Positions 1 through 64,000 of a stretch of DNA of 64,000 nucleotides are shown one piece after another. Numbering within the stretch: the first letter of the stretch is position 1; each line of letters starts with the position of its first letter. The notes beneath the pieces were generated by a model. It was not told where the DNA came from and did not search any database. It was given only the letters and a program-made list of their open reading frames with translations. A program made the position numbers and the translations under genes. The stretch is taken from the NCBI GenBank assembly GCA_045589455.1, contig JAZNPC010000088.1, positions 35,587-99,586 on the forward strand, read 5' to 3'. This DNA is from Kiritimatiellia bacterium (GTDB lineage Bacteria > Verrucomicrobiota > Kiritimatiellia > RFP12 > UBA3636).

Positions 1-1
1 T

Positions 2-376
2 TTCCGACAAAATGAATTATCCCATTTGATGGAAAATGTAATATATAATGAGCTACGGCGTCGTGGTTATTCTGTTGATGTAGGTATTGTAGAAAAGGTA
101 AGCACAATAAATAACAAAAAGGCTCGCACGTACTACGAAATAGATTTTATAGCTACTCGAGCAAACGAAAAAATTTATATACAATCTGCATTTAACATCC
201 CTGATAATGAAAAGAGAGAGCAGGAGACTAATTCTTTGCGTCAAATAAATGATGGATTTCGTAAAATAGTAATTACAGGTGATGCTTATGAAAAAACATG
301 GCGTGATGAGAATGGCATTATCTTTATGGGTATAAAGGCATTTCTTTTAAACACAAAGTCTTTGGATGTGCTATAG
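2..376 (+). CDS. C-terminal fragment of an AAA-family ATPase (DUF4143-like C-terminal domain); the 5' end lies beyond the window
   Basis: Open frame runs to position 2 with no upstream stop. The ORF track starts at a TTG at position 26. The residues ...GFRKIVITGDAYEK resemble the C-terminal domain of COG1373-type ATPases. Confidence 0.45.
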   Translation, partial: FRQNELSHLMENVIYNELRRRGYSVDVGIVEKVSTINNKKARTYYEIDFIATRANEKIYIQSAFNIPDNEKREQETNSLRQINDGFRKIVITGDAYEKTWRDENGIIFMGIKAFLLNTKSLDVL

Positions 377-475
377 CTCTTGCTTGCAATAGACAAGACA
401 AAGCTCATTCCACTAGTATTTTTTCTGCGTCATGTCTCTGCGTCCTCCGCGTCATTTGCGTCCCTTGTGTCCCTT

Positions 476-715
476 ATTTCGCACTTATTGCTTTCGCCTA
501 ACACGGAGTACGGAGGACAAGGGAGAATTGTGCCAACAACCATTACAACTCCCCAGAATACTCTCCGTGTCTCCGAGCCTCTTTTTCCTCCGTGTTTCGC
601 CGAAGGCTCAAGCGAGAGCGATTAAATCGTTTCACTCGTTGCTTACGCCTAACACGGACACACATAGTGTGATTTTTACGGAGGACAAGGGAGAATTATG
701 CAAACAATCACCTTG
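476..715. repeat. Family A structured repeat, locus 1 (about 1.5 units; the second unit is interrupted by a ~20-bp insertion)
   Basis: The core ...ctccgtgtctccg...ccgtgtttcgccgaaggctcaagcgagagcgattaaatcgtttcactcgttgcttacgcctaacacgga... recurs at 26.9, 29.6-30.2, 31.6, 32.2 and 51.5 kb. Its ends are inverted: cctccgtgtt / aacacggagtacggagg. Confidence 0.8.
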
Positions 716-780
716 AGAGAACTACGAGGCTAAGTTTTCCCATAAATTTTGCACTTCTATCTTGTTTTTACGTTAGATTT

Positions 781-2064
781 ATGACATATTATCCACTATT
801 GAGAAAACACAACTTTGATTGGGATTTTATGAATAATTTTGACCAGATAATTTCAAGCATTGAAAAATATCTTTGGGGAAAGCTTTATTGCGAGAAAACC
901 AGTCTCTTTTACGATAGAATTTGTAAAGGAGACGACCGCTTTGCTGAGCTTCCCACACCAGAAGAAATTTCAAAGCAATTCCCCAATCCTTGCGGGTGGA
1001 GCACTGGCATGGAGGACTGCTCAATAAATGCTGGTCACATACTAGAAATTCTCTCCCTCCAACATACTGTTTCTTACGAAAATATTTCCACAAAAGCCGA
1101 ATGCGTAATCAAGGGGATACATTTATGCCAATCCGTGCATGGCAAGCTAGGATTCCTTGTTCGTGGTGTTTCCCCATTTGACAAAAAGAGCTGCTATTTC
1201 AATAGCTCACGCGATCAAATAACAATGGTTGTCGGAGGCTTATTTGACATCTACAATGGAGTACCAACCCTACCAGCCAATCAACAAGAGCAAATTAAGG
1301 AAATTCTATTCAACATTGCCACATATACAAAGCACACTGTAACAAAAGAAAACAATTATAGCTATCTAAGACTTGATGGAGGCAAAGCAGTTGTTTCTGA
1401 TTTATGGAATTGCGATGTACACGAAATGCTACGCCTCCCGATGATTTATGCAGTAGCAGGAGAAATCTGCAAATGCGAAGAGTTTTCTCTCCTTGCTTTG
1501 AGCTATATGGAAGAAGGATTAAAGGCATCTGAAGCATTCGATAAAGAAAAATACTTTTGGGATTTTCCTCTTGTGCAAATGCAGCTTTCTCTTCATATCC
1601 TTTTGCATTGCCCTACTCTCAAAGCATACCATAAGCGCATAGAAAAGCTTATGACGAATGTAGCATTTACAGCGAAGAGAGAATTTTTAAATGTATTAGA
1701 ACGCTGCGAAGCCTATACTGGCGATTGGAATGCGTATTGCAACAATTGGAGAACTTTACCTATGTATGTCACTCCAGCAACGATTGCCGAGAATCCGTAT
1801 AACACTGTCTTTGATGGCTATACCTATCTAAATCCTGCCTACAATAAGGATTTTGCAATTATTGTTGAGTATTTGCGTTCTATCGGTAATTATTTGGTAG
1901 CTACGATGCTTGCACCAGAAACAAGCCTTGACCAAGCAAACATAAATCGCCTTACAGGCTTTCTCTCTAAGCTTAATTTTTCAAAATGTACACACGCTGG
2001 TCCATTCTCGCTCTTACATGGTCTATTACTATTGTGTAAGAGCACACAAAAACAACAATCGTAA
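781..2064 (+). CDS. Hypothetical protein (427 aa)
   Basis: Long ORF with a coding-like composition. I recognise no confident family. Confidence 0.55.
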   Translation: MTYYPLLRKHNFDWDFMNNFDQIISSIEKYLWGKLYCEKTSLFYDRICKGDDRFAELPTPEEISKQFPNPCGWSTGMEDCSINAGHILEILSLQHTVSYENISTKAECVIKGIHLCQSVHGKLGFLVRGVSPFDKKSCYFNSSRDQITMVVGGLFDIYNGVPTLPANQQEQIKEILFNIATYTKHTVTKENNYSYLRLDGGKAVVSDLWNCDVHEMLRLPMIYAVAGEICKCEEFSLLALSYMEEGLKASEAFDKEKYFWDFPLVQMQLSLHILLHCPTLKAYHKRIEKLMTNVAFTAKREFLNVLERCEAYTGDWNAYCNNWRTLPMYVTPATIAENPYNTVFDGYTYLNPAYNKDFAIIVEYLRSIGNYLVATMLAPETSLDQANINRLTGFLSKLNFSKCTHAGPFSLLHGLLLLCKSTQKQQS

Positions 2065-2106
2065 AACTATTTTGCCCGCAGCTTAAGCATGCGGGCAAAA
2101 AGATGG
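1976..2106. repeat. 131-bp direct repeat, copy 1 (covers the 3' end of the 427-aa ORF and a hairpin)
   Basis: Near-identical to 3585-3715: atttttcaaaatgtacacacgctggtccattctcgctcttacatgg...ttttgcccgca.ttaag.atgcgggcaaaaa.atgg. Confidence 0.85.
2075..2097. terminator. GC hairpin (gcccgcagcttaagcatgcgggc) between convergent genes, flanked by a T-run and an A-run; possible bidirectional terminator
   Basis: Perfect 7-bp stem with a 9-nt loop, preceded by tttt and followed by aaaaa. There is no U-run after the hairpin on either strand, so it is not a canonical terminator. Confidence 0.3.
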
Positions 2107-2140
2107 CAGATAACCCCTGTTCCTATACAATGCACCACTT

Positions 2141-2212
2141 TTGAGGGGCATGGCGCATCCATTCCCTTAATAGCCCTGTGCTTTTAAGGGAATAGTGCAA
2201 TTTTAAGGGGAT
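2141..2212. promoter_or_regulatory. Cluster of four T(T/G)AGGG(G/A)(A/C)AT motifs immediately 3' of fic
   Basis: The motif occurs as ttgaggggcat, attcccttaa (inverted), ttttaagggaat and ttttaaggggat within 70 bp. Confidence 0.4.
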
Positions 2213-2215
2213 TTA

Positions 2216-3262
2216 TCACTTGAGCCTGAAATAGGTGGTATTTTTGCCGTTGCCCTCACGCACAAGCTCCCCCTCGGCAACGAGCTTCCGAAGTGCGCCT
2301 TCTACCGAGCTGATACTGAGGGACGGACAAAGCTCCATGACGTCCTGCTTCTTGAAGCGACCGACCTTATTCATCGTGGCGCGTCTCACCATTTCAAGAG
2401 AGGAAAGCTTGGTTTCCACAAGTGCAAAGCGGTCTTCAAAATCACGGTACGCGGAAAGGATTGTACCAAGCAGATATTTGATGAATGGTACGGTATCCGC
2501 TTCTCCCTCGTGCCAGCGTTGCTGCGACTGCCCCAGGGCATCGTAATACAGATCTTTGTTCTTTGCAATCTTGGCTTCCAAGGAGATATACTTCCCAACG
2601 TAGAATCCGTTTCGGTAAAGGAGGAGCATGGTGAGCAGACGGCTCATTCTGCCGTTGCCATCATTGAACGGATGGATGCAAAGAAAATCGTGTATAAAGG
2701 TAGGAATGGCAATGAGAGGCTCAAGCTCCATATTGCCGATCACACGGTTATATTCGTTACAAATGGCTTCAAGTGCCTCTGGTGTCTCAAAGGGGTCGAG
2801 AGGTGTAAACAGCGTTTCAGTATGTCCGTCGGGATAGGTTGCGCTGATATAATTCTGTACGCTCTTGGTTCTGCCCGCCACGGGATTGTTCATATGGCTG
2901 TAGAGGATCTTGTGAAGATGAAGGATATAGTTCGGTGTCAATGGGATGGCATCAAAGCTTTCGTGAATGATATTCAAAACGTCTCGGTACCCGGCAATCT
3001 CCTGCTCATCGCGGTTTCTCGGTGTGGTCTTCTCACCCATCAGCTGACGAATACGGGTGCTCGTGGTCACGATGCCCTCAATGGCGTTGGACGCTTCGGT
3101 GCTTTGTACCTTTGCAATCTCAACAAGCTTTTCAAGCTCATCAGGGCGTTGCTTCAAATATAATTCTTGTTTTCCGGCTTCCTTGTAAATTGCGGCAATC
3201 AAGCCGAGCAACTCGGAATCCCATTTGTTTTCACTGATTTTCGTGTAATTAAAGGTTCTCAT
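2216..3262 (-). CDS. fic: Fic family protein (AMPylation / Fido domain) with a C-terminal winged-helix domain
   Basis: Canonical HPFNDGNGRMSRLL Fic motif. The start was chosen at the internal ATG because it is preceded by GGAGGTGATAAAATG, a strong Shine-Dalgarno sequence. The ORF-track start at 3301 is probably too far upstream. Confidence 0.85.
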   Translation of the reverse strand: MRTFNYTKISENKWDSELLGLIAAIYKEAGKQELYLKQRPDELEKLVEIAKVQSTEASNAIEGIVTTSTRIRQLMGEKTTPRNRDEQEIAGYRDVLNIIHESFDAIPLTPNYILHLHKILYSHMNNPVAGRTKSVQNYISATYPDGHTETLFTPLDPFETPEALEAICNEYNRVIGNMELEPLIAIPTFIHDFLCIHPFNDGNGRMSRLLTMLLLYRNGFYVGKYISLEAKIAKNKDLYYDALGQSQQRWHEGEADTVPFIKYLLGTILSAYRDFEDRFALVETKLSSLEMVRRATMNKVGRFKKQDVMELCPSLSISSVEGALRKLVAEGELVREGNGKNTTYFRLK

Positions 3263-3279
3263 TTTATCACCTCCAAACA

Positions 3280-3425
3280 ATTCCCTTAAATTATAGCACA
3301 AATCAAGGGGATCGTCAACATCTCAAGGGAACATTCCCTTATTATTTTACTCAAATTAAGGGAATTTATTCATTATTGAGGGAATAATACGATAGTATCA
3401 TATTTTAGCGTTAAGGGGAATTCTC
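3280..3425. promoter_or_regulatory. Array of six or more TTAAGGG(G/A)AT-type motifs in the fic upstream region, including the palindrome gggaacattccc
   Basis: Copies are attcccttaaatt, caaggggat, tcaagggaacattccctta, aattaagggaattt, attgagggaat and gttaaggggaattc. Together with the downstream cluster, about 10 copies lie within 1.3 kb. Confidence 0.45.
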
Positions 3426-3584
3426 TACAAAGGACAATGGGGACAGAACAGACAAACGGCAAGGCTGCCCCTGCCGTCTGTGGTATAAGGTTGTTTATTG
3501 CCGTTCCAGTTCGGTGAAGACCTCAATGGCAATCCGCATCCCAAGCCGACACCGGTCGCTTCATAAGCCTGTTCTCAAGAATAG

Positions 3585-3715
3585 ATTTTTCAAAATGTAC
3601 ACACGCTGGTCCATTCTCGCTCTTACATGGTCTATTACTATTGTGTAAGAGCTCACAAAAACAACAATCGTAAAACTATTTTGCCCGCAAATTAAGTATG
3701 CGGGCAAAAAAATGG
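3585..3715. repeat. 131-bp direct repeat, copy 2; its last 3 nt overlap the CCA end of tRNA-Pro
   Basis: See copy 1. This copy carries the relic 3' end of an ORF, although no gene lies upstream of it. Confidence 0.85.
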
Positions 3716-3789
3716 TCGGAGAGGCGGGATTCGAACCCACGACAGCCAGTTCCCAAAACTGGTGCGCTACCAGACTGCGCTACTCTCCG
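3713..3789 (-). tRNA. tRNA-Pro (anticodon TGG)
   Basis: The reverse complement is CGGAGAGTAGCGCAGTCTGGTAGCGCACCAGTTTTGGGAACTGGCTGTCGTGGGTTCGAATCCCGCCTCTCCGACCA. It has a 7-bp acceptor stem, a TTTGGGA anticodon loop, a GTTCGAATC T-loop and an encoded CCA. Confidence 0.9.
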
Positions 3790-3958
3790 ACGTACTTTCT
3801 AAACTTGTTGTTTAAAAATATGTGCATAATGATATCGCATTTTGAAACCAAAATCAAGCACAAAATTTAAAATTTTTATTTTTTTAACTTAAATGCGATA
3901 AAATCCACTCTAGATATTGGTTGTTGTATTATATATGGATTTCGACAAATGCAATGTT

Positions 3959-4993
3959 TTATAGCAAAATATCCCTTAATTGTGTTTGAAGTTCCTCTAA
4001 AGATGGCAATCCTAATCTATAAGTTGATATTCCTAACGGCTTATCAAAATCTGATAAAGAATATTCTGCAACTATATCATTTCGGGATTTACACAAAAGT
4101 ATTCCTATTGTTTTGCTATCTATCTCTGTTTTTACTTGCCTATCAATGGCTGTCATATAAAAACTTAATTGTCCTAAATCTTTTGGGTGAAATTTCCCTG
4201 TTTTTAATTCTATAACAATATAACGATGTAATACCACATGGTAAAAAAGAAGATCTATTTCAAACTCATCTCCACCAACCTTGAGTCGCCACCCCTTGCC
4301 CACATACGAAAACCCAGCACCAAGCTCTACCATAAACTGAGCAACTCTATCTACAAGCAATGTTCTTAGTCTATTTTCTGTTATGTTTCCGCTTGTAGGA
4401 AGAAAACCTAAATCATATTCTCCCCTTAATGCTTGATTCGCCATATCTAAATCCATAGGAGGCATAACATTTTTAAAATTATTTATTGCTTTACCTTGCT
4501 GTTTTGCTGCACAAAGTCCTATTTGATGCACCAAGACATTTCGAGACCACCCATTCTCTATGGATAATGCCGCGTAAGCTAGTCGATCTCCTCGCGATTT
4601 TAAATTCTCTAATAAGGCTATGTGATGATACCAAGGTAATTGTGCAAGTGGTGCTTGCACAATTTCATTCCGAGTCCAAGTCTCAGCAAAGCTACGCATA
4701 TATTTTAAATTGCGTGTCGACCAGCCACTCATATCAGGGAACACTTTTTTCAAATCGAATGACATTCGCTCTACAACCTTTGTACCCCACCCTTCTAAAT
4801 TCTGTTTCTCAATGATATCATTACCGATATCCCAATACAGCAATGTTAATTCAGAATTAACTAACATGCACGCTTTTATACGAGCAGATTGTATTCGTTT
4901 TTTGATTGAACAAATCCAAATATCGTACTCATCAGTTTTTAAAATTTCTTGAACAGAATTTTTATTAGTTTTTTTCATGCAACTCTCACACAT
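3959..4993 (-). CDS. YhcG / DUF1016-family predicted nuclease (PD-(D/E)xK restriction-endonuclease-like fold)
   Basis: Similar over its length to DUF1016 proteins (...LPWYHHIALL...GFSYVGKGWRLKVGGDEFEIDLLFYH...). A GAGGA Shine-Dalgarno precedes the ATG. Confidence 0.6.
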   Translation of the reverse strand: MCESCMKKTNKNSVQEILKTDEYDIWICSIKKRIQSARIKACMLVNSELTLLYWDIGNDIIEKQNLEGWGTKVVERMSFDLKKVFPDMSGWSTRNLKYMRSFAETWTRNEIVQAPLAQLPWYHHIALLENLKSRGDRLAYAALSIENGWSRNVLVHQIGLCAAKQQGKAINNFKNVMPPMDLDMANQALRGEYDLGFLPTSGNITENRLRTLLVDRVAQFMVELGAGFSYVGKGWRLKVGGDEFEIDLLFYHVVLHRYIVIELKTGKFHPKDLGQLSFYMTAIDRQVKTEIDSKTIGILLCKSRNDIVAEYSLSDFDKPLGISTYRLGLPSLEELQTQLRDILL

Positions 4994-5174
4994 TTATTCA
5001 TCCTCTATAAGCAAAACTAACTTACCATTTTAAGTAATCTACCTCATATTATATCATTTATTAAATAATAATCAAACAAATAAATTAAATAATAATTTAT
5101 TCTAGACGCATCTAAGTTATCTACACAACTAGAGTTCTAAATGTTGATTGCTAATTATTGTATTGTTCCCATTA

Positions 5175-5352
5175 CTCTCCATGCTCTAATTACTTTGCAA
5201 GCATACACACTTGCGCTTGGAAGTTGCCTTTGCGACAACGAGAGCATAAGAATGTAACGACAAGCGATAGTGTTTTTGCCGTCGCAACCACCAAACAAGC
5301 CATCACAAGAGCCCTGCGCCCCTGCAACCCCAGCATCTCCCTGACCTCCGTA
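5175..5352. repeat. Family B structured repeat, copy 1 (divergent)
   Basis: Shares cacacttgcgcttggaagttgc...ccatcaca.gagcc.tgcgccc...tccctgacctccgtag with 23583-23878 and 49793-50045. An internal stem differs from the other copies in a compensatory way (gcgac/gtcgc here, attattgc/gcaataat there). Confidence 0.7.
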
Positions 5353-5411
5353 GTTTTTTTTAAAAACGTAGGAGATTGTGGCCCTTTTCGCGCTTTCATA
5401 TCACACAAGAT

Positions 5412-6740
5412 TTACTTGTGGAATTGCTTTATTGATGCTAGGGATAGGATTAGGGCGATAACGCCACCCATGATTGGTAAAAGCTTTGGCAATACTGGGA
5501 AAAGCGCTGAAGCAAGACCACATGCGCCACCAAGAACTACGGCAGAAAGCCAAAGCTTCTGGTTTATTTTACCTTTATTGTAGGCAAATAATGCAACCGC
5601 TAATGGGATTGCTATGCCAGGCGTATAGATGCTATATGATAAAAGCAATAGCTCAATTATTCCATAATCTAAAAATGCAAGGAGCATCGCTACTATACCT
5701 ATTACAAATACAGAAGTACGGATAGAGCGGACACTGCCACAACCAAGAATATCGCGATCTACAATTACAGCACAATTGATTAGGCATGTATTAGCAGATG
5801 AAAGCAAAACTGAAATTAATCCAAGCGAGAAAAGAAGCTTTATTGGTAAAGGAAGCAATGTACTAATGTGAATTATTGGGTTATCCACTGACTTTGGATA
5901 ATTTGCAGCATCCCATAATCCCATATATGTAATTACAACTCCAAACACCAAAAGCGAAATTGCAGCAAGCACAGTGGCAAGCTTTGCCACTTTAGATGAA
6001 CGTGCAATGAAGCTACGCGAGACTATATCGGGGCCCAAAAAGAATGCACCACCCGCTGCAAACAGCATTAGTGCGAGCTCTTGCCAGCCAAATTTTGCAT
6101 TTAACAATTCGACTTGTGGCAGCGTGGTTGGTGCTTGTGAAGGCACTGGGACACTGCCACAAACTAAAGCAAATGCTGCTGCAGAAAATGCGGCAGCAAT
6201 TATAAGGGTTTGCAGCTTATCTGTGCGAACCACGGAGAGCTGTCCACCACACATGGTATAACACACTGTTATTGCACCGGCAATAACAACACCCCACTCA
6301 CGTGAAAGCGATGAAAGAGAAAACAATTTTATAAATTCATATCCAATGTAAAATTGTGCCACGACAATTCCTATCCAAGCAATCCCTATTATTGTTGCCA
6401 CTACTCTCTTTGCTTTGGGAGAAACTAATTTTTCCGCAAGCTCTGGGAGAGAGCAAGGCTTGAAAACCGCAATGCGTGAGGTAAGAAATGCGGCTTGAAG
6501 CACTAAGCCTATTGCCCCACAAATAAGCCACCACATTGCTGGCCAACCAATTTTTGTGGCAGACTCTGCCACGCCAAGGGTTGCCGATGCACCAAGCATC
6601 GTAGCCAACAATGACGCATAGACACCCCAGACGCCTTGGTTGCGTCCAGCAACCACAAAATCAAGTGTGGTTGGTTTACGCATTAGATCACGGATACAAA
6701 TGAATCCAAGAATGGCGATGTAGATGAATAATAGTGTCAT
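5412..6740 (-). CDS. Sodium:solute symporter family transporter
   Basis: Multi-TM protein with the VAGRN motif near the N-terminus, which is typical of the SSF family. Confidence 0.6.
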   Translation of the reverse strand: MTLLFIYIAILGFICIRDLMRKPTTLDFVVAGRNQGVWGVYASLLATMLGASATLGVAESATKIGWPAMWWLICGAIGLVLQAAFLTSRIAVFKPCSLPELAEKLVSPKAKRVVATIIGIAWIGIVVAQFYIGYEFIKLFSLSSLSREWGVVIAGAITVCYTMCGGQLSVVRTDKLQTLIIAAAFSAAAFALVCGSVPVPSQAPTTLPQVELLNAKFGWQELALMLFAAGGAFFLGPDIVSRSFIARSSKVAKLATVLAAISLLVFGVVITYMGLWDAANYPKSVDNPIIHISTLLPLPIKLLFSLGLISVLLSSANTCLINCAVIVDRDILGCGSVRSIRTSVFVIGIVAMLLAFLDYGIIELLLLSYSIYTPGIAIPLAVALFAYNKGKINQKLWLSAVVLGGACGLASALFPVLPKLLPIMGGVIALILSLASIKQFHK

Positions 6741-6811
6741 GGTGATGAGGCTTGCGCCTAGGGCGCAAGGTACTGCAGCAATAATGCCGCAGCACGAAAC
6801 AATTTGTTGGT

Positions 6812-7678
6812 TTACTTGTTGTAGATAGCTGCAGCTTTGAAGGCTTCAAGGTCTGAGAAGGATGGGCCTTGAGCTGCTTGCTGTGCTGCAAGCTTGGTAG
6901 CTGCACGAGCAGCGGCTTGTTGCTCACGAGCTAAGGTTTCTTCGGCAATCCAGCTATCTATTAGCTTACGAGCAAGGGAATCCTTGCGAGGAAGCTCCGG
7001 CAAATTATCTATTGAGAAAAATTGTGCGTCTGTAAGCTCAGAATCAAGAAGAGAAATTTCACCATTAGCAGCCTCTGCTGTGAAGCCAAGCATTAAGCTA
7101 TTTGGATATGGCCAAATTTGGCTCCCAAAATATTTAAGACTCTTGAGCTTAAGACCGGTCTCTTCATAAGCCTCACGAATTGCGCACTCCTCAAGGCTCT
7201 CACCTAGCTCAACAAAGCCAGCGACAAGCCCATAAAATGTTCCTCTAAAATTCTTTGCACGAACAAGCAGTGCGCTCTTCTTGCGCTTAATCAAAATTAT
7301 TGCTGCTGGTGCAATGATTGTGTATTGAGGCTTACCGCATGAGCAGCAGCGCTTTCCTGAGAAGCCAGCTGGATCCATACGTCCCCCGCAGACTGGGCAA
7401 TGCTGGGAATTGAGATCCCATGCGACCTTTTCAGCTGCAGCAAGTGCTGGCTTATAAAGCTGCTCAGGAAGAAGCTCAAAGGCATCACGAACACCAACCA
7501 AAGAATCAAGCTTTTCTTCACAGCAAACTGCACGTGCTGGGATTCCATTAATTAAACCTAATCCAAAAACTATTTTGCCTGGAGCTGGTGCAACAGGACA
7601 ATACTCCTCACAAGGGAGCTCACCATTTGGCAAATATAATTTGCCATCACAAATAATATACCAATAAATCTTTTTCAT
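6812..7678 (-). CDS. nudC: NudC-like NUDIX hydrolase (NADH pyrophosphatase type) with a zinc ribbon
   Basis: CPVCGG...CCSCG zinc ribbon followed by the Nudix box GFVELGESLEECAIREAYEETG. It also has a C-terminal Ala/Gln-rich tail. Confidence 0.7.
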   Translation of the reverse strand: MKKIYWYIICDGKLYLPNGELPCEEYCPVAPAPGKIVFGLGLINGIPARAVCCEEKLDSLVGVRDAFELLPEQLYKPALAAAEKVAWDLNSQHCPVCGGRMDPAGFSGKRCCSCGKPQYTIIAPAAIILIKRKKSALLVRAKNFRGTFYGLVAGFVELGESLEECAIREAYEETGLKLKSLKYFGSQIWPYPNSLMLGFTAEAANGEISLLDSELTDAQFFSIDNLPELPRKDSLARKLIDSWIAEETLAREQQAAARAATKLAAQQAAQGPSFSDLEAFKAAAIYNK

Positions 7679-7818
7679 AGGCGCAAGATTGTAATAAAAT
7701 TAAGAAATTTTATCAACCATAGTTTTATCTTTAAAATAAACTCATTACGCCTAATACTTCAATAAAAAACATATAAAAACATTACTCATATAAATACGAT
7801 ATATGAGTTACCATGAAT

Positions 7819-8619
7819 TTATAAATTTTTCAAGGCCTTTGTTGTATCGTTTTTCTCAGGCAATTTACCATATATCCAACCACTAACACACTCAGGCAGT
7901 GTTCCCATAAACCATGACACAAAGCGCATCTGCCAAGGGAAGGCAATAATTCCTTTATTACGTATTATTCCACGATAAATCTTTTCTGCAGCCTTATCTG
8001 CCTCCATGAAAAATGGCATTGGACAAGTGTTGACATCTGTTATACGTGAGCGGACAAAGCCTGGGCAGATTACACTTACACCAATACCATCATTTGCAAG
8101 CATACCGCGCAAACCAGCACCCCACGCTTTTACACAAGATTTTGAAGCACTATAGGAAGGACATTGTGGAAGTCCATGATAACCAGCCATTGATGCTGTT
8201 ATTGCTATCTGCCCCTTGAATCCCGTAATCGGATTACGCTCTGCACGAGCAAGAAAACACTCAATTGCTGGAAGCACTGTATTTATCACACCACCTACAT
8301 TTATATCAAAGGTTCGAAAAACATTTTCACTAACATACTCTTCTCCTGTGGCCACTCCAGCATTAGCATAAACTAAATCTAATGGTTTTTCTTTATCACA
8401 AGCGGCAACCCACTCTGCCACAGCCACTCGATCTGTAACATTTAATTGTTTAATGGATACAGCTTTAGCTCCAAGTAATAGGCATTTTTCTTTTACAGCC
8501 TCTAATCGCTCTACATTTGTTCCACAAATAAATAGCTGTTCAACCCCCGTTGAAGAAAGCTTTAAGGCAACTGCTTCTCCTATACCACTTGAAGCTCCCG
8601 TAATTAAAACTGATTTCAT
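7819..8619 (-). CDS. Short-chain dehydrogenase/reductase (SDR) family oxidoreductase
   Basis: Cofactor-binding motif TGASSGIG and catalytic motif YSASKSCVK. Confidence 0.8.
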   Translation of the reverse strand: MKSVLITGASSGIGEAVALKLSSTGVEQLFICGTNVERLEAVKEKCLLLGAKAVSIKQLNVTDRVAVAEWVAACDKEKPLDLVYANAGVATGEEYVSENVFRTFDINVGGVINTVLPAIECFLARAERNPITGFKGQIAITASMAGYHGLPQCPSYSASKSCVKAWGAGLRGMLANDGIGVSVICPGFVRSRITDVNTCPMPFFMEADKAAEKIYRGIIRNKGIIAFPWQMRFVSWFMGTLPECVSGWIYGKLPEKNDTTKALKNL

Positions 8620-8714
8620 GTAAAGCCCTTTGTCTTGATATTGTTTTTTGAATAACCCACACAGCTATATAATTTGATACAAAAAGAGCGTGCAAATTTG
8701 CACGCTCATTCAAA

Positions 8715-8954
8715 TTATTGTGCTGGAGATGTTGGTGATTTGTGACGATAAATGATGCGTCCCTTTTCCAAATCATATGGAGACATCTCAAGGGTTACAA
8801 CATCACCTGTTGTAATCTTAATAAAGAATTTACGCATTTTACCAGAAATATGAGCCAAAACCTCATGTCCATTATCTAGACGCACTCTATACATAGTTGC
8901 AGGAAGAACCTTTACAACTGTACCTGTGACTTCAATTGAATCATCCTTTGCCAT
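8715..8954 (-). CDS. infA: Translation initiation factor IF-1
   Basis: [42 protein letters not shown]... closely matches IF-1. Confidence 0.9.
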
Positions 8955-9075
8955 AAAAAACTAATAGCTCCTTATCTAATTTTTATAAAAATCAATTTTA
9001 TTATATCATTTAGCCTTAAAAACACCAAGCGTTTTTTTGTTTTCAAAAGAATTTTCGAAAAATTAACTATTATAT

Positions 9076-10437
9076 CTATCTCGATTGGTTCCTTTTCTTA
9101 CTTGGAATTGCAATAAATATAATTAAAGCAACAAACATTAGCATCTGGTAATACATTGTTTTAATCAATTCTAGAGCTGAAATTTTAAGACCAAAGGTTT
9201 CTGGATTTGTTGCCACACCTACAGCAATTAGAATTTGTGCACCATAAGGAATTAATCCCTGAATAATACAGCTGGCAACATCTAAAATTGCAGCAATTCT
9301 TTTTGAGTTACATTTATATTTTTCAGATAATTCTCGAGCCACAGGGCCAGCAATAACAATCGCAACTGTATTATTTGCTGTAATAAGATTTACTGCAGAA
9401 ACAATTAAAGAAACACCAAATTCACAGCCACGCGTTCCTTTAATAAATTTATTGACCATAGCAAGCAAATAGCTTATACCTCCATAATAACGAATTAGCC
9501 CAAGCAAACCACCTGCTAACAATGCAACAATCAGGGTTTCTGACATACCCAGAGAGCCATCTCCCATTAGTTTTAATGCACCGAAAAATGCAAACTCCTT
9601 AAAAAACAATCCTATTGCAGCAGACATAGCAATGCCCAAAAACAAAACAGACATTACATTAACACCTGCCAATGCAAAAATTAGCACAAATAAATAAGGC
9701 GCAACCAATAAATAATCTTTACTTGTTAACTTATCAACTATTTCTACCATTTTTACATCATTAGAGCTACCTATGAACAAATACAGCAATATTGCTGCTA
9801 TCGCAGCGGGAACTGCAATACGCAAATTTGTGATAAACTTATCACGCATTGCCACGCTTTGAGTGCGAGTGGCTGCGATTGTGGTATCAGAGATCATAGA
9901 CATATTGTCACCAAACATTGCACCGCCAACAACCGCACCAATCATAAGTTCAACAGATAAACCAATGTTTTGTGCAATGCCTATAGCTATAGGTGTTATC
10001 ACACCAATTGTACCACAGCTTGTACCGACTGCTAATGAAATAAAGCAAGACACAAGAAATACACCACATAGCATCATATTAGCAGGAATTATATGCTGAG
10101 CTATGCGCACCGCAGCATCAACAGATCCCATTCCCTTTGCAACACTTGCAAATGCACCAGCTAGGATAAACACCATGCACATAATCATGATATTGCTATC
10201 GCCCATTCCCTTCGCATAGATCTCGACCTTATCATTAAGCTTTTCTTTGAAATTAATAATAAAAGCCGTTGCGGATGCCACTATAAATGCAATTGGCATC
10301 GGAACTGAATAGAAGTCATTCTTATAAATTGAAAGGCCTAGATAAAATACAAGAAAAACCACAAATGGTAAAAGAGCTAAGACTCCAAGATTTTTCCCTT
10401 CAGACACCTTTATATTCTTTTTTCGTTTTTTTGACAT
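9076..10437 (-). CDS. Na+/H+ antiporter NhaC family protein
   Basis: Polytopic membrane protein with NhaC-like organisation and length. Confidence 0.55.
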   Translation of the reverse strand: MSKKRKKNIKVSEGKNLGVLALLPFVVFLVFYLGLSIYKNDFYSVPMPIAFIVASATAFIINFKEKLNDKVEIYAKGMGDSNIMIMCMVFILAGAFASVAKGMGSVDAAVRIAQHIIPANMMLCGVFLVSCFISLAVGTSCGTIGVITPIAIGIAQNIGLSVELMIGAVVGGAMFGDNMSMISDTTIAATRTQSVAMRDKFITNLRIAVPAAIAAILLYLFIGSSNDVKMVEIVDKLTSKDYLLVAPYLFVLIFALAGVNVMSVLFLGIAMSAAIGLFFKEFAFFGALKLMGDGSLGMSETLIVALLAGGLLGLIRYYGGISYLLAMVNKFIKGTRGCEFGVSLIVSAVNLITANNTVAIVIAGPVARELSEKYKCNSKRIAAILDVASCIIQGLIPYGAQILIAVGVATNPETFGLKISALELIKTMYYQMLMFVALIIFIAIPSKKRNQSR

Positions 10438-10473
10438 AAGACAGACTATAAAATTATATTGTTTGCGTAATAA

Positions 10474-11760
10474 TTAGTTAAATTGCTCATAGGCCTCTCC
10501 TACTAAGAAAAGCGAGCCACATAAAACGATTGGTTGAGCTGTTTCCTCTTGGCGTGCAGCTGAAATTGCCTCAAGCATAGAATAACACTCTACCACATTG
10601 CGAATTCCGCAAGCGTGGGCTTGGCGAGCAAGCACAGCTGTCGTTGCGCTACGAGGGTTATTGATAGGTGTGAGGTAAAGAGCTTGACAAATTGGAGCGA
10701 TTGCTTTCATAAAGCAATCCGTTGCCTTGTCGCCACACATACCTGCCACAAAAACAAAACGAGCCTTCTTGCCTGCGATAGACTGCAGGGAAGCAACAAG
10801 TGCATTTGCACCATCCTCATTATGTGCACCATCAACAAGTATATCATCCGTGAGCATGCAAAATCTTCCACGCCACTCTGCCTTTTCCAAACCAGCTTTT
10901 AAAACATTAACTGGTAGCTCAACATTTAGCTGTGATTGAAATGCCTCAAGCGCAGAAATTACTATTGATAAATTTTCTAATTGATAGCTTGCTGGGAGCT
11001 TTAGCTTTATGGTCCCATAGGAGCAATTCTGACTTTCAACTGAAAGCTTTTGTACGATAAAGCCTGAGCTCTTTTGCCTAGTAACAGATATTTCTTCAGT
11101 TGCCAAATGCATATGAACATTCTTTTCACGTGCTGTTTGTGCAAACACAGTTAAAGCTTCATCTGGGTTTGGGCCAACCACTAAGGCAGTTCCGGTCTTA
11201 ATGATTCCTGCTTTTTCTGCTGCAATTTGCTCTATAGTATCACCTAGATATGCCGTATGGTCAAGACCAATGCGTGTCATTATAGTAACAAGTGGAACTG
11301 GGAGTACATTGGTAGCATCTAAGCGTCCTCCCATCCCAACCTCTATTATAGTTAAATCTACATTTTTCTCAGCAAACCACAAAAAGGCAACTGCCGTTGT
11401 GTATTCAAAAAATGTTACATCAAGTCCATCACGTTGCTTCAAAATTTCCGAAGCGGCTTCAACACGCTCTAGTAAAGCAAAAAACTCTAAATCAGAAATT
11501 TCTTCACCATTGATAGAAAAACGCTCATTAACCTTCACTAAATGTGGTGAAGTATATACTCCTACACGAAGTCCTACCTCACGCAATGCGCTCATAAGCA
11601 TTGCTGTAACAGAGCCCTTACCATTTGTACCAGCAACATGAATCGTGCGTAGCTTTGCTTGTGGATTTCCAAGCTCATCCATCAGTTTACTAATAACAGT
11701 CAAACCAGGTTTAATTCCAAAGGTACGCTTCGCATAAAGCTTTTCCAACCTTACATCCAT
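10474..11760 (-). CDS. folC: Bifunctional folylpolyglutamate synthase / dihydrofolate synthase
   Basis: P-loop HVAGTNGKGS and Mur-ligase-like architecture. Confidence 0.85.
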   Translation of the reverse strand: MDVRLEKLYAKRTFGIKPGLTVISKLMDELGNPQAKLRTIHVAGTNGKGSVTAMLMSALREVGLRVGVYTSPHLVKVNERFSINGEEISDLEFFALLERVEAASEILKQRDGLDVTFFEYTTAVAFLWFAEKNVDLTIIEVGMGGRLDATNVLPVPLVTIMTRIGLDHTAYLGDTIEQIAAEKAGIIKTGTALVVGPNPDEALTVFAQTAREKNVHMHLATEEISVTRQKSSGFIVQKLSVESQNCSYGTIKLKLPASYQLENLSIVISALEAFQSQLNVELPVNVLKAGLEKAEWRGRFCMLTDDILVDGAHNEDGANALVASLQSIAGKKARFVFVAGMCGDKATDCFMKAIAPICQALYLTPINNPRSATTAVLARQAHACGIRNVVECYSMLEAISAARQEETAQPIVLCGSLFLVGEAYEQFN

Positions 11761-11772
11761 TGTATAAACCTC

Positions 11773-12519
11773 TTAGTTTGCTATTTTAACTCGTAATCGG
11801 CTTGATGGTATAGGACGATCGTTTGCTTCTGGATCAAACGGAACAAAGTCTGGGTGTGGTTGAATATTTGAAAAATCATCAATAAATAAATCATCCTCTG
11901 TATTATAGGTTCTGTCTGGTCCCATGCTAACTATACGAGGCTCTCCATCTACCAACTCATAAATGTAAGGTCGCCCCCATCCGTCTACATGCAAAGCATT
12001 AACATATGGACCATTCCAATTTTGTGCTCCAGGTGGCACAGTGACTAGTGCTGTTAGGCCTCCGTCATTAGAATTGTCTAAAGGATAATTACCATTATCA
12101 ATTTTGTAATGAACCAATGCTTGAGCCAAAATATTTAAATCATTAATTGTTACTTCTTCTCTACCTGGCATATTTTTTGGTTGGGCACGATGTGCTTGCG
12201 ATATAGTTAAGAATCCCAAGCACAAAAAGCCAACAACTATGGCAAACAAAATTTTAGGATTATTTTTAATACGGACATTGCGACGAGGGCCAAGCTTGCG
12301 CAATTCTTTTTCATACTCCCGCTCTATTCTCTTTAAAATCAGCCCTTTATCTTTTGGAGTATTTGATGAATAACCAACGGGAGGACGAATTGTGCTATTA
12401 CATTTGGGGCAACATAGTTTCTCTGGTGGCCATATAAATTTAGCATGGCAATATGGGCAACTACATTCCTTCCCATCTAAATAATTAAAATACTGCTTTG
12501 TCTGTTTAGGGGTTGACAT
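11773..12519 (-). CDS. Zinc-ribbon, transmembrane and type II secretion GspG-like pseudopilin-domain fusion protein
   Basis: N-terminal CSCPYC...CCPKC zinc ribbon, one TM helix, then a C-terminal ...NGNYPLDNSNDGGLTALVTVPPGAQNWNGPYVNALHVDGWGRPYIY resembling the GspG globular domain. There is no prepilin leader. Confidence 0.5.
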   Translation of the reverse strand: MSTPKQTKQYFNYLDGKECSCPYCHAKFIWPPEKLCCPKCNSTIRPPVGYSSNTPKDKGLILKRIEREYEKELRKLGPRRNVRIKNNPKILFAIVVGFLCLGFLTISQAHRAQPKNMPGREEVTINDLNILAQALVHYKIDNGNYPLDNSNDGGLTALVTVPPGAQNWNGPYVNALHVDGWGRPYIYELVDGEPRIVSMGPDRTYNTEDDLFIDDFSNIQPHPDFVPFDPEANDRPIPSSRLRVKIAN

Positions 12520-12919
12520 TTGTCAAATCCATATTGTTAAAATCTATTTTACGATAAAAACAATTGCGTGCATCCCCATCTACATTTGATGTATGACAAA
12601 TTCCAAAATATTTATCTTGGGGGAATGGACGAACCAAATATAGTAAGGAGTTTTGCTCGCAATTTACGTAGGCCTCTACAAGCTCAAAATAATGACCAGA
12701 TGTCACACCCTTTTCCCAAAGTTGCTTACGAGAGGTACTCCACAAAATCAATCGACGTTTTTCAAAGGCCTGTTTCATTGCAAACTCATTAGTATACGCA
12801 ACAAGAATCAACTCCTTTGTATCAATATTCTGAACAGCAACAGGAATACACCCAGAGGAAGCTATTGATGATAGCTTTGTAAAATCTAAATCTAATTTTT
12901 TACTTTCTTCCTTTGACAT
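12506..12919 (-). CDS. Phosphoribosyl-AMP cyclohydrolase (HisI)-like domain protein
   Basis: ...IPVAVQNIDTKELILVAYTNEFAMKQAFEKRRLILWSTSRKQLWEKGVTSGH...GICHTSNVDGDARNCFY matches the HisI fold signature. An internal Met was chosen because the longer ORF (to 13066) would overlap the next gene by 124 bp. Confidence 0.55.
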   Translation of the reverse strand: MSKEESKKLDLDFTKLSSIASSGCIPVAVQNIDTKELILVAYTNEFAMKQAFEKRRLILWSTSRKQLWEKGVTSGHYFELVEAYVNCEQNSLLYLVRPFPQDKYFGICHTSNVDGDARNCFYRKIDFNNMDLTNVNP

Positions 12920-12942
12920 CAGAGCCTCTACCCTAGCAAGAG

Positions 12943-13188
12943 TTAGTTCATAAAAATGGTTATGACAAAAGCGATAATAGTCATTAAGATAAAAAATGCA
13001 ATAAAATGCCAAAAACCAATTATGGCTTTTGCTTTGTTGTTTTTCATAGAAATAATATGTAGCCATCTAGTATATTCATGACCACAATCGGAGCAACGCA
13101 TATTATCCATCTTGCCAGGTGCAAATTTCATCCACAATGGCTTATGCATTCTCCACTTTTCTTTACTTCCACAATATGGGCACTTCAT
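12943..13188 (-). CDS. Small zinc-ribbon membrane protein (81 aa)
   Basis: CPYCGS...CSDCGH zinc ribbon plus a C-terminal TM helix. Confidence 0.4.
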   Translation of the reverse strand: MKCPYCGSKEKWRMHKPLWMKFAPGKMDNMRCSDCGHEYTRWLHIISMKNNKAKAIIGFWHFIAFFILMTIIAFVITIFMN

Positions 13189-13241
13189 ATATTAACCCCC
13201 AAAAATTTATATTTCTATATTCATTACAGATAAGTACACAC

Positions 13242-14522
13242 CTATAGACTATCACATGCATCCCAATTGATTGTCGCGAATAAGTCATCAATTGTTTCCG
13301 CACGTCTAATTAAAACAGCTGAACCATCTCTACGAAGCAACCACTCTGCAGAACGGAGTTTTCCATTATAATTAAAGCCCATAGCATGACCATGTGCACC
13401 GGCATCATGAATAACGACTAAATCTCCAGGAGTAAGCTCTGGGAGCATACGATCTACTGCAAATTTATCATTATTCTCACATAGAGAACCTGTTACATCA
13501 TACATTACATCACAAGGTGCATTTTCCTTCCCCATAACTGATATATGATGATAAGCTCCATACAATGCAGGACGCATCAAATTTGCCATACAAGCATCCA
13601 AGCCTGCATAAGTTTTATAAGTCTTTTTGATATGTAAAACACGAGAAACCAAATACCCATATGGACCTGTAATCATACGACCACATTCCATAACCACTCT
13701 TGGCACCTCAAGACCAGCGGTAGTAAATATATCCTCACATGCTTTACGGATACCCTCACCAACTATAGCCAAATCAACCTTTGTCTGCTCTGGACGATAA
13801 GGAATACCAATGCCACCGCCTAGGTTTACAAAATCAAACTTAATATCTAAAGCTTTTGACAACTCCGCTGTTAGGCGGAACATTATACGTGAGGTTTCTA
13901 CAAAATACTCAGGATTTAGCTCATTAGAAGCAACCATAGTATGGATACCAAAGCGCTTCACACCTTTTTCTTTTAGGCGCTTGTACCCTTCAAACATTTG
14001 ATCACGAGTAAATCCATATTTTGCCTCAAGTGGATTACCAATAATTGTATTACCGCTCTTCGCCTCTCCTGGATTAAAACGGCAACAAACTAACTCTGGC
14101 AGTGCTCCACATACTTGCTCTACAAAATCAATGTGTGAAATATCGTCTAAATTGATTATTGCGCCTAGTTCAAATGCCTTTTTAAATTCCTCTGCCGGGG
14201 TATCATTGGAGGTAAACATTATTTGTTCACCTTTAAGACCAATCTTCTCTGCCAAAATGAGCTCTGCCATTGAACTACAATCAGCGCCAAAACCTTGCGA
14301 AGCAAGAAGCTTAAGTAGAGAAGGATTTGGTGCTGCTTTTACTGCAAAATAATTACGAAAGCCGGGATTCCATTGAAATGCCTTTTTAAAGGAAACAGCA
14401 TTATCAACAATCCCTGCCTCATCGTAAATATGGAAAGGAGTTGGTGTAACCTTTTCCATACTTGAAATTGTTTCTATTGAAAATGGTGTGTGTTTTAAAT
14501 TCATAATGAAGGATTTTATCAA
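13242..14522 (-). CDS. Type III PLP-dependent decarboxylase (diaminopimelate / carboxynorspermidine decarboxylase family)
   Basis: FAVKAAPN motif (the YAVKAN-type PLP-binding lysine) and C-terminal beta-sandwich residues resembling LysA/NspC. Confidence 0.65.
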   Translation of the reverse strand: MIKSFIMNLKHTPFSIETISSMEKVTPTPFHIYDEAGIVDNAVSFKKAFQWNPGFRNYFAVKAAPNPSLLKLLASQGFGADCSSMAELILAEKIGLKGEQIMFTSNDTPAEEFKKAFELGAIINLDDISHIDFVEQVCGALPELVCCRFNPGEAKSGNTIIGNPLEAKYGFTRDQMFEGYKRLKEKGVKRFGIHTMVASNELNPEYFVETSRIMFRLTAELSKALDIKFDFVNLGGGIGIPYRPEQTKVDLAIVGEGIRKACEDIFTTAGLEVPRVVMECGRMITGPYGYLVSRVLHIKKTYKTYAGLDACMANLMRPALYGAYHHISVMGKENAPCDVMYDVTGSLCENNDKFAVDRMLPELTPGDLVVIHDAGAHGHAMGFNYNGKLRSAEWLLRRDGSAVLIRRAETIDDLFATINWDACDSL

Positions 14523-14640
14523 AAAATTATTACTCTTTCAATATACAATTAAATAGTAAAGGGATTTTTTACACGTTTTCTGAGCAATAAATGCCAAGTA
14601 ATAAAAAAAGCAAGCCTTGAACAGCTTGCTATCCTTAAAA

Positions 14641-14716
14641 TGGTGGGCCTCCAGGGATTTGAACCCCGGACCAAGGGATTATGAGTCCCCTGCTCTGACC
14701 ACTGAGCTAGAGGCCC
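14641..14716 (-). tRNA. tRNA-Met (anticodon CAT; elongator type or tRNA-Ile2 that is lysidine-modified)
   Basis: The reverse complement is GGGCCTCTAGCTCAGTGGTCAGAGCAGGGGACTCATAATCCCTTGGTCCGGGGTTCAAATCCCTGGAGGCCCACCA. G1-C72 is paired, so it is not an initiator. Confidence 0.85.
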
Positions 14717-14728
14717 GTGAAAAATTAA

Positions 14729-14818
14729 TGGCGGAGGGGGAGGGATTCGAACCCCCGGAAGCTTGCACCTCAACGGTTTTCAAGACCGCCTCTTTCAACC
14801 ACTCAGACACCCCTCCGC
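14729..14818 (-). tRNA. tRNA-Ser (anticodon TGA), type II with a long variable arm
   Basis: The reverse complement is GCGGAGGGGTGTCTGAGTGGTTGAAAGAGGCGGTCTTGAAAACCGTTGAGGTGCAAGCTTCCGGGGGTTCGAATCCCTCCCCCTCCGCCA. Confidence 0.85.
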
Positions 14819-14977
14819 AAAATAATAATTTTACGAAAATAGTCTTCCTTTAAAGAAAACTTCGCTATAATACAATAAACTGACACGTAAAATCAAGACA
14901 TTTTTTATTTTTTTTATTTTTAAATTATCCTATTGACACGCAACCCACGATTATGATAAATTATGGCTCGTTTTTGA

Positions 14978-15051
14978 GGCGTGATAGCCAAGCGGCTAGG
15001 CAGAGGACTGCAAATCCTTCTAGATCGGTTCGACTCCGATTCACGCCTCCA
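14978..15051 (+). tRNA. tRNA-Cys (anticodon GCA)
   Basis: GGCGTGATAGCCAAGCGGCTAGGCAGAGGACTGCAAATCCTTCTAGATCGGTTCGACTCCGATTCACGCCTCCA. It has a 7-bp acceptor stem, a CTGCAAA anticodon loop and an encoded CCA. Confidence 0.85.
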
Positions 15052-15096
15052 TTTTTTGCCCTGATGACTTTATCTTTTGGTCATTAGGTTATTTTT

Positions 15097-16074
15097 TTAT
15101 ATACCGGCAAAGAATATAACTACACCAATTGCTATTAATGAGTACAATGTTGTAAGAGCAACAGTACTACCCGCAAGTGTAGCATCGCCCTTCATCTCTG
15201 CAGCCATAATGTATGAGGCAACAGCACTTGGGCAAGCCAAGAATATCAAGGCAATAAAGCGAGCCTCTGGAGATATTCCAAAAACATAGCTTAAGGCCAA
15301 CCCAATTAATGGGCACACAACTAGCTTCAAGCACGCAGCTATATGTGACTGCTTTATTGAGCTCCGTAATCTCTCTAAGGTTAATGAGCCACCCAAAGCT
15401 AGCAAGGCGCCTGGTGTAGATAAATTACCAATATGCTCTAAAGTTTTATCAATAGACACAGGAAACTTAATGTTAAGCAACATAAGTATAACACCTGTAA
15501 CACAACCAATAATCAATGGGTTTTTTGCAATTCCAAGAAGCACGCGCTTCAATTGTGCACCAAGCGAAAGCTGCTGGGTATCTCCGCTTGCTGTCGCAGC
15601 AATACTATCTGGCATAAGCACAATAACAGCTAAAGTATTATAGAGGATCAAGCATGGTGCAAGAGTTAGCATAGCCAAGCTAGAAAGCTCTGAAGCATTT
15701 GGCAAGTGCATTACAGCTAGCTGTATTACAGGAATACCTACATATGCATTATTGCTACGAAAAACGGACTGTGTAAATGCACCACGAGAGCGCTTCCCGA
15801 TTCCCAACAAAGGAGAACCAAACCATGCAACAAATGCTATTAACAAAGTTGACAATACCAAAACTAAAATCATTTTGCCCCAGCCACCATCAAACTTGCA
15901 ATACATTATTTTAGAAACAAGCAAGCATGGCAAAGCGACCCAAAATATTAAGCGGTTTAATTCCTTAAAAAAACTCTCTGTAACAAATTTTCTATGGCGC
16001 AAAAAAGCACCAAGCCCAACAAGTATTATTATTGGGCAAAGTGTATTTATAACGGCTAATAATTTGATAAACAT
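15097..16074 (-). CDS. AEC (auxin efflux carrier / malate permease-like) family transporter
   Basis: Roughly 10-TM membrane protein with a length and hydropathy typical of the AEC family. Confidence 0.5.
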   Translation of the reverse strand: MFIKLLAVINTLCPIIILVGLGAFLRHRKFVTESFFKELNRLIFWVALPCLLVSKIMYCKFDGGWGKMILVLVLSTLLIAFVAWFGSPLLGIGKRSRGAFTQSVFRSNNAYVGIPVIQLAVMHLPNASELSSLAMLTLAPCLILYNTLAVIVLMPDSIAATASGDTQQLSLGAQLKRVLLGIAKNPLIIGCVTGVILMLLNIKFPVSIDKTLEHIGNLSTPGALLALGGSLTLERLRSSIKQSHIAACLKLVVCPLIGLALSYVFGISPEARFIALIFLACPSAVASYIMAAEMKGDATLAGSTVALTTLYSLIAIGVVIFFAGI

Positions 16075-17462
16075 TAAAATGGAATCTTCTTAATCTTATC
16101 AATAATTCCTGTGAGGAAAACGATAAGAATAATTATTGGTGGAAAAATTGTGCAGTACCAACGAAGCCATTTAGGGAAGCGAACGCCATCACCTTGATCA
16201 GCTTCTTCAATAAATTTGCTCCAGCCCCAGCCCATTCGCATTGTGCAGAAGCAAATAATTAGTAATGCTCCTAATGGTAATAGAATATTACTTACAAAGA
16301 AATCCTCAAAATCAAGAACACTGCTATCCTCTCCAAATGGCATAAAGCCTGACCACACGTTAAAGCCTAAAACACATGGGACGGAAAGAAGAATCATCAA
16401 TGGAATGTTAATTAAAATTATCTTCCATCTCTTTTGCTTGAATACATCCATACTCATGCTAATGATGTTCTCAAAAACAGCAATCAATGTGGAAAGTGCT
16501 GCAAATGACATAAAGATAAAGAACAAGCTACACCAAAATCTTCCAAATTGCATTTTTGCAAAGATTGAAGGTAATGTGATAAATAGTAGCGAAGGACCTT
16601 CCTCTGGGCTAACTCCGTATGCAAAGCATGCTGGGAAGATAATTAAACCACTTATAATTGCCACAATTGTATCTAAAGAAACAACATAAATAGATTCGCC
16701 TGTAAGTGAATTATCTTTAGACAAGTAGCTACCAAAAATTGCCATAGAACCAATACCAACACTCAAAGAGAAGAAAGCCTGCCCCATTGCAGCAACTAGC
16801 ACATTGAAAACACCTGCATTTGTCAATTTTTCTAAACTAGGTACCAAATAAAACTGTAGCCCTTCTTTGCCTCCCTCAAATGACAATGAATTAACAGCCA
16901 ATACCCCCATCATAATAAGCAATGCGAGCATTAGGTACTTTGTTATTTCCTCTACGCCCTTACGTACACCTAATGAGCAAACGCCAAAACCAAGCAGTAC
17001 AGCAATAACCATCCAACCCGCCAACTCACATGGAGAAGCTAAGAATCCACCAAAAAACTCCGATGTTTTTGCTGCCGTATCAAAGGATACAAATGCTCCT
17101 CTCATTGCATAGTAGCTATATGCCAATAACCATCCGGTAACCACTGTATAAAACATCATTAGTAAATAATTACCAGCAATAGCAAAAGGACCAAACCAAT
17201 GCCATTTCTTACCTGGAGGAGAAAGCTTCTTTAATGCAACAGGCAAAGACGCTTGTGCGGCTCTACCAACAGCAAATTCCATTACGATAATTGGAAGCCC
17301 TAGCAAAACGAGAAATGCTAAATATATTAAAACAAAAATAGCGCCACCATATTGTCCTGTTATATATGGGAAACGCCAAACGTTACCTAATCCAATTGCA
17401 CAGCCTGCTGATAGCAAAATAAAGCCTAAACGGCTTCCCAATGTTTCTCTTTCTTTTGACAT
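16074..17462 (-). CDS. Sodium-dependent transporter of the NSS (SNF) family
   Basis: N-terminal GFILLSAGCAIGLGNVWRFPY signature. Confidence 0.8.
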   Translation of the reverse strand: MSKERETLGSRLGFILLSAGCAIGLGNVWRFPYITGQYGGAIFVLIYLAFLVLLGLPIIVMEFAVGRAAQASLPVALKKLSPPGKKWHWFGPFAIAGNYLLMMFYTVVTGWLLAYSYYAMRGAFVSFDTAAKTSEFFGGFLASPCELAGWMVIAVLLGFGVCSLGVRKGVEEITKYLMLALLIMMGVLAVNSLSFEGGKEGLQFYLVPSLEKLTNAGVFNVLVAAMGQAFFSLSVGIGSMAIFGSYLSKDNSLTGESIYVVSLDTIVAIISGLIIFPACFAYGVSPEEGPSLLFITLPSIFAKMQFGRFWCSLFFIFMSFAALSTLIAVFENIISMSMDVFKQKRWKIILINIPLMILLSVPCVLGFNVWSGFMPFGEDSSVLDFEDFFVSNILLPLGALLIICFCTMRMGWGWSKFIEEADQGDGVRFPKWLRWYCTIFPPIIILIVFLTGIIDKIKKIPF

Positions 17463-17530
17463 TTATTTTATATATTCCTAATAGCCACCTCTAGTGACAT
17501 TTATTTAATATTGTGTTCCCAACAATCTAT

Positions 17531-18445
17531 TTATAGCGGCAAATCCATCTGACCAGAAACAATCATCTTACGTCCCTTTTCAAGGGTTGGGTCAGATGTA
17601 TCATAAACCACAAACTTTACAGAAGGAAAACGCTTTGCTAGATTGTCCTTAACAAAATCAAGTAGAGATGAAACATTAATTGGATCATCATCAGAAAAAC
17701 CAACACTTATTGGTTTATCCGCGCCCACACGCTCAATAATACCAAATAGGTGATCAATAAAATCAACAATCGCATACTTTTTTCTAACCTCAGATTTTTG
17801 TGCCTCAGGAATTTCTGCATTCTGTACTAGCTTAATAAAATCTGGGTTTGTTACTGCGTGATAGCGGTTAAGTGAAAGATAATTATCAAGAACTTCTTCA
17901 TCTGTACGCTTATCGTTTACCTCGGCTCCATCAAAGCGAACTGTATATCCACGAAGATTTAATATCATTTCCTCACGCTCTGCTGGGGTTAAAACCTTAT
18001 TTATAAAAAGCTCAACACCCTTACGAAGAGTTTCTGGCTGATGACCACGTGCTGTAACGATAGCAAAAATTCTTCCCTCTATAAGGCTTTTTCTAAATGT
18101 ATTAAAGCTTGGCGGCACCTTTTCTAAGCCGGATTCCACTCTCTCTAAAGCAGCCTTAGCATCTGTTAGAAATTTACTTTCCTCATCGTGAGCAAAATCA
18201 CGGAATTCAACAAATGCACTCTCCCAATCTCCATTAGGTGGGCGATAGTTAACTGTATCCTTTCTAATAACAGAGAAAAGAGCTGTAGATACTAGATGAG
18301 GAACCCATCTTCCATCTGGAAGCTTTCTTTCCAAATGAATATAGGTAGGCATATGTAAAATATTATCATCCCAATCGAAGATATAATATTTTAAATCACG
18401 AGTTAAAATTGACTCATTATATGGTCGCTCCATAAGCACCTCCAC
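17531..18445 (-). CDS. HAD-superfamily-like hydrolase (hypothetical)
   Basis: Motif I-like YIFDWDDN, motif II AIVTARG and motif IV GFSDDDP. Confidence 0.4.
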   Translation of the reverse strand: MEVLMERPYNESILTRDLKYYIFDWDDNILHMPTYIHLERKLPDGRWVPHLVSTALFSVIRKDTVNYRPPNGDWESAFVEFRDFAHDEESKFLTDAKAALERVESGLEKVPPSFNTFRKSLIEGRIFAIVTARGHQPETLRKGVELFINKVLTPAEREEMILNLRGYTVRFDGAEVNDKRTDEEVLDNYLSLNRYHAVTNPDFIKLVQNAEIPEAQKSEVRKKYAIVDFIDHLFGIIERVGADKPISVGFSDDDPINVSSLLDFVKDNLAKRFPSVKFVVYDTSDPTLEKGRKMIVSGQMDLPL

Positions 18446-18884
18446 CTACATCGATACACAATAGAAATCAAACTATTAAAGTTTAAGTATGTAATTTCTA
18501 TTAGTTTAGCAAATGAAGTTGGTTTTTTCAAGTTATTTGTAACGTAAATACAGCTACTAAAAACAAAAAGAGCTATCTATTAAACATAAATTCGGAAGTG
18601 AAAAACTATTTATTATTATGAATCGGTTATTACTGTGGATTTATAAACAAATAGCTATTCACTCTTATGTGAAAGAAAAATCTATGTTTTTTTGAGAGTC
18701 AATCGAATAAGTTTTAGCACTTTTGCTAGCATTTGCATCACGCTTTCTTGCTCAAAAACCTTGATGGACAGTACACACTCATCACACAAGCATCCCGACC
18801 ACCCGAGCTTCCTCAGGCGGGTGCCAGCGTCGGCCTAGCCATTACGCTAGAAACATAAAATCAAACTACATAATTTATGTTAAC

Positions 18885-19502
18885 TTAGGAGTTATAGATT
18901 CTATCGCCAGCATCACCTAAGCCAGGTAAAATATACTTCTTCTCATTTAAGCATCTATCAATTACTGCTGTATAAATATTTACATCAGGATGCTCTGTCT
19001 GCATATACTCTATTCCTTCAGGACAAGAGATCAAGCAAGCTAGAATAATACGCTTATAGCCCTTTGCTTTGATATTAGTAACCGCTGCAGCGGAAGAGCC
19101 ACCTGTTGCTAGCATTGGATCAATCACAATTGCAATAGAATCAGCCTCTGGCTCAGGAATATTGCTATAGTACTCAATTGGCTTTGCTGTCTCATGATCT
19201 CTGCACATTCCAAGGAAGCCTACTCGTGCAAATGGAACTAGCTTTGTTGCTGCATCTAGCATACCAACGCCAGCACGCAAAATAGGAATAAACACTATTG
19301 GAGCACCTAGCTCCTGACACTCTGTCACTTCAAGAGGTGTCTCAACAGCAACTGGGCGTGTAGGTATCTCACGCAATGCCTCAAAAATCACAAATTCAGC
19401 CAATTCACTAGCTAATCTACGAAACTCTTCTGAGGGAGTTGCTTTATCGCGTAGGCGTGATAGCTTATGAGAAACAAGTGGATGTTTGATTTCTGTATAC
19501 AT
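18885..19502 (-). CDS. upp: Uracil phosphoribosyltransferase
   Basis: Full-length match to Upp (...ILRAGVGM...IDPMLATGGS...). Confidence 0.9.
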   Translation of the reverse strand: MYTEIKHPLVSHKLSRLRDKATPSEEFRRLASELAEFVIFEALREIPTRPVAVETPLEVTECQELGAPIVFIPILRAGVGMLDAATKLVPFARVGFLGMCRDHETAKPIEYYSNIPEPEADSIAIVIDPMLATGGSSAAAVTNIKAKGYKRIILACLISCPEGIEYMQTEHPDVNIYTAVIDRCLNEKKYILPGLGDAGDRIYNS

Positions 19503-19538
19503 AACTTCTCCTTTAGAATTAACTGAAAACTGTTTTAT

Positions 19539-20093
19539 TTATAGCTTTGTGTTTACAAATGCTTTACCAACACACTCACCAATTGCATGATAGGTGTGAT
19601 TGATTGGGTCATAGGTAATTGGGTTTAGCTTAGAAATATCTAGCTTACCATCCTCGTTAAATACACTCTCCTCTGCAGCGACATTTACTATGCGCCCAAT
19701 TAGTCGGCAGCTAGGTGCATCATAGGAGATTACCTCGCACTCTAATACAAGAGGAAGCTCAGCGAAAACTGGTGCATCAACAAAGCTGCTCTTCTCTACT
19801 GTCCAGCCTGTCTTTTCAACTTTATCAGCGGCAGTATTTCCAGAAACAACACCAACAAAATCTGCTGCCTCCATATTTTCCACATCGGCAATACCAACCG
19901 TAAAGCCATTATGAAGTGTGAGGTTCTTTGCTGTCTTATGCTCATCACTAATGCAAATTGTAATTTCAGTTTCCTCACTAATGCCACCCCAAGCAGCTGT
20001 CATTGCATTAGCAACACCATTCTCATCATAAGTGCCAACAACTAATACTGGCATTGGATATAGGACTGCCTTTGCGCCTAAATTCTTTTTCAT
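19539..20093 (-). CDS. Flavin reductase-like FMN-binding split-barrel protein
   Basis: LYPMPVLVVGT...AMTAAWGG is typical of the flavin-reductase-like domain. Confidence 0.6.
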   Translation of the reverse strand: MKKNLGAKAVLYPMPVLVVGTYDENGVANAMTAAWGGISEETEITICISDEHKTAKNLTLHNGFTVGIADVENMEAADFVGVVSGNTAADKVEKTGWTVEKSSFVDAPVFAELPLVLECEVISYDAPSCRLIGRIVNVAAEESVFNEDGKLDISKLNPITYDPINHTYHAIGECVGKAFVNTKL

Positions 20094-20108
20094 ATTCTTC
20101 CCTCTCTC

Positions 20109-21317
20109 TTATTGCTCTGCGGCTAATTTACCAGATGCTAGTGCCCATGTAATATTATAACCACCACAAGGAGCATCCACATCTACTAGTTCACCTGTAA
20201 CATACAAACCCTTAATAGATTTTGATTCCATAGTAAATGGATCAAGCTCTTTGATTGAAACACCACCATGGGTAACCATTGCACTTTCCCAATCACCAAG
20301 CCCAGAAATTGTAAGCTTTGTGCCAGAGCATAGCTCTGCAAGGCGTTCTGTCATACCACGGTTAAAATATGCCACAATTGTATCTGCCTCAAGCCCAGCT
20401 TGCTTACATAATGTCTTTGCAAGTGACTTTGGAAGATATTTAGAAAGTAATGTATGCACTTGACTTGTACCATAAGGTCTACGCCAGGAATCAAATAAAT
20501 CAATCCAATCCTGCAATAGCATATCTGCTATATAAGAAAGCTTTAGAACATATGGCTCCTTTGACTTTGCAAAGCGAGAAGCAATTTGTCCTGAATATGC
20601 GAGTGCAGCTGGGCCACTAATACCTGTATGAGTAAAAAGAATTGCACCAGAAATAGCCTCTACCCCTTTTGCAGAAAGAAGCGCATTAGGACAAGAAATT
20701 CCTGATAGCTCCGCTAGCCACTTTTCCTTAAGAAAGATTGGCGCAAGTGCTGGCATAAGTGGTGTAATCTTTATTCCATGCTTGGAAAGCATCTCGTAAG
20801 CGGCACCAGTGGAGCCAAGAGCACGGCGACATTTTCCTCCTGTGCATAGGATTACCTTATCACCATGATAAATCTTTCCATTTGCTGCTTGTACGCCCAC
20901 CACATGGTCGCCCTCAACAAGAATGTCTGTCACCTCGCAATCATAAATAAAGCTAGCATTCTTTTCTGCAGCAGTATATAGAGCTTGAACCACATCTATG
21001 GCCTTACCAGATTCAGGGAATATGCAGCCATCCTCTTCTGTAATTGTTGGCACGCCATTAGTGGAAAGGAGCTCACAAATATCCTCTGGCATAAATTGAG
21101 AAATGGCTGGCTCGACAAAGCGATCGCGCTTGCCGAATTCAGCCATCAGTTCAGAGATTGTGGCAGAGTGTGTTATATTACAGCGCCCACCACCAGTTGC
21201 TAGAAGCTTGCGTGCTGGCTGTGAAAGCTGCTCAAGAACTAGCGTTCTGCTAGCCTTTGAGAATATTGCTGCAGCTAAGCCTGCAGCACCAGCTCCCACA
21301 ATCAGCGTTGTTCCCAT
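20109..21317 (-). CDS. HI0933/YhiN-family FAD-dependent flavoprotein (aminoacetone oxidase family)
   Basis: GAGAAGLAAA dinucleotide-binding motif and a ~400-aa length matching the family. Confidence 0.7.
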   Translation of the reverse strand: MGTTLIVGAGAAGLAAAIFSKASRTLVLEQLSQPARKLLATGGGRCNITHSATISELMAEFGKRDRFVEPAISQFMPEDICELLSTNGVPTITEEDGCIFPESGKAIDVVQALYTAAEKNASFIYDCEVTDILVEGDHVVGVQAANGKIYHGDKVILCTGGKCRRALGSTGAAYEMLSKHGIKITPLMPALAPIFLKEKWLAELSGISCPNALLSAKGVEAISGAILFTHTGISGPAALAYSGQIASRFAKSKEPYVLKLSYIADMLLQDWIDLFDSWRRPYGTSQVHTLLSKYLPKSLAKTLCKQAGLEADTIVAYFNRGMTERLAELCSGTKLTISGLGDWESAMVTHGGVSIKELDPFTMESKSIKGLYVTGELVDVDAPCGGYNITWALASGKLAAEQ

Positions 21318-21322
21318 AGCGA

Positions 21323-22813
21323 TTAGAAGTATAGATCGCGCTCACCAGCACAAATGCGGTTATAGCGCTCTAGTACATTTGGATAGAACAAAGGATAGGT
21401 TTCCTCGATTGCCTTTAATTCCTTTTGAATTACAGGCTCGCAAATCTTTACACTCTCTGGAGAGGCAAAATCATCTAGCCACTCACGATATGTAAGCACA
21501 GCGTTAATCTTGCAGAAGGTTCCTTCCTTACCTGTCTTCAGAGCATCCATGATGCAACCACCTGTGCGGCCACAGCGATAGCCTGCAGTGCAGAAGGAAG
21601 TGATAATGCCCTTACGAGCCAAATCAACAATCATCTGCTCTAGTGTGCGAGGATCGCCAAGCATAAACTGCTGCTCATCAATCTTCTGGGTTTTAGTCTG
21701 CTGTGAGTAGCCACCAATATCAATGCGAGTTGAAGCATCCATCTGTGTGATACCTAGGTCTAGGCAGCGGTCACGAAGCTCTGCAGTCTCACGTGCAGTA
21801 ACGATAAGACCTGTGTAAGGCACAGACAAGCGAAGCACTGTGATTGCATGAATGAAATTATCATCAGTAAATGTGCTTGGAGAATTTGCCACATCTGAAC
21901 CACTTGCTGCATGCATACGTGGCACGGAGAATGTGTGAGGTCCAATTCCAACAAAGCGCTCTAGTTCGCGAGCGTGAGTTATAAGACCCATAACCTCAAA
22001 GCGCCAATCTGGCTGCAAGCCAAATAGTACACCTAGACCAACATCATCAATACCGGCGTCAAATGCACGGTGCATACATGTTAGGCGCCAGCCATAGTCG
22101 CCCTTAACTGTATCAGCTGGGTGCATCTCAGCATAAGTCTTGTGGCTATAGGTTTCTTGGAATACCTGGAAGGTACCAATACCTGCCTGCTGAACAATCT
22201 TCAAATCATCAATTGAAAGAGGAGCTGCATTAACATTGATACGGCGGACATTGCTATTGCCATGGCGAGTCTTTACATTTACGGAATAGATTGCTGCTAG
22301 GCTTTCTGCAATGAATTCTGCACCTGTCATTGGGTGCTCACCATATACAGCCATAACGCGCTTATGACCATGAATACCTGTCATAGCCTCTGCCTCTGCC
22401 TTGATTTCATCCATTGTTAAGCAGCGACGCTTCTGATGTGGATTATCAGCACTGAAGCCACAATAGCGGCAACGATTTACGCAGTAGCTAGAGATATACA
22501 TTGGAGCAAAGGTAACAATGCGATTATCATAAACCTTATGCTTGATAGCGTTAGCTGTCTCCTCCATCTCCTTGCGTAGCTCTGGATCTGTAACATAAAG
22601 TAAAGCAGCTGTTTCCTCTGGCTCTAGAGTCTCAATAGCAAGAGACTTTGCGAGGATATCACGAATGCGAGCAGGGTCTGTATTCTTCTTTCCAGCCTCT
22701 AGCTGGCGCATAATTAGGTCATCATCTATAAAGTCACGACCATTTGTATAGTAGCGTGTAATTTCATCACGCTTAATCAATTTATCTAATAGATTTTGTT
22801 TTGATGTATCCAT
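21323..22813 (-). CDS. hydG: [FeFe]-hydrogenase maturase HydG (radical SAM tyrosine lyase)
   Basis: CVNRCRYCGF radical-SAM cluster motif plus a C-terminal extra Cys cluster (CTAGYRCGRTGGC). The ~490-aa length exceeds ThiH. Confidence 0.75.
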   Translation of the reverse strand: MDTSKQNLLDKLIKRDEITRYYTNGRDFIDDDLIMRQLEAGKKNTDPARIRDILAKSLAIETLEPEETAALLYVTDPELRKEMEETANAIKHKVYDNRIVTFAPMYISSYCVNRCRYCGFSADNPHQKRRCLTMDEIKAEAEAMTGIHGHKRVMAVYGEHPMTGAEFIAESLAAIYSVNVKTRHGNSNVRRINVNAAPLSIDDLKIVQQAGIGTFQVFQETYSHKTYAEMHPADTVKGDYGWRLTCMHRAFDAGIDDVGLGVLFGLQPDWRFEVMGLITHARELERFVGIGPHTFSVPRMHAASGSDVANSPSTFTDDNFIHAITVLRLSVPYTGLIVTARETAELRDRCLDLGITQMDASTRIDIGGYSQQTKTQKIDEQQFMLGDPRTLEQMIVDLARKGIITSFCTAGYRCGRTGGCIMDALKTGKEGTFCKINAVLTYREWLDDFASPESVKICEPVIQKELKAIEETYPLFYPNVLERYNRICAGERDLYF

Positions 22814-22994
22814 ATTTTAACTCCTTGGGTTCAGATTATTCCTTACCTCAGATATTTAGAGTTCATTATATCATATTCTGCTATTGAAAAACAATAACAA
22901 CAATGATGCATATGGCAATAGCGATATCGACTTGTAGGAGCATATGAGAGCAAAACTCGTAATATTTTTTGAATTTTGCAATTTGTTGTTGATA

Positions 22995-23022
22995 TTGAAA
23001 GCTTAAATGTGATACTATATGC
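22995..23022 (+). promoter_or_regulatory. Putative promoter of the tRNA Ser-Leu-Leu cluster
   Basis: TTGAAA (22995-23000), then a ~16-bp spacer, then TATATG / TACTAT about 40 bp upstream of tRNA-Ser. The match to consensus is weak. Confidence 0.25.
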
Positions 23023-23063
23023 GCATTACAAAAACAAATTTTTGTTTGTTGTTGTTCTCAGTT

Positions 23064-23152
23064 GGAGAGGTGTCCGAGTGGTCGAAGGAGCAGCACTGGA
23101 AATGCTGTGTACCCCCCGGGTACCGAGGGTTCAAATCCCTCCCTCTCCGCCA
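23064..23152 (+). tRNA. tRNA-Ser (anticodon GGA), type II
   Basis: GGAGAGGTGTCCGAGTGGTCGAAGGAGCAGCACTGGAAATGCTG...GGTTCAAATCCCTCCCTCTCCGCCA. Confidence 0.85.
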
Positions 23153-23161
23153 TTATTCCAA

Positions 23162-23248
23162 GCCTAGGTGGCGAAATCGGCAGACGCAAGGGACTTAAAA
23201 TCCCTTGGTGGAAACACCGTATGGGTTCAAGTCCCATCCTAGGCACCA
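23162..23248 (+). tRNA. tRNA-Leu (anticodon TAA), type II
   Basis: GCCTAGGTGGCGAAATCGGCAGACGCAAGGGACTTAAAATCCCTTGG...GGTTCAAGTCCCATCCTAGGCACCA. Confidence 0.85.
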
Positions 23249-23372
23249 TTCTTTGTTTGTTGTTAAAGCGCAGGTTCCCCTCCTGTGCTTTTTTTATTTT
23301 TTAAATTATTTCAGGACAAATTTCTTGTTGATTTATAAAACAATAAATAGTATACTAACCGCAATTTTTGAA

Positions 23373-23458
23373 GCCGAGGTGGCGAAATGGCAGACGCAGC
23401 AGACTCAAAATCTGCCGGTGGCAACACCATGAGGGTTCGATCCCCTCTCTCGGCACCA
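23373..23458 (+). tRNA. tRNA-Leu (anticodon CAA), type II
   Basis: GCCGAGGTGGCGAAATGGCAGACGCAGCAGACTCAAAATCTGCCGG...GGTTCGATCCCCTCTCTCGGCACCA. Confidence 0.85.
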
Positions 23459-23582
23459 TCTTTCTTGGGCAGCGGGTTATAATCCCGCTTTTTTTGTTTT
23501 TAGGCCACAAATCATATGTGCTAAACTCTTAAGACGAATGCTAATAAACCACAATCATAGAATTTGTTGATTGTTGTATTGT

Positions 23583-23878
23583 TTCCTCGCTCCTCGTCTC
23601 AAAAGTCTTGGTGGGTCGTACACATTAGCGCTTGGAAGTTGCATTATTGCTTCGTCAGATTTCGCAATAATAAAGGCAACAACAAGCGGTAATGTGCGCA
23701 TTCGCGCCCCAACACCACACCCATCACACAAGCCCAGCGCCCTCCGCGTCCTTCCTGACCTCCGTAGCCTTGGAGTAGGAGGTTGCGTCCCATCGGCGTC
23801 ACGCTAGCTCGGCGTTCTCTGCGTCTCTGCGTGAGGCGTGAGCCTGCCAATTATTTGTTGGCTGTTGTTTGTTGGCTG
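23583..23878. repeat. Family B structured repeat, copy 2
   Basis: Shares ...gtacacattagcgcttggaagttgcattattgcttcg.cagatttcgcaataat.aaggcaacaacaagcggtaatgtgcgcattcgcgcccc... with 49793-50045, and continues to the tandem ctctgcgt units. Confidence 0.8.
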
Positions 23879-23890
23879 TTGTATCCTTAA

Positions 23891-25381
23891 TTAGCCTTTA
23901 GCCCCAACAATGATTTCTGCCCGTTCAACATTTATACTGTCTGAATCCAGCATATAATTTATTCTATCAATAACAGCGATTGATAGTGTGTTTGTTCCAT
24001 TCTTGATAAGTTTGTTATCTACCTGTGCTTTAATTTCTAAAATAGGAGCTGGATTTTTGTTTAAACATTTAGCCGTATATATTGTAGGCTGTGGATTTGG
24101 CCAAAAAATCTGCTCATCTGTATAGCAATAATTCTCTGAAAAATCCTCTATTTGAACATTATTTAAATATATTTTAAATTTATCACAAGAGGATTTTGCA
24201 TTTGTTATAACAAATCTTATTTCTGCTTTTCTACCCTGAAAATCTCCACACACATCTATTTTTACATCAAGCGGTGTTTCATCATTTGGTATGGGTGCTG
24301 GGAGCGGAGCGAAAACATTATTTCCTCCGCAGCCTGTTAAAAATGGATAACCACCTCTTCGATCAGCAACAAATCTTAAGGCTTTTTCTTGTAAACGTTC
24401 ATCATTAAAAATATTATAAAAATCTGCGTAATTAGGTCCTAGACAATTCATTATCTCCTCTGGAGGAAGTAGTTTATAAAGCTCTTCTTGAGGTGCTGGT
24501 AAAAAATTAAATGCAACTACTCCATCAGTCCCCTTTTCAACCCAATTAGATAACATTCCTCGAAAGAAATCGCTTGGTTGATTGTGATGTCCATCCGCCA
24601 CATGTGCAGAATCCCAACAGGTATAAACTAAGGTACCTGTACCTTCTGTAACTTTTTTATACCAATCAATATCTGGGTTTACAGTTCTTGAGCCACCAAT
24701 AACAAAATCTATCGAATTGTCTTTAGCCCACGTTTCAACATCAAAGCCATCTGCATGACATGCCTCTCCATTTTCAGGAAGCTTTGCACCAACATCAACC
24801 TGTCGCCCTAGCATATTCATATTGACCTTTAGCTTATGCATAAATGCTGTCGCACATTCCCTGTGCTCCCATTGCTTACCTACAGGAAGACAAGGAAGAT
24901 GTCTCAAAAAATCTATACATATACCGTCAAACTGGTATTGGGTCATTATTTTTGTGATATAATTAAGCTTAAAATCTTGAAGCTCCGACGAGGCTAAATT
25001 CCATAGACCTTCTTGCCACCAAGTTTTAATGACCCAATCTCTATGCTGTTGCTTTATTTCATTTCTTCCAAGATTAAGATCTAGCTCCACCTCTGAAAAC
25101 CGATGATGACAATATGCTTTAATTCCACGTTTATGGCACTCATCTATAATGCGTGCCATAATGTTTATGCCCTTTTCTTGAAATTTTTTATATATACTGG
25201 TATTGTGGTGTGCAGTTTCCTGCTCAAAAAAGCAATGCCCCTCCCAAAAAATAGCATCCACTTTTACATTTTTCTTATCGATGCAGAAAAAGAGCCATTC
25301 CATAAGCTTATCTTCTGGAATATTCGCAAGCTCTCCCGTATAAGGGTCCATTTGAATTATAAACTTTGGTTGTTGTTTCAT
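23891..25381 (-). CDS. Hypothetical protein, possibly a glycoside-hydrolase-like TIM-barrel enzyme
   Basis: Composition and Trp/His/Asp-rich blocks suggest a GH-like fold. I recognise no confident family. Confidence 0.35.
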   Translation of the reverse strand: MKQQPKFIIQMDPYTGELANIPEDKLMEWLFFCIDKKNVKVDAIFWEGHCFFEQETAHHNTSIYKKFQEKGINIMARIIDECHKRGIKAYCHHRFSEVELDLNLGRNEIKQQHRDWVIKTWWQEGLWNLASSELQDFKLNYITKIMTQYQFDGICIDFLRHLPCLPVGKQWEHRECATAFMHKLKVNMNMLGRQVDVGAKLPENGEACHADGFDVETWAKDNSIDFVIGGSRTVNPDIDWYKKVTEGTGTLVYTCWDSAHVADGHHNQPSDFFRGMLSNWVEKGTDGVVAFNFLPAPQEELYKLLPPEEIMNCLGPNYADFYNIFNDERLQEKALRFVADRRGGYPFLTGCGGNNVFAPLPAPIPNDETPLDVKIDVCGDFQGRKAEIRFVITNAKSSCDKFKIYLNNVQIEDFSENYCYTDEQIFWPNPQPTIYTAKCLNKNPAPILEIKAQVDNKLIKNGTNTLSIAVIDRINYMLDSDSINVERAEIIVGAKG

Positions 25382-25394
25382 TTGTTTTACCCCT

Positions 25395-26600
25395 TTAATT
25401 AATTAGGTTTGCTAATTGATTATTTACACACTTTGCAACAGCATAATACATTATTCCACAAATAAAAAGCATCACCGTTGCGAAAACCAAAACGCCAGTA
25501 TAACCAATTGATGCTTCAAGCGGTGTTATAAGCAAGGTTGCAACAGCTTGAGCTCCAGTAAATATGAGCATACGGATAGACGTATAAGGAGCGATTTGTT
25601 CCTGAGGAATAATTTCTGTAATAATAACCGGGATCGCAGTATCAAAAACAAATCGGAAAAACGAAGCAATCGTAAAGCAACAAAAGAAGCCAATAACTCC
25701 AAGCTCAAGAGAGAATGGAAAGCTTATGCATACGCCGAGTGTAGCAAGTAAAAGTAAATTTTTTGAGGAATATTTTTTATATGCAAAGGCAAAAAATATA
25801 TTACCGGCGAAGGCAGCAATTTGTAAAATTACATTCAAATATGATGAGGTTGTTTCATTTAATATACTCTTAGAAATAGCGATTGCAGCAATTACATTTA
25901 ATATACCTACTGATAATCCGCGTGTAAAATTTGGGATCAATAATAAGTATGTATTCTTATTCTTAAAAACTGCAATAACATCATTATCCCCTTGATTTTC
26001 TTTATTCATCTCAATAGTTTTTTCTCGCATAGATGCACATACGATACTCGTTAGAATAAAGCATACTATCGCAATAACGAAAAATGTCGCAGTCGTTTTC
26101 ATATACGAGAATTTTAATAAAAGAAGAGAATAAACGAGTGACGCCAAAAAGGATACACCTCCAGCGATTGCCGTGCTGATTCCTGTCATTTTACCATAAT
26201 CCTTCATATCAATCGTATAATATGGCAAGCAATACGAAAGAATAGTAGACAGACCTACACCTACATACGATATGGCAGAAACAATAAATACAGCAATAAC
26301 ATAACCATTTTTTATCAATTCTGGGTTTATTGCACCCAGTAAAAATACACCAGTCAATAAACTTAATGATAAATGAGATAAACTAGCAACCATTTTTACT
26401 CGTTTTATTTTACCTGATAAAAAGGTTAAAACGAGCATCATGATTACCTGCATAATCTGCATCAACGAATTTAAAATGTAAACCTGTTCAGGAGAAAATC
26501 CCACATGAATCAAAAAGGTTTGCATGACAGCTCCCGTGGAAAACGTGAAGCCTACATTATAAATCGTTGTAAAAATGCAATATTTTATTATATTCGACAT
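25395..26600 (-). CDS. MFS-type membrane transporter
   Basis: Roughly 12 predicted TM segments in a 401-aa protein. Confidence 0.5.
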   Translation of the reverse strand: MSNIIKYCIFTTIYNVGFTFSTGAVMQTFLIHVGFSPEQVYILNSLMQIMQVIMMLVLTFLSGKIKRVKMVASLSHLSLSLLTGVFLLGAINPELIKNGYVIAVFIVSAISYVGVGLSTILSYCLPYYTIDMKDYGKMTGISTAIAGGVSFLASLVYSLLLLKFSYMKTTATFFVIAIVCFILTSIVCASMREKTIEMNKENQGDNDVIAVFKNKNTYLLLIPNFTRGLSVGILNVIAAIAISKSILNETTSSYLNVILQIAAFAGNIFFAFAYKKYSSKNLLLLATLGVCISFPFSLELGVIGFFCCFTIASFFRFVFDTAIPVIITEIIPQEQIAPYTSIRMLIFTGAQAVATLLITPLEASIGYTGVLVFATVMLFICGIMYYAVAKCVNNQLANLIN

Positions 26601-26885
26601 ATTTCAATCAAATAAAGCTGTTTACTAAATGATACACATTGATATTTCAATATTTGATTTTACCACAAAATTTATTGCATTTCACTATCATAGTTCAAAA
26701 GCCAATAGTGTAAAATATTGTCTGTAAATTCAATCTATACTATGTAGAATTATATATTTTTCCACATAAATGCCCCCTGCAAGGTGGATTATTTTGTCGC
26801 CACTTTATGGCATTATAAAACAACAATAGATGATATGGTGCAACTACTAATTCTTGAAGGGGGAAAGAAGAACTATGCAAGCAAG

Positions 26886-27050
26886 AATAATCCCAGCACC
26901 CCTCCGTGTCTCCGAGCCTCCAGAAAACCACACTACGTGTGCTCCGTGTTTCGCCGAAGGCTAGATGCTCAAGGAGGCAAAGGTTAGCACCTTGCCACCT
27001 TTCGCCCCAGCAACACCGGGCGACAGAGCCACCCTCAAATGGGATAAAGC
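26886..27050. repeat. Family A partial unit fused to a family D hairpin element
   Basis: ...ccctccgtgtctccgagcctccagaaaaccacactacgtgtgctccgtgtttcgccgaaggct followed by ...ggcaaaggttagcaccttgccacct.tcgccccagcaacaccgggcgacagagccaccctcaaatgggataaagc. Confidence 0.8.
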
Positions 27051-27555
27051 CTTCTGGAGATTCCTCTAATTCGTCATCAGGATACTCCACTTTAAATGCA
27101 AATACATCACCATTCGCATCCTTAGCAAATGCATATTGACCTTTAGCTTATGCATCAACTCTGTCACATAACTCTACCCTTGCATTTTTATAAATGCGGA
27201 TATAACTCATTAGGGCTGGTGAAGAGCATATTTGATATCATATTGCACGCCAAATTCAATTTAAATCTGAGGAAAAACACCCCAACACCGACACATTAAA
27301 ATAAACCCTCTTATTCAGTTGTTCGTAATTGATTGCTGTATTGTTTTTCATCAATAATTAATTTATAATATCTATCAAACAAGTGAACCTACCATCAAAA
27401 ATTATTAAAATAGACCACCTAGTAATTTTATGAAAATAATAACTGCAATGGACTTCTTTAAAGAGTGCATGACTTCTGTTGATGTTAGTAATGCAGTAAA
27501 AACTGGTCCTATTGCAAAAACAGTCTCATTATCATAAAGGACATTTTGTTATACC

Positions 27556-29481
27556 ATGAGCATACATTTTACAAATATTCTTCCACCGATGGTGGGAAAA
27601 GCAGATTTCTTTGCCGAAGACGCTTTTTCATTAGCTACGGCTGATTTTGAATGCTTTAACGAAACCGCACTTGAGCTAACACTTGTTCCAGAGGGCTCTC
27701 CAGCATATAACAAGGCTGAGGTATTAGGAGAAATCTTTATAAAATATCAAGCTGCACTTAAAGCTCGCGGTCTACGTGCAGGCATTCTCATTCAAGCAAC
27801 ACTTGGCCATGGATGGACGCCCAATAGTCGCTCTTCTTTCCAAAAGCTTATTACTACTGAATTTAAAGAGCGCTACACTCATTGCCCTCTTGATAAAGCC
27901 TTTCAAAAATACATTTACGATGCTATCCATCATCTGACAAAACTTGAACCAGATTTTTTTATGCTGGATGATGATTTTAGGCTTTTTTCCGGCATTAACG
28001 GTTGCTTCTGCCCTCTTCACGTTGCCCGCATAAATGCAGAGCTTGGCACAAATTACACTGCTGATGAAATCCTAGAAAAAACAAAAACAGACAAAGCATT
28101 TTACGCAAGCTTTGTTGAGATTGAAACAACAACAATGATGGAGTTAGCAAAAATCATTCGTAAGGCGATTGATGATGTTAATCCATCTATTCCTTGCTTC
28201 TATTGTACCTGTGGGAACCCAGAGGACTTAAATGTTGCAGAGAACATTGCCGGAATTATAGCCGCAAATGGGCAGCCCCACACGATAAGAATTAACAATG
28301 GCAGGTATATGCGTAATAATCCAGCAGACTTTCCTAATTGGCTTTACTTTACCTGCCACCAACGCTATGCTCTCTCTCCTGACACTGAGGTAATGACTGA
28401 GGCGGACACATTCCCGCACAATCGTTATGCGACAGATGCTGCTTGTATGAACGCAAATATAACACTAGCCATGCTAAATGGCTTTGCGGGAGCAAAACTT
28501 TGGATTACACGCTTATATAATTTTGAACCCGATTCAGGCAAAGCTTATAGACAAATTCTAAAAGACAACATAGGTCTATACAAATTCATTTATGATGCAA
28601 AACCAAAATGGCTTGGCTTTAATTCTCCTATGCGTAGACCAAAGGAAACCTGCGTCAACTCAAAAGTAACAGCATGGGGTAAGGAGGTCTTTTCACATAT
28701 TGGCATTCCGTTTAGGTACGAGTATGCAGACTCGGGGCCAACAATGCTTTCTGGTGATGATGTAGCATTTCTAACGAGCGAGGAGTTAAAAAATATTTTA
28801 AGTGGCACTGTAATTCTAGATGGCTCAGCAGGTAAGGCTCTAGCAGAGCGTGGTTTTGCCGAGCATTTGGGGTACGCATCTATGGACCCATACCCAGAAA
28901 GAATTGCGGAGGAAGTATTTTTTGATTCAAATGGTAATAAACGCGTAATTGGTTGCTCAACCCGAACTCTCTCATTTACCACAATAGACCCAGAGGCAGA
29001 AGCTCTATCAATGCTAATGCTTCGCACTTGGTCTTTTTCAAAGGAATGTAAAGAACTTTGCCCAGGTGCATTGCTTTATAAAAATGCACTTGGTGGCACA
29101 GTCATTACCTTTGCTGCAACAATTGGAGAATACTCTGTCGACTCATTTGCCCTATTAAATGAAACAAGGAAGCTTCAGCTTTGTGAGCTTATTGAAAGAC
29201 TCGGAGAAACCACAATAAATCTTGTAGGAGATGCAAGAGTTATTTGTCAATATGGGCGCACAAAGAGCAACCAAAAAATCATGTATTTCTGCAACATTTC
29301 AAACGATGTTTTACCTAGCATTGAGCTTGCATCAAGGGTATTTGATGAAAGTTGTAATCTATTTAGAGTAATGCCTAATGGTGAGCTAATGCCATACGAA
29401 TTAGAAAAGAGCGATACACATTTCCGTATTAACACACAGCTCAACCCATTGGAAACAGCTGTTTTCATAATAAAGAATTGA
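27556..29481 (+). CDS. Hypothetical protein (641 aa)
   Basis: Long uninterrupted ORF. No family assignment can be made from the sequence. Confidence 0.55.
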   Translation: MSIHFTNILPPMVGKADFFAEDAFSLATADFECFNETALELTLVPEGSPAYNKAEVLGEIFIKYQAALKARGLRAGILIQATLGHGWTPNSRSSFQKLITTEFKERYTHCPLDKAFQKYIYDAIHHLTKLEPDFFMLDDDFRLFSGINGCFCPLHVARINAELGTNYTADEILEKTKTDKAFYASFVEIETTTMMELAKIIRKAIDDVNPSIPCFYCTCGNPEDLNVAENIAGIIAANGQPHTIRINNGRYMRNNPADFPNWLYFTCHQRYALSPDTEVMTEADTFPHNRYATDAACMNANITLAMLNGFAGAKLWITRLYNFEPDSGKAYRQILKDNIGLYKFIYDAKPKWLGFNSPMRRPKETCVNSKVTAWGKEVFSHIGIPFRYEYADSGPTMLSGDDVAFLTSEELKNILSGTVILDGSAGKALAERGFAEHLGYASMDPYPERIAEEVFFDSNGNKRVIGCSTRTLSFTTIDPEAEALSMLMLRTWSFSKECKELCPGALLYKNALGGTVITFAATIGEYSVDSFALLNETRKLQLCELIERLGETTINLVGDARVICQYGRTKSNQKIMYFCNISNDVLPSIELASRVFDESCNLFRVMPNGELMPYELEKSDTHFRINTQLNPLETAVFIIKN

Positions 29482-29549
29482 TTATACATAACACTATCAT
29501 CTTAGACTATGGTGCTTTTATAAGAGTGTCATATAAAAATTTTAAGGAT

Positions 29550-29612
29550 TCCTTGACAACATAAATGCAACACCAAACACACAATGGCGTTGCAATTACT
29601 TTGTCTTTTAAC
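29550..29612. repeat. Family E repeat, copy 1 (hairpin element)
   Basis: gacaacataaatgcaacaccaaac...gttgcaattactttgtctttta.acc matches 32447-32507. It contains the inverted arms aaatgcaac / gttgcaatt. Confidence 0.7.
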
Positions 29613-29649
29613 CCTTCCCATTCTCCTAATCTCCTAATCTCCCAATTAG

Positions 29650-30236
29650 CGCCACAGGCTTGAGCGGGAGCGTTTAAATCCCTTTCGTTCATTGCTTACG
29701 CTTAACACGGAGTACGGAGGACAAAGGAGAATTGTATTAGCAATCTTTCCAGCACCCCAGAACCCTCCCCGTGTCTCCGTTCTCCAGAAAACCACACTAC
29801 GTGTGCTCCGCGTTTCGCCGAAGGCCTGAGCGGGAGCGTTTAAATCGTTTCACTCATTGCTTTCGCTCAACACGGAGCACGGAGGACAAAGGAGAATTGT
29901 GCTAATCGTTGCACTCGTTGCCTACGCCTAGGAAAGGAGGGGAAGTGCAAGCAACAATAATCCTAGAACACTCTCCGTGTCTCCGTTCTCTTAATCCTCC
30001 GTGTTTCGCCGAAGGCTCAAGCGGGAGCGTTTAAATCACTTTCGTTCATTGCTTACGCTCAACACGGAGTACGGAGGACAAAGGAGAGTTGTGCTAGCAA
30101 CCATTATAATACCCCCAACAAACTCTCCGTGCCTCCGTTCTCTTTTATCTTCGCGTTTCGCCGAAGGCTCAAGCGAGAGCGATTAAATCATTTCACTTGT
30201 TGCTTACGCTTAACACGGAGGCTGGGGAGAACGGAG
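29650..30236. repeat. Family A structured repeat, tandem array of 4 degenerate units (152-191 bp period)
   Basis: Core starts (cgtgtttcgccgaagg) fall at about 29645 (truncated), 29812, 30003 and 30155. Each unit ends ...aacacggag.acggaggacaaaggagaattgtgcta.caa. Confidence 0.85.
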
Positions 30237-30291
30237 ACGCGGAGAGGTTTGGGAAGATATTGGAGAAAGGGGCTACAGCCCTTTGCGTGCT

Positions 30292-30344
30292 GACAATATG
30301 ACAGTTTGACAATATGACAGTTTGACAATATGACAGTTTGACAG
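30292..30344. repeat. Tandem repeat (gacaatatgacagttt) x3.3
   Basis: Perfect 16-bp units. A related 9-bp repeat (gacagtatg) lies at 30466-30500, and aactgtcaaactttccaa occurs twice at 30372-30425. Confidence 0.9.
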
Positions 30345-30504
30345 AGCAGATGAGGGTGGCTTTGCCGCCCTAGACCCCCAACTGTCAAACTTTCCAACTC
30401 GCCCACTCGCAAACTGTCAAACTTTCCAAGCCTCAACACCTAAACAGTTCCATTTTTTTATAGTTTGACAGTATGATAGTATGACAGTATGACAGTTTGA
30501 GAGA

Positions 30505-30578
30505 GAAGATGAAGGTGGCTCTGCCACCTCTCGCCCCAGCAACACCGGGCGACAAAGCCACCCTCAAATGGGATAAAG
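30505..30578. repeat. Family D hairpin element, directly 3' of the PEP-CTERM gene
   Basis: ggtggctctgccacctctcgccccagcaacaccgggcgacaaagccaccctcaaatgggataaagc. On the minus-strand transcript it folds into a 12-bp stem (with G-U pairs) and a ~20-nt loop. Confidence 0.75.
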
Positions 30579-30583
30579 CTTAC

Positions 30584-31237
30584 TTACTTTCTGCGTTTTA
30601 TCAATAATGCTGCACCAGCAAGAGCAAGCAACGCGGAACTTGGTTCAGGAACAACACCAACGGTTATTGGATCGCCATCAAGATTTATTGCTGAATTAAG
30701 CATAGTAACACCGTCTGTTGTGAATTGCATATGAAGCCACCCGTAAACATCTCTATACCAGAAAGGTTCATCAACACTATTACTAAAACCTGCCTCGTAA
30801 ACAAATCCCAAATAGAAATCATCACCAACGTTACCTGTTATGCTGTATCCTGGATATGCACTCCCATCTGCAGTAGTAAGATATTCAAGGAAATATTCAT
30901 CTTGATTTTTAGTCGTTGCCGCTGAAACAATATCTCCCTCATTAAGTTGGACGAAATTACAAGCATGCGCAAGCAGTTGTTCACTGGAAGCAGAAATTGT
31001 TCGCTTATTCCCATATTTTGGAATTTCTACTTCGATATACGCCGCTGGAGCGACACAAATTGAATAATACCCCGCATAGTTATATAAATCATCAAACCTA
31101 GTCTTTGGTAAAATTTGATAGTTATCAATTAAATAGTGGTGATCAATTATAGTCATATAATCCCATAATACTGTTGAAGCAAAAGTATACGAGCAAATTA
31201 GTGACAACAAAATTATTATTGAGCTTTTAATTTTCAT
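30584..31237 (-). CDS. PEP-CTERM sorting-domain protein (secreted/cell-surface, exosortase substrate)
   Basis: N-terminal signal peptide, and a C-terminus ...VVPEPSSALLALAGAALLIKRRK made up of a PEP motif, a hydrophobic helix and a basic cluster. Confidence 0.8.
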   Translation of the reverse strand: MKIKSSIIILLSLICSYTFASTVLWDYMTIIDHHYLIDNYQILPKTRFDDLYNYAGYYSICVAPAAYIEVEIPKYGNKRTISASSEQLLAHACNFVQLNEGDIVSAATTKNQDEYFLEYLTTADGSAYPGYSITGNVGDDFYLGFVYEAGFSNSVDEPFWYRDVYGWLHMQFTTDGVTMLNSAINLDGDPITVGVVPEPSSALLALAGAALLIKRRK

Positions 31238-31565
31238 TTACGTATCTCACTAAAACCAGCTTCCGCAACCAAATCTGTTAAGTCTTGCATTAAATCATTA
31301 ATTGTTATTGAAAAACACGTTCTAATCTATGAACAGCAACGTTTTCTTCATATCATAATCCTTTTTGATACTTCTCAATTTAAGATTAACAAAATATGTT
31401 ATTCTATTCAACTATTATTGTTGGTGTGAAACTGTAATTTGCAAAAGTAAATGCACCTCTTTTGGTGCATTTAGTCACACAATGGTGTATTTAGTTTTGC
31501 AATCTACAAAAAGTCACTTTTCCACACCCTTTCTCCCTCTAGCAGCAAATCTTTTTTGTTCGACG

Positions 31566-31685
31566 CTTCCGCCTAACACGGAGACGCAGAGGCGCGGAGA
31601 ATTGTGCAAGCAATCATTACAACTACCCCAGAACCTCTCCGTGTCTCCTTACCTCTTTATCCTCCGTGTTTCGCCGAAGGCAAGA
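31566..31685. repeat. Family A structured repeat, single unit
   Basis: gcctaacacggagacgcagaggcgcggagaattgtgcaagcaatcattacaactaccccagaacctctccgtgtctcc...cctccgtgtttcgccgaagg. Confidence 0.8.
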
Positions 31686-31810
31686 GCACTAGCGACCATC
31701 AGTTCTCTGCGTTCCTTTTTCGCACTTTTGAAGCGTGCTGGTGCACGCAAAGCGACTGGAAGTCGCTTCTCCATACTTTTCTAGCCCACGAATGTGATGC
31801 ACTATAATAA

Positions 31811-31852
31811 ATGAAGAATGAAGAATGAAAAATGAAGAATGAAAAATGAAGA
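31811..31852. repeat. Heptanucleotide microsatellite (ATGAAGA/ATGAAAA) x6
   Basis: atgaaga atgaaga atgaaaa atgaaga atgaaaa atgaaga. Confidence 0.9.
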
Positions 31853-31884
31853 GTTAAGGTAGAGTTGAGTGGTTTTTCTCCATT

Positions 31885-32055
31885 CTCGCGTCTAATTGTC
31901 TTTTAGTCTCTTGTCCTTGTCTCATGTCTCATGTCTCGCGTCTCATGTCCCATGTCCAAATGGGCGTGTCAACGCCTGCGGGATGCGTGTCAACGCATTG
32001 GATGGTCTCGCGTCTAATTGTCTAATCGTCCGTTCGCCGTCTAACGTCTAATTGT
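31885..32055. repeat. Family C repeat, copy 1; includes the heptamer run (GTCTCAT-like) x7 at 31910-31957 and two gcgtgtcaacgc motifs
   Basis: gtcttttagtctcttgtccttgtctcatgtctcatgtctcgcgtctcatgtcccatgtccaaatgggcgtgtcaacgcctgcggg...tctcgcgtctaattgtctaatcg. Copy 2 is the reverse complement at 49625-49745. Confidence 0.8.
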
Positions 32056-32194
32056 CTATCGGTTGTCTCACGTCTAACGTCGTTTAACCGTCTCGCGTCT
32101 AACGTCTAACCTCGCGTCTAGCCGCCACACAATCCTCTGCGCCTCTGCGTCTCTGCGGGAAATAACAATATCCGTATAAATATAACATGTTCAA

Positions 32195-32345
32195 GCCTCC
32201 TAATCTCCAAAACTCCGGAAAGACACACTACGTGTGCTCCCAGAAGCGAAAGCAACCTTTCAATAGAGATTAAGTCGTTGGGTTTAAAGTTACTTTCGTT
32301 GCTTGAAGATTTGGAGATTAGGAGACACGGAGAGTACTGGTGGTA
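32195..32345. repeat. Divergent family A-like element bounded by 13-bp inverted repeats (cctaatctccaaa / tttggagattagg)
   Basis: Contains cacactacgtgtgctcc and gagacacggagagt, both shared with family A. The inverted repeats sit at 32203-32215 and 32300-32312. Confidence 0.6.
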
Positions 32346-32446
32346 TGGAGAAGCGATATCCTGTCGCTTTGCGTGCACTGGAACGCCTATCCCTGCGACG
32401 TGTACACGATTTTTTTGTCTAGTGGGTTATATTTGAATGGTCACTG

Positions 32447-32507
32447 GACAAAGTAAATGCAACACCAAACTTTAGAGGTAGTTGCATTTAGTTTGTCTTT
32501 TCACCTT
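32447..32507. repeat. Family E repeat, copy 2
   Basis: gacaaagtaaatgcaacaccaaac...agttgcatttagtttgtcttttcacc, in the same orientation as copy 1. The two E copies bracket the 2.9-kb repeat region. Confidence 0.7.
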
Positions 32508-32602
32508 TATTTTTTAACTGCCGAATTTAGGTTGACTGGTAGCAGTGTTTTGTATTAAAATTAAATCGTCACAAGTACGTTTATATATACGAAAGGAATA
32601 AA

Positions 32603-33451
32603 ATGAAAAAGTTATTGATTTTTATTACTACAACAGTGCTATTGGGTAGTTTAAATGCAATGCAAAATGGTGTTACCCCAATAGAAACGAATTCCAATAT
32701 AGAAGAAATTAAAGATAATAATGAAACCCGTTTAGAGGCATATACAAATGCTAGAAAATATTATTATCAAATTCAGACACACAATCCACCAGAATGCGTA
32801 GATTATTCTACAGAAGGAGTATGCTCTTTGCCAAATACAGACATAAATGGTTTTCCCAATAAAGGTCACGTAAATACAATCCTAAACTATAAATTCCCCA
32901 AAAACATTGCGAACTACACCGCTAAGCACATAGTTGTGTACAACACTGAAGATCTTGGATATAGCATTAAATATGAAAACGCAGAATCAGATGTCATAAT
33001 TGACATATATATTTATGGACCCTCTACGGCAACAGAAATTGATGAAGCATTTTTAAAAGAGCACACAGAACAAATTGCACGAGATGTTAAAACGGTCTCT
33101 CCTAATGCTGTTTTTGAAAAAAACTATATAATTGAAAGCTTTAAAAATGATGCCAACATAAAATACTATGGTTTTTTTGCAAGCATATATCCGAGCAGGT
33201 TTGATATAGAAAATAAAAAGAGAAATATTGAAACTTTTGCATTATTGTTTTCAAAAAATGGGAAAATAATCAAATTCCGTATAACACAGAAAAATTCAGA
33301 AAAGGAATCATTCAAAAAACTTGTTAATGAATTTATAGAAACATTTGATAACGAGGTAATTCTTGATTCAAAAACACGAAAAGAAAAATTTGAACCAACA
33401 ATAGTCTACCCTATCATTGACGAAGTTTATAGCCAAGATTATCATCCATAA
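32603..33451 (+). CDS. Hypothetical secreted protein (282 aa) with a signal peptide
   Basis: MKKLLIFITTTVLLGSLNA signal peptide. The protein is Asn/Lys/Glu-rich and matches no recognised family. Confidence 0.5.
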   Translation: MKKLLIFITTTVLLGSLNAMQNGVTPIETNSNIEEIKDNNETRLEAYTNARKYYYQIQTHNPPECVDYSTEGVCSLPNTDINGFPNKGHVNTILNYKFPKNIANYTAKHIVVYNTEDLGYSIKYENAESDVIIDIYIYGPSTATEIDEAFLKEHTEQIARDVKTVSPNAVFEKNYIIESFKNDANIKYYGFFASIYPSRFDIENKKRNIETFALLFSKNGKIIKFRITQKNSEKESFKKLVNEFIETFDNEVILDSKTRKEKFEPTIVYPIIDEVYSQDYHP

Positions 33452-33816
33452 TTTACAAAACAAAACGCCTCATACAACTAATTAGCATCTGCCCCCCAAA
33501 AAACACCAATAAAGTTCGCTCATTGATTCACAACACAAAGAGATATGTGACAACAATATGCATAGTGTACCAATTCGCATTGTAAGCATTGATTACAACA
33601 AAACTAGAAGAAACAATATTGAGTAGATTAGCACTTAACGTGCTGGTTGTTAATTTCTTTGGCACAAGCCATTCTTTTTTGCTTATTATTTTGCAGAACT
33701 GCGGGTAGGTCTTCAGTCAATATTATTATGGGCAGACACAAGTTAATCACTAATTACTAAAAACAAAAAAGGGCGAGCCTCACGACTCGCCTTTTTGTTT
33801 TGCGGATTATGTTATA

Positions 33817-35676
33817 TTAGCCGTAGATAGGGCCAAGGTATTCACATACCTTAAAGTCATCTCCACCAAAACGGCTCCACATTGTTGGGCGGAAGATATC
33901 CTTTTCTGCAATATTGTGCATATCTACTGGAATACGTAGCATTGCATTGAAGGTAATCATATCTGCACCAATTAGACCTAGGCAGTTAGCATCGTGGTTA
34001 GGACCAATCTTGTCCATATACTCAAAGGATGTCATGCCACGTGGTGTCCAGTATGTCTCTGGCCATGTTGGGTCTGTGCGCTTTGAAATTGCATCAGCAA
34101 CCTTCTTTGGTAGCTCAACTGTCTCACCCTCAACTACAGAGCAAGTAAACTTTTCGCCAACCATGTTGTAGCGATATGCTGTCATAGGAAGACCACCTGG
34201 TGTGCGATAATGGCTTGACAAGCCATCGCCTGGGAAGTAGGTCAAATCTGCACGCATATAGGTTGTTGCCTTTGCAATAGCATTGAATACCTTATCCTGA
34301 AGCTTCTTATCTGAGCGTAGCTTATCAATAACCTTAGCAATAGGTGTTTTCTTTGGTAAGCCGCAAAGTTTGTATAGATCAACACCATACTCTAGAGCAC
34401 CGGCACCAGAATTGCGCTTATCAATAATACCGCGTGGGCAAATCTTGGATACATCAACGCCAGTTGCCTTCTTAATTGACTCACATGTCCAGTTAGTACG
34501 AATATCAGCAAATAGCTGTGACATACCACCAGATAGTAGATTACCAACGATCATACCGATACCATTCTTTGAGTCATTCTCAGTTGCAACGATATATGGA
34601 GCACGGAAGCCATTCCAGTCAAACATTGAGTTTAGGATAGACTCTGTGACGTCGAAGTTTGGATGACCATCTGTCCACTGACGCTGACCCTGAGTACCAG
34701 CACCAAGAGCATTGTAGCCCTGAGCCCACTCTACATACTCAAATCCATCTGTGTGAGGGATCTTGCGATGAGCAAGAGAAGCATTACCAACCATCAAGTC
34801 ACGAACAAGAATTGTATTCTTACAGCACTCGCGAACAAGGTCTGCTGGCTTGCGTGGGCGCCAGCCCTCGCCAAATACCATCTTGAAGTTCTTGTTCATC
34901 CACTCAGTTGCCTTCTCTACTTCCTTCTCATCATAGAAGCCAGCATTTGTGCGAGTGTTTAGACCAGACATATCAAAGGATGCTGAGCCCATTCCGAAGT
35001 AATCGTGTAGTGCGTTTCGGCGGATATCAGAACCAATGATACCCATTGCTACACCACCGATACCGAGGAAATTCTTTCCGCGCATATAGCCAACAGCAGC
35101 AGCGCAGCGAGCAAAGCGTAGTAGGCGTGTTTCAACATACTCGCTCAAAGGGCCATCCTCATCCTCTAGGTCTGGATTATAGATAGAGAATATAGGGCGC
35201 TTCTTTTCATCCATAGCAGCGCAGAAAGCCTTTAGCCATACAGCACCTGGGCGGTCTGTTTGATTCAAGCCCCAAGCAGCCTGCTGCCACTCTGAAGAGC
35301 CAATACCCTGGCAAGCGCTCATTAGCTCATCGCTATAGCACCATGAACGAGCCACCCAAATATTTGCACATACACCCTGAGTTGCATAATACTCTTGAGC
35401 GATAGCACCTGAGCGTGCACCGTAAACGATTTCTGGAGCAACAACTACGCGAACTGGGGAACCATCAGGTAGTGTTACATTGTTCATAATTAGATCATAG
35501 ACCTTCTCAGCCATGCGCCATGTCTTCTCAACATTTGCATCATAAGCACCAGGGCGACCATCTGCTACAGGGGTAATAGCAATTGTTGTTGCTGGGCCAA
35601 CTAGGCGTGTGTCAGGCTTTGCGAACTTGCGCTTTTGAGCGGCTAAAGACTTAAAGTCTGGGCGTTCCTGTTTCAT
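33817..35676 (-). CDS. fucI: L-fucose isomerase (or D-arabinose isomerase)
   Basis: Matches FucI blocks: ...WGLNQTDRPGAVWL..., ...ATENDSKNGIGMIVGNLLSGGMSQLFADIRTNW..., ...MLRIPVDMHN.... The 619-aa length also fits. Confidence 0.85.
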   Translation of the reverse strand: MKQERPDFKSLAAQKRKFAKPDTRLVGPATTIAITPVADGRPGAYDANVEKTWRMAEKVYDLIMNNVTLPDGSPVRVVVAPEIVYGARSGAIAQEYYATQGVCANIWVARSWCYSDELMSACQGIGSSEWQQAAWGLNQTDRPGAVWLKAFCAAMDEKKRPIFSIYNPDLEDEDGPLSEYVETRLLRFARCAAAVGYMRGKNFLGIGGVAMGIIGSDIRRNALHDYFGMGSASFDMSGLNTRTNAGFYDEKEVEKATEWMNKNFKMVFGEGWRPRKPADLVRECCKNTILVRDLMVGNASLAHRKIPHTDGFEYVEWAQGYNALGAGTQGQRQWTDGHPNFDVTESILNSMFDWNGFRAPYIVATENDSKNGIGMIVGNLLSGGMSQLFADIRTNWTCESIKKATGVDVSKICPRGIIDKRNSGAGALEYGVDLYKLCGLPKKTPIAKVIDKLRSDKKLQDKVFNAIAKATTYMRADLTYFPGDGLSSHYRTPGGLPMTAYRYNMVGEKFTCSVVEGETVELPKKVADAISKRTDPTWPETYWTPRGMTSFEYMDKIGPNHDANCLGLIGADMITFNAMLRIPVDMHNIAEKDIFRPTMWSRFGGDDFKVCEYLGPIYG

Positions 35677-35729
35677 AATTTAATTCCTTTATAGTTTGGG
35701 GTTATTTTTGGGGGTATATATAAAATGTT

Positions 35730-37316
35730 TTATGCTTCCACTGGAGATTCTTCTGCGGCTGGTGCTTCTGCTTCTACAGGAGCATCCGGTGCCTCTTCAA
35801 CTACTGGGGATTCCTCAACAGCTGGTGCCTCTTCTACAGCTGGTGCTTCTTCCGCCACAGGTGCTTTTGCTGGAGCATCTGCAGTAAGGGTTAGCTTATC
35901 CTTTGTAGGAGTTTGAAGCTTGCGATATTTTGGATGTGGCTCAGGCAATGCTAGAACCTCATTATGATACTCAATAACATGACCACGCTCTGTTACCCAA
36001 TTTAGTTGAGAAATAATCTTCTTTGCATCCTCTGCTGATGTACCTTCTGGTACAAGTGCAGCTATTAGCTCACTACGTGTGCAGCAAGGATTTTGTGTAA
36101 TATAATCAATTACTGCCTTTAGTTCTGGCACCGCATGAGTGACGTCAAGAACCTGTGGCTGCTTGCGAACTACAAATTCATCCTTGTGCTCAGAAGCAAT
36201 CTTAAAGATAACGAGCTTACGGCTCTTCAAGCCACCACGTACTGCAAAGAATAGTGTTCCAAGATGATTATGGCGTTCCTTATCCCATGCATGCAATACA
36301 CCGCGTGGCATAAAGCCGTGTGGTAATGCACGGATTACTGGTAGAGAAGCAATCACATAGCGGTTTCTATTTAGATTGCGAGCAACTACCTCGTCCATAA
36401 AATATTTGTCAGCTTCCTCAAAGGTCATCTGAGCACGAGCTACGAGCTCTTCTGCAGTTGCCTTTGCATCAAGCTTTAGAAGATAACGCATTTGCTTACT
36501 TGCCTGCTGCTTCCACTCATCTACAGCTGCTGGATCACGCACTAATTCAATCTCTGCACGGAACTGCTCTTCTGTAACCTCTGGGCATTCTGTCTCGCGC
36601 ATCTTACGAACTGCTGCATTGTAGCTATGGTGATTTGGAGGAGCAATTAGCTTTCCTGTTAGCTTTGAGCGAGCAACAGAAGGGAAATTTCCTGTTGGAG
36701 GCTCAACATCAATTTCAATTGACTCAAAGCACTCTTCAAAATGAGCCTGCTTAATGTGAGCAATTGTTTCCTGTTCATCACATGAGAACCAACCGCACTT
36801 CTTACACTGATAGAAACGCTTATCCTTATGCTCTTCCTTAAATTCTAGGCGAGCAAGCACAGCATTTTGATTTTCAATAAATAGCTTTACAATGCTCTTA
36901 AGAGGCATTGCCTTGTGGTTGCTGTGAATCTTACGAGTAATTACTGTAAGAGCATTTGCCTCTGGCAAGAAACGAATCTCAAAAGGAAGCTCTCTAGGCT
37001 CACGAGGAGGACGATTCTTAAAGTCATGCTTTTCAAACCTTCTATCCTTGCGTGGTTGGGCATTATCAGAGGAGTCACTACCCTCTTTATTTGCCTTATT
37101 AAAATCACGCTTTTGAAAATCTGGCTTGTCTCCGCGAGGACGCTTATCACCACGGAATTTTTTATCGTTACGATCACCATAGGATGCCTGCTTTTCAGCA
37201 TACTTAGAAATATCTGATAAGTGCTGATCAGGGGATGTTTTTGCCCATGATGTTGACATTGAAAAACCATCTAGAAGAGCATCTAGATTGTTTTGTTGTT
37301 TATCGCTATCGCTCAT
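35730..37316 (-). CDS. Hypothetical protein (528 aa) with a C2H2-like zinc knuckle and disordered basic N-terminus / acidic AEP-repeat C-terminus
   Basis: YQCKKCGWFSCDEQETIAHIKQAH, an N-terminal K/R/D-rich low-complexity stretch and C-terminal (A/P)VEE(A/S)P repeats. It lies 53 bp upstream of fucI, is co-directional with it, and is probably in the same operon. Confidence 0.55.
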   Translation of the reverse strand: MSDSDKQQNNLDALLDGFSMSTSWAKTSPDQHLSDISKYAEKQASYGDRNDKKFRGDKRPRGDKPDFQKRDFNKANKEGSDSSDNAQPRKDRRFEKHDFKNRPPREPRELPFEIRFLPEANALTVITRKIHSNHKAMPLKSIVKLFIENQNAVLARLEFKEEHKDKRFYQCKKCGWFSCDEQETIAHIKQAHFEECFESIEIDVEPPTGNFPSVARSKLTGKLIAPPNHHSYNAAVRKMRETECPEVTEEQFRAEIELVRDPAAVDEWKQQASKQMRYLLKLDAKATAEELVARAQMTFEEADKYFMDEVVARNLNRNRYVIASLPVIRALPHGFMPRGVLHAWDKERHNHLGTLFFAVRGGLKSRKLVIFKIASEHKDEFVVRKQPQVLDVTHAVPELKAVIDYITQNPCCTRSELIAALVPEGTSAEDAKKIISQLNWVTERGHVIEYHNEVLALPEPHPKYRKLQTPTKDKLTLTADAPAKAPVAEEAPAVEEAPAVEESPVVEEAPDAPVEAEAPAAEESPVEA

Positions 37317-37772
37317 AATTACAACCTAAGAGATTACAGTTAATATTTTAAGGTAAAACCTTTACCAATTTTGTTCTAATAATTTTACAATTCTTTAATG
37401 ATAAATGCAATAGGTTTTTGTACAAAACGACTAAAAAACAATCACCGGATGGGTATGGAGTTTTCTTCCCCCCCTGCATTTACAGAAGATTGCTAAAAGT
37501 GAAATAAAAATCGTGCATTTAATCTTGCATTTTACGAAGTTTGAAGTTTTACGATTTAATTATAACATTATTTGCAACAGCCACCCAACTCATGCCTTCA
37601 TAGCTTCCCGTTGATTACACCATTATGTGTACACTGTTGTCCACCGAGTGCCTCTTCATCCCCACGCGTCCCCTGCACGTGCATTAAATAAAATTGCCAT
37701 ATTACCCCAAACCACAGGAGCAATATGGCGAATCTACTTAAAAGCAAATGTATGGCTCTTTGTGTAATACTT

Positions 37773-40472
37773 TTATTTAAGAATAATCAGTGATCCTATT
37801 TCCTCTTTATCAGGATCGTCATAATATCTAAGCTTTACAACATAAGCTCCAGTATTATATGAAATATCATTACGCCATTCACCTGTGCCAGCCTTTGTTG
37901 TAGGCAAGGAGAATGCTGTAGCTGGGCAACCCAACGCAATAATAGTATCCAATTTTACATTTTGCCATTCCTTAGCCCATCCAGCAAACTTTTCTCTCGT
38001 TCCATCTGTTGGCTCTTTATTTTCTAAAACACCCCTATAGTAAGGAATATGAACGACGATAGTTGTATCTTCTGTCTTAATCGTAGTCATATCCGACCAA
38101 TATTGACTAGGGAATGGATTACCTAAAGCATCAGGGACATTCGACATATATATATTCAAATGATCTGCCTCTCTAATATTATTATATGGACCATGCGAAC
38201 CAAATGCTCCGCCATCTATTTTTGTCAATTCACCCAAAACAACCACATTTGTTAAAGAGTTGCATCCACTGAATGAATTAACTGTAAGATTATTTACCTT
38301 TTCACCCAATATAAAGGATGAAACCTTCTTGCTTCCATTAAATAGCCAAGTACCAACACTGGTTAGATTTGTCAAAACAAAATCACCCTCCAACAAAGAA
38401 CAATTTGACAACCCCTCTTGGCTAATTGATTCCAATTTTGATAGATCAGAGCCGATTGTTACCAAATTAGAACAATTCTGAAATGCTCTCATACCGATTC
38501 CTACTACATTTGGAATATTAGCTTCTACCAAGGCATCATTATCATAGAAGCAATAGCTTTCTATTTTAACTGGACCAGTTGCAGTAAATGTTCTCAAAGA
38601 AGAGGCATATCTGAAAGCCTCAGATCCTACAGAGGTAACAGTATCAGAAAGAACAACATTTGTTATAGCTGTGGCATATCTGAATGCGTAGTTACCAATG
38701 CTAACAAGTTGATAATCATCCTTTATGCCACAAGAAAAGTCTATACAAGGAAGCTCTGTATCATATTCATTAGAAGAAGCAGCAATTGAAAGTGCTGTGC
38801 CATTGGCTGTAACATTACTTATGATATGCCAACCCTTTTCCAGTGTTTTTTTCTCAGGATAGTATGTCCAAATAGATTCTTCAAATTTCGTTCTAAAAGA
38901 CCCTAGAGAAATTGTATCACCAGCATTTCCAACACTATCAACACAAGACAAATTAGCAAAATAAAGCATATTTTCATCTAAATTGTCAAATATAATCTCC
39001 ATATTTTTGCCTAACTCTGCCACATTGACTGTTTTTGTTGCTGCGAGTTGAGTACAAGCCTCATCATAATAAAGAGACACTGTTAGGCTAACGTATTCAG
39101 CGGCATCCACATTATAAACATCAACTCTTGCATTAAATACGGCTGTTGTATATTCCCTAGAAACAAAACTACCACTAAATTCTGGTGCTGTTACTTCAAC
39201 CTGCACTGGATCGTCCCAATATTTAACAATCACTGCTGCATCATTCCATTCAACACCTGTTTTTGAGTAGTCTGTAACCCACATTGTTGAACCAGTTGGA
39301 GTGCTTGGCAATGAAAATAAAGGTGTAGCACCATCACTAAGCCATGTACCACTTTTGTCAGCTAGACTTTTCCAATCAGAAGCCCAGGAATTCCAATTAG
39401 GAGTACCGGCGGTTGCTTGCATTCTTGGGACATAGATTGTGACAGATGCATTTGCCATATCACTCTCAGTAACGGTATATGACTTATTATTTGAAGAGAA
39501 CATTTCTGCAAAAGGATTATCCTTTGCGTTATTCTGAATTGGGCAAGAACGGAAATATACGTTCAACATTGAAGCACCCTCTCCTAGTGAACGATGCTTA
39601 TTTATAGTTCCCCAACCCAATGTGGTTAATGAGTCTGGGAAATAAAGATTTTTCAATGCCTTGTTTCCAACAAAAGCCTTAGCATCAATAGTTGTTAATG
39701 ATGTGCATTTAGAAAGATCTAACTCCTCCAAAGCAGTACAATTTTCAAAGGTTTTTTCAACTATTTTAGTTATCTCACAATTATCCGGCAACTTAAAGGT
39801 TTTTAGTGAAGTACAATTTGCAAATGCAGAGATCTGAATTGAAGAAAGTTTTGCTGCATTTGATAAATCAATAGTTTCTAAAGAACTACATCCGCCAAAA
39901 GCACCGGAAGAAATAGTTTGTAAATTAATACAATTAGAAAAATCTATGCTTTTCATATTGGGACAGTTACTAAAAGCATACTGCCCTAAAGTAGTTAATG
40001 CAGAACCTTCCTCAAATGTGACAACCAAAGATCCCTTTATATCAGAAAATGCAGCCCAACCAATTGATACACATGCCTTACCGATGTGAACTCTTTCAAG
40101 AGAAGGGCATTTATTAAATGCACGCTCTCCAATCGTTTCTACAGTATCTCCCGTAATAACCGTTTTTAGATTTGGGCATTCATCAAAGGCTGCGTCATAA
40201 GATGAATTACCACTTTTTCCTACAAATTGGTATATTGACCATCCATCAGTGATCCCATCAGAAAAGTCAAGTGTGACAAGATCTTCTCGTTTTCCATTAT
40301 CACCGATGGATAATTTCTTCCCATGCCAAACAGAGACATTATTAAGCACGATTGTTCCATCTGAGCTTGTCAATGTTAGTGCATCCTGGTTGTAAACCCA
40401 TTGTGCAAGTGTGGTATTAACAAAAGCAATTACAGCAAAAATTGCCATAAAGAATTTTATTCTATTTTTCAT
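37773..40472 (-). CDS. BspA-type leucine-rich-repeat surface protein (899 aa) with a signal peptide
   Basis: Repeated ...AF..C..L..I.IP.SVT.IG..AF... modules of ~23 residues, typical of BspA-like LRRs. N-terminal signal MKNRIKFFMAIFAVIAFVNTTLA. Confidence 0.75.
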   Translation of the reverse strand: MKNRIKFFMAIFAVIAFVNTTLAQWVYNQDALTLTSSDGTIVLNNVSVWHGKKLSIGDNGKREDLVTLDFSDGITDGWSIYQFVGKSGNSSYDAAFDECPNLKTVITGDTVETIGERAFNKCPSLERVHIGKACVSIGWAAFSDIKGSLVVTFEEGSALTTLGQYAFSNCPNMKSIDFSNCINLQTISSGAFGGCSSLETIDLSNAAKLSSIQISAFANCTSLKTFKLPDNCEITKIVEKTFENCTALEELDLSKCTSLTTIDAKAFVGNKALKNLYFPDSLTTLGWGTINKHRSLGEGASMLNVYFRSCPIQNNAKDNPFAEMFSSNNKSYTVTESDMANASVTIYVPRMQATAGTPNWNSWASDWKSLADKSGTWLSDGATPLFSLPSTPTGSTMWVTDYSKTGVEWNDAAVIVKYWDDPVQVEVTAPEFSGSFVSREYTTAVFNARVDVYNVDAAEYVSLTVSLYYDEACTQLAATKTVNVAELGKNMEIIFDNLDENMLYFANLSCVDSVGNAGDTISLGSFRTKFEESIWTYYPEKKTLEKGWHIISNVTANGTALSIAASSNEYDTELPCIDFSCGIKDDYQLVSIGNYAFRYATAITNVVLSDTVTSVGSEAFRYASSLRTFTATGPVKIESYCFYDNDALVEANIPNVVGIGMRAFQNCSNLVTIGSDLSKLESISQEGLSNCSLLEGDFVLTNLTSVGTWLFNGSKKVSSFILGEKVNNLTVNSFSGCNSLTNVVVLGELTKIDGGAFGSHGPYNNIREADHLNIYMSNVPDALGNPFPSQYWSDMTTIKTEDTTIVVHIPYYRGVLENKEPTDGTREKFAGWAKEWQNVKLDTIIALGCPATAFSLPTTKAGTGEWRNDISYNTGAYVVKLRYYDDPDKEEIGSLIILK

Positions 40473-40847
40473 TTTTCACCTTAACTTTGTTTTATGTAAT
40501 AGCTACAAAAGGAATTAACACATACAGAAAAGAACACGAAGTTAATTTTTTAGGCTAATGTTTGACATAAATTTGCCAAATAACAAGTTAAAGTTTAGCA
40601 CAACACCCCCCTGTCAATCAATAAATTCTTAATACAACTGATTAAACGGTATAGCTAAGATTCCGCCAAAATTATTTCTATTTCAGCAAGTAAACACTAA
40701 TTCTATAAGCACGAGGACAAGAAGAGCGAAGTACTCTCATAGAGCACACGTGGGGTGGGTTCCCCAGGTGCTTGTGTGATGACTAAACATGCGAGGCTAT
40801 TTAAGTCAACACACACGACTCCATGGTTACATTACCTTTGGAATATT

Positions 40848-41315
40848 CTAATTGACGATATTTTGTGGTGCCTGATTTGAAAGCCATTGAGGGATTGCTG
40901 ATCGTAGGATTGCAGGCTGAAAGCCTTGTGCTGCAAGCTCATCGAGGGGAGCCCAAAGAAACTCAATCCAACCTTCTTTACTTGGTACAGCTGGTTCACC
41001 CTCTAATCCTTCCCACTCTGCCACGTGCAATTCATAGCACAAATTGATTTCATCAATTCTATCCTCTCCCTCACCATAGCTAAACTCTGCCACGCCCAAA
41101 AAGCGCTTAACTTCTGCTTTAACACCAAGCTCCTCAACCAGCTCTCGAAGCACAGCCTCTGCACCAGTCTCTCCTGGATCAATATGCCCGCCCGGTAGAT
41201 AGCTTCGAGCCTTGCCTACTGGCTTACAAAGTAATATTTTTCCATTGTGGAGGATTATCCCTCTCGCAATAACCTCATGTGTTAATTCTTTTGTTTGCAT
41301 AAATTTATTCTCCAT
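40848..41315 (-). CDS. NUDIX hydrolase (155 aa)
   Basis: Nudix box GGHIDPGETGAEAVLRELVEELG. Confidence 0.8.
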   Translation of the reverse strand: MENKFMQTKELTHEVIARGIILHNGKILLCKPVGKARSYLPGGHIDPGETGAEAVLRELVEELGVKAEVKRFLGVAEFSYGEGEDRIDEINLCYELHVAEWEGLEGEPAVPSKEGWIEFLWAPLDELAAQGFQPAILRSAIPQWLSNQAPQNIVN

Positions 41316-41378
41316 TAGGACATTTTTCCGTATATGGCATATCCTATTTCTCCGCTAAATTGCTATTTAGATTTCCTT

Positions 41379-42266
41379 CTAGTCGGGTTCAAGTGTTGAA
41401 TCGTCGCTTTCGTAATAATAGGAGTAATCAATGCCTTTCATGAACATTTCTCGGTCATTGATTTTATCGGTCAGAGCCGGCTCGAGAAGGGCTTTAAGTT
41501 CTGCACTGTCAACAACACTTTTCCGCATAGCTTCGAGGTAGGCGTTTTTATTGACCTTGCTCCAGTCGATACATCTTTTGAGTGTGCGTTTCAACATCAA
41601 ATCCAGCCAGATACGGGTGCTTCTGCCGTTGCCCTCCATAAATGGATGCGCCACATTCATTTCAACATACTTATTGATGATTTCCTCAAAGGTGGTTTCG
41701 GGCATATTTTCAATATTTGGCAGAATTGTGGAGAAATACAGAGCATTTGCAAATGTAAAGCCGCATTTACTGATGTTTTTATCTCGAATTTGTCCAGCAA
41801 AATCATATAGTCCGCCAAAGAGATAAGCATGAATCTGTTGCAGACATTTTACGGTGCCTGGTTCCAGACTGGCAAGCAGTCCGCTTTCAAAAAGAGCGTA
41901 GGCTTTGGTACGGCTCTTGCCATCAATGGTATCGTCACTATATGTAAACCACTTGATAAATTGAACCGCATAACGGCTAGGGATATGAGCAACCAATTGA
42001 ATCAAGTCCGCTTGCGACATACAATCCGTCAAATAACGCTTCCCATCTGAAGCCATAAGTTTCAGTTGGTTACAATTTGTAACCGACTGATTATTCGCCT
42101 TTTTAAGACGATTCTTTAACACCTTCCAATAATTTCGCGAGTCCTTACTTTCTGTAAGCACTCCCACTACATCTGTCACCGAAAATAACCATTGATTGGC
42201 GGAATCGTCCCATGCGGCCCGCACTTCTCGGTCATTAAAAAATCGGATAGAAACTTTTTGATTCAT
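41379..42266 (-). CDS. Fic/DOC family protein with an N-terminal Bro-N/RhuM-like putative DNA-binding domain
   Basis: [15 protein letters not shown] Fic motif. N-terminal [31 protein letters not shown] block. Confidence 0.8.
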
Positions 42267-42586
42267 ACTTCTACCTCCGACACGTCAATTTTCCCGGACA
42301 TTAGCTTCAGCAACAGTGTGTCTTGTAGCTTACATAGAGTGCGATTTTCCAATGTATTCAGATCGATTTTTTTGCTTATAGAATTAAGTATCGATACAAT
42401 CTTTGATTGTTCATCAAGCGAAGTTAGTGGAATTTCTATTGTTTTGAGAAAACAGGAAGGTTGAGCAATTGATGGAACATCACTTTTCACAAAGGTAGAC
42501 TTCTTTATATTTGAACCCAATAGTCCCATTGCTATTTTTTCTGCGACATCTCCAACAGTTACTTTTTTCCACTCACTCATTCTCAT
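42263..42586 (-). pseudogene. hsdS: Fragment of a type I restriction-modification specificity subunit (HsdS)
   Basis: ...IPLTSLDEQSKIVSILNSI... is the conserved HsdS inter-domain helix motif. At 107 aa it is about a quarter of a full HsdS, and there is no hsdM or hsdR nearby. Confidence 0.6.
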
Positions 42587-43248
42587 CCCCTCTCTTTCAG
42601 AATAATCGCAGCTTTTTTTATTTTTTGCATCAAGTTCTGATTTCCTTGTTTAGCAAGTTCACGATAGACATCGCGTAACAAGGAAAGCACCTCTTCCGTT
42701 TGCTGTGCTCGGTATGATTTGCGAGCTTGGTACATTCGTTCCCGGATGCCTCCTTTTTCTGTGAAACTTTTTTCCAGTGACTTGATTTGACGGTCAAGCA
42801 AATAATTGGTCTGGTGAATCAGGGAAATCATCGTATTGCAGAAAAGCTCAGGATTATCAGCAGAAAAATAAGACTTATAGGTCTCATAAGTCCTATTCTT
42901 TTGTCTTGCAAGCTGGCGGATTTGCAAAGCCCGTGGGTCATCTTTTTCCCACAAAGGCAAATTGTGCGTCCGCAAATAATCGCGGTAGTCTTCCAATAAT
43001 TCTTCAAGACTGGCTCTGGCAACACCAACAAGCTTAATTTCTGTTCCGCTACTGATACCTGATGCCATGCTTCCTTCGATTATATTTTGCTTACCGCTTC
43101 TTGCCGCCTGTATCATTTGATCAATTGTCCGATCACCTTTTCTAAGAAAATTTTGACAAAAACTCTGCGTCGCATCAAAAATAATGACACTATTTTGATA
43201 CGATTCAAGTTCCTGATAATTTCCGTGTGGCAAGACAATTTCTGCCAT
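42583..43248 (-). CDS. Four-helix-bundle (23S rRNA intervening-sequence protein family) domain protein with a C-terminal extension
   Basis: ...QMIQAARSGKQNIIEGSMASG...VGVARASLEELLEDY... fits the Q..RSA.SI..NIAEG...IARGS..EL signature. Confidence 0.45.
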   Translation of the reverse strand: MAEIVLPHGNYQELESYQNSVIIFDATQSFCQNFLRKGDRTIDQMIQAARSGKQNIIEGSMASGISSGTEIKLVGVARASLEELLEDYRDYLRTHNLPLWEKDDPRALQIRQLARQKNRTYETYKSYFSADNPELFCNTMISLIHQTNYLLDRQIKSLEKSFTEKGGIRERMYQARKSYRAQQTEEVLSLLRDVYRELAKQGNQNLMQKIKKAAIILKERG

Positions 43249-43289
43249 TATTCCACCTCAAATCCTATGGCTTTCAGATTCTTTTTAAC

Positions 43290-43500
43290 TTCATTTCCCT
43301 CACTCATTTTCAGAGGTCCCTTCCTTTCAGAAAATTCGCATCTTCAGAAAGATAAGACTTATAGGTCTCATAAGTCCTATTCTTTTGTCTTGCAAGCTGG
43401 CGGATTTGCAAAGCCCGTGGGTCTTCTTTTTCCCACAAAGGCAAATTGTGCGTCCGCAAATAATCACGGTAGTCTTCCAATAATTCTTCTAGACAAAGAG
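43290..43500 (-). pseudogene. Internally deleted duplicate of the preceding four-helix-bundle gene
   Basis: 43345-43495 is ~97% identical to 42867-43030, and 43290-43340 resembles 42575-42620. It corresponds to ORF-track ORF 43310..43525. Confidence 0.7.
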
Positions 43501-43502
43501 CA

Positions 43503-43533
43503 CCTCCTAGATTCAGAGCATACAACTGAATCT
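43503..43533 (-). terminator. Perfect 11-bp hairpin (cctagattcag...ctgaatctagg) immediately 3' of gyrA
   Basis: Palindrome located 17 bp after the gyrA stop. There is no clear U-tract. Confidence 0.35.
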
Positions 43534-43549
43534 AGGAGGTTAATTTGCA

Positions 43550-46549
43550 TTACGCTTCTACTGATGGCTCAGCGGCTGGTGCTTCTGCTGCAGGTGGCTC
43601 AGCTGTGGCAGGGTCTGAAGTAGGTGCTTGCTCAGCGGCGGCACCATTCTTTTCCTCTGCAAGTGCCTTTTGAAGGCGCTCCATTTCTTGAGCTGTTTCC
43701 GCAGAGATAATTGTACCAGAAGATACTGCATCTTCCTTATCCACGCGGACAACTCTTACACCCATTGTGTTACGGTTGCTGATTGAAACATTGCGTACAT
43801 ATGTCATCAGTGATGTGCCACCACGTGTCATCAATAGAACTGCTGCACCCTTAGCTGCTGATTGCTCTTCCGACTCAACGCCTTCTGCTGTGGCAGGGTC
43901 TGCACCCTCTACTGGCTGCTCTGGCTCATCCTGTGGCAAGCACTCAACTAGCGCAGCAAATACAACCTTACCATTACGTGCTGTGGTCTTGATATCGATA
44001 ACACCCTTACCACCACGATTCTTTGTTGGGTAGCTTGCAACTGGTGTGCGCTTTCCATAACCATTATCTACGATTGTTACTAGATATAGATTATCCTCTG
44101 AGCCTGCTGGAACCTTAACCATTGTGCGGAGCTCATCAACAATTAGCTTGCCATTTTCATCAAGCTCAACTGCACTCTCCTCCTCTTCTCCAGCAGCAGG
44201 TGCATCATCTGGATCAGGGTCCTTGAAGGTAACTCCGTCAAGGCGAATACCACGTACACCATGTGCTGTGCGTCCCATTTTGCGGGCTGCTGTTGCGGCA
44301 AACTTAATGCACTTACCATTTGCTGAAATAAGCATAATCTTATCATTATCTTCAACAAGTGTTACTGCTATTAGCTCATCATCCTCATCAATAGAGATAG
44401 CATTTATGCCGGAGCTACGAACATTCTTGTACTCGCTCAATAATGTACGCTTAACAACGCCCTTCTTTGTTGCAAAGAATACATATTGTTTATCCAGCTG
44501 CTCTTGCTCATCCTTTTCAAAGCTCTTCACTGCGATAATATCAAGCACGCGCTCTGCTGGGCGATATGGTAGCTCCTTGCCATCCTTATCCTTTGTGCCT
44601 TCTAGGCGCTCAGGACGCAGATCAATGAAGTTCTGAACTGGCTTACCCATTGTGTTGCAATCGCTCTCTTGTAGCTCATAAGCACCCTTTTGGAATAGGC
44701 GACCATGTGAGGTAAAGAACAATAGCTCATCGTGTGCCATGCAGTTATAAACATTTAGGATATAATCCTCAGGTGCTTTGTCCGCGCCCTTACGTAGCTT
44801 TGCACCAGTCTTACCTGTTCCACCGCGATTCTGAATTCTAAAGTCAGCAAGTGGTGTACGCTTAATGTAACCAAGCTTACTAATTGAAATTACAGATGGG
44901 ATATTTGGTACATAGTCCTTAACAGCAAAGCCGCTTCCTACATTGCTATTCTTGTCAATTTTTGTAAGACGAGCATCGCCATCCTTTGAAGATTTTGCAA
45001 ACTTTGCTTTCATCTCCTCACAGTCGTTCTTAATAATATCAAGAACCTTCTGTGGATCAGCAAGAATATCCTTTAGCTCTTGGATACGAACTAGAAGCTT
45101 CTGATATTCATCCTCGACACGCTCACGAGCCAAGCCAGTAAGCTGACGAAGCTTCATTTCAAGAATTGAATTAGACTGTATTTCATCTAAACCAAAGCGC
45201 TCAAAGAATATCTTGCGGACCTCTGCATCATCATGAGAAGCACGGATAATGCGAACAATCTCATCCATATTATCGATTGCAATACGATAGCCCTCAAGAA
45301 TGTGAGCGCGCTCTTGTGCCTTACGTAGCTCATATTTGCAGCGGCGTGTGATAACCTCCTTGCGGTGCTCCACAAAGCAATGAAGTAGCTGCTTAAGATT
45401 CATCACCTTTGGACGGCCATGATCTAGAGCAAGCATAATTGCGCTAAAGCTTGATTGAAGAGGTGTTCTGCTGTAGAAGAAATTCATAATTGCTTCTGGC
45501 ACAGCATCACTCTTTAGCTCAATTTCAATGCGAATATCCTCGCGTGAAACATCGCGAATTTCCTTTACGCCTTCAAGAACCTTGTTTTCCTTATCACGTG
45601 CAAGCTCGCCCATCTTTTCAACCATGAGAGCTTTATTTACACCATAAGGAACGCTATCGATAACAATAATCTTATCGCCTGAGGTCTGCTTACCCTTCTT
45701 CTTTTCCTCAATCGTATAATTACCACGGATGTACATTGTTCCGCGGCCCTTCTTATACATATCAATAATCCCCTTTACACCACAAATTGTTCCGCGGGTT
45801 GGGAAGTCTGGGCCCTGGATATGCTGCATCAAATCATCAATTGTGCAGAATGGATGATCGATTAGAAGCTTAATAGCATCGCATACCTCAGTAAGGTTAT
45901 GTGTTGGGATATTTGTAGACATACCAACTGCGATACCCATTGAACCATTCAATAGAAGGTTTGGTAGCTTTGAAGGAAGTACCGTTGGTTCCTCGAGTGT
46001 TTCATCGTAGTTAGGAACCATATCAACGGTTTCCTTATCGATATCCTCAAGCATCTCTTCTGCGTATTCACGCATGCGAACCTCGGTGTAACGCATAGCT
46101 GCAGCGCCATCACCATCGATAGAACCAAAGTTGCCATGTCCATCAACTAGCATATAACGCATGGAGAAATCCTGCGCCATACGAACGATTGTCTCGTAAA
46201 TTGCGCTATCACCATGAGGGTGATACTTACCCATAACATCACCGACAATACGAGCAGCCTTACGGTGTGGCTTGTCATGATAGTTACCTGTCTCACCCAT
46301 TGAATAAATACATCTACGATGCACTGGCTTCATACCATCACGTGCATCTGGCAATGCACGGCCAACGATAACTGACATTGAGTAGTCGATGTAAGCATTT
46401 TTCATCTCCTCCTCAATTTTGATATCGTTTAAGCCTGGCTCAAAAGAAGCAGCCACACCATCATCTGCAGTATCCTGAGACACCTCAAGATTCGCCTCCT
46501 CAAGAGCCGCATCTACAATCTTATTCTCTTCGTTAATCTCGTTATCCAT
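43550..46549 (-). CDS. gyrA: DNA gyrase subunit A, with ~45-aa N-terminal and Ala/Glu/Pro-rich C-terminal extensions
   Basis: ...YSMSVIVGRALPDARDGMKPVHRR... active-site region and C-terminal beta-pinwheel repeats. Total length 999 aa. Confidence 0.95.
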   Translation of the reverse strand: MDNEINEENKIVDAALEEANLEVSQDTADDGVAASFEPGLNDIKIEEEMKNAYIDYSMSVIVGRALPDARDGMKPVHRRCIYSMGETGNYHDKPHRKAARIVGDVMGKYHPHGDSAIYETIVRMAQDFSMRYMLVDGHGNFGSIDGDGAAAMRYTEVRMREYAEEMLEDIDKETVDMVPNYDETLEEPTVLPSKLPNLLLNGSMGIAVGMSTNIPTHNLTEVCDAIKLLIDHPFCTIDDLMQHIQGPDFPTRGTICGVKGIIDMYKKGRGTMYIRGNYTIEEKKKGKQTSGDKIIVIDSVPYGVNKALMVEKMGELARDKENKVLEGVKEIRDVSREDIRIEIELKSDAVPEAIMNFFYSRTPLQSSFSAIMLALDHGRPKVMNLKQLLHCFVEHRKEVITRRCKYELRKAQERAHILEGYRIAIDNMDEIVRIIRASHDDAEVRKIFFERFGLDEIQSNSILEMKLRQLTGLARERVEDEYQKLLVRIQELKDILADPQKVLDIIKNDCEEMKAKFAKSSKDGDARLTKIDKNSNVGSGFAVKDYVPNIPSVISISKLGYIKRTPLADFRIQNRGGTGKTGAKLRKGADKAPEDYILNVYNCMAHDELLFFTSHGRLFQKGAYELQESDCNTMGKPVQNFIDLRPERLEGTKDKDGKELPYRPAERVLDIIAVKSFEKDEQEQLDKQYVFFATKKGVVKRTLLSEYKNVRSSGINAISIDEDDELIAVTLVEDNDKIMLISANGKCIKFAATAARKMGRTAHGVRGIRLDGVTFKDPDPDDAPAAGEEEESAVELDENGKLIVDELRTMVKVPAGSEDNLYLVTIVDNGYGKRTPVASYPTKNRGGKGVIDIKTTARNGKVVFAALVECLPQDEPEQPVEGADPATAEGVESEEQSAAKGAAVLLMTRGGTSLMTYVRNVSISNRNTMGVRVVRVDKEDAVSSGTIISAETAQEMERLQKALAEEKNGAAAEQAPTSDPATAEPPAAEAPAAEPSVEA

Positions 46550-46567
46550 TTTAAATTCTCCTATTCA

Positions 46568-49234
46568 TTAAGCATCAACATCAGCTAGCAATGCATTCTC
46601 TTCAATAAACTTGCGGCGAGGACCAACCTCATCACCCATAAGCATAGAGAATATCTTCTCTGACTCCTCTGTGTCCTGAAGGACTGCACGCTTCATCTTA
46701 CGTTTCTCTGGGTCCATTGTTGTCTCATAAAGCTGATCAGCATCCATTTCACCAAGACCTTTGTAGCGCTGAATTGTTAAGCCCTTCTTTCCGCGAGTGC
46801 GGACAATATCAAGTAGCTCGAGCAAGGATTTAATTGGATATTTCTGCTCTCTTTCGTCGCAAAGATAGCCAAGCTCTGTCTCGTCATCGCCTAAGAAATT
46901 ACCAAGCTTAAAGCCATAATTATGGAGAGCAGACATCAAACGACGTAGCTCATTTGATTGACGAATCTCTGCTGAATTATAGTTTGGATTCTCCAAATCA
47001 TCTAGCTCTTCAACATTGCATTCTAGCTTTTCGGAAACCTCACGCTTCAATGCCATTGATTCCTCAATTGTGAATACATAATGCTCCTGTGGATTACCAT
47101 CTACGTCAGTGATAACACGATAGTTAGGGAAATCACCAGTCTCTGGCTTACGTGCTTCAAAATACCGTTTAAGATCAATATTCTGCTTACGTAGGCGGTT
47201 GCAAATTGACTCAGCTGCAGCAAGTGTTTCTAGAATACTTGGCATTGATGTACTTTCAATTTTCATTGTCTCATCAGCAGATGTATATGAGAATTGCTCT
47301 GCACCGATTTTAATAAGCTTTGAGGTTAGCTCAGCATCGCTCTCAACATATTCACCCTTCTTACCATGCTTGATTTGGTATAGAGGAGGCTGTGCAATAT
47401 AAACATGACCATGCTCAATTAGTGGACGCATGCAGCGATAGAAGAAGGTCAAAAGAAGTGTACGAATGTGAGCACCGTCCACATCAGCATCAGTCATGAT
47501 AACAATCTTGTTATAACGAATCTTGCTGACATCAAATGCAATTTTCTCATTCTTTTTAACATTCTTTGAGCTTGCTGTTGCGTTTGGTGAATTCTCTTCT
47601 GGCTCTACATCTACATCGCTTGTATCATTTGTAGCACCTTCACCAACTGGACGATAATCACCAAAGCCACCACCGATTGCAGAAATAAGACTCTTAATTT
47701 CGTTATTTTCAAGCATCTTCTCTATGCTTGCGCGCTCAACATTGAGCACCTTACCACGCAAAGGAAGAATAGCCTGTCTTGTACGATCACGACCCTTCTT
47801 TGCAGAACCACCCGCAGAGTCACCCTCCACGATAAATAGCTCGCATTCCTCACGCTTTTTGCTAGAGCATTCAGCTAGCTTTCCAAGGAAGTGAATTCCA
47901 GAAGAACTATTTTCCTTCTTGATATTATCAATTGCTGCAGCAACCTTAATACGTGTATCACGTGCTCTAATTGCCTTCTCTGCCAATGCCTTACCAATAG
48001 TTGGATTTTCATCCAAATACTTCTTTAGCTCATCACCAGCAACCTGACTTACAATCTTTCTACAATCTGAGTTACCAAGCTTTGTTTTGGTCTGACCTTC
48101 GAACTGTGGCTCAGGAACCTTAACACTGATTACGCAAGTAATGCCCTGAGTAAAGTCCTCACTAGCGAACTCATATTTTTTATCCCCAGCCTTTTTATCA
48201 AGCTTATTTGCATCAATATATTTTTTAATTTCACGAGAGAGAGCCATTCGCAAGCCAGCCAAATGAGTACCGCCCTCATGGGTATTGATGTTATTTGCAA
48301 AGGTATAAATTGACTCAGTATCCTTACCTACAATGTACTGTAGAGCAACATCAACAGCCACCATACCAACACCAGAGGACGCCTTCTGCTCACCTGTCAA
48401 AGAGATAATTGGACAAAGAGGATTCTTTCCGCTATTAACAGACTCTACAAAGCCGATGATACCATTCTTGTGATAATATTCCTCATGTCTTCCATCACGC
48501 TCATCTGTAAAACGAATTGTCACACCAGGATTTAGGAAGGAAAGCTCCTTTAAACGCTTTGAAAGAATATCCCACTTAAAGCTAAAGTACTCGCGAGGAC
48601 CGCCCTCTTCTTCACCCTCTTTATAGAAAATTTCATTATCTAGCTTAAATGAAATTGTTGTACCTGTATCACTAGCATCACCGACCACTGCAAATGGAGA
48701 AGTTACCTCACCGCGAGAGAATGCAATGCGATGGATTTTACCCTCTCTACGGACCTCAACCTCCATCCACTCTGAAAGAGCGTTCACACACTTAACACCA
48801 ACGCCGTGCAAACCACCAGAAACCTTGTAGCCACCATCACCAAACTTACCACCTGCATGAAGCTGAGTTAACACAACCTCAAGTGTTGGCTTTTTCACAC
48901 CATTGGAAAGCTCCTTCATACCAACAGGAATACCACGGCCATTATCCTTTACTGTGCAGGATCCATCCTTGCCCAAGATAATGTCAATGTGCGAACAAAA
49001 ACCAGCCATTGCTTCGTCAATTGAGTTATCAACTGCTTCGTATACGCAATGATGATAGCCACGCTCAAAGGTGTCACCTATATACATAGCAGGACGTTTA
49101 CGCACTGCCTCCAAACCCTCTAACACACGAATCTGATCCGTACCATAGCTGCCGTCTGGCTTGGCAATATTAGCCTCTGCTATTACAGCAGAATCAATTG
49201 GCTGAGCAGACTGCTCGTTATTTGTTTCGTCCAT
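46568..49234 (-). CDS. gyrB: DNA gyrase subunit B (long form with an insertion, 888 aa)
   Basis: GHKL ATPase, TOPRIM and tail domains (...LEGLEAVRKRPAMYIGD..., ...EGDSAGGSAK..., ...RYKGLGEM...). Confidence 0.95.
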   Translation of the reverse strand: MDETNNEQSAQPIDSAVIAEANIAKPDGSYGTDQIRVLEGLEAVRKRPAMYIGDTFERGYHHCVYEAVDNSIDEAMAGFCSHIDIILGKDGSCTVKDNGRGIPVGMKELSNGVKKPTLEVVLTQLHAGGKFGDGGYKVSGGLHGVGVKCVNALSEWMEVEVRREGKIHRIAFSRGEVTSPFAVVGDASDTGTTISFKLDNEIFYKEGEEEGGPREYFSFKWDILSKRLKELSFLNPGVTIRFTDERDGRHEEYYHKNGIIGFVESVNSGKNPLCPIISLTGEQKASSGVGMVAVDVALQYIVGKDTESIYTFANNINTHEGGTHLAGLRMALSREIKKYIDANKLDKKAGDKKYEFASEDFTQGITCVISVKVPEPQFEGQTKTKLGNSDCRKIVSQVAGDELKKYLDENPTIGKALAEKAIRARDTRIKVAAAIDNIKKENSSSGIHFLGKLAECSSKKREECELFIVEGDSAGGSAKKGRDRTRQAILPLRGKVLNVERASIEKMLENNEIKSLISAIGGGFGDYRPVGEGATNDTSDVDVEPEENSPNATASSKNVKKNEKIAFDVSKIRYNKIVIMTDADVDGAHIRTLLLTFFYRCMRPLIEHGHVYIAQPPLYQIKHGKKGEYVESDAELTSKLIKIGAEQFSYTSADETMKIESTSMPSILETLAAAESICNRLRKQNIDLKRYFEARKPETGDFPNYRVITDVDGNPQEHYVFTIEESMALKREVSEKLECNVEELDDLENPNYNSAEIRQSNELRRLMSALHNYGFKLGNFLGDDETELGYLCDEREQKYPIKSLLELLDIVRTRGKKGLTIQRYKGLGEMDADQLYETTMDPEKRKMKRAVLQDTEESEKIFSMLMGDEVGPRRKFIEENALLADVDA

Positions 49235-49339
49235 TTTTTCTCCTAGTAGTGATTAGCGTAATTTTACGCAAAGCTTTACAAAAATTAAATCCGTTTGATA
49301 AACCTTTTCTCAAGGTTTTTTCACTACTTATATAGTACC

Positions 49340-49620
49340 AAAATTTCGCGTGCGCGTCAATATATTTTCACGCGCGCGCGAGATTTTTTGTGGTAGCGAG
49401 TATGGTGGGGATTGGCGTGCTGGGCACGCGAGTGCGCTCTATTTTGGCGCGAGTGCGCTCTCGCGCAGGAACAGGATTGGCAGGATTTTGCAGGATTGCT
49501 TGGGTGTGTGCATAGCGCACTACACTAGCGCTTGACGTTGGACATGGTCTTGCTCTCGTTGTCGCAAGGCCAACTTACAAGCGCTAGTGTGGGGGCAACC
49601 CATGTTACTTGCGTGATGCA
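49340..49620. other. GC-rich (~57% against a 40% background) repeat-laden non-coding island upstream of gyrB
   Basis: Contains (CG)n-type palindromes cgcgtgcgcg / cacgcgcgcgcg, the direct repeat gcgagtgcgctct x2, gcaggatt x2, and a long inverted repeat gcgcactacactagcgcttg...caagcgctagtgtggggg that resembles the family B core. Confidence 0.6.
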
Positions 49621-49624
49621 CCTG

Positions 49625-49745
49625 ACGTAAAAGGGACGATTAGACGTTAGACTCCGCGACCTGCAGGCGTTGACACGCCCCTTTGGACATGAGACATGAG
49701 ACGTGGGACACGAGACAAGGTCGTGAGACCAAAAGACATTTAGAC
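49625..49745. repeat. Family C repeat, copy 2 (inverted relative to copy 1 at 31885-32055)
   Basis: Its reverse complement reads gtcttttggtctcacgaccttgtctcgtgtcccacgtctcatgtctcatgtccaaaggggcgtgtcaacgcctgcaggtcgcggagtctaacgtctaatcg. Confidence 0.8.
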
Positions 49746-49792
49746 GTTAAGAACCAATTGTTGGTTGTTGGATCGTTTCCCATCACGCTTCC

Positions 49793-50045
49793 TTGCTCAA
49801 TAGCCTTGGTGGGTCGTACACATTAGCGCTTGGCAGTTGCATTATTGCTTCGCCAGATTTCGCAATAATTAAGGCAACAACAAGCGGTAATGTGCGCATT
49901 CGCGCCCCAACACCATACCCATCACACCAGCTCCGTGCCCTCCGCGTCCACTGCGTCTCTGCGTCCCTACGGCGTCACGTGCACCACGCTCGCTCTGCGT
50001 CTCTGCGTCTCTGCGTGGGGGTGAGCCGCCAGTTGTCTGTTGATT
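49793..50045. repeat. Family B structured repeat, copy 3
   Basis: Roughly 90% identical to copy 2 over the first ~150 bp, and ends in (ctctgcgt) x3. Confidence 0.8.
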
Positions 50046-50111
50046 GTTGATTGTTGATTTTATTTTGGCATTCTTATATAATCTTGCCAAATCTATTGAA
50101 AAGGGACAAAT

Positions 50112-51410
50112 ATGCTAGAAAATATTGAAACTTCAACGCTTAAGAATGGTTTAACTGTAATTACATACTCTAGAGACGACGTAGAGAGCGTTTCTACCAC
50201 GTTTTATGTACGAGTAGGCAGTCGCTACGAAACAAAGAGCCAGAGCGGTATTTCTCACTTTATTGAGCATATGCTCTTCAAGGGCACAAAAAAGCGCTCT
50301 GCTCGTGATATTGTAAACTCTATCGAGAGCCATGGTGGCGTGATGAATGCCGCAACCTCATATTCAAAGACATATTTTTACACAATTACCCCATACGATA
50401 AGTTTGAATATGCAATCGATATCCTTTCTGATATCTATCTTAACCCTCTATTCAAAAAAGAGGATGTAGAAAACGAGAAAAATGTCATTTTAGAGGAGTA
50501 TTTTGGCGATATGGATGATCCTATGTCATCAGCCTACGATAATGCCTTTTGCGCACTTTGGCCAGGCCACCCAATTGGTCAAAAAATTCTAGGTACACCA
50601 AAGACAATTTCCTCTATGACTCCGGAGCTTCTTGCGAAATACCATAAAAAGCACTATGTGCCTGCAAATACGGTAGTTGTTGTAGTAGGAAAAATCACAC
50701 ATCAACAGGTAATTGATGAGCTAAATAAGCACTTTAAAGGCAAGAAATTTGCTTCTAATAAACGCACAACATTTAAGCCTGCTTCTATTGATTTACCACT
50801 CACAAAAATCATAGCTGAAGAGCGCGAAATCAAGCAAGTTTCTGCCGTAATTAGCTATCGTCACGACAAGGGAATTACACATAAGAAGCACGATGCAATT
50901 TTGCTTTTGGGATATATTCTTGGTGGCAATATGAGCTCACGCCTGTTCCAGGAAATTCGCGAAAAAAGAGCCCTTTGCTACTCAATCAGCGCAAGCCCAA
51001 TCTTCTTCTACGAAGCGGGTGCAATGCAAATTATGGTTGGTTTGGATAAGAGCAAGAGCCAGAATGGTTTAGTAGCTATTGCGAAGGAATGCAATAAGCT
51101 TACTAAAAAGAAGGTTTCTGCTGAAGAATTACAGCGTGCTAAGGATTATCTAATAGGCACAACGAGAACAGCCTACGAATCCACCTCTAGCCAAATGCGT
51201 TGGATTACAAGCACTCTTGCACGAGACTCTTACAGAACACCAACAGAGCGCTGTGAAAGCATCAAAAAGGTCACTGCAGAGGATATTTTAGAGGTAGCAA
51301 AGGAAATATTTACAAATGAAAACCTTTCTGTTTCCATCATATATCCAAAAGAAGGCTCAGACACCACCCCAGAAAAGCTTCTTGAGGCTATGCTATCTAA
51401 AGGTGTATGA
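50112..51410 (+). CDS. M16-family zinc metallopeptidase (pitrilysin/insulinase-like)
   Basis: Inverted zinc-binding motif HFIEHMLFKGT (HxxEH) and a 432-aa two-domain architecture. Confidence 0.85.
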   Translation: MLENIETSTLKNGLTVITYSRDDVESVSTTFYVRVGSRYETKSQSGISHFIEHMLFKGTKKRSARDIVNSIESHGGVMNAATSYSKTYFYTITPYDKFEYAIDILSDIYLNPLFKKEDVENEKNVILEEYFGDMDDPMSSAYDNAFCALWPGHPIGQKILGTPKTISSMTPELLAKYHKKHYVPANTVVVVVGKITHQQVIDELNKHFKGKKFASNKRTTFKPASIDLPLTKIIAEEREIKQVSAVISYRHDKGITHKKHDAILLLGYILGGNMSSRLFQEIREKRALCYSISASPIFFYEAGAMQIMVGLDKSKSQNGLVAIAKECNKLTKKKVSAEELQRAKDYLIGTTRTAYESTSSQMRWITSTLARDSYRTPTERCESIKKVTAEDILEVAKEIFTNENLSVSIIYPKEGSDTTPEKLLEAMLSKGV

Positions 51411-51433
51411 AGCACCACTTGCGTGCTATGAAG

Positions 51434-51493
51434 CGCACCTAAGATGTATAAAATACCTCTTAGGTGCATGAAGCGAAGCACAGCTTCATTTTC
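51434..51493 (+). terminator. Two consecutive hairpins after the M16 peptidase gene; the second is followed by a T-run (rho-independent terminator)
   Basis: gcacctaag...cttaggtgc (9-bp stem) and then atgaagc-gaagcaca-gcttcat followed by tttct. A near-identical hairpin (tgaagcgaagcatagcttcatttt) sits at 52140-52165 next to the hydE stop. Confidence 0.55.
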
Positions 51494-51957
51494 TCCGTGC
51501 CTCCGTTCTCAGAAAAATCACACTACGTGTGCTCCGTGTTTCGCCGAAGGCTCAAGCGTCAGCGACAATCAGTGTGCGTGCTAACAAGCCATTTTATAAG
51601 ACTTATAAGTCCTATGAGTCTTATTAAAATATTGCGTAGCAATGCTTCATATTGCGTGGCACCTCTCCGTGTCTCCGTTTTCTTTATTCTCCGCGTTTCG
51701 CCGAAGGCTAAAGCGTCAGCGTTTCAATCGTTGCACTCATTGCTTTCGCTTAACACGGAGTACGGAGGACAAAGGAGAATTGTACTAGCAATTATTAACA
51801 ATAACCCCAGCATCCCTCCGCGTCTCCGTTCTCTGAAAAATCACACTACGTGTGCTCCGTGTTTCGCCGAAGGCTTGGAGTGCTCAAGGAGGCAAAGGGT
51901 TGCCACCTTGCCACCTCTCGCCCCAGCAACACCGGGCGGCAGAGCCACCCTCAAATT
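51492..51957. repeat. Family A structured repeats (about 2.5 units with a ~110-bp unrelated insert) fused to a family D hairpin element
   Basis: ctccgtgcctccgttctcagaaaaatcacactacgtgtgctccgtgtttcgccgaaggctcaagcg... occurs twice, followed by ...ggcaaagggttgccaccttgccacctctcgccccagcaacaccgggcggcagagccaccctcaaat. Confidence 0.8.
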
Positions 51958-52171
51958 AACTTTTTAACTGACAAACTATCAAACTATAAAACTGTAAAAC
52001 TATATAACTAAACAAGAATTAAATTAGTTTGCAAGTTGGCGAGTATGCGAGTATGCGAGTTTGATAGTTGGATTTTGAGGCGGCAGAGCCACCTTCTGGG
52101 AGGATGGAGCGCTCATAAATGAACATGAGAACATGAAGCAGCACATTCGTGCTATGAAGCGAAGCATAGCT

Positions 52172-53248
52172 TCATTTTGCGTGTGGAGAATCGCCTAATT
52201 CATTTAAGCGGAGAGTTTCACCGATGCTTTTAACTGAAGCTTCAAGGGCAGCCATTGTTTCTTCAGCATTTTCATCTAGATTTGGCTTATTTGCGTATAA
52301 TTGATAACCAGCACGATAACCAACTGCTGTTGCATTTGGCATAATTACATTGGCTCCTGCAAGTAAGCCACGCTCACGCCCATCTGGAGCAAGAGCTTGA
52401 AGTGCTGTGGTAGATGCTATATTTACATCGTGTAAATATAAACGCGTGACAGCAATCATCTTTAGTCCTAAAAGTAGCTGTTGCTCCATATATTCCGATG
52501 TTACGGGAATATTTTCACCTAAAGGTGTATCTGGATGAGGTATATATGGTCCCATTCCTATCATATCCGCATCCACTTCTGCAAAAAATTCAATATCATG
52601 AGCGAGATCAAGTAGCGACTGCTCTGGCAATCCAATCATAACACCTGTACCAAGCTGATAACCAAGCTTTTTTAATGTGTGTAAGCACTCTACGCGACGC
52701 TCAAAAGAATGCCCTAGAGGATGAAGCTTTTCATAAAGCTTTGGGTTACTAGATTCTATCCGAAGGAGGTATCTATGCGCCCCCGCATCACGCCATTGTT
52801 TATAGACACTCTCCTCCTGCTCTCCAAGCGATAATGTCACGCCTAAACCATTACCCCAACGAGACTTAATCTCAGCAAGTACATCTGCTATGAAGGCAGA
52901 GTTTGCGGAACTTTCTAGCTCACCACCTTGAAGAACAAGCGACCCATAACCGGCAGAAAAAATAAACCCCGCTGTAGCTAATATCTCATCCTTTGTAAGG
53001 CTAAATCGTTCAATATTTTTGTTACCTGAACGAATTCCACAATAGTAGCAATTCTTTTTACAGATATTGCTCCACTCAATTAAGCCTCGAACACTAACCC
53101 GTCGCCCAATATAGCGCTCTTTGGCGCTATAAGCAGCCTTAAACAGCTTTTCCATCTCCTTATTAGTGGATATACTGAGTAGCTCAACTAACTCGTCACA
53201 AGTGAGATTACGAGGTTTTTCAAGGGCTTTATTGAGTAATTCAACCAT
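52172..53248 (-). CDS. hydE: [FeFe]-hydrogenase maturase HydE (biotin-synthase-like radical SAM)
   Basis: CKKNCYYCGIR cluster motif and a ~350-aa length. The order of conserved blocks matches HydE. Confidence 0.75.
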   Translation of the reverse strand: MVELLNKALEKPRNLTCDELVELLSISTNKEMEKLFKAAYSAKERYIGRRVSVRGLIEWSNICKKNCYYCGIRSGNKNIERFSLTKDEILATAGFIFSAGYGSLVLQGGELESSANSAFIADVLAEIKSRWGNGLGVTLSLGEQEESVYKQWRDAGAHRYLLRIESSNPKLYEKLHPLGHSFERRVECLHTLKKLGYQLGTGVMIGLPEQSLLDLAHDIEFFAEVDADMIGMGPYIPHPDTPLGENIPVTSEYMEQQLLLGLKMIAVTRLYLHDVNIASTTALQALAPDGRERGLLAGANVIMPNATAVGYRAGYQLYANKPNLDENAEETMAALEASVKSIGETLRLNELGDSPHAK

Positions 53249-53259
53249 ATCAAATTATT

Positions 53260-53709
53260 TTATTGAGAAATTTGTCTATACGCTTCGTAGGCAGTGATAG
53301 CCACTGCATTAGCTAAATTTATGCTTCTTGCATGCTCGCCTGGCATAGGAATTTTGAATAGCTGATCCTTATAGGTTTCATAAAAAGGCTTTGGAAGGCC
53401 ATGACCTTCGCTACCAAAAAGCAAATATGATTTCTCAGAAAACTTGCACTCATAGAGAGATTTTTCACCATGTGTGCTTAAGAAAAATAATTCCTCTGGT
53501 TTTTCTGTAGCTAGGAAATCCTCCCAAGAGTCATGAACTGTAAGCTTCAAATGCTGCCAATAATCTAATCCTGCACGAGCCACCTGTTTCTCATCTAGGT
53601 GAAAGCCCAATGGGCGGATTAAATGTAGATTCCAATCTAAACCTACACATACTCGTCCTATAGCACCTGTATTATGTGGAATTTCTGGATTGATTAAAAC
53701 AATATTCAT
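53260..53709 (-). CDS. trmL: tRNA (cytidine/uridine-2'-O)-methyltransferase TrmL (SpoU/TrmH class)
   Basis: MNIVLINPEIPHNTGAIGRVC... matches the TrmL/YibK N-terminus. An internal Met was chosen as the start; the ORF track extends to 53751. Confidence 0.8.
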   Translation of the reverse strand: MNIVLINPEIPHNTGAIGRVCVGLDWNLHLIRPLGFHLDEKQVARAGLDYWQHLKLTVHDSWEDFLATEKPEELFFLSTHGEKSLYECKFSEKSYLLFGSEGHGLPKPFYETYKDQLFKIPMPGEHARSINLANAVAITAYEAYRQISQ

Positions 53710-53774
53710 AAACTTTAGCTGAAAAAAAAGAAAAGGCGTGATTAAAACCACGCCTCATTTTTGATATAGAACCC

Positions 53775-55430
53775 TTACTCTTCGATTTCGCCTGTAGTTT
53801 CTTCTTCTAGAGACATGGTTGTTTCAAAATCCATTGATACTAGATTTGATCCCAACCAGTTGTACCACATACGAGGAGCAACATCTGCTTGAAGGCTATA
53901 ACGAACAAATGGCTCAATTTCCATTTTTTCTTCATCAGAACCAGAAGCTCTATCAACAACTAATAGAACAGCTACAGAGTCATTAGAAACTGCAACAGGT
54001 GCAGAAACATCACCTTTTTGCAACTTGCTAACAACATCAATCATTAGTTTTTCTTCTGGAGATCCAGCAGTCATCAAAACATTACGAACTGAAGTTGTAA
54101 TATTTGCTCCAACAGTAAGACCAAACTCTGCAACTACTGACTCAAAAGTCTTGCCTGATGTTTGAATTTCAGATATAGCCTTTGATATTTCATCAACCTT
54201 TGCATCAAACAAAATGTAGCGGCGTTCAACCTGAGCATCTCTTAATACCTCTGCACGAATTTCTTCAAGAGCTGGAATATATGATGGTTGATGAGAATTA
54301 TATGCTATCACAAAAGTTTGTGATTTTGCAAAAATTGGTTCATCAACATAATTTATATAATCATCACCATCGATAAGGCTAAATGCTGATTCAATATACT
54401 CTTGGGAATTCTGCATAACTACTGGAGCAGGTGCATTTTGAGAGAATAGGTCTGTTGTAACAATTGTATAACCATACTCTGCTGCAAGTTCTTCCATAGT
54501 TAAAGAAGAGTTGTTAATAAGCTTTGTATTAAATTCATCTGCTGCTTCATAAGCTTTTAGTTCAGATGCTTCTCGAGCAACGTCAGCTACAATTAACTCT
54601 CTTACTTCTTCTAGTGGTCTATAAGTTACTTCTCCACCATCAGTAGCAGGAACAGCAAACTTAATAGCTTTATATTCTTCGTAGTAGTATTCTATTTCTT
54701 CCTCTGTTACTGCAGATGGATCGACAAATTTTGAAGCCTCAAATGCAATTTGGCGAACAGATATTTTACTTGGAACACGATAAGCTTCTTTATGTGATTC
54801 ATAATAGGTCTTAAGCTCATCTTCTGTTACTTCAACTTCTGCCAAAACAATTGAATTTGTATAATAAGCTGGTGTAAAAGTAAAAGTATCTGTCATTGCA
54901 TCAACACCAAGTTTAACTTCACTTTCAGGCACAACTGATACTGTTGATAGAACATACTCACGAAGTCTCTCTATTGTCATATATGTACGAAGGAACTCCT
55001 CATACTGTGTCAAAGAGATATTATAGAAACGCTGTAAAATAGTTTCTGCAATAGCCTTATCAAATACTCCACTATCGTTTAAGAACATTGGGTCATTAAT
55101 AATTGGAGCAACAACAACCTCATCTGGAATTACTATATTAAACTCCTCTTTAGCTGTTCTTAATGCAGCAAGCACCATCCATGTTTCTTTTTCTAGAGAG
55201 CATTCCTCGCCACAAAAGTTTCTACCCATATTGCGATTAAGATCAACAATGCGATAAACATTATTAAATTCCTGATTGCTAACAGGCTCTCCATTAAGTT
55301 TACCGATACCACTATCACCTTGTTGTGCGACCATACTATCTGACATAATAAATGCGCCGGCGACAACTATTGCGAATGCACCCCATAACCACTTGTTACG
55401 GATCATATTGTTGAATTTAATAATAAACAT
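53775..55430 (-). CDS. Periplasmic chaperone / peptidyl-prolyl isomerase of the PpiD/SurA type
   Basis: N-terminal membrane anchor, a long SurA-N-like region and a C-terminal parvulin-like segment. Confidence 0.45.
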   Translation of the reverse strand: MFIIKFNNMIRNKWLWGAFAIVVAGAFIMSDSMVAQQGDSGIGKLNGEPVSNQEFNNVYRIVDLNRNMGRNFCGEECSLEKETWMVLAALRTAKEEFNIVIPDEVVVAPIINDPMFLNDSGVFDKAIAETILQRFYNISLTQYEEFLRTYMTIERLREYVLSTVSVVPESEVKLGVDAMTDTFTFTPAYYTNSIVLAEVEVTEDELKTYYESHKEAYRVPSKISVRQIAFEASKFVDPSAVTEEEIEYYYEEYKAIKFAVPATDGGEVTYRPLEEVRELIVADVAREASELKAYEAADEFNTKLINNSSLTMEELAAEYGYTIVTTDLFSQNAPAPVVMQNSQEYIESAFSLIDGDDYINYVDEPIFAKSQTFVIAYNSHQPSYIPALEEIRAEVLRDAQVERRYILFDAKVDEISKAISEIQTSGKTFESVVAEFGLTVGANITTSVRNVLMTAGSPEEKLMIDVVSKLQKGDVSAPVAVSNDSVAVLLVVDRASGSDEEKMEIEPFVRYSLQADVAPRMWYNWLGSNLVSMDFETTMSLEEETTGEIEE

Positions 55431-55540
55431 TGTATTACCTTATTTTTGTTTTTTAATTTTAAATTTTCTTTTAAATACGACATCCTACTTGGGTTTTGCC
55501 CCTCGTAGGATGTAAAATTTTGTGTTTCTACAACAATTTA

Positions 55541-56314
55541 TTAACGACGACCAACAGGTGTTGGAGAAGGTTTTGTTGTTGGTGTTGTTGGTTTCACTGG
55601 CTTATCTGGCTTTACAGGAGGAACAACCTCAGGAGTAGGACGAAGGCCACCTGGTTGTGTTGTTGTTGTAGTAGTTGTTGTAGTAGTTGTTGTAGTTGTG
55701 ATAATCAACAAACCATCTTCTCTTCTTTCAACACCAAAAACAATCTTGCGGATTTCATCATAGATTTCTTTGCATAATTGTGTTTGATATATACCAATTA
55801 CGGAAACTGGCGCATCAACAACATCTTCTGTAAGCTCAAGAACATCGCTTTCTATTTCATCCTCTGCAGCATCAAGGATTGTGCTATTTACAACACCAGC
55901 CTTATCTGTTGTAATAACGTGAACAACAGAAATAATGGCTCGAGCAAATTTAGTTTGTTCATCAAAGTCTTTTGCAGAAGTCATAATTGCCTTAGTCATT
56001 GCTTGGATAGCATCGGCAATATCAGCATCTGAATAATCAACAACTGTTGCAATTGTCATAGTAACCAACTCAGACACTGCAGAAAGTCTATCCTTTGGAG
56101 ATTGTGCTTCTGCTAGTTTGCTTGTTACTTTTTCAGAAACAGTATCTGCAAGAGAATCCTCACCTTTCTGTACAATCGCTTTAGACAAAGCTACGTAGTT
56201 AGCAACCTTTTCCTTATTGGCTTTACTACCATCGCCAGAAGCAGCATCTAGCATATTTAGGGAAAATGCAAATATCAACGCTGTAGCAGCAAAAATTGTA
56301 GAAAACTTCTTCAT
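55541..56314 (-). CDS. Hypothetical secreted protein / lipoprotein with a poly-Thr (14x) linker and a Pro/Lys/Thr-rich C-terminus
   Basis: Signal peptide MKKFSTIFAATALIFAFSLNMLDA, then a helical domain, a run of 14 Thr residues and PTPEVVPPVKPDKPVKPTTPTTKP. Confidence 0.55.
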   Translation of the reverse strand: MKKFSTIFAATALIFAFSLNMLDAASGDGSKANKEKVANYVALSKAIVQKGEDSLADTVSEKVTSKLAEAQSPKDRLSAVSELVTMTIATVVDYSDADIADAIQAMTKAIMTSAKDFDEQTKFARAIISVVHVITTDKAGVVNSTILDAAEDEIESDVLELTEDVVDAPVSVIGIYQTQLCKEIYDEIRKIVFGVERREDGLLIITTTTTTTTTTTTTTQPGGLRPTPEVVPPVKPDKPVKPTTPTTKPSPTPVGRR

Positions 56315-56339
56315 AAAATATCTCCTTCTAGTAAATTAA

Positions 56340-57422
56340 TTAAAAAATAAAATCGTCACTAAAGAAATCATCATCAGAAAAATCATCACTAGAATAATCT
56401 TCTTCGCCCATATCGTCGTATGATTCGTCAGTAAATTCTTCATCACCCAAAAATTCTGAATCCATTTCTTCGTCTTCAATTCCCTCATCAAAAGACTCTT
56501 CAGAGCCGCCAGTAACAGCTTCACCTGTTCCTAACAATGACCTTAGAACGTCTGAAGGATTCTCAATGTATTGATAGTGCTCAACTGTTCCATTTGGCAT
56601 AGTCATTAAAACAACTACAACTAGCTTCTTTTGAATTTGTGTATAACTTCTCCAAATCTTGATAGTAGAACCATGTCTAAAGGTACTTTGATAAGGAGTA
56701 TCGTCTCCACGATTTACACGTGCTGTAACTTCTCCAGAAGAAACAGTTATTCTTGTAAATTCTGGGTCTCCAAAAATTTCAAACACAGACTTACGGCGAG
56801 TCTTTAAAATTTTGAACTGCTGTCCTTCTAATGTTACCAAACCAGACTCGATTTTATACCTAGACTTAACTTGTCCATTTGCATCAGTTGCTACACGGAT
56901 TTCATTGCGATCAACAAGGCCTGTTACTTCTGCAAGAGTTGTTTTGATTACAAAAGCATTTAACATTGCATCTATTTTAGCGTCTTCAACCTCGTCACCA
57001 GTCTTTGAACTTGGAATAGTTAAAAATGTAGATACAAAGCCTTTCTCAACACCAACATAAACCTTAGCATTACCAGCATCATCAAGGTTTTTTTCTGTTG
57101 TAATTACTGTATCCATTCCAAGTCTTATTTGATAATCATCAGCAAAGACCACCATTACTTCATTTTTCTGCTCTACTTCTTTTGGTAATGTAGGATCGAC
57201 ACCATCGACAATAATTTTTGAACCATATGGATAACGAAAATCATCTTGAGCTAAAATTGGCTTTGTTTCTCCTGGGCGAAGAACCCAAACCTTTCCTGTA
57301 ACCTTAGCAACGCGGAAAAGAGGATCAAAATAATCAACAGCAAATGCATTTGTACAAAAACAAACAGCTATAGTTACGACTGCCAATATTAAACCTTTAA
57401 TTTTCATGATTATGGTCTCCAA
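56340..57422 (-). CDS. Hypothetical secreted protein with a strongly acidic C-terminal tail
   Basis: Signal peptide (the true start may be the internal MKIKGL at 57407). The C-terminus is ...DEEMDSEFLGDEEFTDESYDDMGEEDYSSDDFSDDDFFSDDFIF. Confidence 0.5.
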   Translation of the reverse strand: METIIMKIKGLILAVVTIAVCFCTNAFAVDYFDPLFRVAKVTGKVWVLRPGETKPILAQDDFRYPYGSKIIVDGVDPTLPKEVEQKNEVMVVFADDYQIRLGMDTVITTEKNLDDAGNAKVYVGVEKGFVSTFLTIPSSKTGDEVEDAKIDAMLNAFVIKTTLAEVTGLVDRNEIRVATDANGQVKSRYKIESGLVTLEGQQFKILKTRRKSVFEIFGDPEFTRITVSSGEVTARVNRGDDTPYQSTFRHGSTIKIWRSYTQIQKKLVVVVLMTMPNGTVEHYQYIENPSDVLRSLLGTGEAVTGGSEESFDEGIEDEEMDSEFLGDEEFTDESYDDMGEEDYSSDDFSDDDFFSDDFIF

Positions 57423-57731
57423 TGAATAAAATGCTTACAGTTAAATATATCAATTGGGCACAATAAACCCTTTCACATATAACTAAATAATATGATAGTA
57501 ATTGTTGACATTAAAGTCAAACAAAATTGCTTGTTTTAGAGCCCTTTTTTTTAGTTTTTTGACTAATTTGTGACAAAAAACAGTAATCAGCGTATACATT
57601 GATTTAACGAATGAATAGAAACACATAAAAGACAACAAAAAAAGGGCAACAATCTCATATCAAAATAAAAGCAGAGTAAACATTAAATTTTGAGCAAAAA
57701 TGCAAAAAGCGTGGGAGGCCCACGCTTTTTA

Positions 57732-59591
57732 TCATCTACAAATTCGTGCCACTATTGCTGTAGCTGTCAATCCTTCTTGCTCTTGAAGATCCTTTAGGCT
57801 ACTAGCATGTGGCATAAATGGATTTTTCCAACCACAACGCACTGTTCTAGCCTTACCTCCAAGGAACGCCTCAAATTCAGAGCCAAAGCCCCCGATTTCT
57901 ACACCATCTTCAATTGTAACAAATGTAGTAATTCCTTGCTCAAGTTGCTCTTCTATAAGCGCTGTATCAAGAGGTTTGACAAAACGTGCATTTACTAATT
58001 CAGAAGCAACGCCCTTAGACTGAAGTAGTTCACAAACCTCCTTAGCAAGAGTATCCATATTACCCAACGACCAAACGGCTATCTTTGCTGAAGAGCCATA
58101 TTTCGCAAGCCGCTCTGCCTTACCAATAGCCACAGGTGGCATAGTCTCACTCACTGCAACTTCTTTATCAAAGCTTGCTGGTTGGGCCACTCCTCGCGGA
58201 TAACGAATAATTGATGGATATGGAAGCATTAGACTCGTTGAAAGCATTTGATTTAGCTCTGTTAATGTGCGAGGTTGCATTACAGCAATACCAGGGACAG
58301 AACGAACCAATGAAATATCAAAAACTCCATGATGTGTTGGCCCATCACCTGGCACTGCACCAGCACGGTCCAAACACACAACTACAGGTAGCTTCTGTAG
58401 AGCAACATCATGAATAAAGCAATCTATTGCACGTTGGAAGAATGTTGAATACACTGCCACAATTGGCTTTAAGCCATTTGCTGCCATACCAGCAGCAAAA
58501 ATCATCTGGTGCTCCTCACTAATTCCAACATCAAAAAATCTCTTAGGGAATTTCTCTGCAAACTTGGATAAACCTGTACCATCAGTCATACCAGCGGTAG
58601 TTGCAACCACACATTTATCATTATCAGCTAACTCTACGACAGCTTTACCAAATGCGGAAGACCAACTAGTGCCAGTTGATTTTTTCTTTGGCTCCCCGGT
58701 TGCAATATCGAATGGAGCTGGGCCATGCCAAGTGGACGGATTTTCCTCCGCATATTTATATCCAAGTCCTTTAATCGTAGATACTTGCATAAATACAGGC
58801 TCTTTTGATGCAAGTGCAGCTTTAAATGCATATTGAAGCTGTTTTATATCATGCCCATCTACTGGACCAATATATCTAAAGCCAAACTTTTGCACTGTTG
58901 CACCCAAAGCCAGTAAGCCCTTGATTCGAGCCGTAAGCCAATGATAAGGATTAGATAGCCAACTCAAGCTATGATCAAAATAATAACGCCAGCGTGTATA
59001 ACTTGGACTAACCATAAGTCGCCCAAATCCCTTACTCAAAGAGCCAACATTTTGTGATATTGACATATTGTTGTCATTCATGACAACAATCAAACGTTTT
59101 GTGCTTTGTGCTGCATTATTTAATGCTTCTATTGAAATACCATTACAGATTGCACCATCACCCACCACTGCGATAACGGCATCATCTTCACCCTTAGCAT
59201 CACGTGCTACAGCCAATCCAATTGCGGCAGAAATTGCATTGCCTGCGTGACCAGAACCAAAGGCATCACATGTACTTTCACTAATCTTTTGAAAGCCTGA
59301 AATTCCCCCTGTTTGGCGTAATGTTTTGAACTGCTCTTTTCTACCTGTTAAAATTTTGTAGACATAAGATTGATGTGAAACATCAAAGACCACCTTATCC
59401 TTAGGTGGATTAATACAGCTAAGCATAGCAAGGGTAAGTTCAACAACACCTAAATTAGAGGCAAGATGACCACCATTATTACTTACCGTTGTAATAATGT
59501 ATTCACGTAGCTCTTGAGCCAAATTCTTTAACTCATCTAGCGATAATTTTCTCAAATCATCACAGGAGTTGATTCTATCAAGAATCCCCAT
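57732..59591 (-). CDS. dxs: 1-deoxy-D-xylulose-5-phosphate synthase
   Basis: Full-length match including the TPP-binding GDG...N motif. Total length 619 aa. Confidence 0.9.
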   Translation of the reverse strand: MGILDRINSCDDLRKLSLDELKNLAQELREYIITTVSNNGGHLASNLGVVELTLAMLSCINPPKDKVVFDVSHQSYVYKILTGRKEQFKTLRQTGGISGFQKISESTCDAFGSGHAGNAISAAIGLAVARDAKGEDDAVIAVVGDGAICNGISIEALNNAAQSTKRLIVVMNDNNMSISQNVGSLSKGFGRLMVSPSYTRWRYYFDHSLSWLSNPYHWLTARIKGLLALGATVQKFGFRYIGPVDGHDIKQLQYAFKAALASKEPVFMQVSTIKGLGYKYAEENPSTWHGPAPFDIATGEPKKKSTGTSWSSAFGKAVVELADNDKCVVATTAGMTDGTGLSKFAEKFPKRFFDVGISEEHQMIFAAGMAANGLKPIVAVYSTFFQRAIDCFIHDVALQKLPVVVCLDRAGAVPGDGPTHHGVFDISLVRSVPGIAVMQPRTLTELNQMLSTSLMLPYPSIIRYPRGVAQPASFDKEVAVSETMPPVAIGKAERLAKYGSSAKIAVWSLGNMDTLAKEVCELLQSKGVASELVNARFVKPLDTALIEEQLEQGITTFVTIEDGVEIGGFGSEFEAFLGGKARTVRCGWKNPFMPHASSLKDLQEQEGLTATAIVARICR

Positions 59592-59645
59592 AAATCCTCA
59601 AAAACAAAAAGTTTTTAGTATATAAAATTCTAAATTAATACAAAC

Positions 59646-60509
59646 CTATAGACCTGCAACAATCTCTAGTGAAAGATCTGCAGCTTTTACAGAATGTGTT
59701 AAGCAACCCAAAGAAATAGCGTCAACGCCAGTTTCTGCTGCTGCATGAATTGTTTCCATTGAAATACCGCCTGAGGCCTCTAGTTTACAACGCCCTGCTA
59801 CAATATCTACTGCCTCTTTCATTTTTGCTGGAGGCATATTATCAAGCATAATCCACTCTGGTTTACCCTCAAGCGCACTTGCTAGCTCCTCAAAGGATTC
59901 AACCTCTACCTCAACAGGCACATTAGGAAACTTTGCTCTTGCTGCAGCAACGGCTTGATCTAGACGATTTGGGTCACCACCCTTCCAAAGCTTACGATGA
60001 TTATCCTTGATAAGCACCATATCATTCAAGCCCATGCGATGATTTGTACCACCACCAGCAGCAACGCTATATTTATCAATTAAGCGAAAACCTGGCACTG
60101 TTTTACGAGTATCAAGAATTTTGCAATTTGTACCCTCTACCGCTTTTAAGAAAGAGCGTGTAGCTGTTGCAACACCTGTCATACGCTGCATAAAATTCAA
60201 TGCGGTGCGTTCTGCAATCAAAATTGAAGCTGCTTTGCCTGTGATTACCATTAGCACATCATTGGCTTCGATATCGGAGCCATCCTTGACAAGTATCTCC
60301 ACTTTAAGAGATGGATCTACCTGACGAAACACCTCTTCACCAATAGTTACGCCAGCAGTTCTACAAGAGTGACGCGTAAGAATGTGTGCGGTAACAATAG
60401 CCTCTGGGTCAACAAGAGATAGAGTTGTTACATCACAATCGGCACCATCCTCTTTAAGAGCCGATGCTATAAGCTGCTTTACAGACTCTTCCTTTTCAAT
60501 TGCCATCAT
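59646..60509 (-). CDS. nadC: Nicotinate-nucleotide pyrophosphorylase (quinolinate phosphoribosyltransferase)
   Basis: Conserved ...ILDTRKT.PG.R...KYAV..GGG.NHR.GL.D..LIKDNH... blocks. Confidence 0.9.
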   Translation of the reverse strand: MMAIEKEESVKQLIASALKEDGADCDVTTLSLVDPEAIVTAHILTRHSCRTAGVTIGEEVFRQVDPSLKVEILVKDGSDIEANDVLMVITGKAASILIAERTALNFMQRMTGVATATRSFLKAVEGTNCKILDTRKTVPGFRLIDKYSVAAGGGTNHRMGLNDMVLIKDNHRKLWKGGDPNRLDQAVAAARAKFPNVPVEVEVESFEELASALEGKPEWIMLDNMPPAKMKEAVDIVAGRCKLEASGGISMETIHAAAETGVDAISLGCLTHSVKAADLSLEIVAGL

Positions 60510-60544
60510 AAAAGCCTCCTGAATTATTTGCGAAACAAAAAAGC

Positions 60545-61201
60545 TTAGCCTCTAATTTTCTTTACTAGTTCAGTTGCTAATGCTGCATTTGCCTTAATTG
60601 TAGCCCAATCATCAGCATTAATTAGCTTGCTAGGAGCAATCCATGAACCACCGCAAGCAGCTATTAGAGGGCTTGCAAGATATTCCTCTGTTGTTTCAGG
60701 ATTCAAGCCACCTAGAGGAATATACTTTAGACCAAGATGATTATATGGAGCTACCAATGTCTTAATAGCCTTTAGGCCTCCAATAGCGCCAGCTGGGAAA
60801 AACTTTAGTAGTTTACAGCCTAGCTCAACAGCACCTTCAATCTCAGATGGGGTCATCACACCAGGAGCAAAGCTAAAGCCCATTTCCTTTGCAGCAGAAA
60901 CAATACGTGGGTTAAAGCCAGGAGCAACAGCAAATGCTGCACCCGCTGCCTTTGCTGCAGCCAACTGATCAAGTGTGAGCACTGTGCCGGCACCAACAAT
61001 CATTTCTGGACGCTTTGCTGCTACTTCAGCTATAGCCTCAAGAGCAGCAGGTGTACGAAGTGTTAGCTCCATAACCTTCACTCCTCCCTCCAATAAAGCA
61101 TCTGCTAAAGCAAGAGCCTTTGATGAATCATCTAAAACAACAACAGCAATATTACCGCACTCTGCTACCTTTGCTGCCAATTCTTCATTAAATACACACA
61201 T
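60545..61201 (-). CDS. eda: KDPG / KHG aldolase
   Basis: ...VMELTLRTP.A...GAGTVLT... class I aldolase signature. Confidence 0.85.
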   Translation of the reverse strand: MCVFNEELAAKVAECGNIAVVVLDDSSKALALADALLEGGVKVMELTLRTPAALEAIAEVAAKRPEMIVGAGTVLTLDQLAAAKAAGAAFAVAPGFNPRIVSAAKEMGFSFAPGVMTPSEIEGAVELGCKLLKFFPAGAIGGLKAIKTLVAPYNHLGLKYIPLGGLNPETTEEYLASPLIAACGGSWIAPSKLINADDWATIKANAALATELVKKIRG

Positions 61202-61258
61202 TTTGTTTACCTTTCAAAAGGGTCCTCACCCAATGTCTTGTTAAATTTTAAATCAATT

Positions 61259-62167
61259 TTATACCTGACCTGCAAGTTTAAAGAATAATGGACCAAGTAA
61301 AATTATGAAAACTGCAGGGAAAATGAATACCATCAATGGACCAAGTAGCTTTGTTGGTGCTTCGTTTGCTAGCTTCTCTGCACGCTCAAAACGACGCACA
61401 CGAATCTGATCTGATTGGATTCGAAGAATAGAACCAACAGCAACACCTAATTCATCCGCCTGTACCAAAGCATTGACTAGTGCACGCATATCTGGCAAAT
61501 CCACACGCTCAGACATTGCTCTTAATGCATTCTTTCTTGTGGTTCCCACTTGAATCTCACGAACCATACGAAGAAGCTCCTCACTAAGAGCATCTAATTT
61601 ATCTCGTTCTGTTGCTCTTTGTACTGCTGACATAAAATCAAGACCAGCCTCTACAGAAAGTGTTAGCAAATCGAGAACAAAAGGCATTGCTCTTAAGATT
61701 TGTTGTTGTCTTATTTTTACAGCAGAACGCAACCATATCACAGGATACATGTAAAAAAACACAACACCAAGGATAGTCAAAATTGGCAATAATCTAGAAA
61801 TAAATTCACTCACACCTCCAATTTGATAAAGGATCAAAATCCAAAGAGGTCCCAAGCAAACAGGGAAAACAACTTTAAGAGCTAAAATCTCCCAGCCTTC
61901 TAGAAGGCCTTCCATGCCCGCTGTCACAAGCATTTGGTCTGTCTTTTCCCTGAGTTTACTAAACCTAGGGCCTTGCATCAACCCTTTAACATTGGGAGTA
62001 AGCGGGAGTAATAATTTAAAAATTAAGGGGATACGACGCTCTTGCTTTCTTCCATCAGCGAGCGTTACATAGGTTATCTGTTTCGCTACTCCCATGGCAT
62101 ACCATGCGAATAACGTGACTGATGCCATCCAAAGGACAACACCAAACCATCCCAATACATTTGTCAT
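61259..62167 (-). CDS. Type II secretion system F-domain / TadB/TadC-like pilus assembly membrane protein
   Basis: GspF-like domain architecture with TM segments and a ~300-aa length. Confidence 0.5.
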   Translation of the reverse strand: MTNVLGWFGVVLWMASVTLFAWYAMGVAKQITYVTLADGRKQERRIPLIFKLLLPLTPNVKGLMQGPRFSKLREKTDQMLVTAGMEGLLEGWEILALKVVFPVCLGPLWILILYQIGGVSEFISRLLPILTILGVVFFYMYPVIWLRSAVKIRQQQILRAMPFVLDLLTLSVEAGLDFMSAVQRATERDKLDALSEELLRMVREIQVGTTRKNALRAMSERVDLPDMRALVNALVQADELGVAVGSILRIQSDQIRVRRFERAEKLANEAPTKLLGPLMVFIFPAVFIILLGPLFFKLAGQV

Positions 62168-62175
62168 AAAATTAA

Positions 62176-62370
62176 TTATGCAAATTTAATTAATGACCAC
62201 TCACTCCAAAGAATGAACACTAAAACTACAAATAGAATTGTTGACACAATTGCAAGAACTGCAAAAGGCGTAAAATTCTCTTTCTTTTTAGGAGCAGCAT
62301 TATTAACTGCAAGAGGATTTTGATGTCTATCGGAAATTACTGGATTATTATTTACATTGATCGAACTCAT
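62176..62370 (-). CDS. Small membrane protein (64 aa), possibly a Flp/pilin-like subunit
   Basis: Single C-terminal TM helix. It sits immediately upstream of the TadB/C-like gene. Confidence 0.35.
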   Translation of the reverse strand: MSSINVNNNPVISDRHQNPLAVNNAAPKKKENFTPFAVLAIVSTILFVVLVFILWSEWSLIKFA

Positions 62371-62587
62371 TATTATCTCCTTAACGATTTAATTCTATCA
62401 AAAACGAAACCTATTTTTCAAGTATTATTAATGGTTGAAGAAGGAATGGTAAAATAGAAATGATTTCTTACCTATTAAAGATAAAAATTCGCTATTTTTT
62501 GCAAAACCAATGTCACAAAACATAATCTAAAATAATAGCAGAAAAAGTTATTCTAATATTGTCAAATGGGAGACTTAAAATAAATTA

Positions 62588-63553
62588 TTACTTAAGTCTT
62601 CCAAACCAATAATTTAATGCAATATCTGGGCGGATATGACGCTCATCCAAGTAAACTATAAGCTCATCTATTTGGTTGATACAGGAAATCGCCGTTTCAG
62701 GAGTGAGTCGCGCCCCTTTTTTCTCTAACACCTCGCGATATTCTTCGTAAAAGAGAGGTTGCCCCTCTCCAGCTGTTGCGACAACAAGTAAATCTCTATA
62801 CCAATCCTTTAAAGCAAGGTATACATAGGTACGCATTTCTTTAGCTCTTGCACCTATCCATCCATCTAGCACATCTTTAGAAATATTAAAATCTGTTGTA
62901 TTTTTCTTTTCTTCAAGAGCTTGATCTTCTGCAAGCCCTTTTATTTCATCAAAAAGAGCCGTAAAACGAGCCGCTGTTGCAAATGCACGAAGCTCAGACG
63001 CAGTTGTATGTTGTGACATAATTTCACCAACACATTCACGCCATTTAGCTGGTACCGTTTGTTTACCTGTATTTAAATCTATTGTTTGACAACGAGAAAC
63101 AATTGTCGGCAAAAGCATACCCGGGTTGTTTGTCACTAGAAGAAACACTGTTTTTACAGGGGGTTCTTCTAATGTTTTAAGAAAAGCATTAGAAGCCTCT
63201 TGATTCATACAATCAGCAAAATAGATTGTGGCCAACTTCCAACCACCAAGATATGATGTGCGCACAGCCCACTCAATTAATTCATCTCGAATGCGATCTA
63301 CCACTATTTTGCGACTTTTTGACTCCGGCTCAATATGTATAGAATCAACATGCGTATGTTCTTGGGCAAGAATACATGCATTACAATAGCCACATGGTGC
63401 TTGATCTCTATTTTCGCAAAGCAACAATTGAGCTACTTTATCCGAAAACTGACGTCCCTCTTCTCTTGGGTTTCCAAGCACCAAATATGCATGTGGCAAA
63501 CGGCCTTTTTCCCACGCTCGGCGCACTATTTCATATGCCGCAGATAGCTCCAT
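62588..63553 (-). CDS. holB: DNA polymerase III delta-prime subunit
   Basis: AAA+ clamp-loader fold with ...HAYLVLGNP..., a zinc module CGYCNAC and ...FLKTLEEPP.... Confidence 0.85.
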   Translation of the reverse strand: MELSAAYEIVRRAWEKGRLPHAYLVLGNPREEGRQFSDKVAQLLLCENRDQAPCGYCNACILAQEHTHVDSIHIEPESKSRKIVVDRIRDELIEWAVRTSYLGGWKLATIYFADCMNQEASNAFLKTLEEPPVKTVFLLVTNNPGMLLPTIVSRCQTIDLNTGKQTVPAKWRECVGEIMSQHTTASELRAFATAARFTALFDEIKGLAEDQALEEKKNTTDFNISKDVLDGWIGARAKEMRTYVYLALKDWYRDLLVVATAGEGQPLFYEEYREVLEKKGARLTPETAISCINQIDELIVYLDERHIRPDIALNYWFGRLK

Positions 63554-63556
63554 ATA

Positions 63557-64000
63557 TTACACCTCAAGCCCAAAGCGAGCACGTATTACATCTCGTATAT
63601 CAGACTGAACCTTTTCTGGAGTTTGAGAACCATCTATAATAACAAAACGATCTGGCTCTCTAGCTGCCATTTCTAAATATCCATCATGCAATCTAGTATG
63701 AAATTCTAAAGGAGCTTGTTCAATACGATCTTTTACACCATCGCCACGCTTGGAAATTCTAGAAAATCCTTCTTCAACTGAAATCTCTATCAGAAAAGTT
63801 ATATCTGGCTTAACTTCGCCGGTTGCAAAGTCATTAATATTTCTTAATTGATCAACATTAAATCCTCTGCCATAGCCTTGATATGCAAGAGTTGAATCTG
63901 TAAAGCGATCAAGAACAATCCATGTGCCCTGCTTTAATGCTGGAGCAAGGACATTTTTGCATAGCTGCGCACGGCTAGCACAAAATAGTAATGCTTCTGT
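63557..64000 (-). CDS. tmk: Thymidylate kinase, C-terminal part (5' end lies beyond the window)
   Basis: The translation ...LAYQGYGRGFNVDQLRNINDFATGEVKPDITFLIEISVEEGFSRISKRGDGVKDRIEQAPLEFHTRLHDGYLEMAA... matches Tmk. The stop is 4 bp before the holB start. Confidence 0.85.
   Translation of the reverse strand, partial: TEALLFCASRAQLCKNVLAPALKQGTWIVLDRFTDSTLAYQGYGRGFNVDQLRNINDFATGEVKPDITFLIEISVEEGFSRISKRGDGVKDRIEQAPLEFHTRLHDGYLEMAAREPDRFVIIDGSQTPEKVQSDIRDVIRARFGLEV

Follow-up and report, generated by a model that had tools for sequence, protein, structure and literature searches.

Within the 64-kb window, the whole stretch of DNA analysed here, a fic gene lies between the 3′ end of a gene encoding a 427-amino-acid protein (the 427-aa gene) and a tRNA-Pro gene, enclosed by two direct repeats and accompanied by clustered copies of the decamer TTAAGGGRAT. 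The features of this region are, in order of position:

781–2064, plus strand: the 427-aa gene, an open reading frame (ORF) whose 3′ end is the duplicated sequence
1932–1975, plus strand: outer block of tail copy 1, functional coding sequence diverged from 3541–3584
1976–2106, plus strand: direct repeat copy 1, with the last 29 codons, stop codon, hairpin and ATGG
2070–2100, no strand assigned: hairpin in copy 1, TTTTGCCCGCA-N9-TGCGGGCAAAA, with a counterpart at 3679–3709 in copy 2
2107–2160, no strand assigned: spacer X, which separates copy 1 from the fic unit and is common to the related loci L001 and L013 only
2161–2212, minus strand: downstream half-sites, with pair O3 (2184–2193 and 2161–2170, 13 bp apart) and a third half-site (2203–2212)
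2216–3262, minus strand: fic, whose predicted product is a class II Fic AMP-transferase of 348 aa with a winged helix at its C terminus
3280–3318, minus strand: predicted fic promoter and candidate operator O1, half-sites 3303–3312 and 3280–3289, 13 bp apart
3323–3365, minus strand: candidate operator O2, half-sites 3356–3365 and 3332–3341, 14 bp apart; the abutting 3323–3332 creates the palindrome 3325–3340
3378–3420, minus strand: distal weaker half-sites (3378–3387 and 3411–3420), outside the unit common to other loci
3452–3481, minus strand: strong hairpin and T-rich run (−22.3 kcal/mol, z-score −3.4)
3541–3584, plus strand: relic-tail (copy 2) outer block, diverged and in the copy 2 reading frame; a stop codon lies upstream and there is no ORF body
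3585–3715, plus strand: direct repeat copy 2, a relic ORF tail and hairpin, terminating on the tRNA CCA
3713–3789, minus strand: tRNA-Pro(UGG), intact, with encoded CCA (ARAGORN 3713–3789; Rfam 3716–3789)
3959–4993, minus strand: YhcG/DUF1016 PD-(D/E)XK nuclease gene (Pfam matches; PADLOC PDC-S02, E = 9e-125)

Orthologues of the 427-aa gene occur in Kiritimatiellae, Lentisphaerae and other PVC-group bacteria, and its product matches no Pfam or NCBIfam family. Every other ORF in 1–8619 matched Pfam, PADLOC or NCBIfam, with zero recombinase matches, and exact-protein look-ups for Fic and the 427-aa protein returned no record. Several neighbours match PADLOC defence or candidate-defence models (a PDC-S01 ATPase, the SoFic-like protein and the PDC-S02 YhcG), GmrSD genes are found in relatives and the content between conserved flanks is variable.

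The fic start codon is the ATG at 3262, with a GGAGG ribosome-binding site upstream, which gives a product of 348 rather than 361 residues. The active site, H197-PFNDGNGRMSR-208, satisfies HPFx(D/E)GN(G/K)RxxR, and the motif S58-N-A-I-E62-G63, N-terminal of the Fic core, satisfies the inhibitory consensus (S/T)xxxE(G/N) and aligns with STESSNRLEG of PDB 8UQU, which matches across Fic residues 20–344 (E = 2e-74). The Pfam Fic match (E = 7e-17; 62.5 bits, cut-off 24) and that to the PADLOC SoFic HMM (E = 2e-37) likewise mark the protein as a predicted defence-type AMP-transferase. It shares the SoFic architecture but is not a SoFic orthologue, as its score with the NCBIfam SoFic equivalog NF046030 is 60 bits where the cut-off is 550. 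The homologue with the top bit score (P0001) was set aside as the closest relative, being a 440-aa internally duplicated protein with only 74% nucleotide identity. Because the full-length single-sequence model was poor (pLDDT 42), the C-terminal domain (residues 250–348) was modelled alone, giving a helix–helix–helix plus β-hairpin topology at pLDDT 86; its top Foldseek matches are the winged helices of PerR, Fur, ArsR, MarR and TubR (r.m.s.d. of about 1.8 Å over 64 residues, at E values of only about 6e-3). On this model the C-terminal domain is a predicted winged helix, in agreement with the winged-helix-like tail proposed originally.

The window contains six exact decamers where 0.47 would be expected, a count not attained in any of 100 shuffles, and five of the six lie within 2161–3365. 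Allowing one or two mismatches, ten sites fall within 2161–3420, among them those forming the palindrome AAGGGAACATTCCCTT at 3325–3340, which bears out the cluster of about ten decamers noted around fic. The decamers are 10-bp half-sites of inverted repeats, with gaps of 13, 14 and 13 bp in O1, O2 and O3, respectively. O1 coincides with the best promoter within 1900–4000, which has 11 of 12 consensus positions and an extended TG (−35 TTGACG at 3318–3313; −10 TATAAT ending at 3290); one half-site sits in the promoter spacer and the other over the predicted transcription start, bracketing the −10 box. O2 is located about 50 bp upstream, and the third downstream half-site lies just past the fic stop codon. 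The 3452–3481 hairpin looks like a terminator insulating fic against transcription from the tRNA side.

These sites are conserved across many fic loci. Across 71 gut-metagenome fic loci the O1 consensus is TTGact-tTTCCCTTA-N13-TTAAGGGAA, with a near-invariant promoter pair; half-sites are kept while spacers vary, O2 is conserved (attCCCTtAat...tAAGGgaat), and strict O1 is present in 60 of 74 non-identical metagenome loci. An O3-like arrangement past the stop codon was found at locus L014 and at 6 of 70 metagenome loci under a strict pattern, with a few further metagenome loci carrying degenerate half-sites recognized by eye; that O3 is an auxiliary site, present in a minority of examined loci, is uncertain. 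The distal half-sites are degenerate in L013 and show no conservation in the 71-locus consensus. In distant Fic homologues the promoter inverted repeats are kept and the half-site sequences are changed: a 63%-identity homologue has TTCTCCTAA-N13-TTAGGCGAA, with equal spacing around the −10 box, and a 44%-identity homologue has GATTAAACAT-N23-ATGTTTAATC, with a wider gap.

Given their geometry, promoter overlap and conservation, the winged-helix fold and the changed half-sites in distant homologues, the decamers most plausibly serve as autoregulatory operators for the winged-helix Fic, one of the functions originally proposed for them; we infer both binding by Fic itself and a repressive effect. 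Published relatives behave in this way. The CccR dimer of Yersinia pseudotuberculosis acts on a pair of inverted 10-bp half-sites to repress its own promoter (PMC9755527), and dimeric SoFic binds within the 100 bp that precede its own start codon (bioRxiv 10.64898/2026.07.09.737422). The decamer sites could serve a host regulator in place of Fic, and their many copies, in both orientations, at 19–24-bp spacing and on both sides of fic, might equally bring to mind replicon iterons, recombinase arm-type sites or sites for a host regulator that has nothing to do with Fic. We regard this group of explanations as very improbable: neither a rep gene nor a recombinase is present, the sites accompany fic in more than 70 unrelated contexts in which fic alone is consistently present, their sequence changes in more distant Fic homologues, and CccR and SoFic bind their own promoters. 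The iteron function also suggested at first is not borne out, the sites being inverted pairs around a promoter with no rep gene and no origin context.

Comparison of loci delimits the unit that carries these sites. There are thousands of fic homologues, the best 120 listed being 85–95% identical; among those 120, one is named from a Clostridiales metagenome-assembled genome and many are on contigs of 1.2–2 kb. Only about 2161–3378 is common to the window and more than 80 other fic loci, and fic has a GC content of 47–52% against about 38–43% in the flanks. The segment 2161–3378 is thus a compact, horizontally spread fic cassette with its own cis-regulatory sites. Spacer X and a second short flank, segment Y, are not found beside fic at any locus other than those sharing this arrangement and so lie outside the mobile unit.

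The repeats that enclose the cassette have a different history. As originally described, 1976–2106 and 3585–3715 are near-identical (126 of 131 positions, five differences), copy 1 holding the real 3′ end of the 427-aa gene and a hairpin, and copy 2 the same ORF tail without the ORF body, ending on the encoded CCA of tRNA-Pro. The 131 bp are nevertheless not the full duplication: tail homology begins upstream, at about 1932 and 3541, so that the duplicated 3′ end measures about 175 bp, of which the outer 44 are diverged yet in frame (SQADTGRFISLFSRIDF versus DQANINRLTGFLSKLNF). A gapped tblastn alignment had suggested that the relic reached back to about 3392; comparing the sequences directly produced no alignment there, and the extension is not significant. 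Two copies only were found in the 64-kb window, and the repeat hairpin is confined to L001 and L013 among 105 fetched loci, which on the data available rules out a high-copy dispersed repeat; an exact 26-mer from the repeat had no match in metagenome contigs. The copy 1 hairpin has an 11-bp stem and a folding z-score of −3.7 (hairpin z-scores span −3.1 to −4.8). It was not called by a simple terminator scan and lacks a canonical U-tail; it is probably a bidirectional terminator.

The two blocks of the tail evolve differently. We scored sites at which the copies differ from each other while each agrees between the window and L013 (orthologous pattern) against concerted sites: the outer block has 14 orthologous-pattern and no concerted sites, and the inner 131 bp have none and five, respectively (Fisher test, p of about 1e-4, calculated by hand), a comparison that rests on five concerted sites and on the two lineages in which both copies are known. 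Because the inner 131 bp evolve in concert in these two lineages, the sharp, near-identical repeat reflects repeated homogenization of the relic with the live tail by gene conversion. Three private differences in L013 copy 2, immediately within the block's left boundary (columns 152–166), suggest that the homogenized tract in that lineage may begin slightly further in. The left edge of identity is a gene-conversion boundary and no fixed att edge, and both 131-bp repeats derive from the tail of the adjacent gene, their similarity preserved by gene conversion.

Related loci place the insertion in a lineage. L013 has the same architecture and junctions as the window, and L001 the left junction, which shows that the three arrangements share a single origin; upstream synteny of L013 with L018 and L002 (GmrSD genes and intergenic region) identifies it as the orthologous locus. 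No empty site, with one repeat copy and no insert, was found: the insert is present in L001 and L013, and a search through 427-aa orthologues returned fic-bearing or HAD-type loci only. In the nearest relatives that lack fic (L002, L018 and L019), a HAD hydrolase gene occupies this position and there is no tRNA, and the relatives anchored on the flanking SSF gene (L101 and L102) stop at window position 5221, before the site. The pre-insertion state is deduced, as no relative was found in which the 427-aa gene is directly followed by tRNA-Pro.

One reading first offered for the geometry was a tRNA-targeted insertion bounded by attL and attR. In this account the repeats would be the att sites of a minimal or decayed element targeting the tRNA-Pro 3′ end, with a tyrosine integrase acting in trans from elsewhere. 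Foreign, higher-GC DNA does lie beside a tRNA between direct repeats, ATGG (the complement of CCA) ends both copies, and a 93%-identical fic is found elsewhere directly beside a tyrosine integrase, in an integrase–fic–DarT–Macro island. The only tRNA sequence common to both repeats, however, is the TGG (3713–3715, the encoded CCA) that forms the final three bases of copy 2; beyond it copy 1 continues CAGATAACCCC and copy 2 TCGGAGAGGCGG, and neither holds a duplicated 3′ part of tRNA-Pro. An Rfam scan of 1–9000 detected the tRNA only. No tyrosine or serine recombinase was present among the ORFs tested, as had been noted from the outset, and fic is the sole gene between the repeats. The left repeat edge acts as a conversion boundary, its position perhaps slightly different in L013, and diverged homology runs 44 bp past it; the cassette common to other loci has its limits near 2161 and 3378 and not at the repeats. 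Nor are fic cassettes generally tRNA-associated, as a tRNA lies within 3 kb at only 4 of 60 other loci, around chance level; two loci with tRNA-Pro nearby (L021 and L032) have other orientations and no integrase. With the lack of tRNA duplication past CCA, of an integrase in the tested ORFs and of an empty site, the extent of the shared unit and the position of YhcG, the tRNA-targeted att geometry is not supported, and we consider such an element improbable. That copy 1 ends exactly at ATGG is left without explanation by simple homologous recombination and hints at an event recognizing the tRNA end. The other origin first envisaged, a duplicative recombination capturing fic together with the YhcG-like gene, holds in part: fic does lie between two tail copies, but YhcG is past the tRNA and outside the repeats.

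The relic (3541–3715) could instead be the remnant of a resident 427-aa allele, the present gene (703 to about 1975) and fic having been imported later as one block, with homology-anchored recombination replacing most of the resident gene and gene conversion patching it afterwards. Over 703–2037 the 427-aa gene region is 95.4% identical to L002 at the nucleotide level against 76% for SSF and 83% for NUDIX, the two flanking genes; the relic, with 76% identity to L002 across 3541–3646, is near the flanking-gene level; homology to L002 and L001 starts abruptly at 703 and 744, and the sequence upstream of the gene is different in every relative. L002-type alleles, however, end otherwise, without the hairpin or ATGG, and are followed by the HAD gene instead of fic, so an imported block would already need the hairpin–ATGG–fic junction; L013 has the fic and tRNA side together with upstream synteny of the L002 type, consistent with the locus having descended vertically in its entirety. 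Import as a block is, on balance, unlikely.

We favour, as the probable explanation, an overlap of two independent things: a self-regulated fic cassette and a tail-duplicating insertion beside tRNA-Pro, the latter supported as an insertion in a variable region with defence-gene homologues. A Fic dimer would most likely bind the inverted-repeat operators through its winged helices and repress its own promoter. The insertion would date to an ancestor shared by the window, L001 and L013, and would have placed the cassette, with its short flanks X and Y, between the 427-aa gene and the tRNA-Pro 3′ end, with duplication of about 175 bp of gene tail and hairpin, for which Campbell-type integration of circular DNA with a homologous tail would be the simplest route. 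The tRNA-side tail would then have been a dead relic, its outer 44 bp drifting and its inner 131 bp being repeatedly homogenized with the live tail through gene conversion. A further, improbable proposal is that the three operator pairs loop the whole 1.1-kb fic through a Fic dimer or higher oligomer and, separately, that the repeats are a built-in RecA-dependent switch. If true, looping would insulate the defence or toxin cassette by itself, so that it could work independently of context and land safely in any genome, and would account for its spread across phyla without its own recombinase; deletion between the repeats would remove fic and restore the gene–hairpin–tRNA-Pro order.

The locus offers a clear comparative operator footprint, TTCCCTTAA-N13-TTAAGGGAA bracketing the −10 box plus an upstream pair, in a Fic family very widespread in gut metagenomes, and with it a ready-made binding-site candidate. 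It also exemplifies a pitfall relevant to automated island and att-site callers, in which gene conversion between a live tail and a relic can mimic a site-specific integration repeat beside a tRNA. Neither overturns current understanding.

The paired tails recall the prophages e14 and phage 21 in Escherichia coli icd, where insertion at the 3′ end leaves two gene-tail copies, one completing icd and the other displaced to the distal end of the insert as a pseudo-tail. Both prophages carry an integrase gene and a short, defined core site, whereas no recombinase was found among the tested ORFs of the window and gene conversion keeps its identity block intact. Foreign-GC cargo beside a tRNA, neighbours matching defence models and variable content are shared with tRNA-adjacent genomic and defence islands, unlike which the locus has neither an integrase nor a duplicated tRNA 3′ segment. 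Our analysis suggests that the window Fic matches the published self-repressors CccR and SoFic, extending their model to thousands of uncharacterized Fic genes. Sequence similarity to PDB 7XUX, which we take from its 380-residue length to be CccR, is low (E = 1e-6, Fic core only). The Shewanella oneidensis SoFic has the same domain order of N-terminal helix, Fic domain and winged helix, but its target is EF-Tu, and the window Fic is not its orthologue. CccR similarly combines a Fic domain and C-terminal HTH with an inverted-repeat operator in its own promoter (PMC9755527). Half-sites and spacing differ, CccR having AGATAATCAT-N26-ATGATAATCT where the window has its N13 pair, and CccR is a T6SS-secreted effector, whereas the fic described here has three operator pairs, one of them past its stop codon.

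The 131-bp direct repeat that brackets fic is a gene-tail duplication maintained by gene conversion; the fic cassette between its copies was acquired horizontally and inserted long ago. The elements of the locus are listed below.

Features of the fic locus (window coordinates, strand, description)
781-2064, +: ORF of the 427-aa gene, function unassigned
2070-2100: hairpin with an 11-bp stem at the end of the 427-aa gene
2107-2160: X, a 54-bp spacer between the hairpin-bearing copy 1 of the repeat and fic
ATG at 3262, -: start of fic (348 aa), with a GGAGG ribosome-binding site upstream
3452-3481: terminator-like hairpin, past the fic promoter region
between the 3452-3481 hairpin and tRNA-Pro: body-less duplicate of the 427-aa gene tail
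3713-3789, -: tRNA-Pro(UGG)
3959-4993: YhcG/DUF1016 nuclease gene, beyond tRNA-Pro
beyond YhcG: SSF transporter gene, then NUDIX gene

Copy 1 of the repeat (1976-2106), the live end of the 427-aa gene, and copy 2 (3585-3715), the relic beside the tRNA, mismatch at 5 of 131 positions. As the original prediction had described, copy 2 ends at the 3′ end of tRNA-Pro, its TGG being the encoded CCA; copy 1 terminates precisely at the complement of CCA. Past the left edge of the repeat, a further 44 nt (1932-1975 versus 3541-3584) is strongly diverged but still alignable and in frame, reading SQADTGRFISLFSRIDF in the relic, DQANINRLTGFLSKLNF in the live gene and QADINRFISFLSNLDF in the orthologue from the fic-less locus L002. 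Because homology extends this far, the duplicated unit is about 175 bp rather than 131, and comprises the gene tail and the hairpin. Relic homology reaching further upstream, obtained from a gapped alignment, was not significant and was rejected.

Both copies in the window were compared four ways with both copies in L013, a fic-bearing relative. In the outer 44 columns, 14 sites have copies that differ from one another while each matches its counterpart across genomes, and no site has copies alike but genomes differing; in the inner 131 bp the corresponding counts are 0 and 5 (p ~1e-4, Fisher test by hand). This pattern is the signature of gene conversion, which has homogenised the inner block separately in the two lineages since they diverged. 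Three private differences in L013 copy 2 lie just inside the left edge, which suggests that the homogenised tract of that genome begins slightly further in than that of the window. The sharp 131-bp repeat is thus a conversion tract rather than a trace left by an att core.

These observations bear on the proposal that the repeats are attL and attR of a tRNA-targeted insertion. The abutment of copy 2 on tRNA-Pro would fit such an event, but the repeated sequence is a gene tail, its left edge is a conversion boundary and, between copies 1 and 2, no tRNA sequence is repeated beyond CCA; the att reading is thus not supported. Nor is the repeat a high-copy dispersed element, the alternative that the original prediction had raised against itself: the 64-kb window holds two copies and, among the fetched loci, the hairpin pattern recurs only in L001 and L013. 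The window does contain a separate dispersed family of units of ~45-130 bp, GC-richer than their surroundings and clustered between genes (432-716, 26901-27055, 29630-30250, 31596-31695, 32196-32240 and 51491-51971; for example CTCCGTGTTTCGCCGAAGGC... and ...AACACGGAGTACGGAGGACAAGGGAGAATTGTGC). One such cluster lies directly upstream of the 427-aa gene, with a single copy at the equivalent place in L001. Two other direct-repeat pairs occur, 42856-43010/43340-43494 (155 nt, 96% identity, 484 bp apart) and 23598-23751/49796-49949 (154 nt, 94% identity, 26 kb apart).

L001, the closest relative (98% nucleotide identity), has an identical arrangement at the junction of copy 1, X and fic before its contig stops within fic. 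L013 preserves the full architecture with the same junctions, in the order tail, X, fic, Y (the segment between fic and the relic), relic and tRNA-Pro; its 427-aa gene is without codons 1-356. The L013 upstream region (GmrSD genes and intergenic DNA) is homologous to the DNA that precedes the intact gene in both L018 and L002; L013 is hence the orthologous locus, shortened by a later deletion, and fic was inserted in one ancestral event. Upstream of the shortened gene, L013 carries two GmrSD-type genes (2988-7153), and a ~430-bp segment with a 91-aa ORF (7296-7729) breaks its otherwise L018-like intergenic region.

The fic-less loci L002, L018 and L019 have the order GmrSD, 427-aa gene, HAD hydrolase, SSF and NUDIX, without fic, tRNA or YhcG; their 427-aa gene is 95% identical in nucleotide sequence, with a different end that has no hairpin. 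Window 703-2037 and L002 7923-9257 are 95.4% identical across this gene, compared with 76% for the flanking SSF and 83% for NUDIX, and homology starts abruptly at 703. Because of this disparity and the abrupt start, allele exchange between lineages in the region of the 427-aa gene is likely, and is suggested to be recent. A 427-aa gene directly followed by tRNA-Pro was found in none of the relatives examined (L001, L013, L002, L018, L019, L101 and L102). The SSF-anchored contigs L101 and L102, from independent samples, both stop exactly at window 5221, on the border of the variable stretch that separates SSF from YhcG; 5221-5275 and 49522-49576 are the two copies of a 55-bp repeat (82% identity).

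Defence or candidate-defence models of PADLOC are matched by an ATPase fragment at 26-376 (PDC-S01), fic (SoFic) and YhcG (PDC-S02), and relatives carry GmrSD genes; the locus has the look of a variable region bearing homologues of defence genes. The ATPase fragment (+) covers the C-terminal profile positions 314-409 of 412; the edge of the window, not a genomic truncation, is the probable reason why it is incomplete. The window derives from a Kiritimatiellae-like gut bacterium, and MAGs labelled Verrucomicrobia and Kiritimatiellae hold 427-aa gene orthologues with 96% and 93% identity.

The cassette itself is widespread. Homologues of fic number in the thousands. Among the 120 best matches listed, identity runs from 85 to 95%; one match is named from a Clostridiales MAG, and many lie on contigs no longer than 1.2-2 kb. 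In more than 80 other fic loci, similarity to the window is confined to ~2161-3378, in unrelated contexts (TIR, Macro, DarTG, integrase, Schlafen-like helicase and others), and a tRNA lies within 3 kb in only 4 of 60. The GC content of fic is 47-52% against ~38-43% in its surroundings. In L104 (5237-9505) and L105, a fic with 93% protein identity sits in an island ordered tyrosine integrase, fic, DarT and Macro (a DarTG-type pair). L103 (88-1410) encodes a 440-aa homologue with part of the gene duplicated internally, two overlapping BLAST segments matching window 2299-3318 and 2220-2585.

The protein combines the inhibitory motif of class II, S58xxxE62G63, with an H197PFNDGNGRMSR active site. 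It matches Pfam Fic, PADLOC SoFic (E 2e-37) and, over residues 20-344, PDB 8UQU (E 2e-74), but at 60 bits against the 550 required it is no SoFic equivalog. Its C-terminal 99 residues are predicted to form a winged helix (model pLDDT 86), structurally closest to the DNA-binding domains of PerR, Fur, ArsR and MarR. The second fic of the window (41379-42266, -), with 40848-41315 (-), is unrelated: it is Bro-N plus Fic, adjoins a NUDIX gene, matches an NmFic-type NCBIfam equivalog and PDC-S04 of PADLOC, and lacks the TTAAGGGRAT decamer. Both L015 and L016 carry a 295-aa HTH_17+Fic gene, equal in length to this second fic but with a different N-terminal domain, directly upstream of a 348-aa Fic resembling the one first described here.

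The predicted decamer cluster was borne out, with six exact TTAAGGGRAT in the window against 0.47 expected, five of them at fic. The lone outlier, TTAAGGGGAT at 62023-62032 inside ORF 61259-62167, is most likely a chance match. Read in fic orientation, the half-sites form three inverted pairs of the same geometry, with gaps of 13-14.

Half-sites at fic (predicted operators O1-O3 and single sites)
O1: 3303-3312 and 3280-3289, gap 13
O2: 3356-3365 and 3332-3341, gap 14
O3: 2184-2193 and 2161-2170, gap 13
Single half-sites: 3323-3332, 2203-2212, 3378-3387, 3411-3420

The strongest predicted promoter of the region combines a -35 TTGACG (3318-3313), a 17-nt spacer, TG and a -10 TATAAT ending at 3290, so that one O1 half-site falls in the promoter spacer and the other over the predicted transcription start. 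The consensus drawn from 71 non-identical metagenome loci reads TTGact-tTTCCCTTA-tttT.Tg.TAt.A-TTTAAGGGAA, with O2 in the form attCCCTtAat...tAAGGgaat; the half-sites hardly vary and the spacers do so freely. Strict O1 occurs in 60 of 74 loci, and O3 also in L014 and a minority of metagenome loci (6 of 70, strict pattern), whereas the distal half-sites (3378-3387 and 3411-3420) show no conservation. Distant homologues retain promoter inverted repeats, but with other half-sites: TTCTCCTAA-N13-TTAGGCGAA around the -10 box in L109 (63% identical to the window Fic), GATTAAACAT-N23-ATGTTTAATC in L106 (44%) and TCAGTATCAT-N30-ATGATACTGA in L108 (39%), the N13 spacing being kept in L109 and the gaps wider in the other two. 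Because Fic is the sole gene consistently found with the sites, and because half-sites shift as the protein diverges, Fic itself is their likely binder. Of the two roles originally proposed for the decamers, the iteron is not supported, while the operator is well supported by the placement of O1, the conserved half-sites and the predicted winged helix.

Insertion of e14 and phage 21 at the 3′ end of icd leaves a displaced pseudo-tail, and the tail duplication described here resembles these events, at a locus where no recombinase was found among the ORFs tested.

For the cassette, two autoregulators offer the closest parallels. A CccR dimer represses its own promoter through AGATAATCAT-N26-ATGATAATCT (PMC9755527), and a 2026 preprint reports that SoFic AMPylates EF-Tu and, as a dimer, binds DNA of its own promoter no more than 100 bp from the start codon (bioRxiv 10.64898/2026.07.09.737422). 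By analogy, the fic cassette would act as these do, as a new and very widespread member of the group, set apart by its half-site, its shorter spacing and an extra, putative downstream operator, O3.

Follow-up and report, generated by a model that had tools for sequence, protein, structure and literature searches.

The conserved intergenic sequence at 23583-23878 raises the question whether it encodes a structured non-coding RNA. The initial annotation of the window (the whole 64-kb stretch of Kiritimatiellia DNA analyzed here, to which all coordinates refer) had described three plus-strand copies of this sequence, termed Family B, and had proposed a discrete RNA of 150-250 nt with a covarying stem. 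The three copies are indeed present: copies 2 and 3 share 81% identity over 315 nt (E 2e-69), copies 1 and 2 share 67% over 218 nt (E 7e-15), and their common box CCATCACA..AGC.C.G.GCCC occurs exactly three times, with zero occurrences expected. The stem attattgc/gcaataat of copies 2 and 3 is real as well, and so are the ctctgcgt octamer arrays at 23816-23832 and 49993-50016. The string tccctgacctccgtag, which had been ascribed to all three copies, is common to copies 1 and 2 only. The supposedly equivalent stem of copy 1 (gcgac 5233-5237/gtcgc 5282-5286) does not occupy a homologous position: its 3' half falls outside the hairpin at 5206-5273 and crosses the outer stem of the latter. Moreover, the slot of this stem reads TTGC/GCAA in 25 copies of the same subfamily in the metagenome-assembled genome (MAG) RGIG4692, and gtcgc is not conserved. 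The entire core of the three copies is in fact one long hairpin, which had been overlooked. We consider it likely that Family B is a dispersed, insertion-polymorphic mosaic repeat and not a dedicated ncRNA gene. Copy 2 is built as follows:

23506-23885, plus strand: whole composite block of ~380 nt, in the interval that separates the tRNA-Leu(caa) terminator from the stop codon of a GHL10-like gene
23506-23558, plus strand: left module CACAAATCATATGTGCTAAACTCTTAAGAC..AATAAACCACAATCAT, itself a dispersed repeat
23564-23583, plus strand: left heptamer array TTGTTGW, 2.6 units (Tandem Repeats Finder)
23584-23620, plus strand: leader ending in ctcaaaagtcttggtgggtcgta, homologous in all subfamilies (36-unit alignment, flank listing)
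23621-23695, plus strand: three-tier hairpin of 75 nt, the conserved core of the family (covariance-model score 73.9 bits)
23696-23742, plus strand: trailer with the mini-palindrome GCGCATTCGCGC (23696-23707) and the conserved box CCATCACACAAGCCCAGCGCCC (23721-23742; 36-unit alignment)
23754-23783, plus strand: small second hairpin ACCTCC..GGAGGT, which includes CCTGACCTCCGTAG, a string shared with copy 1 only
23816-23832, plus strand: octamer array CTCTGCGT, 2.1 units (Tandem Repeats Finder)
23854-23882, plus strand: right heptamer/14-mer array TTTGTTGGCTGTTG, 2.1 units, in direct orientation relative to the left array (Tandem Repeats Finder)

The left module has 88-91% identical copies in the related contigs L071, L023, and L006, in either orientation, and the octamer array is homologous to (CTCYGCGWC)n arrays of the RGIG4692 copies. 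A heptamer array on the 5' side is also found in copies 1 and 3. The heptamer arrays at the ends of the composite units of copies 2 and 3 are direct and not inverted. The remaining units of the window and their surroundings are:

388-464, plus strand: truncated 3' half of a hairpin of the 77-nt subfamily, ending in AAAGCTCATTCCACTAGTA, followed by a T-run and an octamer array
5148-5381, plus strand: copy 1 (68-nt subfamily), with a decayed hairpin at 5206-5273, the trailer box at 5300-5321, CCTGACCTCCGTAG at 5340-5353, and an imperfect palindrome at 5346-5374
18735-18815, plus strand: hairpin-less derivative in which the trailer TCATCACACAAGC follows immediately on the leader ..gtaCACAC
49391-49650, minus strand: reverse-oriented unit of the 70-nt subfamily, hairpin at 49522-49591
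49754-50059, plus strand: copy 3, with left heptamers at 49754-49771, leader, hairpin at 49819-49893, and trailer box at 49919-49940
49944-49966 and 49993-50016, plus strand: octamer arrays of copy 3, followed by its right heptamers at 50038-50059
49391-50053, no strand assigned: whole repeat block (copy 3 and the reversed hairpin), inserted between the divergent promoters of gyrB and an M16 peptidase gene
50054-50082, plus strand: promoter-like site (TTGATT-17-TATAAT) belonging to the M16 peptidase gene; the last heptamer unit of the element is continuous with the -35 hexamer

Overall, the window contains four Family B hairpins, one of them reversed, plus the hairpin-less derivative and the truncated copy. 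Two partial "echoes" reported earlier could thereby be explained. The one near 49525-49600 is a complete, reversed hairpin of a sister subfamily (covariance model 73.9 bits on the minus and 34.6 bits on the plus strand), and the unit around it has 84-91% identical counterparts in L004, L014, L021, L023, L025, and L029. The other, near 18765-18850, is a leader fused to a trailer with the hairpin missing; this derivative also occurs in the same-species contigs L070, L072, and L073 (99.6% identical). The apparent coding ORFs across copy 1 (5158-5583) and copy 3 (49793-50050) were rejected as artefacts of stop-poor, GC-rich repeats.

We then asked how far the family extends. A pattern scan of GTDB species genomes gave matches in 45 stretches of RGIG4692, two of RGIG990, and one of a Verrucomicrobia-labelled MAG; the outer-stem positions that entered the search pattern are invariant by construction, which also limits the covariation counts given below. 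No matches were obtained in viral contigs or, with a specific pattern, in JGI metagenome contigs. The ~320 kb of sequence fetched from RGIG4692/RGIG990 loci contains ~50 distinct copies, which is also the approximate number for the retrieved parts of RGIG4692. They fall into at least five subfamilies with hairpins of 68-77 nt. All copies in the fetched loci are extragenic; the sole ORF overlaps are spurious ORFs spanning the repeats themselves, and the multi-copy "ORFs" of the related loci were likewise rejected as genes, being Family B repeats. A unit consists, in this order, of a 7-mer tandem array, a leader of ~40 nt, the three-tier hairpin of 68-77 nt, a trailer with CCAYCACRCAAGCC boxes, arrays of 8-9-mers (CTCYGCGWC), and, in many cases, a further 7-mer array. 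Whole units as well as single modules have been added, removed, inverted, cut short, or nested; the insertions lie just past stop codons, past terminators, or between divergent promoters, which we refer to as intergenic "safe" sites. Module boundaries and content shift from copy to copy, and the inserted blocks are composite.

Aligned gene regions of the window match RGIG4692 and RGIG990 at 95-98% identity, and insertion polymorphism between related genomes, a criterion for MITEs, was observed at the copy 2, copy 3, upp, and 388-720 loci. Copy 2 is absent from the orthologous RGIG4692 locus (L060), where the spacer measures ~45 nt instead of ~400 and the flanking genes are 95-98% identical. 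In the relative L069, whose M16 peptidase is 92% identical, the spacer to gyrB is 259 nt long versus 877 nt in the window; the block is absent and both flanks still align. The promoter-like site of the M16 peptidase gene in relatives lies at the same place and reads TTGACT-17-TATAAT. At upp (the UPRTase gene), the window carries the hairpin-less unit and strain L071 a full copy-2-type unit in opposite orientation, which begins right after the upp stop codon. Finally, the repeat content of 388-720 differs from that of RGIG990 (L040) at the same junction, the site orthologous to 388-464 being occupied there by a different unit with a 76-nt hairpin. Some observations count against a mobile repeat. 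No fixed element ends could be defined from the compared copies, and at the two filled/empty junctions the sequences are too diverged and the blocks too composite for a target-site duplication to be readable. In addition, two species-level genomes share some copies at identical sites (L014/L025). Our best reading is nevertheless that Family B comprises lineage-restricted, non-coding, interspersed repeats of uncultured ruminant-gut Kiritimatiellae, of a REPIN/BOX/MITE-like, selfish-DNA type: a family undescribed before, of an ordinary kind. The alternative allowed for in the initial annotation, that the region belongs to a larger mobile element as its terminal repeat, comes close to this outcome.

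At the core of the unit is the hairpin. It consists of an outer stem CACAyTAGCGCTTG/CAAGCGsTArTGT, a middle stem GTTGCC/GGCAAC, and a variable inner stem. A conserved helix with compensatory changes, as postulated earlier, is borne out by the alignment: 9 of 25 pairs change on both sides, compared to 3.9 ± 1.3 in shuffles (0 of 500), a count that is taken from related sequences in an alignment of our own choice, which weakens it. In the representative alignment of 20 sequences, 91% of cells pair, while slid controls gave at most five pairs and at most 55% paired cells. Real covariation is found between subfamilies, for example C-G to T-A, GTTGC/GCAAC to GTTGG/CCAAC, GTTTC/GAAAC or TTTGC/GCAAA, and CGCTTG/CAAGCG to GGATGAG/CTCATTCC. 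Within the 68-nt subfamily, 0.7% of cells differ at paired positions versus 8.0% at unpaired ones. As single-stranded DNA, the Family B hairpins fold with z-scores of -6.5 to -7.7 (copy 2: -22.8 kcal/mol, z -7.7); the decayed hairpin of copy 1, which has lost two of the middle-stem pairs that the family consensus shows, reaches -11.9 kcal/mol (z -2.8). Judging from the alignments, the hairpin is the selected part of the unit: the sequences differ between subfamilies and the pairing is kept. A helix closing leader on trailer, which appeared in a single-sequence fold, was rejected because RNAalifold gave it no support on 36 units; consensus-structure support was confined to the hairpin.

Orientation is biased. 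Antisense to the majority coding strand are 30 of 38 copies (p = 0.0005), and 28 of 38 are on the C-rich strand (p = 0.005), but since in 43 of 46 loci the majority coding strand is also the G-rich one, effects of replication and transcription are inseparable in these numbers. The bias accounts for the plus-strand location of all three copies in the window. It is what would be expected of strand-specific, replication-coupled mobilization of single-stranded DNA; because it is confounded with gene direction, selection on transcripts could underlie it. As the most likely reason why the pairing is kept, we infer a mechanism by analogy to REP/REPIN-RAYT and IS200/IS605-type systems: the folded hairpin, probably as single-stranded DNA, would be the cis-acting structure for copying or insertion by a trans-acting enzyme, and read-through from neighboring transcription would yield a stable RNA stem-loop as a by-product. 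Taken alone, the ssDNA-hairpin step is a plausible, tentative proposal drawn from this analogy. Against the mobile-repeat reading counts that no transposase or recombinase was found beside any copy in the 64-kb window or the ~320 kb of RGIG4692/RGIG990 loci by ORF clustering, by Pfam searches of 19 ORFs from the window and the loci, or by tblastn searches in which the queries were IS200 TnpA and E. coli RAYT sequences. The single weak tblastn match lies within a 392-aa ORF that was identified by eye as aroA (EPSP synthase). A GxxExxY/PDDEXK_3 gene between two inverted units in L054 was rejected as a partner, since it was seen only once and has no homologue in the vicinity of the other copies. 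That the hairpin units are substrates of an unrecognized, strand-specific and replication-coupled ssDNA mobilization system in Kiritimatiellota, distinct from classical REP-RAYT, with the 77-nt type as self-contained mobile transcription units, is a distinctly unlikely, more far-reaching version. If it were true, promoters, -35 boxes, and terminators would be relocated within the genome along with the family, and gene expression would be rewired from strain to strain.

Selection on transcripts is at the heart of another explanation, which we regard as unlikely: Family B may be a set of cis-acting RNA elements, as proposed for REP and BOX, in which the co-transcribed hairpin (mostly the reverse complement of the strand given here) stabilizes mRNA 3' ends, terminates, or insulates, under selection on the host and with recombination being secondary. 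Several copies lie few to tens of nucleotides from a stop codon: the right end of copy 2 is by the GHL10-like stop, copy 1 follows an SSF transporter gene, and the L071 unit follows upp. The orientation bias relative to gene direction, stems far less variable than loops, and an RNA hairpin that is stable on either strand (means of -32 and -29 kcal/mol) would all fit. However, 16 contexts were tandem, four divergent, and two convergent in a crude ORF call, with neither convergent nor downstream positions being overrepresented, and copy 3 is placed between divergent promoters. Mispair counting, moreover, did not single out a functional RNA strand (14 G.T versus 16 A.C, without asymmetry on either strand). 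Individual copies decay, which also tells against a dedicated gene: besides the hairpin of copy 1, this is seen in L025, where the inner stem is broken and the divergence of the element about equals that of its flanks. The orthologous loci of close relatives function without the element. An intrinsic terminator is a GC-rich hairpin with a T-run directly after it. After the hairpin come GCGCATTC (copies 2 and 3) or TTTTG (copy 1), and only copy 1 of the three has a T-run, a weak one. Accordingly, the terminator reading of copies 1-3 was rejected, since the scan found none at the hairpins. The 77-nt subfamily of the related loci differs in this respect, in keeping with a cis-acting RNA role: a T-run comes right after the hairpin in four of four copies, and (TTCTTCA)n-TTATAAT precedes it in three of four. 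It thus looks like a transcription unit, with a TATAAT-like box and a T-run, which counts against the mobile repeat.

These features of the 77-nt subfamily would also suit stand-alone genes for multi-copy, trans-acting or structural sRNAs of 150-250 nt on the plus strand, as would the covarying helix and the fold of the full copy 2 region (z -3.2 on the plus and -1.4 on the minus strand, relative to shuffles). We nevertheless hold such genes to be very improbable. The discrete ncRNA gene of the initial annotation does not agree with a sequence that is multi-copy, occurs in both orientations and in truncated and hairpin-less versions, and is absent from the orthologous sites of copies 2 and 3. 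Nor does a discrete transcript of this length agree with a consensus structure that comprises the hairpin only, without a leader-trailer helix, or with boundaries and module content that vary between copies. For the three window copies, the promoter/terminator scan yielded neither a promoter-like site upstream nor a terminator downstream. Rfam at gathering score returned tRNAs only and no family match for Family B; in permissive mode, the only result was a generic 23-bit hairpin match to mir-4423, for which the gathering score is 78. Least probable of all is a protein-binding DNA architecture, in which arrays and hairpin or cruciform bind a nucleoid protein, gyrase, or a regulator (compare BIMEs) or serve as mobile promoter parts and would be retained for organizing the chromosome or regulating genes: short direct-repeat arrays (TTGTTGA, CTCTGCGTC, TTCTTCA, TATTCAC) do flank the hairpin in all subfamilies and the right heptamer array of copy 3 enters the -35 box of the M16 peptidase promoter, but the arrays are not of one sequence across subfamilies and their unit numbers are freely variable. 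Moreover, the blocks are missing from these promoters in relatives, with nothing obvious in their place. An overlap with a promoter was seen only once, the -35 box being one base off the ancestral one, and we know of no candidate binding protein.

Two further origins were rejected. Integron attC sites have R''/R' core sites RYYYAAC/GTTRRRY at the foot of the hairpin, and their cassettes are arrayed in one orientation. GTTGCCT/AGGCAAC of Family B is off this consensus and sits in the middle stem, and the copies are dispersed in both orientations without cassette ORFs upstream. A tRNA-derived origin was dismissed on sequence grounds.

The dispersed mosaic repeat favored here has several known counterparts. 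REPs and REPINs, extragenic repeats of high copy number, owe their mobility to RAYTs, which are tyrosine (HUH) transposases (Bertels & Rainey 2011, PMC3116915; PMC3733652). REPs are palindromes 20-40 bp long, one end of which bears an unpaired GTAG or CGTC tag (Di Nocera et al. 2013, PMC3733652), and the replicative unit of a REPIN is an imperfect hairpin of two inverted arms and a spacer with a predicted fold in ssDNA or mRNA (PMC3116915, PMC3733652). Coexisting subfamilies, clustered copies, vertical inheritance, and lineage restriction are further features of these repeats (PMC3116915, PMC3733652). Family B resembles them in being high-copy, extragenic, hairpin-based, lineage-restricted, and divided into several subfamilies. 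In contrast, its hairpin is 68-77 nt long and three-tiered and is accompanied by a long non-palindromic leader and trailer and by tandem-array modules. The arms form inverted repeats of ~24 nt around a variable center, yet they are not self-palindromic REPs; GTAG occurs only within the 3' arm (CGGTAGTGT) in three subfamilies, the 70-nt and 77-nt ones having GCTAG, and an unpaired tag is lacking. The cognate RAYT (HUH/Y1) gene, which the repeats flank in REP/REPIN systems, was not detected near the copies in the window and ~320 kb. BOX elements of Streptococcus pneumoniae are modular boxA-boxB(n)-boxC intergenic repeats with extensive secondary structure (Croucher et al. 2011, PMC3049150). They have been judged parasitic and not specialized for the host, are insertion-polymorphic between strains and likely to affect co-transcribed genes, and have no known transposase of their own (PMC3049150). 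Family B is likewise modular, structured, intergenic, and insertion-polymorphic, with variable internal modules, but it belongs to another phylum, shows no sequence kinship to BOX, and has a hairpin core and 7-9-mer arrays as its modules.

Like Family B, the Correia elements and NIMEs of Neisseria and the BIMEs of E. coli are intergenic mosaics put together from short-repeat modules. The terminal inverted repeats of Correia elements measure 26 bp, a TA target is duplicated, and promoter boxes can come from the element ends; NIMEs have dRS3 repeats at their boundaries, and BIMEs are built from palindromic REP units and linker motifs. Neither such terminal repeats with a TA duplication nor dRS3 bounds nor REP units were found in Family B. 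PATEs derived from IS200/IS605 depend on hairpins instead of terminal inverted repeats, lack a target duplication, and are oriented to the replication strand; in elements of the IS200/IS605 type, the subterminal hairpins of the left and right ends are distinct and the target is a conserved tetra- or pentanucleotide. Family B, however, has one central hairpin, and a target motif is not definable. A MITE is bounded as a whole by terminal inverted repeats and comes with a target-site duplication and a related autonomous IS. The ends of the Family B unit lack terminal inverted repeats, its only inverted repeat being the outer stem of the central hairpin, and no autonomous IS with the same ends was found in the window and the ~320 kb of related loci.

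Once Family B is recognized, annotators will not mistake a mobile repeat of this kind for a novel ncRNA gene. A full-text literature search for repeats of this type in Kiritimatiellota returned nothing relevant, and Family B is the first documented repeat family of such a type that we could find for this group. Should a mobilizing enzyme be identified, Family B would offer a non-proteobacterial test case for the persistence of hairpin repeats and for selection on structure. At the loci compared, the units make up much of the intergenic difference between close strains, promoters included. Many copies are located at the ends of short contigs (e.g. L008, L024, L046, and L063), and contigs ending in Family B units explain the fragmented MAGs of this lineage.

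The three plus-strand copies of Family B, an intergenic hairpin repeat, were recovered by sequence alignments and a pattern scan at the positions claimed in the initial annotation. Copy 2 (23560-23890) is 81% identical to copy 3 (49758-50056) over 315 nt (E 2e-69) and 67% identical to copy 1 (5148-5353) over 218 nt (E 7e-15), and the box CCATCACA..AGC.C.G.GCCC occurs three times in the window versus zero expected. The octamer arrays noted earlier are real, but CCTGACCTCCGTAG, described as common to all three copies, is found in copies 1 and 2 only. We then ran a hairpin covariance model on the window with filters off. It returned exactly four hairpins, with 72-75 bits on the correct strand versus 21-38 bits on the opposite one:

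5206-5273, plus strand, copy 1 hairpin
23621-23695, plus strand, copy 2 hairpin
49819-49893, plus strand, copy 3 hairpin
49522-49591, minus strand, hairpin of a sister subfamily

Therefore, what had been regarded as a partial echo at 49.5 kb is a complete hairpin in reversed orientation. The suspected echo at 18.7 kb consists of a leader fused onto a trailer, with the hairpin missing, and 388-464 is the truncated 3' half of a hairpin from yet another subfamily.

The structure proposed initially was partly correct, but overlooked that a single long, imperfect hairpin makes up the core. Its three tiers are an outer stem of 13-14 bp (CACAyTAGCGCTTG / CAAGCGsTArTGT), a middle stem (GTTGCC(T) / (A)GGCAAC) and an innermost variable stem-loop. 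Folded as single-stranded DNA, three of the four hairpins (copies 2 and 3 and the 49.5-kb unit) reach -21 to -23 kcal/mol (z -6.5 to -7.7), and that of copy 1 is decayed (-11.9 kcal/mol, z -2.8). The gcgac/gtcgc pairing of copy 1, put forward as a covarying stem, is not homologous to attattgc/gcaataat; its gtcgc half falls outside the hairpin and would have to cross the outer stem, and other members of the subfamily carry TTGC/GCAA in this slot.

The more general claim of a helix maintained by compensatory change was borne out between subfamilies, and the Family B helix is under selection. In an alignment of 20 sequences representing all subfamilies, which are related copies with many loop variants that are shared lineage markers, 91% of cells are paired and 9 of 25 pairs changed on both sides (shuffle mean 3.9; 0 of 500 shuffles reached 9), with a covariation score of 0.171 versus 0.076. 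Sliding the partner by 1-3 columns gave at most five such pairs and 55% pairing. Compensatory changes include C5-G to T-A and A4-T to G-C, and a conserved G.G mismatch became G-C in two subfamilies. Further changes affect the middle stem (GTTGC/GCAAC to GTTGG/CCAAC, GTTTC/GAAAC or TTTGC/GCAAA) and the proximal outer stem (CGCTTG/CAAGCG to GGATGAG/CTCATTCC). Within the 68-nt subfamily, off-consensus cells amount to 0.7% at paired positions, those fixed by the pattern being excluded, versus 8.0% at unpaired ones; the first alignment was pattern-ascertained, and most of its outer-stem columns are invariant by construction. No strand-specific signal was detected in the mispairs (14 G.T versus 16 A.C) and the hairpin folds on either strand, so that no one strand can be identified.

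Hairpin length separates the subfamilies:

68 nt, the type of copy 1; RGIG4692 has 25 distinct copies once overlapping-locus repeats are removed
70 nt, 49.5-kb type; perfect outer palindrome
75/76 nt, the type of copies 2 and 3
77 nt, met incidentally
divergent singleton, L040:66 (an RGIG990 locus)

All follow one unit plan. The upstream module varies, being TTCGCACTTYTAG or an array of heptamers (TTGTTGA, TTCTTCA or TATTCAC); it is followed by CCAYCACG, the leader (..GCTCCGCGTCTYTGCCTTCTTGTGGKCGWA), the hairpin, and a trailer of TATCACAGAAC and at least one CCACCACGCAAGCC box; (CTCYGCGWC)n arrays come next, and CC-TTYTTCGCAC.. restarts the plan. Modules also occur singly, in repeated or inverted form, or are deleted: the 53-nt module on the left of copy 2 (23506-23558) is present in three related loci (L071, L023, L006) in either orientation, L001 has units without a hairpin, and array copy number varies among orthologues. 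RNAalifold on 36 leader-hairpin-trailer units supported the hairpin alone.

A scan with a pattern of the two outer arms, using one genome per GTDB species, matched at least 64 stretches: at least 45 in the Kiritimatiellae bacterium RGIG4692 MAG (roe deer rectum), at least two in the RGIG990 MAG (cattle rectum) and at least one in a Verrucomicrobia-labelled MAG. Sixteen other stretches among the matches listed, from unrelated phyla, have no similarity between the arms and are unrelated sequences. Over aligned gene regions, RGIG4692 and RGIG990 share 95-98% identity with the window, which is thus a close relative. The fetched loci contain ~50 distinct hairpins, many of them at the ends of short contigs, as is typical of repeats in short-read assemblies, and the flanking proteins carry Kiritimatiellae labels. 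IMG/VR viral contigs gave no match, nor did JGI metagenome contigs with a specific pattern. Family B looks lineage-restricted.

Turnover was observed at all four orthologous loci compared. (a) Between the tRNA-Leu terminator and the stop codon of the GHL10-like gene, RGIG4692 (L060) has ~45 nt versus ~400 nt in the window, the surplus being the entire copy 2 block (23506-23885). (b) The gyrB-M16 peptidase spacer is 877 nt in the window versus 259 nt in L069, a ruminant metagenome contig with a 92% identical M16 peptidase. The sequence aligns on both flanks, and the extra 49391-50053, in which a reversed 70-nt unit and other modules are combined with copy 3, is inserted exactly between the divergent gyrB and M16 peptidase promoters. 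The right heptamer array of copy 3 continues into the -35 box of the latter promoter-like site (TTGATT-17-TATAAT in the window versus TTGACT-17-TATAAT in relatives). (c) The hairpin-less unit that follows upp, the UPRTase gene, is retained in same-species contigs (99.6% identical); in strain L071, where the UPRTase is identical in protein and 91% identical in DNA, a full copy-2-type unit in opposite orientation begins right after the stop codon. (d) At 388-720, the junction is identical to that in RGIG990 (L040) and the repeat content beyond differs. As a counter-case, RGIG4692 and RGIG990 have one 70-nt unit in common at the same site (L014 / L025); it has diverged about as much as the flanking sequence (96.5%), and its inner stem is broken in one of these genomes. 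Beside it, a 31-nt tandem array (aactggggtgcaagccttttagtcttacactt; L014 4600-4990) has ~7 copies in RGIG4692 and one in RGIG990.

Relative to the nearest ORFs, Family B units occur in both orientations and in every type of intergenic region. A clear bias is nevertheless seen in the 68/75/76-nt subfamilies: of 38 copies, 30 run antisense to the strand that carries the majority of coding sequence at the locus (p 0.0005), and 28 are located on the C-rich strand (p 0.005). The plus strand of the window is C-rich throughout and most genes are on the minus strand, which, given this bias, accounts for the plus-strand location of all three copies. Insertion linked to replication and selection linked to transcription are inseparable here, since GC skew agrees with gene direction in 43 of 46 loci.

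Taken together, the data fit a family of small non-coding interspersed mosaic repeats that are selfish, or at least dispensable at any single site, that need their hairpin to propagate, and that are tolerated where an intergenic position is safe. By analogy with REP/REPIN-RAYT (PMC3116915, PMC3733652) and with IS200/IS605, we infer that a trans-acting enzyme may recognise the hairpin as folded single-stranded DNA. Such a mechanism is consistent with the orientation bias. No mobilising enzyme, including a flanking RAYT gene as in REP systems, was found in the window or in ~320 kb of related DNA, and neither fixed element ends nor a target duplication could be delimited. In the main rival explanation, the hairpin acts in cis as RNA within read-through transcripts, a role discussed for REP and BOX elements (PMC3733652, PMC3049150). 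The 77-nt subfamily may represent a stand-alone sRNA. Its copies are:

L029:177-253
L035:6059-6134
L034:3452-3528
L032:4486-4562

Three of the four have a (TTCTTCA)n array and a TTATAAT box upstream, and in all four the hairpin is immediately followed by 5-7 T, so that the unit resembles a promoter plus terminator. For the window copies, stand-alone sRNA genes are a weak explanation, as these copies lack promoter-like and terminator-like sites of their own and have no relative in Rfam.

As mobile repeats, Family B units behave like REPINs and BOX elements. Unlike REP, they have neither a 20-40 bp palindrome nor a GTAG or CGTC tag, and unlike MITEs they lack terminal inverted repeats and, in the available DNA, a parent IS. 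No sequence relationship was found to the described repeat families that could be tested, and a full-text literature search for repeats in Kiritimatiellota gave nothing relevant. Therefore, we regard Family B as a new family within a well-known class of elements.

The window also contains a second, unrelated hairpin repeat family (CTCCGTGTTTCGCCGAAGGC...AACACGGAG, then TACGGAGGACAAAGGAGAATTGTGC..CAACAACCA), in which RGIG4692 loci are also rich:

487-710
29641-30247 (four tandem units at 29.6-30.2 kb)
31560-31700
51689-51806

A further dispersed module (TGCCACCTYTCGCCCCAGCAACACCGGGCG..) is located at 26993-27055, 30522-30584 and 51909-51971, and 16-mer tandem arrays (AGTTTGACAATATGAC) at 30303-30369 and 30462-30528. 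By a rough estimate, repeat islands cover ~5 kb of the 64-kb window, and local GC is raised to ~0.48-0.53 in them.

Two PD-(D/E)XK genes adjoin Family B units. In RGIG4692 (L054 1-1100), an AT-rich islet of ~600 nt with a PDDEXK_3 (GxxExxY-type) nuclease gene (387-782) is bracketed by inverted units at 33-107 (minus strand) and 924-999 (plus strand); no homologue was found near other Family B copies. The second, a YhcG/DUF1016 PDDEXK nuclease gene (3959-4993), starts 213 nt from copy 1 and is probably unlinked to it. A direct repeat of ~130 nt (~97% identical; 1978-2106 and 3587-3715) flanks a Fic/DOC-family gene (2216-3301, GC 0.48) and stops at the 3' end of tRNA-Pro (3713-3789, minus strand); the region looks like a small inserted islet beside a tRNA. 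Another repeat of 140 nt (98% identical, 484 nt apart; 42872-43010 and 43356-43494) is located within or close to the 5' region of the gene at 42583-43248 and in the spacer before a 999-aa gene. Finally, short in-frame CTGGTGCTTCTGC-type repeats (35741-35882 and 43558-43615) inside two large minus-strand ORFs (35730-37316 and 43550-46549) suggest low-complexity Ala/Pro/Glu-rich linkers.

Follow-up and report, generated by a model that had tools for sequence, protein, structure and literature searches.

BOX from Streptococcus pneumoniae, Correia, RUP, ERIC and STAR are modular MITE-like repeats, and simple-sequence-repeat contingency loci are found at surface genes of Haemophilus, Neisseria and Campylobacter. 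The PEP-CTERM/exosortase sorting system was reportedly described by Haft et al. in 2006. REP elements and BIMEs occur in enterobacteria and pseudomonads, and the units of BIMEs stand in alternating orientation (PMC2817692).

We analyzed a 64-kb stretch of DNA (the window) from a ruminant-gut bacterium of the Kiritimatiellae group, in which the gap of 3121 bp between the genes of a 641-aa and a 282-aa protein is filled with repeats (Table 1); of the 46 rows that Tandem Repeats Finder gave for the whole window, 12 fall within these 3.1 kb. Like REP/BIME clusters the gap holds high-copy, strictly intergenic, hairpin-forming units that make up mosaic clusters with further short motifs, often placed at gene 3' ends and with a strain-variable make-up. 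It differs from them in the size of the A core with 72 nt, or about 150 nt including its arms, against 20–40 nt for REP, in arms built from tandem 7–8-bp sub-repeats and in A units that follow each other head-to-tail on one strand, whereas BIME units alternate (PMC2817692). With BOX and the other MITE-like repeats the families share a modular, intergenic and non-coding nature, a variable number of internal sub-units, a length of 100–200 bp and, in some copies, terminal inverted repeats (32197-32324). The element at 32197-32335 is MITE-like in being small and non-coding and in its 18-nt ends (32197-32214 and 32307-32324), which are 94% complementary, and it shows 84% identity to L017. In contrast to BOX and MITE-like repeats, several unrelated module families are intermixed, and the cross-species identity of the repeats is higher than that of coding DNA. 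Among the strain differences compared here we saw neither a target-site duplication nor a single element that had been cleanly inserted in some strains and not in others. From integron gene cassettes with attC sites the locus differs as no integrase was found and as the A units, scattered on both strands genome-wide, are arrayed without ORFs. The scanned ORFs of the window contained no transposase or integrase domain and no RAYT (IS200/IS605-like Y1 transposase). In our judgement the gap is probably a BIME-, BOX- or MITE-like hotspot in which mosaic modules of dispersed repeats gather and recombine.

Table 1. Features of the gap between the 641-aa and 282-aa genes (positions in the window; z, score of the DNA fold).
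Feature	Position	Strand	Description
E1	29539-29616	+	hairpin then TTTT, directly past the stop of the 641-aa gene; z -3.25
A-unit head-to-tail array	29617-30250	+	72-nt cores begin at 29650, 29806, 29997, 30149
A cores	29650-29712, 29806-29877, 29997-30069, 30149-30220	+	tandem
Extra partial A core	29887-29930	+	absent from the original prediction
Window-specific 2.1-kb segment	30221-32332		missing from the 1001-bp allele (L080 group)
Octamer arrays	30291-30503		TGACAnTn and inverse AACTGTCA in alternating orientation, flanking the GC hairpin 30353-30371
16-bp x3.3 tract	30291-30343		100% match; compound of TGACAnTn octamers
18-bp exact direct repeat	30380-30397, 30412-30429		from repeat search
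Period-8 tract	30462-30500		AGTATGAC x4.9; Tandem Repeats Finder
D hairpins	30353-30371, 30513-30566		from DNA fold
D module	30513-30584	-	nested GC hairpin abutting the 3' side of the PEP-CTERM stop codon; terminator-like
217-aa PEP-CTERM gene	30584-31237	-	signal-like N-terminal helix, ~170-aa all-beta domain, VPEPS, hydrophobic helix, KRRK
Small-ORF remnant	31234-31351	-	signal-peptide-like; window copy truncated by a 14-nt deletion
Sigma-70-like promoter match	31401-31430	-	TTCACA-18-TAGAAT, 10/12; consensus match alone
E3	31439-31502		E-like double hairpin directly upstream of the PEP-CTERM promoter-like site; z -5.06
Fifth A unit, variant	31547-31703	+	core reduced to its left half (31662-31695)
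H module	31733-31776		double hairpin; z -4.79
Heptamer tract	31810-31852	+	(ATGAAGA/ATGAAAA) x6.1; Tandem Repeats Finder
C block	31884-32110	+	(GTCTCAT) x7.4, two GCGTGTCAACGC hairpins, CGTCTAA-rich stretch
C-block parts	31906-31956; 31963-31998; 32011-32110	+	(GTCTCAT) x7.4; GCGTGTCAACGC hairpins; CGTCTAA-rich stretch
(CCTCTGCG) x3 tract	32128-32157	+	dispersed motif
A-like element	32197-32335	+	terminal inverted repeats of CTCCTAAT-type octamers; z -3.55
H' module	32343-32386		homology to all other alleles restarts here
E2	32431-32508	+	hairpin then T-rich tail; z -6.0

Every repeat listed in the original prediction was found at or near its place, and the single tandem repeat given there with a 9-bp unit has in fact a period of 8. 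The 217-aa PEP-CTERM ORF had been named as the only ORF of the region, which is right for real genes, as the other ORFs lie in or across repeats. E1 and E2 form a 78-nt direct repeat with 74% identity, E2 being located about 25 nt ahead of the promoter-like site of the 282-aa gene (32532-32561). The arms of the A array are made of octamers of the CTCCGTGT / ACGGAG type with a TCTCCTAA x3 variant as first arm, and the A unit at 29960-30100 folds into a long imperfect hairpin (z -4.7). A terminator-like site is present in the D module (30530-30512), and H and its inverted partner H' are 86% complementary.

The families A, C, D and E and the short tracts are not restricted to the 641-aa/282-aa gap, copies being found also between other genes of the window and in no fewer than 3–4 related ruminant-gut MAG species. 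Matches to repeats elsewhere cover 2027 of the 3121 bp of the gap or, if the gene module is left aside, about 89% of its DNA. Copies of the D module were found at 26993-27055 (94%) and 51909-51971 (76%) of the window, in a short version in L013 and L014 and also 3' of other genes, while relatives of the octamer arrays are located at 51887-52180 and in L016, L023 and L032. Paralogues of the C block, at 49660-49746 and in L001 (6875-7065, 91%), show a 25-bp indel and a difference of one heptamer; the ATGAAGA heptamer tract has a shorter copy in another species (L025), and H-module copies are present in L001, L030, L036 and L037. E is a dispersed hairpin family found also in other species, with folds at z -3.3 to -6.0; E3 shows 83% identity to positions 286-361 of L031, and L078 carries an E-type hairpin at the equivalent position. 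In the window the A core gave 5 exact matches and, with a profile, 11, spread over 5 separate intergenic sites; GTDB genomes of four MAG species yielded 27 true matches, and among 29 sequences examined just 2 matches lie inside ORFs of at least 150 aa. All 11 window matches are on the plus strand and the units of the array all share one strand, a bias which we rejected as a local accident since in the 29 sequences the orientation had no link to GC skew (19 concordant, 11 discordant) nor to the gene strand (16 opposite, 14 same).

The A cores are as similar between species (0.87–0.89) as within a genome (0.86–0.89), values inflated because the search pattern for the copies had 22 of its 72 positions fixed, whereas orthologous coding DNA of one A-bearing species is 74.5% identical, and this points to selection on the repeat or to recent exchange between species. 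In an alignment of 39 distinct copies about 55 of the 72 columns hardly vary, and the changes are limited to a few hot columns. Such strong and position-specific conservation across species suggests that the repeats may have a function outside the hotspot account. One could go further and take the repeats as selected functional elements, whether as terminators or insulators, as small RNAs or as arrays to which proteins bind, and regard the cluster as regulatory or structural architecture instead of passive mobile DNA, in keeping also with E and D hairpins at gene ends and directly upstream of promoter-like sites. We regard this as possible but rather unlikely, as copy number and order vary freely among strains at one locus, against a locus-specific requirement, and as the fixed positions of the search pattern inflate the identity. 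Compensatory pairs numbered 0 in 29 A cores and 1 in 9 E copies, mutual information was confined to adjacent columns, giving no sign of a structured RNA, and the fold of the A core is weak. Rfam returned tRNAs alone at the gathering score and at E<=1 added generic long-hairpin miRNA matches far below threshold, so that no family matches the repeats.

In order to compare strains we used alleles from short-read metagenome assemblies. Three gap alleles were found with 3121 bp (window), 1354/1363 bp and 1001 bp, their flanking genes being 97.2–98.9% identical, and within the gap the PEP-CTERM gene is present in the window allele only. The second allele has 1354 bp in L001 and 1363 bp in L002 and L003, one 9-bp tract unit apart, and a different 792-bp mosaic replaces 29785-32344 of the window. 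The 1001-bp allele consists of E1, four A units, H' and E2 and is identical in eight independent assemblies (L080-L083, L085-L088); the allele of L084 seemed to be 100 bp longer, but this is a run of N from a scaffold gap and no extra unit. L001 holds one full and two partial A cores compared to the four units in L080. The breakpoints of the window allele (29784/32345 against L001, 30220/32332 against L080) are located inside A-type arms, and homology restarts at 32345 and about 32327, respectively. Two directly repeated copies of the 8-bp ACACGGAG flank the window-specific 2.1-kb segment (30213-30220, 32325-32332). The strain differences are complex replacements; the sole clean indel is bordered by ACACGGAG, which is itself part of a repeat. 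The alleles are more than one event apart, and their order is not polarisable, because the outgroup species show a different synteny. The original prediction of a hypervariable locus is thus borne out at the structural level by the three alleles, but not as a property special to the PEP-CTERM gene: a second repeat cluster 2 kb upstream, in the MFS/641 gap, varies likewise.

As all breakpoints lie in repeats and many repeat-bearing contigs terminate in them, the window allele or the short alleles might be chimeric joins or collapses through repeats. The window joins between the fourth A unit and the octamers and between the A-like element and H' fall in repeats and are known from the window contig alone. 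Such an artefact is nevertheless very improbable, given that eight independent assemblies gave the 1001-bp allele in identical form and three the 1354/1363-bp allele, and that the repeat copies are just 80–90% identical and too divergent for collapse at k=141. L078, L013 and L014 also independently confirm the links between E-like hairpin, gene, D hairpin and octamers, and a protein identical to the PEP-CTERM protein of the window (P0151) is recorded on a 106-kb NCBI contig. Exact look-up of P0151 in the contig index gave no match, nor did exact-protein look-ups with the 641-aa and 217-aa window proteins.

Two direct copies of E bracket the region and the gene content between them depends on the strain, which had led to the proposal of a composite mobile cassette moving as a whole from E to E with the E repeats as its ends. 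The presence or absence of such a unit was tested across strains, and both E copies were always kept: E1 and E2 show 92–99% identity in all alleles without the gene (98.7% for E1 in L001-L005 and L080-L088), the breakpoints are internal, E is dispersed in other species, and neither a recombinase gene nor a target duplication was found. These data refute such a cassette, which we consider extremely improbable. Since both E hairpins occur in every allele they are fixed anchors beside the flanking genes and not cassette ends, while the DNA between them differs among near-identical strains.

What does recur of the cassette idea is a smaller unit, formed by the small ORF and the PEP-CTERM gene (about 0.82–0.94 kb), with 90–96% identity in two other gene contexts. 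Positions 30496-31432 of the window match L078 with 95%, downstream of an Eco57I-like restriction gene, and 30573-31394 match L079 with 96%, downstream of an AAA ATPase gene as is also the context in L015. Given these recurrences the gene, with its small upstream ORF, its own promoter-like site and its terminator-like hairpin, is a movable or multi-copy accessory module, and the copies in L078 and L079 represent either other strains or paralogues. The start of L078 shares 46 nt with 26705-26750 of the window, which seemed to place the L078 island in the neighbouring gap, a placement we rejected because the same 46 nt occur in another species (L043) ahead of an unrelated ORF and are another shared module giving L078 no position. 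The small ORF encodes 43–60 aa elsewhere (43 aa in L078, intact in L079) and overlaps the PEP-CTERM start codon there (ATGA); the deletion in the window copy was seen by alignment to L013 and L014. The encoded protein agrees with the PEP-CTERM system in its PEP motif, hydrophobic transmembrane helix and basic cluster at the C-terminus (VPEPSSALLALAGAALLIKRRK), with the motif unchanged in 13 homologues, and in its N-terminal signal-like segment. It differs in a Pfam score marginally below the curated cut-off (PF07589, 20.0 against 20.7 bits), though one homologue is already annotated with PF07589, and in that its exosortase partner would be encoded outside the window, none being present among the scanned window ORFs. 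The predicted structure is all-beta (pLDDT 72) with no PDB match at E<=0.001, and the ~170-aa domain had no family match. A scan of JGI metagenomes with this protein gave no match and one with the 641-aa protein only relatives of about 35% identity, unusable for strain comparison; viral contigs were negative for both the A-core pattern and the PEP-CTERM protein.

A surface-type product in a region dense in tandem tracts resembles the contingency loci, where short tracts lie close to a surface-protein gene and tract lengths differ between copies, and slippage in the 7-, 8- and 16-bp tracts might toggle the PEP-CTERM gene. Tract lengths indeed shift over evolution, as seen for the 9-bp unit between L001 and L002/L003 and for the heptamer and 25-bp block of the C block. 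But unlike in contingency loci the tracts are placed outside the ORF and core promoter, in dispersed elements: the ORF, the small upstream ORF and the approximately 200 bp to the promoter-like site are free of tracts, Tandem Repeats Finder gave no array within 30501-31809, and the tract closest to the start codon, (ATGAAGA)n, is reached only about 570 bp upstream, past E3 and an A unit. The same tracts occur in dispersed modules beside unrelated genes, and five alleles of the gene module (L013, L014, L078, L079 and window) differ by SNPs and non-repeat indels alone, with no switch-like length variation. Phase variation, which had made this locus attractive, is not supported, and we hold a switch of this kind to be very improbable.

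Coming back to the recombination hotspot, the junction sequences suggest that the alleles would arise via deletion, insertion and replacement as the many short motifs of identical sequence recombine or slip, for which the 8-bp repeat around the 2.1-kb segment may serve as an example, and unequal exchange inside the A arrays might add further variation. The E and D hairpins would probably terminate or insulate the neighbouring transcription units, and the short tandem tracts would be structural parts of the repeat modules and not gene switches. In a joint reading, which we put forward tentatively and consider unlikely as a whole, A, D and related modules would be active foldback-type non-autonomous mobile elements with arms of 7–8-bp sub-repeats and a conserved core, which either pass horizontally between Kiritimatiellae species living together in the gut or persist because selection favours a chromosomal role of theirs, and would capture accessory gene modules like the PEP-CTERM unit and shuttle them between loci via abundant short homologies.

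In summary the locus does not constitute a new type of genetic system. Our search of the literature on repeats in Kiritimatiellae found nothing relevant, and the repeat families of the gap appear to be undescribed, while their kind is already known. For this uncultured ruminant-gut lineage the repeats matter as they break short-read assemblies, many contigs ending in them, and leave accessory surface-protein genes hidden on contigs of less than 1 kb. The gap offers a three-allele example of dispersed mosaic repeats that yield structural variation at the strain level and reposition a PEP-CTERM gene.

The gap of 3.1 kb (3121 bp in the window) between the 641-aa and the 282-aa gene contains one credible gene, the 217-aa PEP-CTERM ORF, just as the original prediction had it. 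All repeats listed there were recovered; the tract described as a 9-bp tandem repeat exists with a true period of 8, and a partial A core at 29887-29930 could be added. Of the 46 tandem-repeat rows reported for the window, 12 fall within the gap. Named relatives of the 641-aa protein are hypothetical proteins from Kiritimatiellae, Victivallales and Lentisphaeria MAGs, and the neighbour genes belong to sugar use (GHL10-like protein, MFS transporter, L-fucose isomerase). As gyrB, tRNAs and other housekeeping genes also lie within the window, it is ordinary chromosome, and no recombinase was found near the gap.

Positions of genes and repeats in the window
Feature	Position	Strand	Remark
641-aa gene	27556-29481	+	left flank of gap
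282-aa gene	32603-33451	+	right flank of gap
217-aa PEP-CTERM ORF	30584-31237	minus	C-terminal end VPEPSS-ALLALAGAALLI-KRRK
Gene module	30580-31427		small upstream ORF and PEP-CTERM gene
E1	29539-29616		after stop codon of 641-aa gene
E2	32431-32508		~25 nt before promoter-like site of 282-aa gene
E-like double hairpin	31439-31502		just upstream of PEP-CTERM promoter-like site
MFS/641-aa repeat cluster	26770-27146		L001 6321-7714; L080 5011-5735
Short ORF fragment (…AKGQYAFAKDANGDVFAFKVEYPDDELEESPEG)	27056-27146	minus	continues straight into D-hairpin copy
148-bp AT-rich insertion	27382-27529		immediately 5' of 641-aa gene start
35-aa ORF (MKIITAMDFFKECMTSVDVSNAVKTGPIAKTVSLS)	27432-27539		in 148-bp insertion
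46-nt AT-rich stretch ATTCTACATAGTATAGATTGAATTTACAGACAATATTTTACACTAT	26705-26750		L078 1-46; L043 4736-4781
154-nt dispersed repeat	23598-23751, 49796-49949		94% identity
175-nt direct repeat	1932-2106, 3541-3715		86%
Fic-domain gene	2216-3301		between 175-nt copies
tRNA-Pro	3713-3789		abutted by second 175-nt copy
155-nt direct repeat	42856-43010, 43340-43494		96% identity
999-aa ORF	43550-46549		adjoins gyrB
528-aa gene	35730-37316	minus	carries 18-bp tandem repeat
18-bp coding repeat GGTGCCTCTTCAACAGCT x3.6	35709-35857		3' end of 528-aa gene

Metagenome contigs encoding a 99%-identical 641-aa protein carry the same neighbour genes, and three alleles of the gap were found. Allele 1 (1354 bp in contig L001, 1363 bp in the mutually identical L002 and L003) is homologous to the window up to 29784 and again from 32345, with a different 792-bp mosaic in between whose modules occur elsewhere in the window; four substitutions and a single 9-bp unit of a GACGCAGAG-type tract separate L001 from L002/L003. 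Allele 3 (1001 bp), identical across eight independent assemblies (L080-L083 and L085-L088), consists of E1 and four A units followed directly by the H'/E2 sequence (H' being the inverted partner of H), with the junction AACACGGAG-TACGGAG-AGTACTGG. In the window ACACGGAG is present at 30213-30220 and 32325-32332, flanking a 2112-bp window-specific segment. A longer allele in L084 was rejected, its extra 100 bp being a run of N. Between window and L080 the flanking genes share 98.9% and 97.2% identity, and among the three alleles only that of the window has the PEP-CTERM gene. The proposed hypervariability is thus supported as structural variation. Since the MFS/641-aa gene gap 2 kb upstream varies equally, this variability is a property of the repeat clusters rather than of the PEP-CTERM gene.

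The cluster in this upstream gap measures ~280-380 bp in the window, ~725 bp in L080 and ~1394 bp in L001, where it includes a 144-aa ORF. The 148-bp insertion near it is not among the GC-rich repeat modules and is missing from L001-L005 and L080.

Phase variation, also proposed for this locus, was not supported, as there is no tandem tract in the PEP-CTERM ORF or its core promoter. A cassette delimited by the E repeats did not hold either: E1 and E2 are retained in every allele and the breakpoints are internal, within A-type arms. Each of the two carries a T-rich tail (+ strand), and we infer that they are terminator or insulator hairpins of the flanking transcription units, which would explain why they are constant anchors. 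Contig L078 has an E-type hairpin at the position equivalent to the third, E-like double hairpin.

The 217-aa protein scores 20.0 bits with the Pfam PEP-CTERM model (cut-off 20.7), and in its predicted structure (pLDDT 72), which has no match in the PDB, a signal-like helix and a C-terminal helix flank an all-beta domain. Close homologues (86-97% amino-acid identity) sit mostly on ~0.9 kb contigs ending in flanking repeats. Two longer contigs place the gene module in other contexts: in L078 it lies behind a 1360-aa ResIII/Eco57I-like gene, between an upstream E-like hairpin and a downstream D hairpin; in L079 a 752-aa AAA ATPase gene precedes a shorter stretch (window 30573-31394), whose PEP-CTERM gene is frameshifted and whose terminator differs, the 3' flank being shared with L015. 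These may be other strains or paralogous copies. Also part of the module is a signal-peptide-like ORF of 43-60 aa that overlaps the PEP-CTERM start codon and that in the window is cut by a 14-nt deletion. Mosaic allele differences in residues 27-68 and 177-182 (DNYQ…TRFDD vs GNYK…TEYDN, AAYI vs AADV, VTMLNS vs VEMLYS, a 6-aa indel) of the otherwise nearly invariant protein suggest that alleles have recombined or that one face is under diversifying selection.

The repeats of the gap are not locus-specific. Their families recur in the window at 450-710, 23600-23880, 26900-27055, 49660-50020 and 51490-52180, and copies of the E-type hairpins, C block, D hairpin/octamer module and H double hairpin are also found at further loci and in other species. 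Matches to repeats elsewhere account for 2027 of the 3121 bp in total; unmatched are the gene module, the ends next to the genes and four pieces of 10-38 bp. A pattern scan of GTDB species genomes for the A core matched 32 stretches, 27 of them true copies, which were confined to four ruminant-gut MAG species (CALDQE01 17, Kiritimatiellae RGIG4692 10, RGIG9845 1, RGIG990 1) and lie on both strands, frequently close to contig ends. A profile of the 72-nt core gave 11 matches in the window, none in 73 kb and 18 kb from two species with a 73-74% identical 641-aa protein and none in 196 kb from distant relatives. We found no publications on such repeats in the Kiritimatiellae lineage, and the families appear to be undescribed.

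Such clusters make up ~8-9% of the window. The 154-nt copies belong to further ones, near tRNA-Ser/Leu genes and upstream of a peptidase M16 gene. The promoter-like 46-nt stretch (94-96% identity) precedes three unrelated genes: the MFS transporter, a 379-aa ORF (L078) and a 210-aa ORF (L043, another species). The 175-nt pair bracketing the Fic-domain gene could mark a small integrated element. The 155-nt repeat lies just downstream of the 999-aa ORF, near a 221-aa ORF weakly matching a 23S rRNA-intervening-sequence protein. The 18-bp repeat stretch has no alignment to the 514-aa (L001) or 509-aa (L080) orthologue and, judged from these sequences, is a length-variable coding repeat.

The nearest known systems, in function and in architecture, are REP/BIME clusters and MITE-like repeats of modular build (BOX, for example). 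From REP/BIME the repeats differ in unit size and in not alternating in orientation; with MITEs they share inverted ends and size, and no target duplication was seen in the alleles compared. The gap combines dispersed repeats with a gene module known from several contexts, and the E anchors stay in place in all three alleles. These alleles would have formed by recombination or slippage between abundant short motifs, with unequal exchange in A arrays contributing; the PEP-CTERM module may have been gained or lost in such events, and the hairpins would act as terminators. In kind, the gap is nothing unusual: a hotspot of intergenic mosaic repeats that carries an accessory gene, in a lineage about which little is known.

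The single point deserving follow-up is the conservation of the A core across species. The aligned 72-nt core (CTCCGTGTTTCGCCGAAGGC..AGCG..AGCGTTTAAATCGTTTCACT..TTGCTT.CGC.TAACACGGAG) has a left arm of CTCCGTGT-type octamers and a right arm of ACGGAG-type repeats, with optional small CACAC...GTGTG hairpins and a linker between successive units. The core alone folds modestly, a whole unit more strongly (z -4.7); no compensatory pairs were found among 29 cores, mutual information is restricted to adjacent columns, and Rfam gave no family match for the repeats. About 55 of the 72 columns are nearly invariant across 39 distinct copies, and variation in the window and L016-L047 copies is limited to about ten hot columns. 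Copies from different species share on average as much identity (0.87-0.89) as those of a single genome (0.86-0.89), with 22 of the 72 positions fixed by the search pattern, whereas the one stretch of orthologous coding DNA at hand is only 74.5% identical between window and CALDQE01. This points to selection on the A-core sequence or to recent exchange.

Follow-up and report, generated by a model that had tools for sequence, protein, structure and literature searches.

An apparently undescribed family of hairpin-forming intergenic DNA repeats from uncultured animal-gut bacteria

Near the middle of a 64,000-nt stretch of a Kiritimatiellia bacterium (contig JAZNPC010000088.1; the whole stretch is called the window here), four hairpin-bearing units stand in tandem between genes, and whole or partial units recur at five other loci. 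This raises the question whether such units are mobile DNA, RNA genes, sites that serve the host or debris of local duplication. The analysis shows that they belong to a real and apparently undescribed family of short, hairpin-forming, non-coding intergenic DNA repeats of uncultured animal-gut bacteria, referred to as family A.

The repeat family and its anatomy

Family A is recognised by a 20-nt head, CTCCGYGTTTCGCCGAAGGC. When up to 3 mismatches to this 20-nt core were allowed, the head was found nine times in the window, with no more than one mismatch each and always on the + strand (9/9), against 0 matches in 100 dinucleotide shuffles. The small hairpin CACACTAYGTGTG has 6 copies in a family context, where 0.11 are expected in the window. 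A covariance model (CM) of the ~72-nt hairpin unit, built from 21 copies, recovered six full and five partial units and no other credible match in the window (Table 1). All six loci listed in the preliminary description were retrieved by sequence and repeat-family searches, at or near where it had placed them. Its four-unit tandem array was borne out as well, extending slightly past 30236 to ~30262, where it is closed by the inverted arm of a 147-nt palindrome. The array units start 165, 192 and 151 nt apart and the first has a degenerate head; because the units differ by indels and are unequally spaced, TRF did not call the array.

Table 1. Positions in the window of family A heads and units, the parts of the tandem array and the dispersed loci
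Feature	Position	Strand	Evidence
Heads CTCCGYGTTTCGCCGAAGGC, start positions (n = 9)	588, 26942, 29806, 29997, 30149, 31662, 51532, 51689, 51855	+	head search
Full units (n = 6)	580-670, 29631-29723, 29798-29888, 29989-30080, 30141-30231, 51681-51771		CM
Partial units (n = 5)	437-519, 26934-27031, 31654-31765, 51524-51603, 51847-51947		CM
Array, left boundary: octamer TCTCCTAA x3, a variant of the TCTCCGTG octamers flanking other units	29622-29646	+	TRF, sequence
Array, A unit 1: degenerate head ttagcgccacaggc, intact 3' half ending AACACGGAG	29646-29712	+	CM 29631-29723, 59.8 bits
Array, B spacer 1: TACGGAGGACAAAGGAGA arm, AT-rich linker, octamer block M1 (29765-29784), H CACACTACGTGTG (29793-29805)	29713-29805	+	sequence, repeat families
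Array, A unit 2: head 29806-29825, nnn, AGCGnnAGCG, closing 3' half	29806-29877	+	CM, 104 bits
Array, B spacer 2: enlarged by internal partial duplication (~29905-29948) of A-tail/B-arm	29878-29996	+	191-nt unit
Array, A unit 3: head 29997-30016	29997-30069	+	CM, 100 bits
Array, B spacer 3	30070-30148	+	sequence, repeat families
Array, A unit 4: head 30149-30168, one mismatch	30149-30220	+	CM, 96.5 bits
Array, right boundary: inverted octamer arm GGCTGGGGAGAACGGAGACGCGGAGAGG..., pairs with 30112-30148, ~147-nt palindrome around unit 4	30221-30262	+	DNA fold
Locus 1: A 3' half (484-508), B spacer (509-587), full A unit (588-658), inverted H (659-676), B left arm (677-712)	484-712	+	CM, head and H searches
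Locus 2: 3' part of B, M1 octamers, H (26929-26941), head (26942-26961)	26886-26961	+	repeat families, head and H searches
Locus 3: A-tail fragment, B spacer, head (31662-31681), different tail AGCACTAGCGACCATCAG...	31561-31681	+	sequence, head search
Locus 4, divergent: H (32224-32236) between arms, TCTCCTAA-type octamers on both sides (CCTCCTAATCTCC ... GGAGATTAGGAGACACGGAGAG)	32196-32335	+	sequence, H search
Locus 5: M1-H-head (51492-51551), unit with unrelated tail (51552-51688), full A unit (51689-51759), B+H+head (51760-51874)	51492-51874	+	CM, head search

Based on an alignment of ~95 heads from the window and related genomes, the head holds GCCGAAGGC, with the mini-hairpin CCGAAGG. On its 3' side follow three near-random bases (nnn), AGCG, two near-random bases (nn), AGCG and, in most cases, (A/T)nnAAATC. 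Roughly one copy in two has a complementary 3' half, TTTCACTnnTTGCTTWCGCYYAACACGGAG, that pairs with the head to give a ~72-nt hairpin, hereafter the A unit; elsewhere the head runs into one of several unrelated tails. At locus 2, the head abuts another kind of repeat module (26962-27055). Heads are preceded by a degenerate octamer block, CTCTCCGTGTCTCCGTTCTC, followed by either a 7-nt linker or module H, a mini-hairpin of ~20 nt (AGAAAAYCACACTACGTGTGC) that also occurs inverted at the opposite end of the A unit (window locus 1; related locus L069). Downstream of the A unit there are inverted octamers, TACGGAGGACAAGGGAGA, or the perfect GAGAACGGAGACRCGGAGAG, and the inverted TCTCCGTG-type blocks around the A hairpin create nested palindromes of 120-150 nt. 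The A unit itself ends in terminal inverted repeats of the MITE type (CTCCGTGTT...AACACGGAG), and in some copies the inverted ends reach ~40 nt, through H and the octamer arms. Partial duplications occur inside units, in B spacer 2 of the array and likewise at locus L087, and a 33-nt palindrome is invariably found between two ATGAAGC. On inspection of 48 aligned copies, the free nnn and nn bases had no consistent pairing partner among the other variable positions, and the nnn bases are linked to the tail subtype only partially. The complementary ends and the mini-hairpin, including GCCGAAGGC, that the preliminary description had pointed out are present, and its picture of a modular, BOX/BIME/MITE-like family of hairpins in whole, half and interrupted units is supported.

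The check for copies elsewhere that had been proposed was run with one genome per species. Among the matches listed, homologues of family A come from four related MAGs, in which they are spread over at least dozens of contigs. The MAGs are "Kiritimatiellae bacterium" RGIG4692 (roe deer rectum), RGIG9845 (yak rectum) and RGIG990 (cattle rectum), and "uncultured Verrucomicrobia bacterium" SRR6425821_bin.29. Contigs of the latter are syntenic with the window at 72-87% identity, so the window comes from a related species. A cyanobacterial source of the STRR/NsiR1-like kind, which the heptamer and octamer repeats might suggest, was rejected in view of these homologous loci and the synteny. Plasmids, phages, IMG/VR viral contigs and JGI metagenomes gave no match. 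A literature search for the motif returned nothing, and at the gathering score Rfam identified only 7 tRNAs in the whole window and no match to family A, for which a known RNA family was therefore rejected. At E <= 10, the region 29500-30600 gave only sub-threshold hairpins of miRNA precursors (e.g. 36 bits against a cut-off of 100). Based on Rfam and the literature, the earlier statement that no described family has this sequence holds.

Another repeat was observed in MAGs of the Saprospiraceae/Lewinellaceae. It is a REPIN-like inverted doublet with the same 19-mer, TCCGCGTTTCGCCGAAGGC, and flanking ATCCGCG repeats, and its likeness to family A is slight beyond this 19-mer.

Genomic setting and folding

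The 42 credible ORFs cover 79% of the window and contain none of the family A copies, in agreement with the earlier claim that the copies are always intergenic; the probability that six independent loci would all be intergenic is ~9e-5. ORFs that do overlap copies are spurious only and composed of repeat sequence. All window loci are located in large gaps (760-1365 bp) where the coding strand switches between divergent or convergent genes, and these gaps are crowded with 7-8-nt tandem repeats and other small palindromes. The genes of the window are ordinary chromosomal ones, a Pfam scan recognising gyrB, gyrA, dxs, a holB-like gene, PEP-CTERM and type II secretion proteins. At 27060-27160, where the preliminary description had put a gene remnant, an open stretch of 36 codons (- strand) runs into the repeat and had no match in a Pfam scan. 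An exact look-up of the 217-aa protein flanking the array returned no record, and homologues of the gene beside the array are known solely on contigs of ~0.9 kb.

Relative to the genes, the orientation of the heads is near random (same/opposite 27/43 for the upstream gene and 37/35 for the downstream gene). Within loci, heads are nearly always in direct orientation, with a spacing of 137-213 nt. Heads lie on the C-rich strand at 22 loci versus 12, and the association with GC skew is weak; a replication-strand bias as in IS200/IS605 was considered, for which these 22 versus 12 loci are suggestive only, being confounded by gene orientation. Other kinds of arrays were considered as well. The units do not form a CRISPR array of repeats with unique spacers, as both the A and the B parts of each recur as family repeats elsewhere. 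Nor do they match integron attC or Xer dif sites: the sequences flanking nnn (GAAGGC and AGCG) are on inspection not inverted copies, and no ORFs lie between the units. A coding reading in the frame CCG TGT TTC GCC GAA GGC, with the free bases at codon boundaries, was rejected for the window copies because there are stops between the units, the copies face either way with respect to genes and are often truncated.

Outside the window, a genuine family A piece was seen in frame in the carA interdomain linker of a 60% GC MAG (L026). It consists of the M1 13-mer at the right spacing and a 23-24-nt exact head, read in the very frame just given. The CarA linker of L026 reads SSLRASASLKSPCFAEGQGTDLP, where the closest homologue (88% identical) has SSLSSLP alone. 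In 120 close homologues the linker is 7 to 47 residues long, and the four longer ones examined as DNA (L026, L105, L106 and L107) are composed of short repeats, with a perfect 75-nt palindrome of CACAGAGN/CTCTGTGN octamers in L107 and a 132-nt palindrome in L106. Thus, octamer-armed palindromes insert or expand even within a gene where a flexible linker tolerates them.

As the preliminary description had predicted, folding is strong. Single A units folded as RNA have z-scores of -2.6 to -4 on both strands (for A unit 2, -29.8 kcal/mol and z -4.05), and the whole array reaches z -9.3. With DNA parameters, the palindrome at 30112-30258 has -31.3 kcal/mol (z -4.4), and the one A unit tested alone as single-stranded DNA folds no better than shuffles (z -0.5). 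The RNA values are what would be expected of an array of structured small RNA genes or of a cis-regulatory RNA, in which each ~72-nt hairpin is transcribed and acts as RNA, and the same explanation is favoured by stems that are better conserved than loops and by a G-U pair, valid on the + strand only, that is common at one position. However, in 48 aligned full copies from five genomes, where pairing is found in 96% of cells, none of the 17 pairs has a compensatory double change (nor in 21 copies), and covariation equals that of shuffled controls. One-sided changes kept the pairing in 27 cases versus 30 in which it was broken, diverged copies have lost the terminal stem with no compensating repair, and a common T/C polymorphism in the head places a C-A mismatch on the + strand. 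A strand-specific RNA is also at variance with the folding of both strands, the absence of any predicted sigma-70-like promoter in the scanned array, the lack of an orientation rule relative to genes, the lack of an Rfam match and the head-only copies with unrelated tails, which are as common as full hairpins. Together, the fold, covariation and orientation data argue against a strand-specific RNA element. The functional structured RNA that the preliminary description had listed among the candidate roles is thus highly improbable.

Conservation, turnover and origin of the copies

Outside the head, variation is strongly position-specific (chi-square 644 on 50 df). Non-consensus bases amount to 3.4% in paired columns versus 19.7% in unpaired columns, and the near-random nnn and nn positions adjoin invariant blocks. 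Copies are 83.1% identical within genomes versus 82.7% between genomes, and the nearest neighbour of a copy is often found in another genome. Such uneven variation, with equal divergence within and between genomes, indicates one shared consensus, to which every copy is held or from which it is regenerated all the time. This implies that a single consensus is actively maintained across species whose genes differ by 15-25%. A neutral burst of copies is disfavoured, since these would decay evenly and cluster by genome. The maintained consensus fits either recognition by a conserved enzyme (selfish spread) or a host function, and does not separate the two.

A comparison of orthologous gaps revealed gains and losses of units. 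In the gap between the M16 peptidase and radical-SAM genes, a related MAG (L098) has one M1-H-head joined to a further module, and the window (locus 5) has the same plus two units (323 bp), which sit exactly between two heads. In another orthologous gap, a related MAG (L008) has copies and the window has none. In 83 heads, the downstream tail type does not depend on the upstream module, classed by the presence of H or by octamer variant (p = 0.29, 0.50), so the head behaves as a junction for module exchange, which could proceed by homologous recombination within the invariant 20-mer or by adjacent insertion. At L069, a ~76-nt MITE-like element (TGCAAAAGTAAATGCA...TGCATTTAGTTTTGCA) is present inside the head, flanked by a 14-nt head duplication, which shows that in this lineage small elements can become inserted in each other.

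One orthologous copy is 92-98% identical, with flanking genes at 71-99% per 100 nt; as a proof of selection, the high identity of this copy is weakened by the patchy identity of its flanks. Clean pairs of empty and filled sites with target duplications were sought between the window and the CALDQE MAG, where intergenic turnover is too fast and the in-register two-unit difference alone was informative. Target-site duplications, which the preliminary description had suggested looking for at single-unit copies, were seen neither at the boundaries of solo palindromic units nor at the unit gain relative to L098. Its proposal of a mobile MITE is upheld as far as the terminal inverted repeats go, but strict MITE status is not established: target-site duplications were not found, nor was a parent transposase in the window and related loci.

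As for a mobiliser, neither a parent transposase nor a RAYT was found in the window and ~0.5 Mb of related loci, where weak tests on a fraction of each genome revealed no transposase, RAYT-like or multi-copy ORF. On the same fraction of each genome, tblastn with IS200/IS608 TnpA queries gave no match, and the window and related loci yielded no ORF with an HUH...Y motif and no transposase-like ORF between inverted arms. A Pfam scan of the 42 window ORFs detected no transposase or recombinase domain.

The best reading, which we hold with slightly more confidence than doubt, is that family A is a non-coding mosaic DNA repeat, interspersed and specific to its lineage, that works like REP/REPIN-BIME or MITE elements and not as an RNA gene. 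As far as we can infer its mechanism by analogy, new copies would be made by a trans-acting enzyme whose recognition site is the conserved head, most plausibly folded as a hairpin in single-stranded DNA. Arrays like the one at 29646-30262 might then grow locally by unequal recombination or slippage between units, and the invariant head would act as the crossover or insertion point at which modules are shuffled. The CCGAAGG sequence is a documented ultra-stable DNA mini-hairpin of the GCGAAGC class and is present in ssiA of RSF1010, where it is recognised by the RepB' primase (PMC13037366). This precedent makes recognition of the head in single-stranded DNA plausible.

The maintained consensus could also reflect a service to the host at the DNA or mRNA level, with protein-binding or structure-forming sites being selected between transcription units and spreading as a by-product. 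Such sites might serve for gyrase/IHF-type binding, as has been suggested for BIMEs, insulate or terminate transcription, or stabilise mRNAs at the 3' end. Position-specific conservation with free spacer bases (nnn, nn) beside invariant blocks, divergence that is equal within and between species and the location of all window loci at strand-switch gaps between convergent or divergent genes are in line with such sites, as is the reverse complement of H, which resembles a weak terminator in a prediction in the array. The orthologous copy is moreover conserved on par with the best-conserved neighbouring coding DNA; however, the patchy identity of its flanks suggests recombination, which could explain this without selection. 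Orthologous gaps in related species differ in copy content, truncated or chimeric copies are numerous, the orientation and distance to genes are inconsistent and no binding protein is known, so we regard a host-serving element as rather unlikely. Another alternative concerns the class to which the repeats belong. Family A might be one member of an unrecognised 'foldback-like' class, with palindrome arms of 8-nt repeats and a head that forms a mini-hairpin in single-stranded DNA, mobilised by an enzyme of neither the RAYT nor the IS200 type, able to insert in frame in coding linkers (carA) and related to the Saprospiraceae/Lewinellaceae TCCGCGTTTCGCCGAAGGC repeat. If this were true, the recognition motif would be conserved across phyla; we consider it unlikely.

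Local slippage and duplication alone, with no dispersal mechanism and no function, would leave a plain minisatellite or recombination debris. The family is dispersed, however, with six separate loci in 64 kb and, among the matches listed, dozens of unrelated contexts in five genomes, and the tandem layout with unit lengths of 151-192 nt, the partial duplications inside units and the many 7-8-nt tandem repeats in the same gaps, which would all fit slippage, have to be set against this. Non-uniform, position-specific conservation, one consensus across species with genes just ~75-87% identical and a copy inside carA of an unrelated 60% GC genome also speak against debris, which is thus very unlikely. 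According to the preliminary description, alignments with no structure-preserving covariation would argue for plain satellite DNA. The absence of covariation does argue for a repeat that exists at the DNA level and not as RNA, but 'plain satellite' is too simple, because the copies are dispersed and their conservation is position-specific.

Comparison with known repeat systems

Small non-coding repeats such as REP, BIME and SDR are present in compact bacterial genomes, and their origin, spread and persistence are only partly understood. The best-known case depends on a single enzyme family, the RAYTs. Family A represents a second, unrelated example of such repeats, from a lineage of uncultured gut bacteria in the PVC group. 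It stands out by a 20-nt head that is invariant and includes a DNA mini-hairpin known to be ultra-stable, by the free reassortment of modules at this head and by a consensus that stays constant among species despite 15-25% divergence of their genes. Identifying a mobilising or binding protein would show if REP-like systems have had more than one evolutionary origin. From a practical perspective, the repeats break short-read assemblies, and masking is advised when such MAGs are annotated.

Family A resembles MITEs (Correia/NEMIS, Nezha) and the pneumococcal BOX elements in its size of 70-170 nt, its inverted ends, its intergenic position and a modular build like that of boxA-boxB-boxC. In contrast to these elements, no target-site duplication or parent IS with matching ends was found for it, and its modules recombine freely at an internal invariant 20-mer, with no fixed termini to delimit them. 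Rickettsia palindromic elements (RPE) are palindromic repeats that can sit in frame within protein-coding genes. In a similar way, the interdomain linker of CarA in GC-rich MAGs is made up of a family A piece and other octamer-armed palindromes, but among the matches listed this is one copy in a gene, and the window copies are all intergenic.

The small dispersed repeats (SDR) of Nostoc, described by Elhai et al. in Genome Research in 2008, are reportedly embedded in heptamer tandem repeats (STRR) and mini-transposons, and compensatory changes are said to have supported the structure of some of them. Family A likewise has tiny hairpin modules (here the ~20-nt H and the 33-nt palindrome) nested in other repeats and 7-8-nt tandem arrays, forming complex nested mosaics within one lineage with no associated transposase. 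It differs in sequence and host phylum, and its copies have no compensatory changes.

REPINs form ordered tandem clusters with an orientation tied to the replichore, the largest one in Pseudomonas fluorescens SBW25 having four units in >700 bp (PMC3116915). The family A array is similar to these clusters, with four units in ~620 bp and 9/9 window heads on one strand. Like REP/REPIN and the BIMEs of enterobacteria, family A consists of short extragenic imperfect palindromes in many copies and, like BIMEs in particular, of a clustered mosaic of palindromic units and other conserved short motifs; as in REP/REPIN, the hairpin may be read in single-stranded DNA. Unlike REP/REPIN, it has no GTAG-type 5' motif, no RAYT gene was found with it in the window and related loci (a fraction of each genome), and its host belongs to the Kiritimatiellae/Verrucomicrobia and not to the Proteobacteria. 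A REPIN joins two REPs of 20-40 nt as an inverted doublet with fixed spacing, whereas family A has one 72-nt hairpin, nested between octamer arms, as its basic unit. Membership of family A in REP/REPIN is thus not established. In class, it is an interspersed palindromic mosaic repeat; the kind is familiar in bacteria, and the family is new and restricted to its lineage.

Small palindromic elements beside family A

In addition to family A, the modular intergenic hairpin repeat of the window, a second and distinct MITE-like palindrome of about 55-76 nt is present (TGCAAAAGTAAATGCA...TGCATTTAGTTTTGCA, with a variant carrying GGACAAAGTAAATGCAAC). In locus L069 of another MAG, it lies within the head (the invariant 20-nt core of family A), with CGTTTCGCCGAAGG duplicated at either side. 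A 33-nt palindrome, GCACCTAAGA...TCTTAGGTGC, is located between two ATGAAGC copies, with a paralogous empty site in the window (~52133-52180) and an orthologous one in L098, the corresponding locus of a related MAG. Since two other MAGs also carry this palindrome, again in an ATGAAGC context, it is suggested to be a tiny site-specific insertion element. A further conserved module, GCTCAAGGAGGCAAAGGGTTGCCACC...TCGCCCCAGCAACACCGGGCGRCAGAGCCACCCTC, has hairpins of its own. At two loci it directly abuts a family-A head, and in a related MAG the copy at the orthologous locus is nearly identical.

A 36-codon open stretch (AKGQYAFAKDANGDVFAFKVEYPDDELEESPEGFIP) enters the adjoining repeat without a stop, and a Pfam search of this stretch gave no match. 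It may be a gene cut short by insertion of the repeat; the preliminary description took it for a gene remnant.

Duplications, tandem arrays and patchy identity

Compared to L098, window 50000-54000 shows an identity ranging from 71% to 99% per 100 nt, varying even inside single genes. This patchiness at the sequence level suggests recombination between the two species. Elsewhere, a Fic-domain gene with tRNA-Pro and a YhcG-type PD-(D/E)XK nuclease gene as neighbours is flanked by a 175-nt direct repeat (86%), and this arrangement may be a small integrated element. Immediately downstream of gyrA, part of an ORF is duplicated over 155 nt (96%); in Pfam, this ORF gives a weak, sub-threshold match to the family of 23S rRNA intervening-sequence proteins.

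The window also has tandem repeats with units of 7-8 nt and 16 nt (GTCTCAT, CGTCTAA, CTCTGCGT, TGACAGTA and AATGAAG), set in dense arrays; many of these repeats have a GTCTC core in common. These arrays surround short palindromes, e.g., GCGTGTCAACGC, and such composite blocks are found in related MAGs too. A 154-nt repeat, with copies 94% identical, contains the long palindrome ACACTAGCGCTTG...CAAGCGGTAATGTG.

Positions of the elements in the window and in loci of other MAGs
Feature	Window	Other MAGs
MITE-like palindrome	31440-31501, 32446-32498, ~29555-29612	L069 285-360
33-nt palindrome	51435-51467	L056, L059, L064, L086
Module GCTCAAGGAGGCAAAGGGTTGCCACC...TCGCCCCAGCAACACCGGGCGRCAGAGCCACCCTC	26962-27055, 30500-30584, 51875-51971	
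36-codon stretch	27055-27165 (-)	
Fic-domain gene	2216-3301	
175-nt direct repeat	1932-2106, 3541-3715	
tRNA-Pro, neighbouring Fic gene	3713-3789	
YhcG-type PD-(D/E)XK nuclease gene, neighbouring Fic gene	3959-4993	
155-nt duplication	42856-43010, 43340-43494	
Dense tandem-repeat arrays	31800-32160, 49390-50060, 23560-23890, 30291-30500	
154-nt repeat	23598-23751, 49796-49949	
Kin of 154-nt repeat	49510-49590	within 386-nt unit of L021
CarA linker repeats/homologues		L026 7462-7530; L102, L105, L106, L107
REPIN-like doublet		L006, L013, L028, L047, L049, L061, L066, L093

A family-A piece in a CarA linker, and a REPIN-like doublet sharing a 19-mer

In a MAG of 60% GC, the interdomain linker of CarA holds an in-frame family-A piece (L026), consisting of an octamer block and the head. 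Among close CarA homologues, the linker varies from 7 to 47 residues, being short and ‘empty’ in the nearest one. All four longer linkers read as DNA are made up of short repeats or perfect octamer palindromes, the latter spanning 75 nt in L107 and 132 nt in L106. A 19-mer that also occurs in family A, TCCGCGTTTCGCCGAAGGC, is found inside a REPIN-like, possibly related inverted doublet repeat of Saprospiraceae/Lewinellaceae MAGs, in which two copies lie about 100 nt apart and the 19-mer is part of a longer palindrome, TTCGCCGAAGGCGAA, with ATCCGCG repeats on its flanks.
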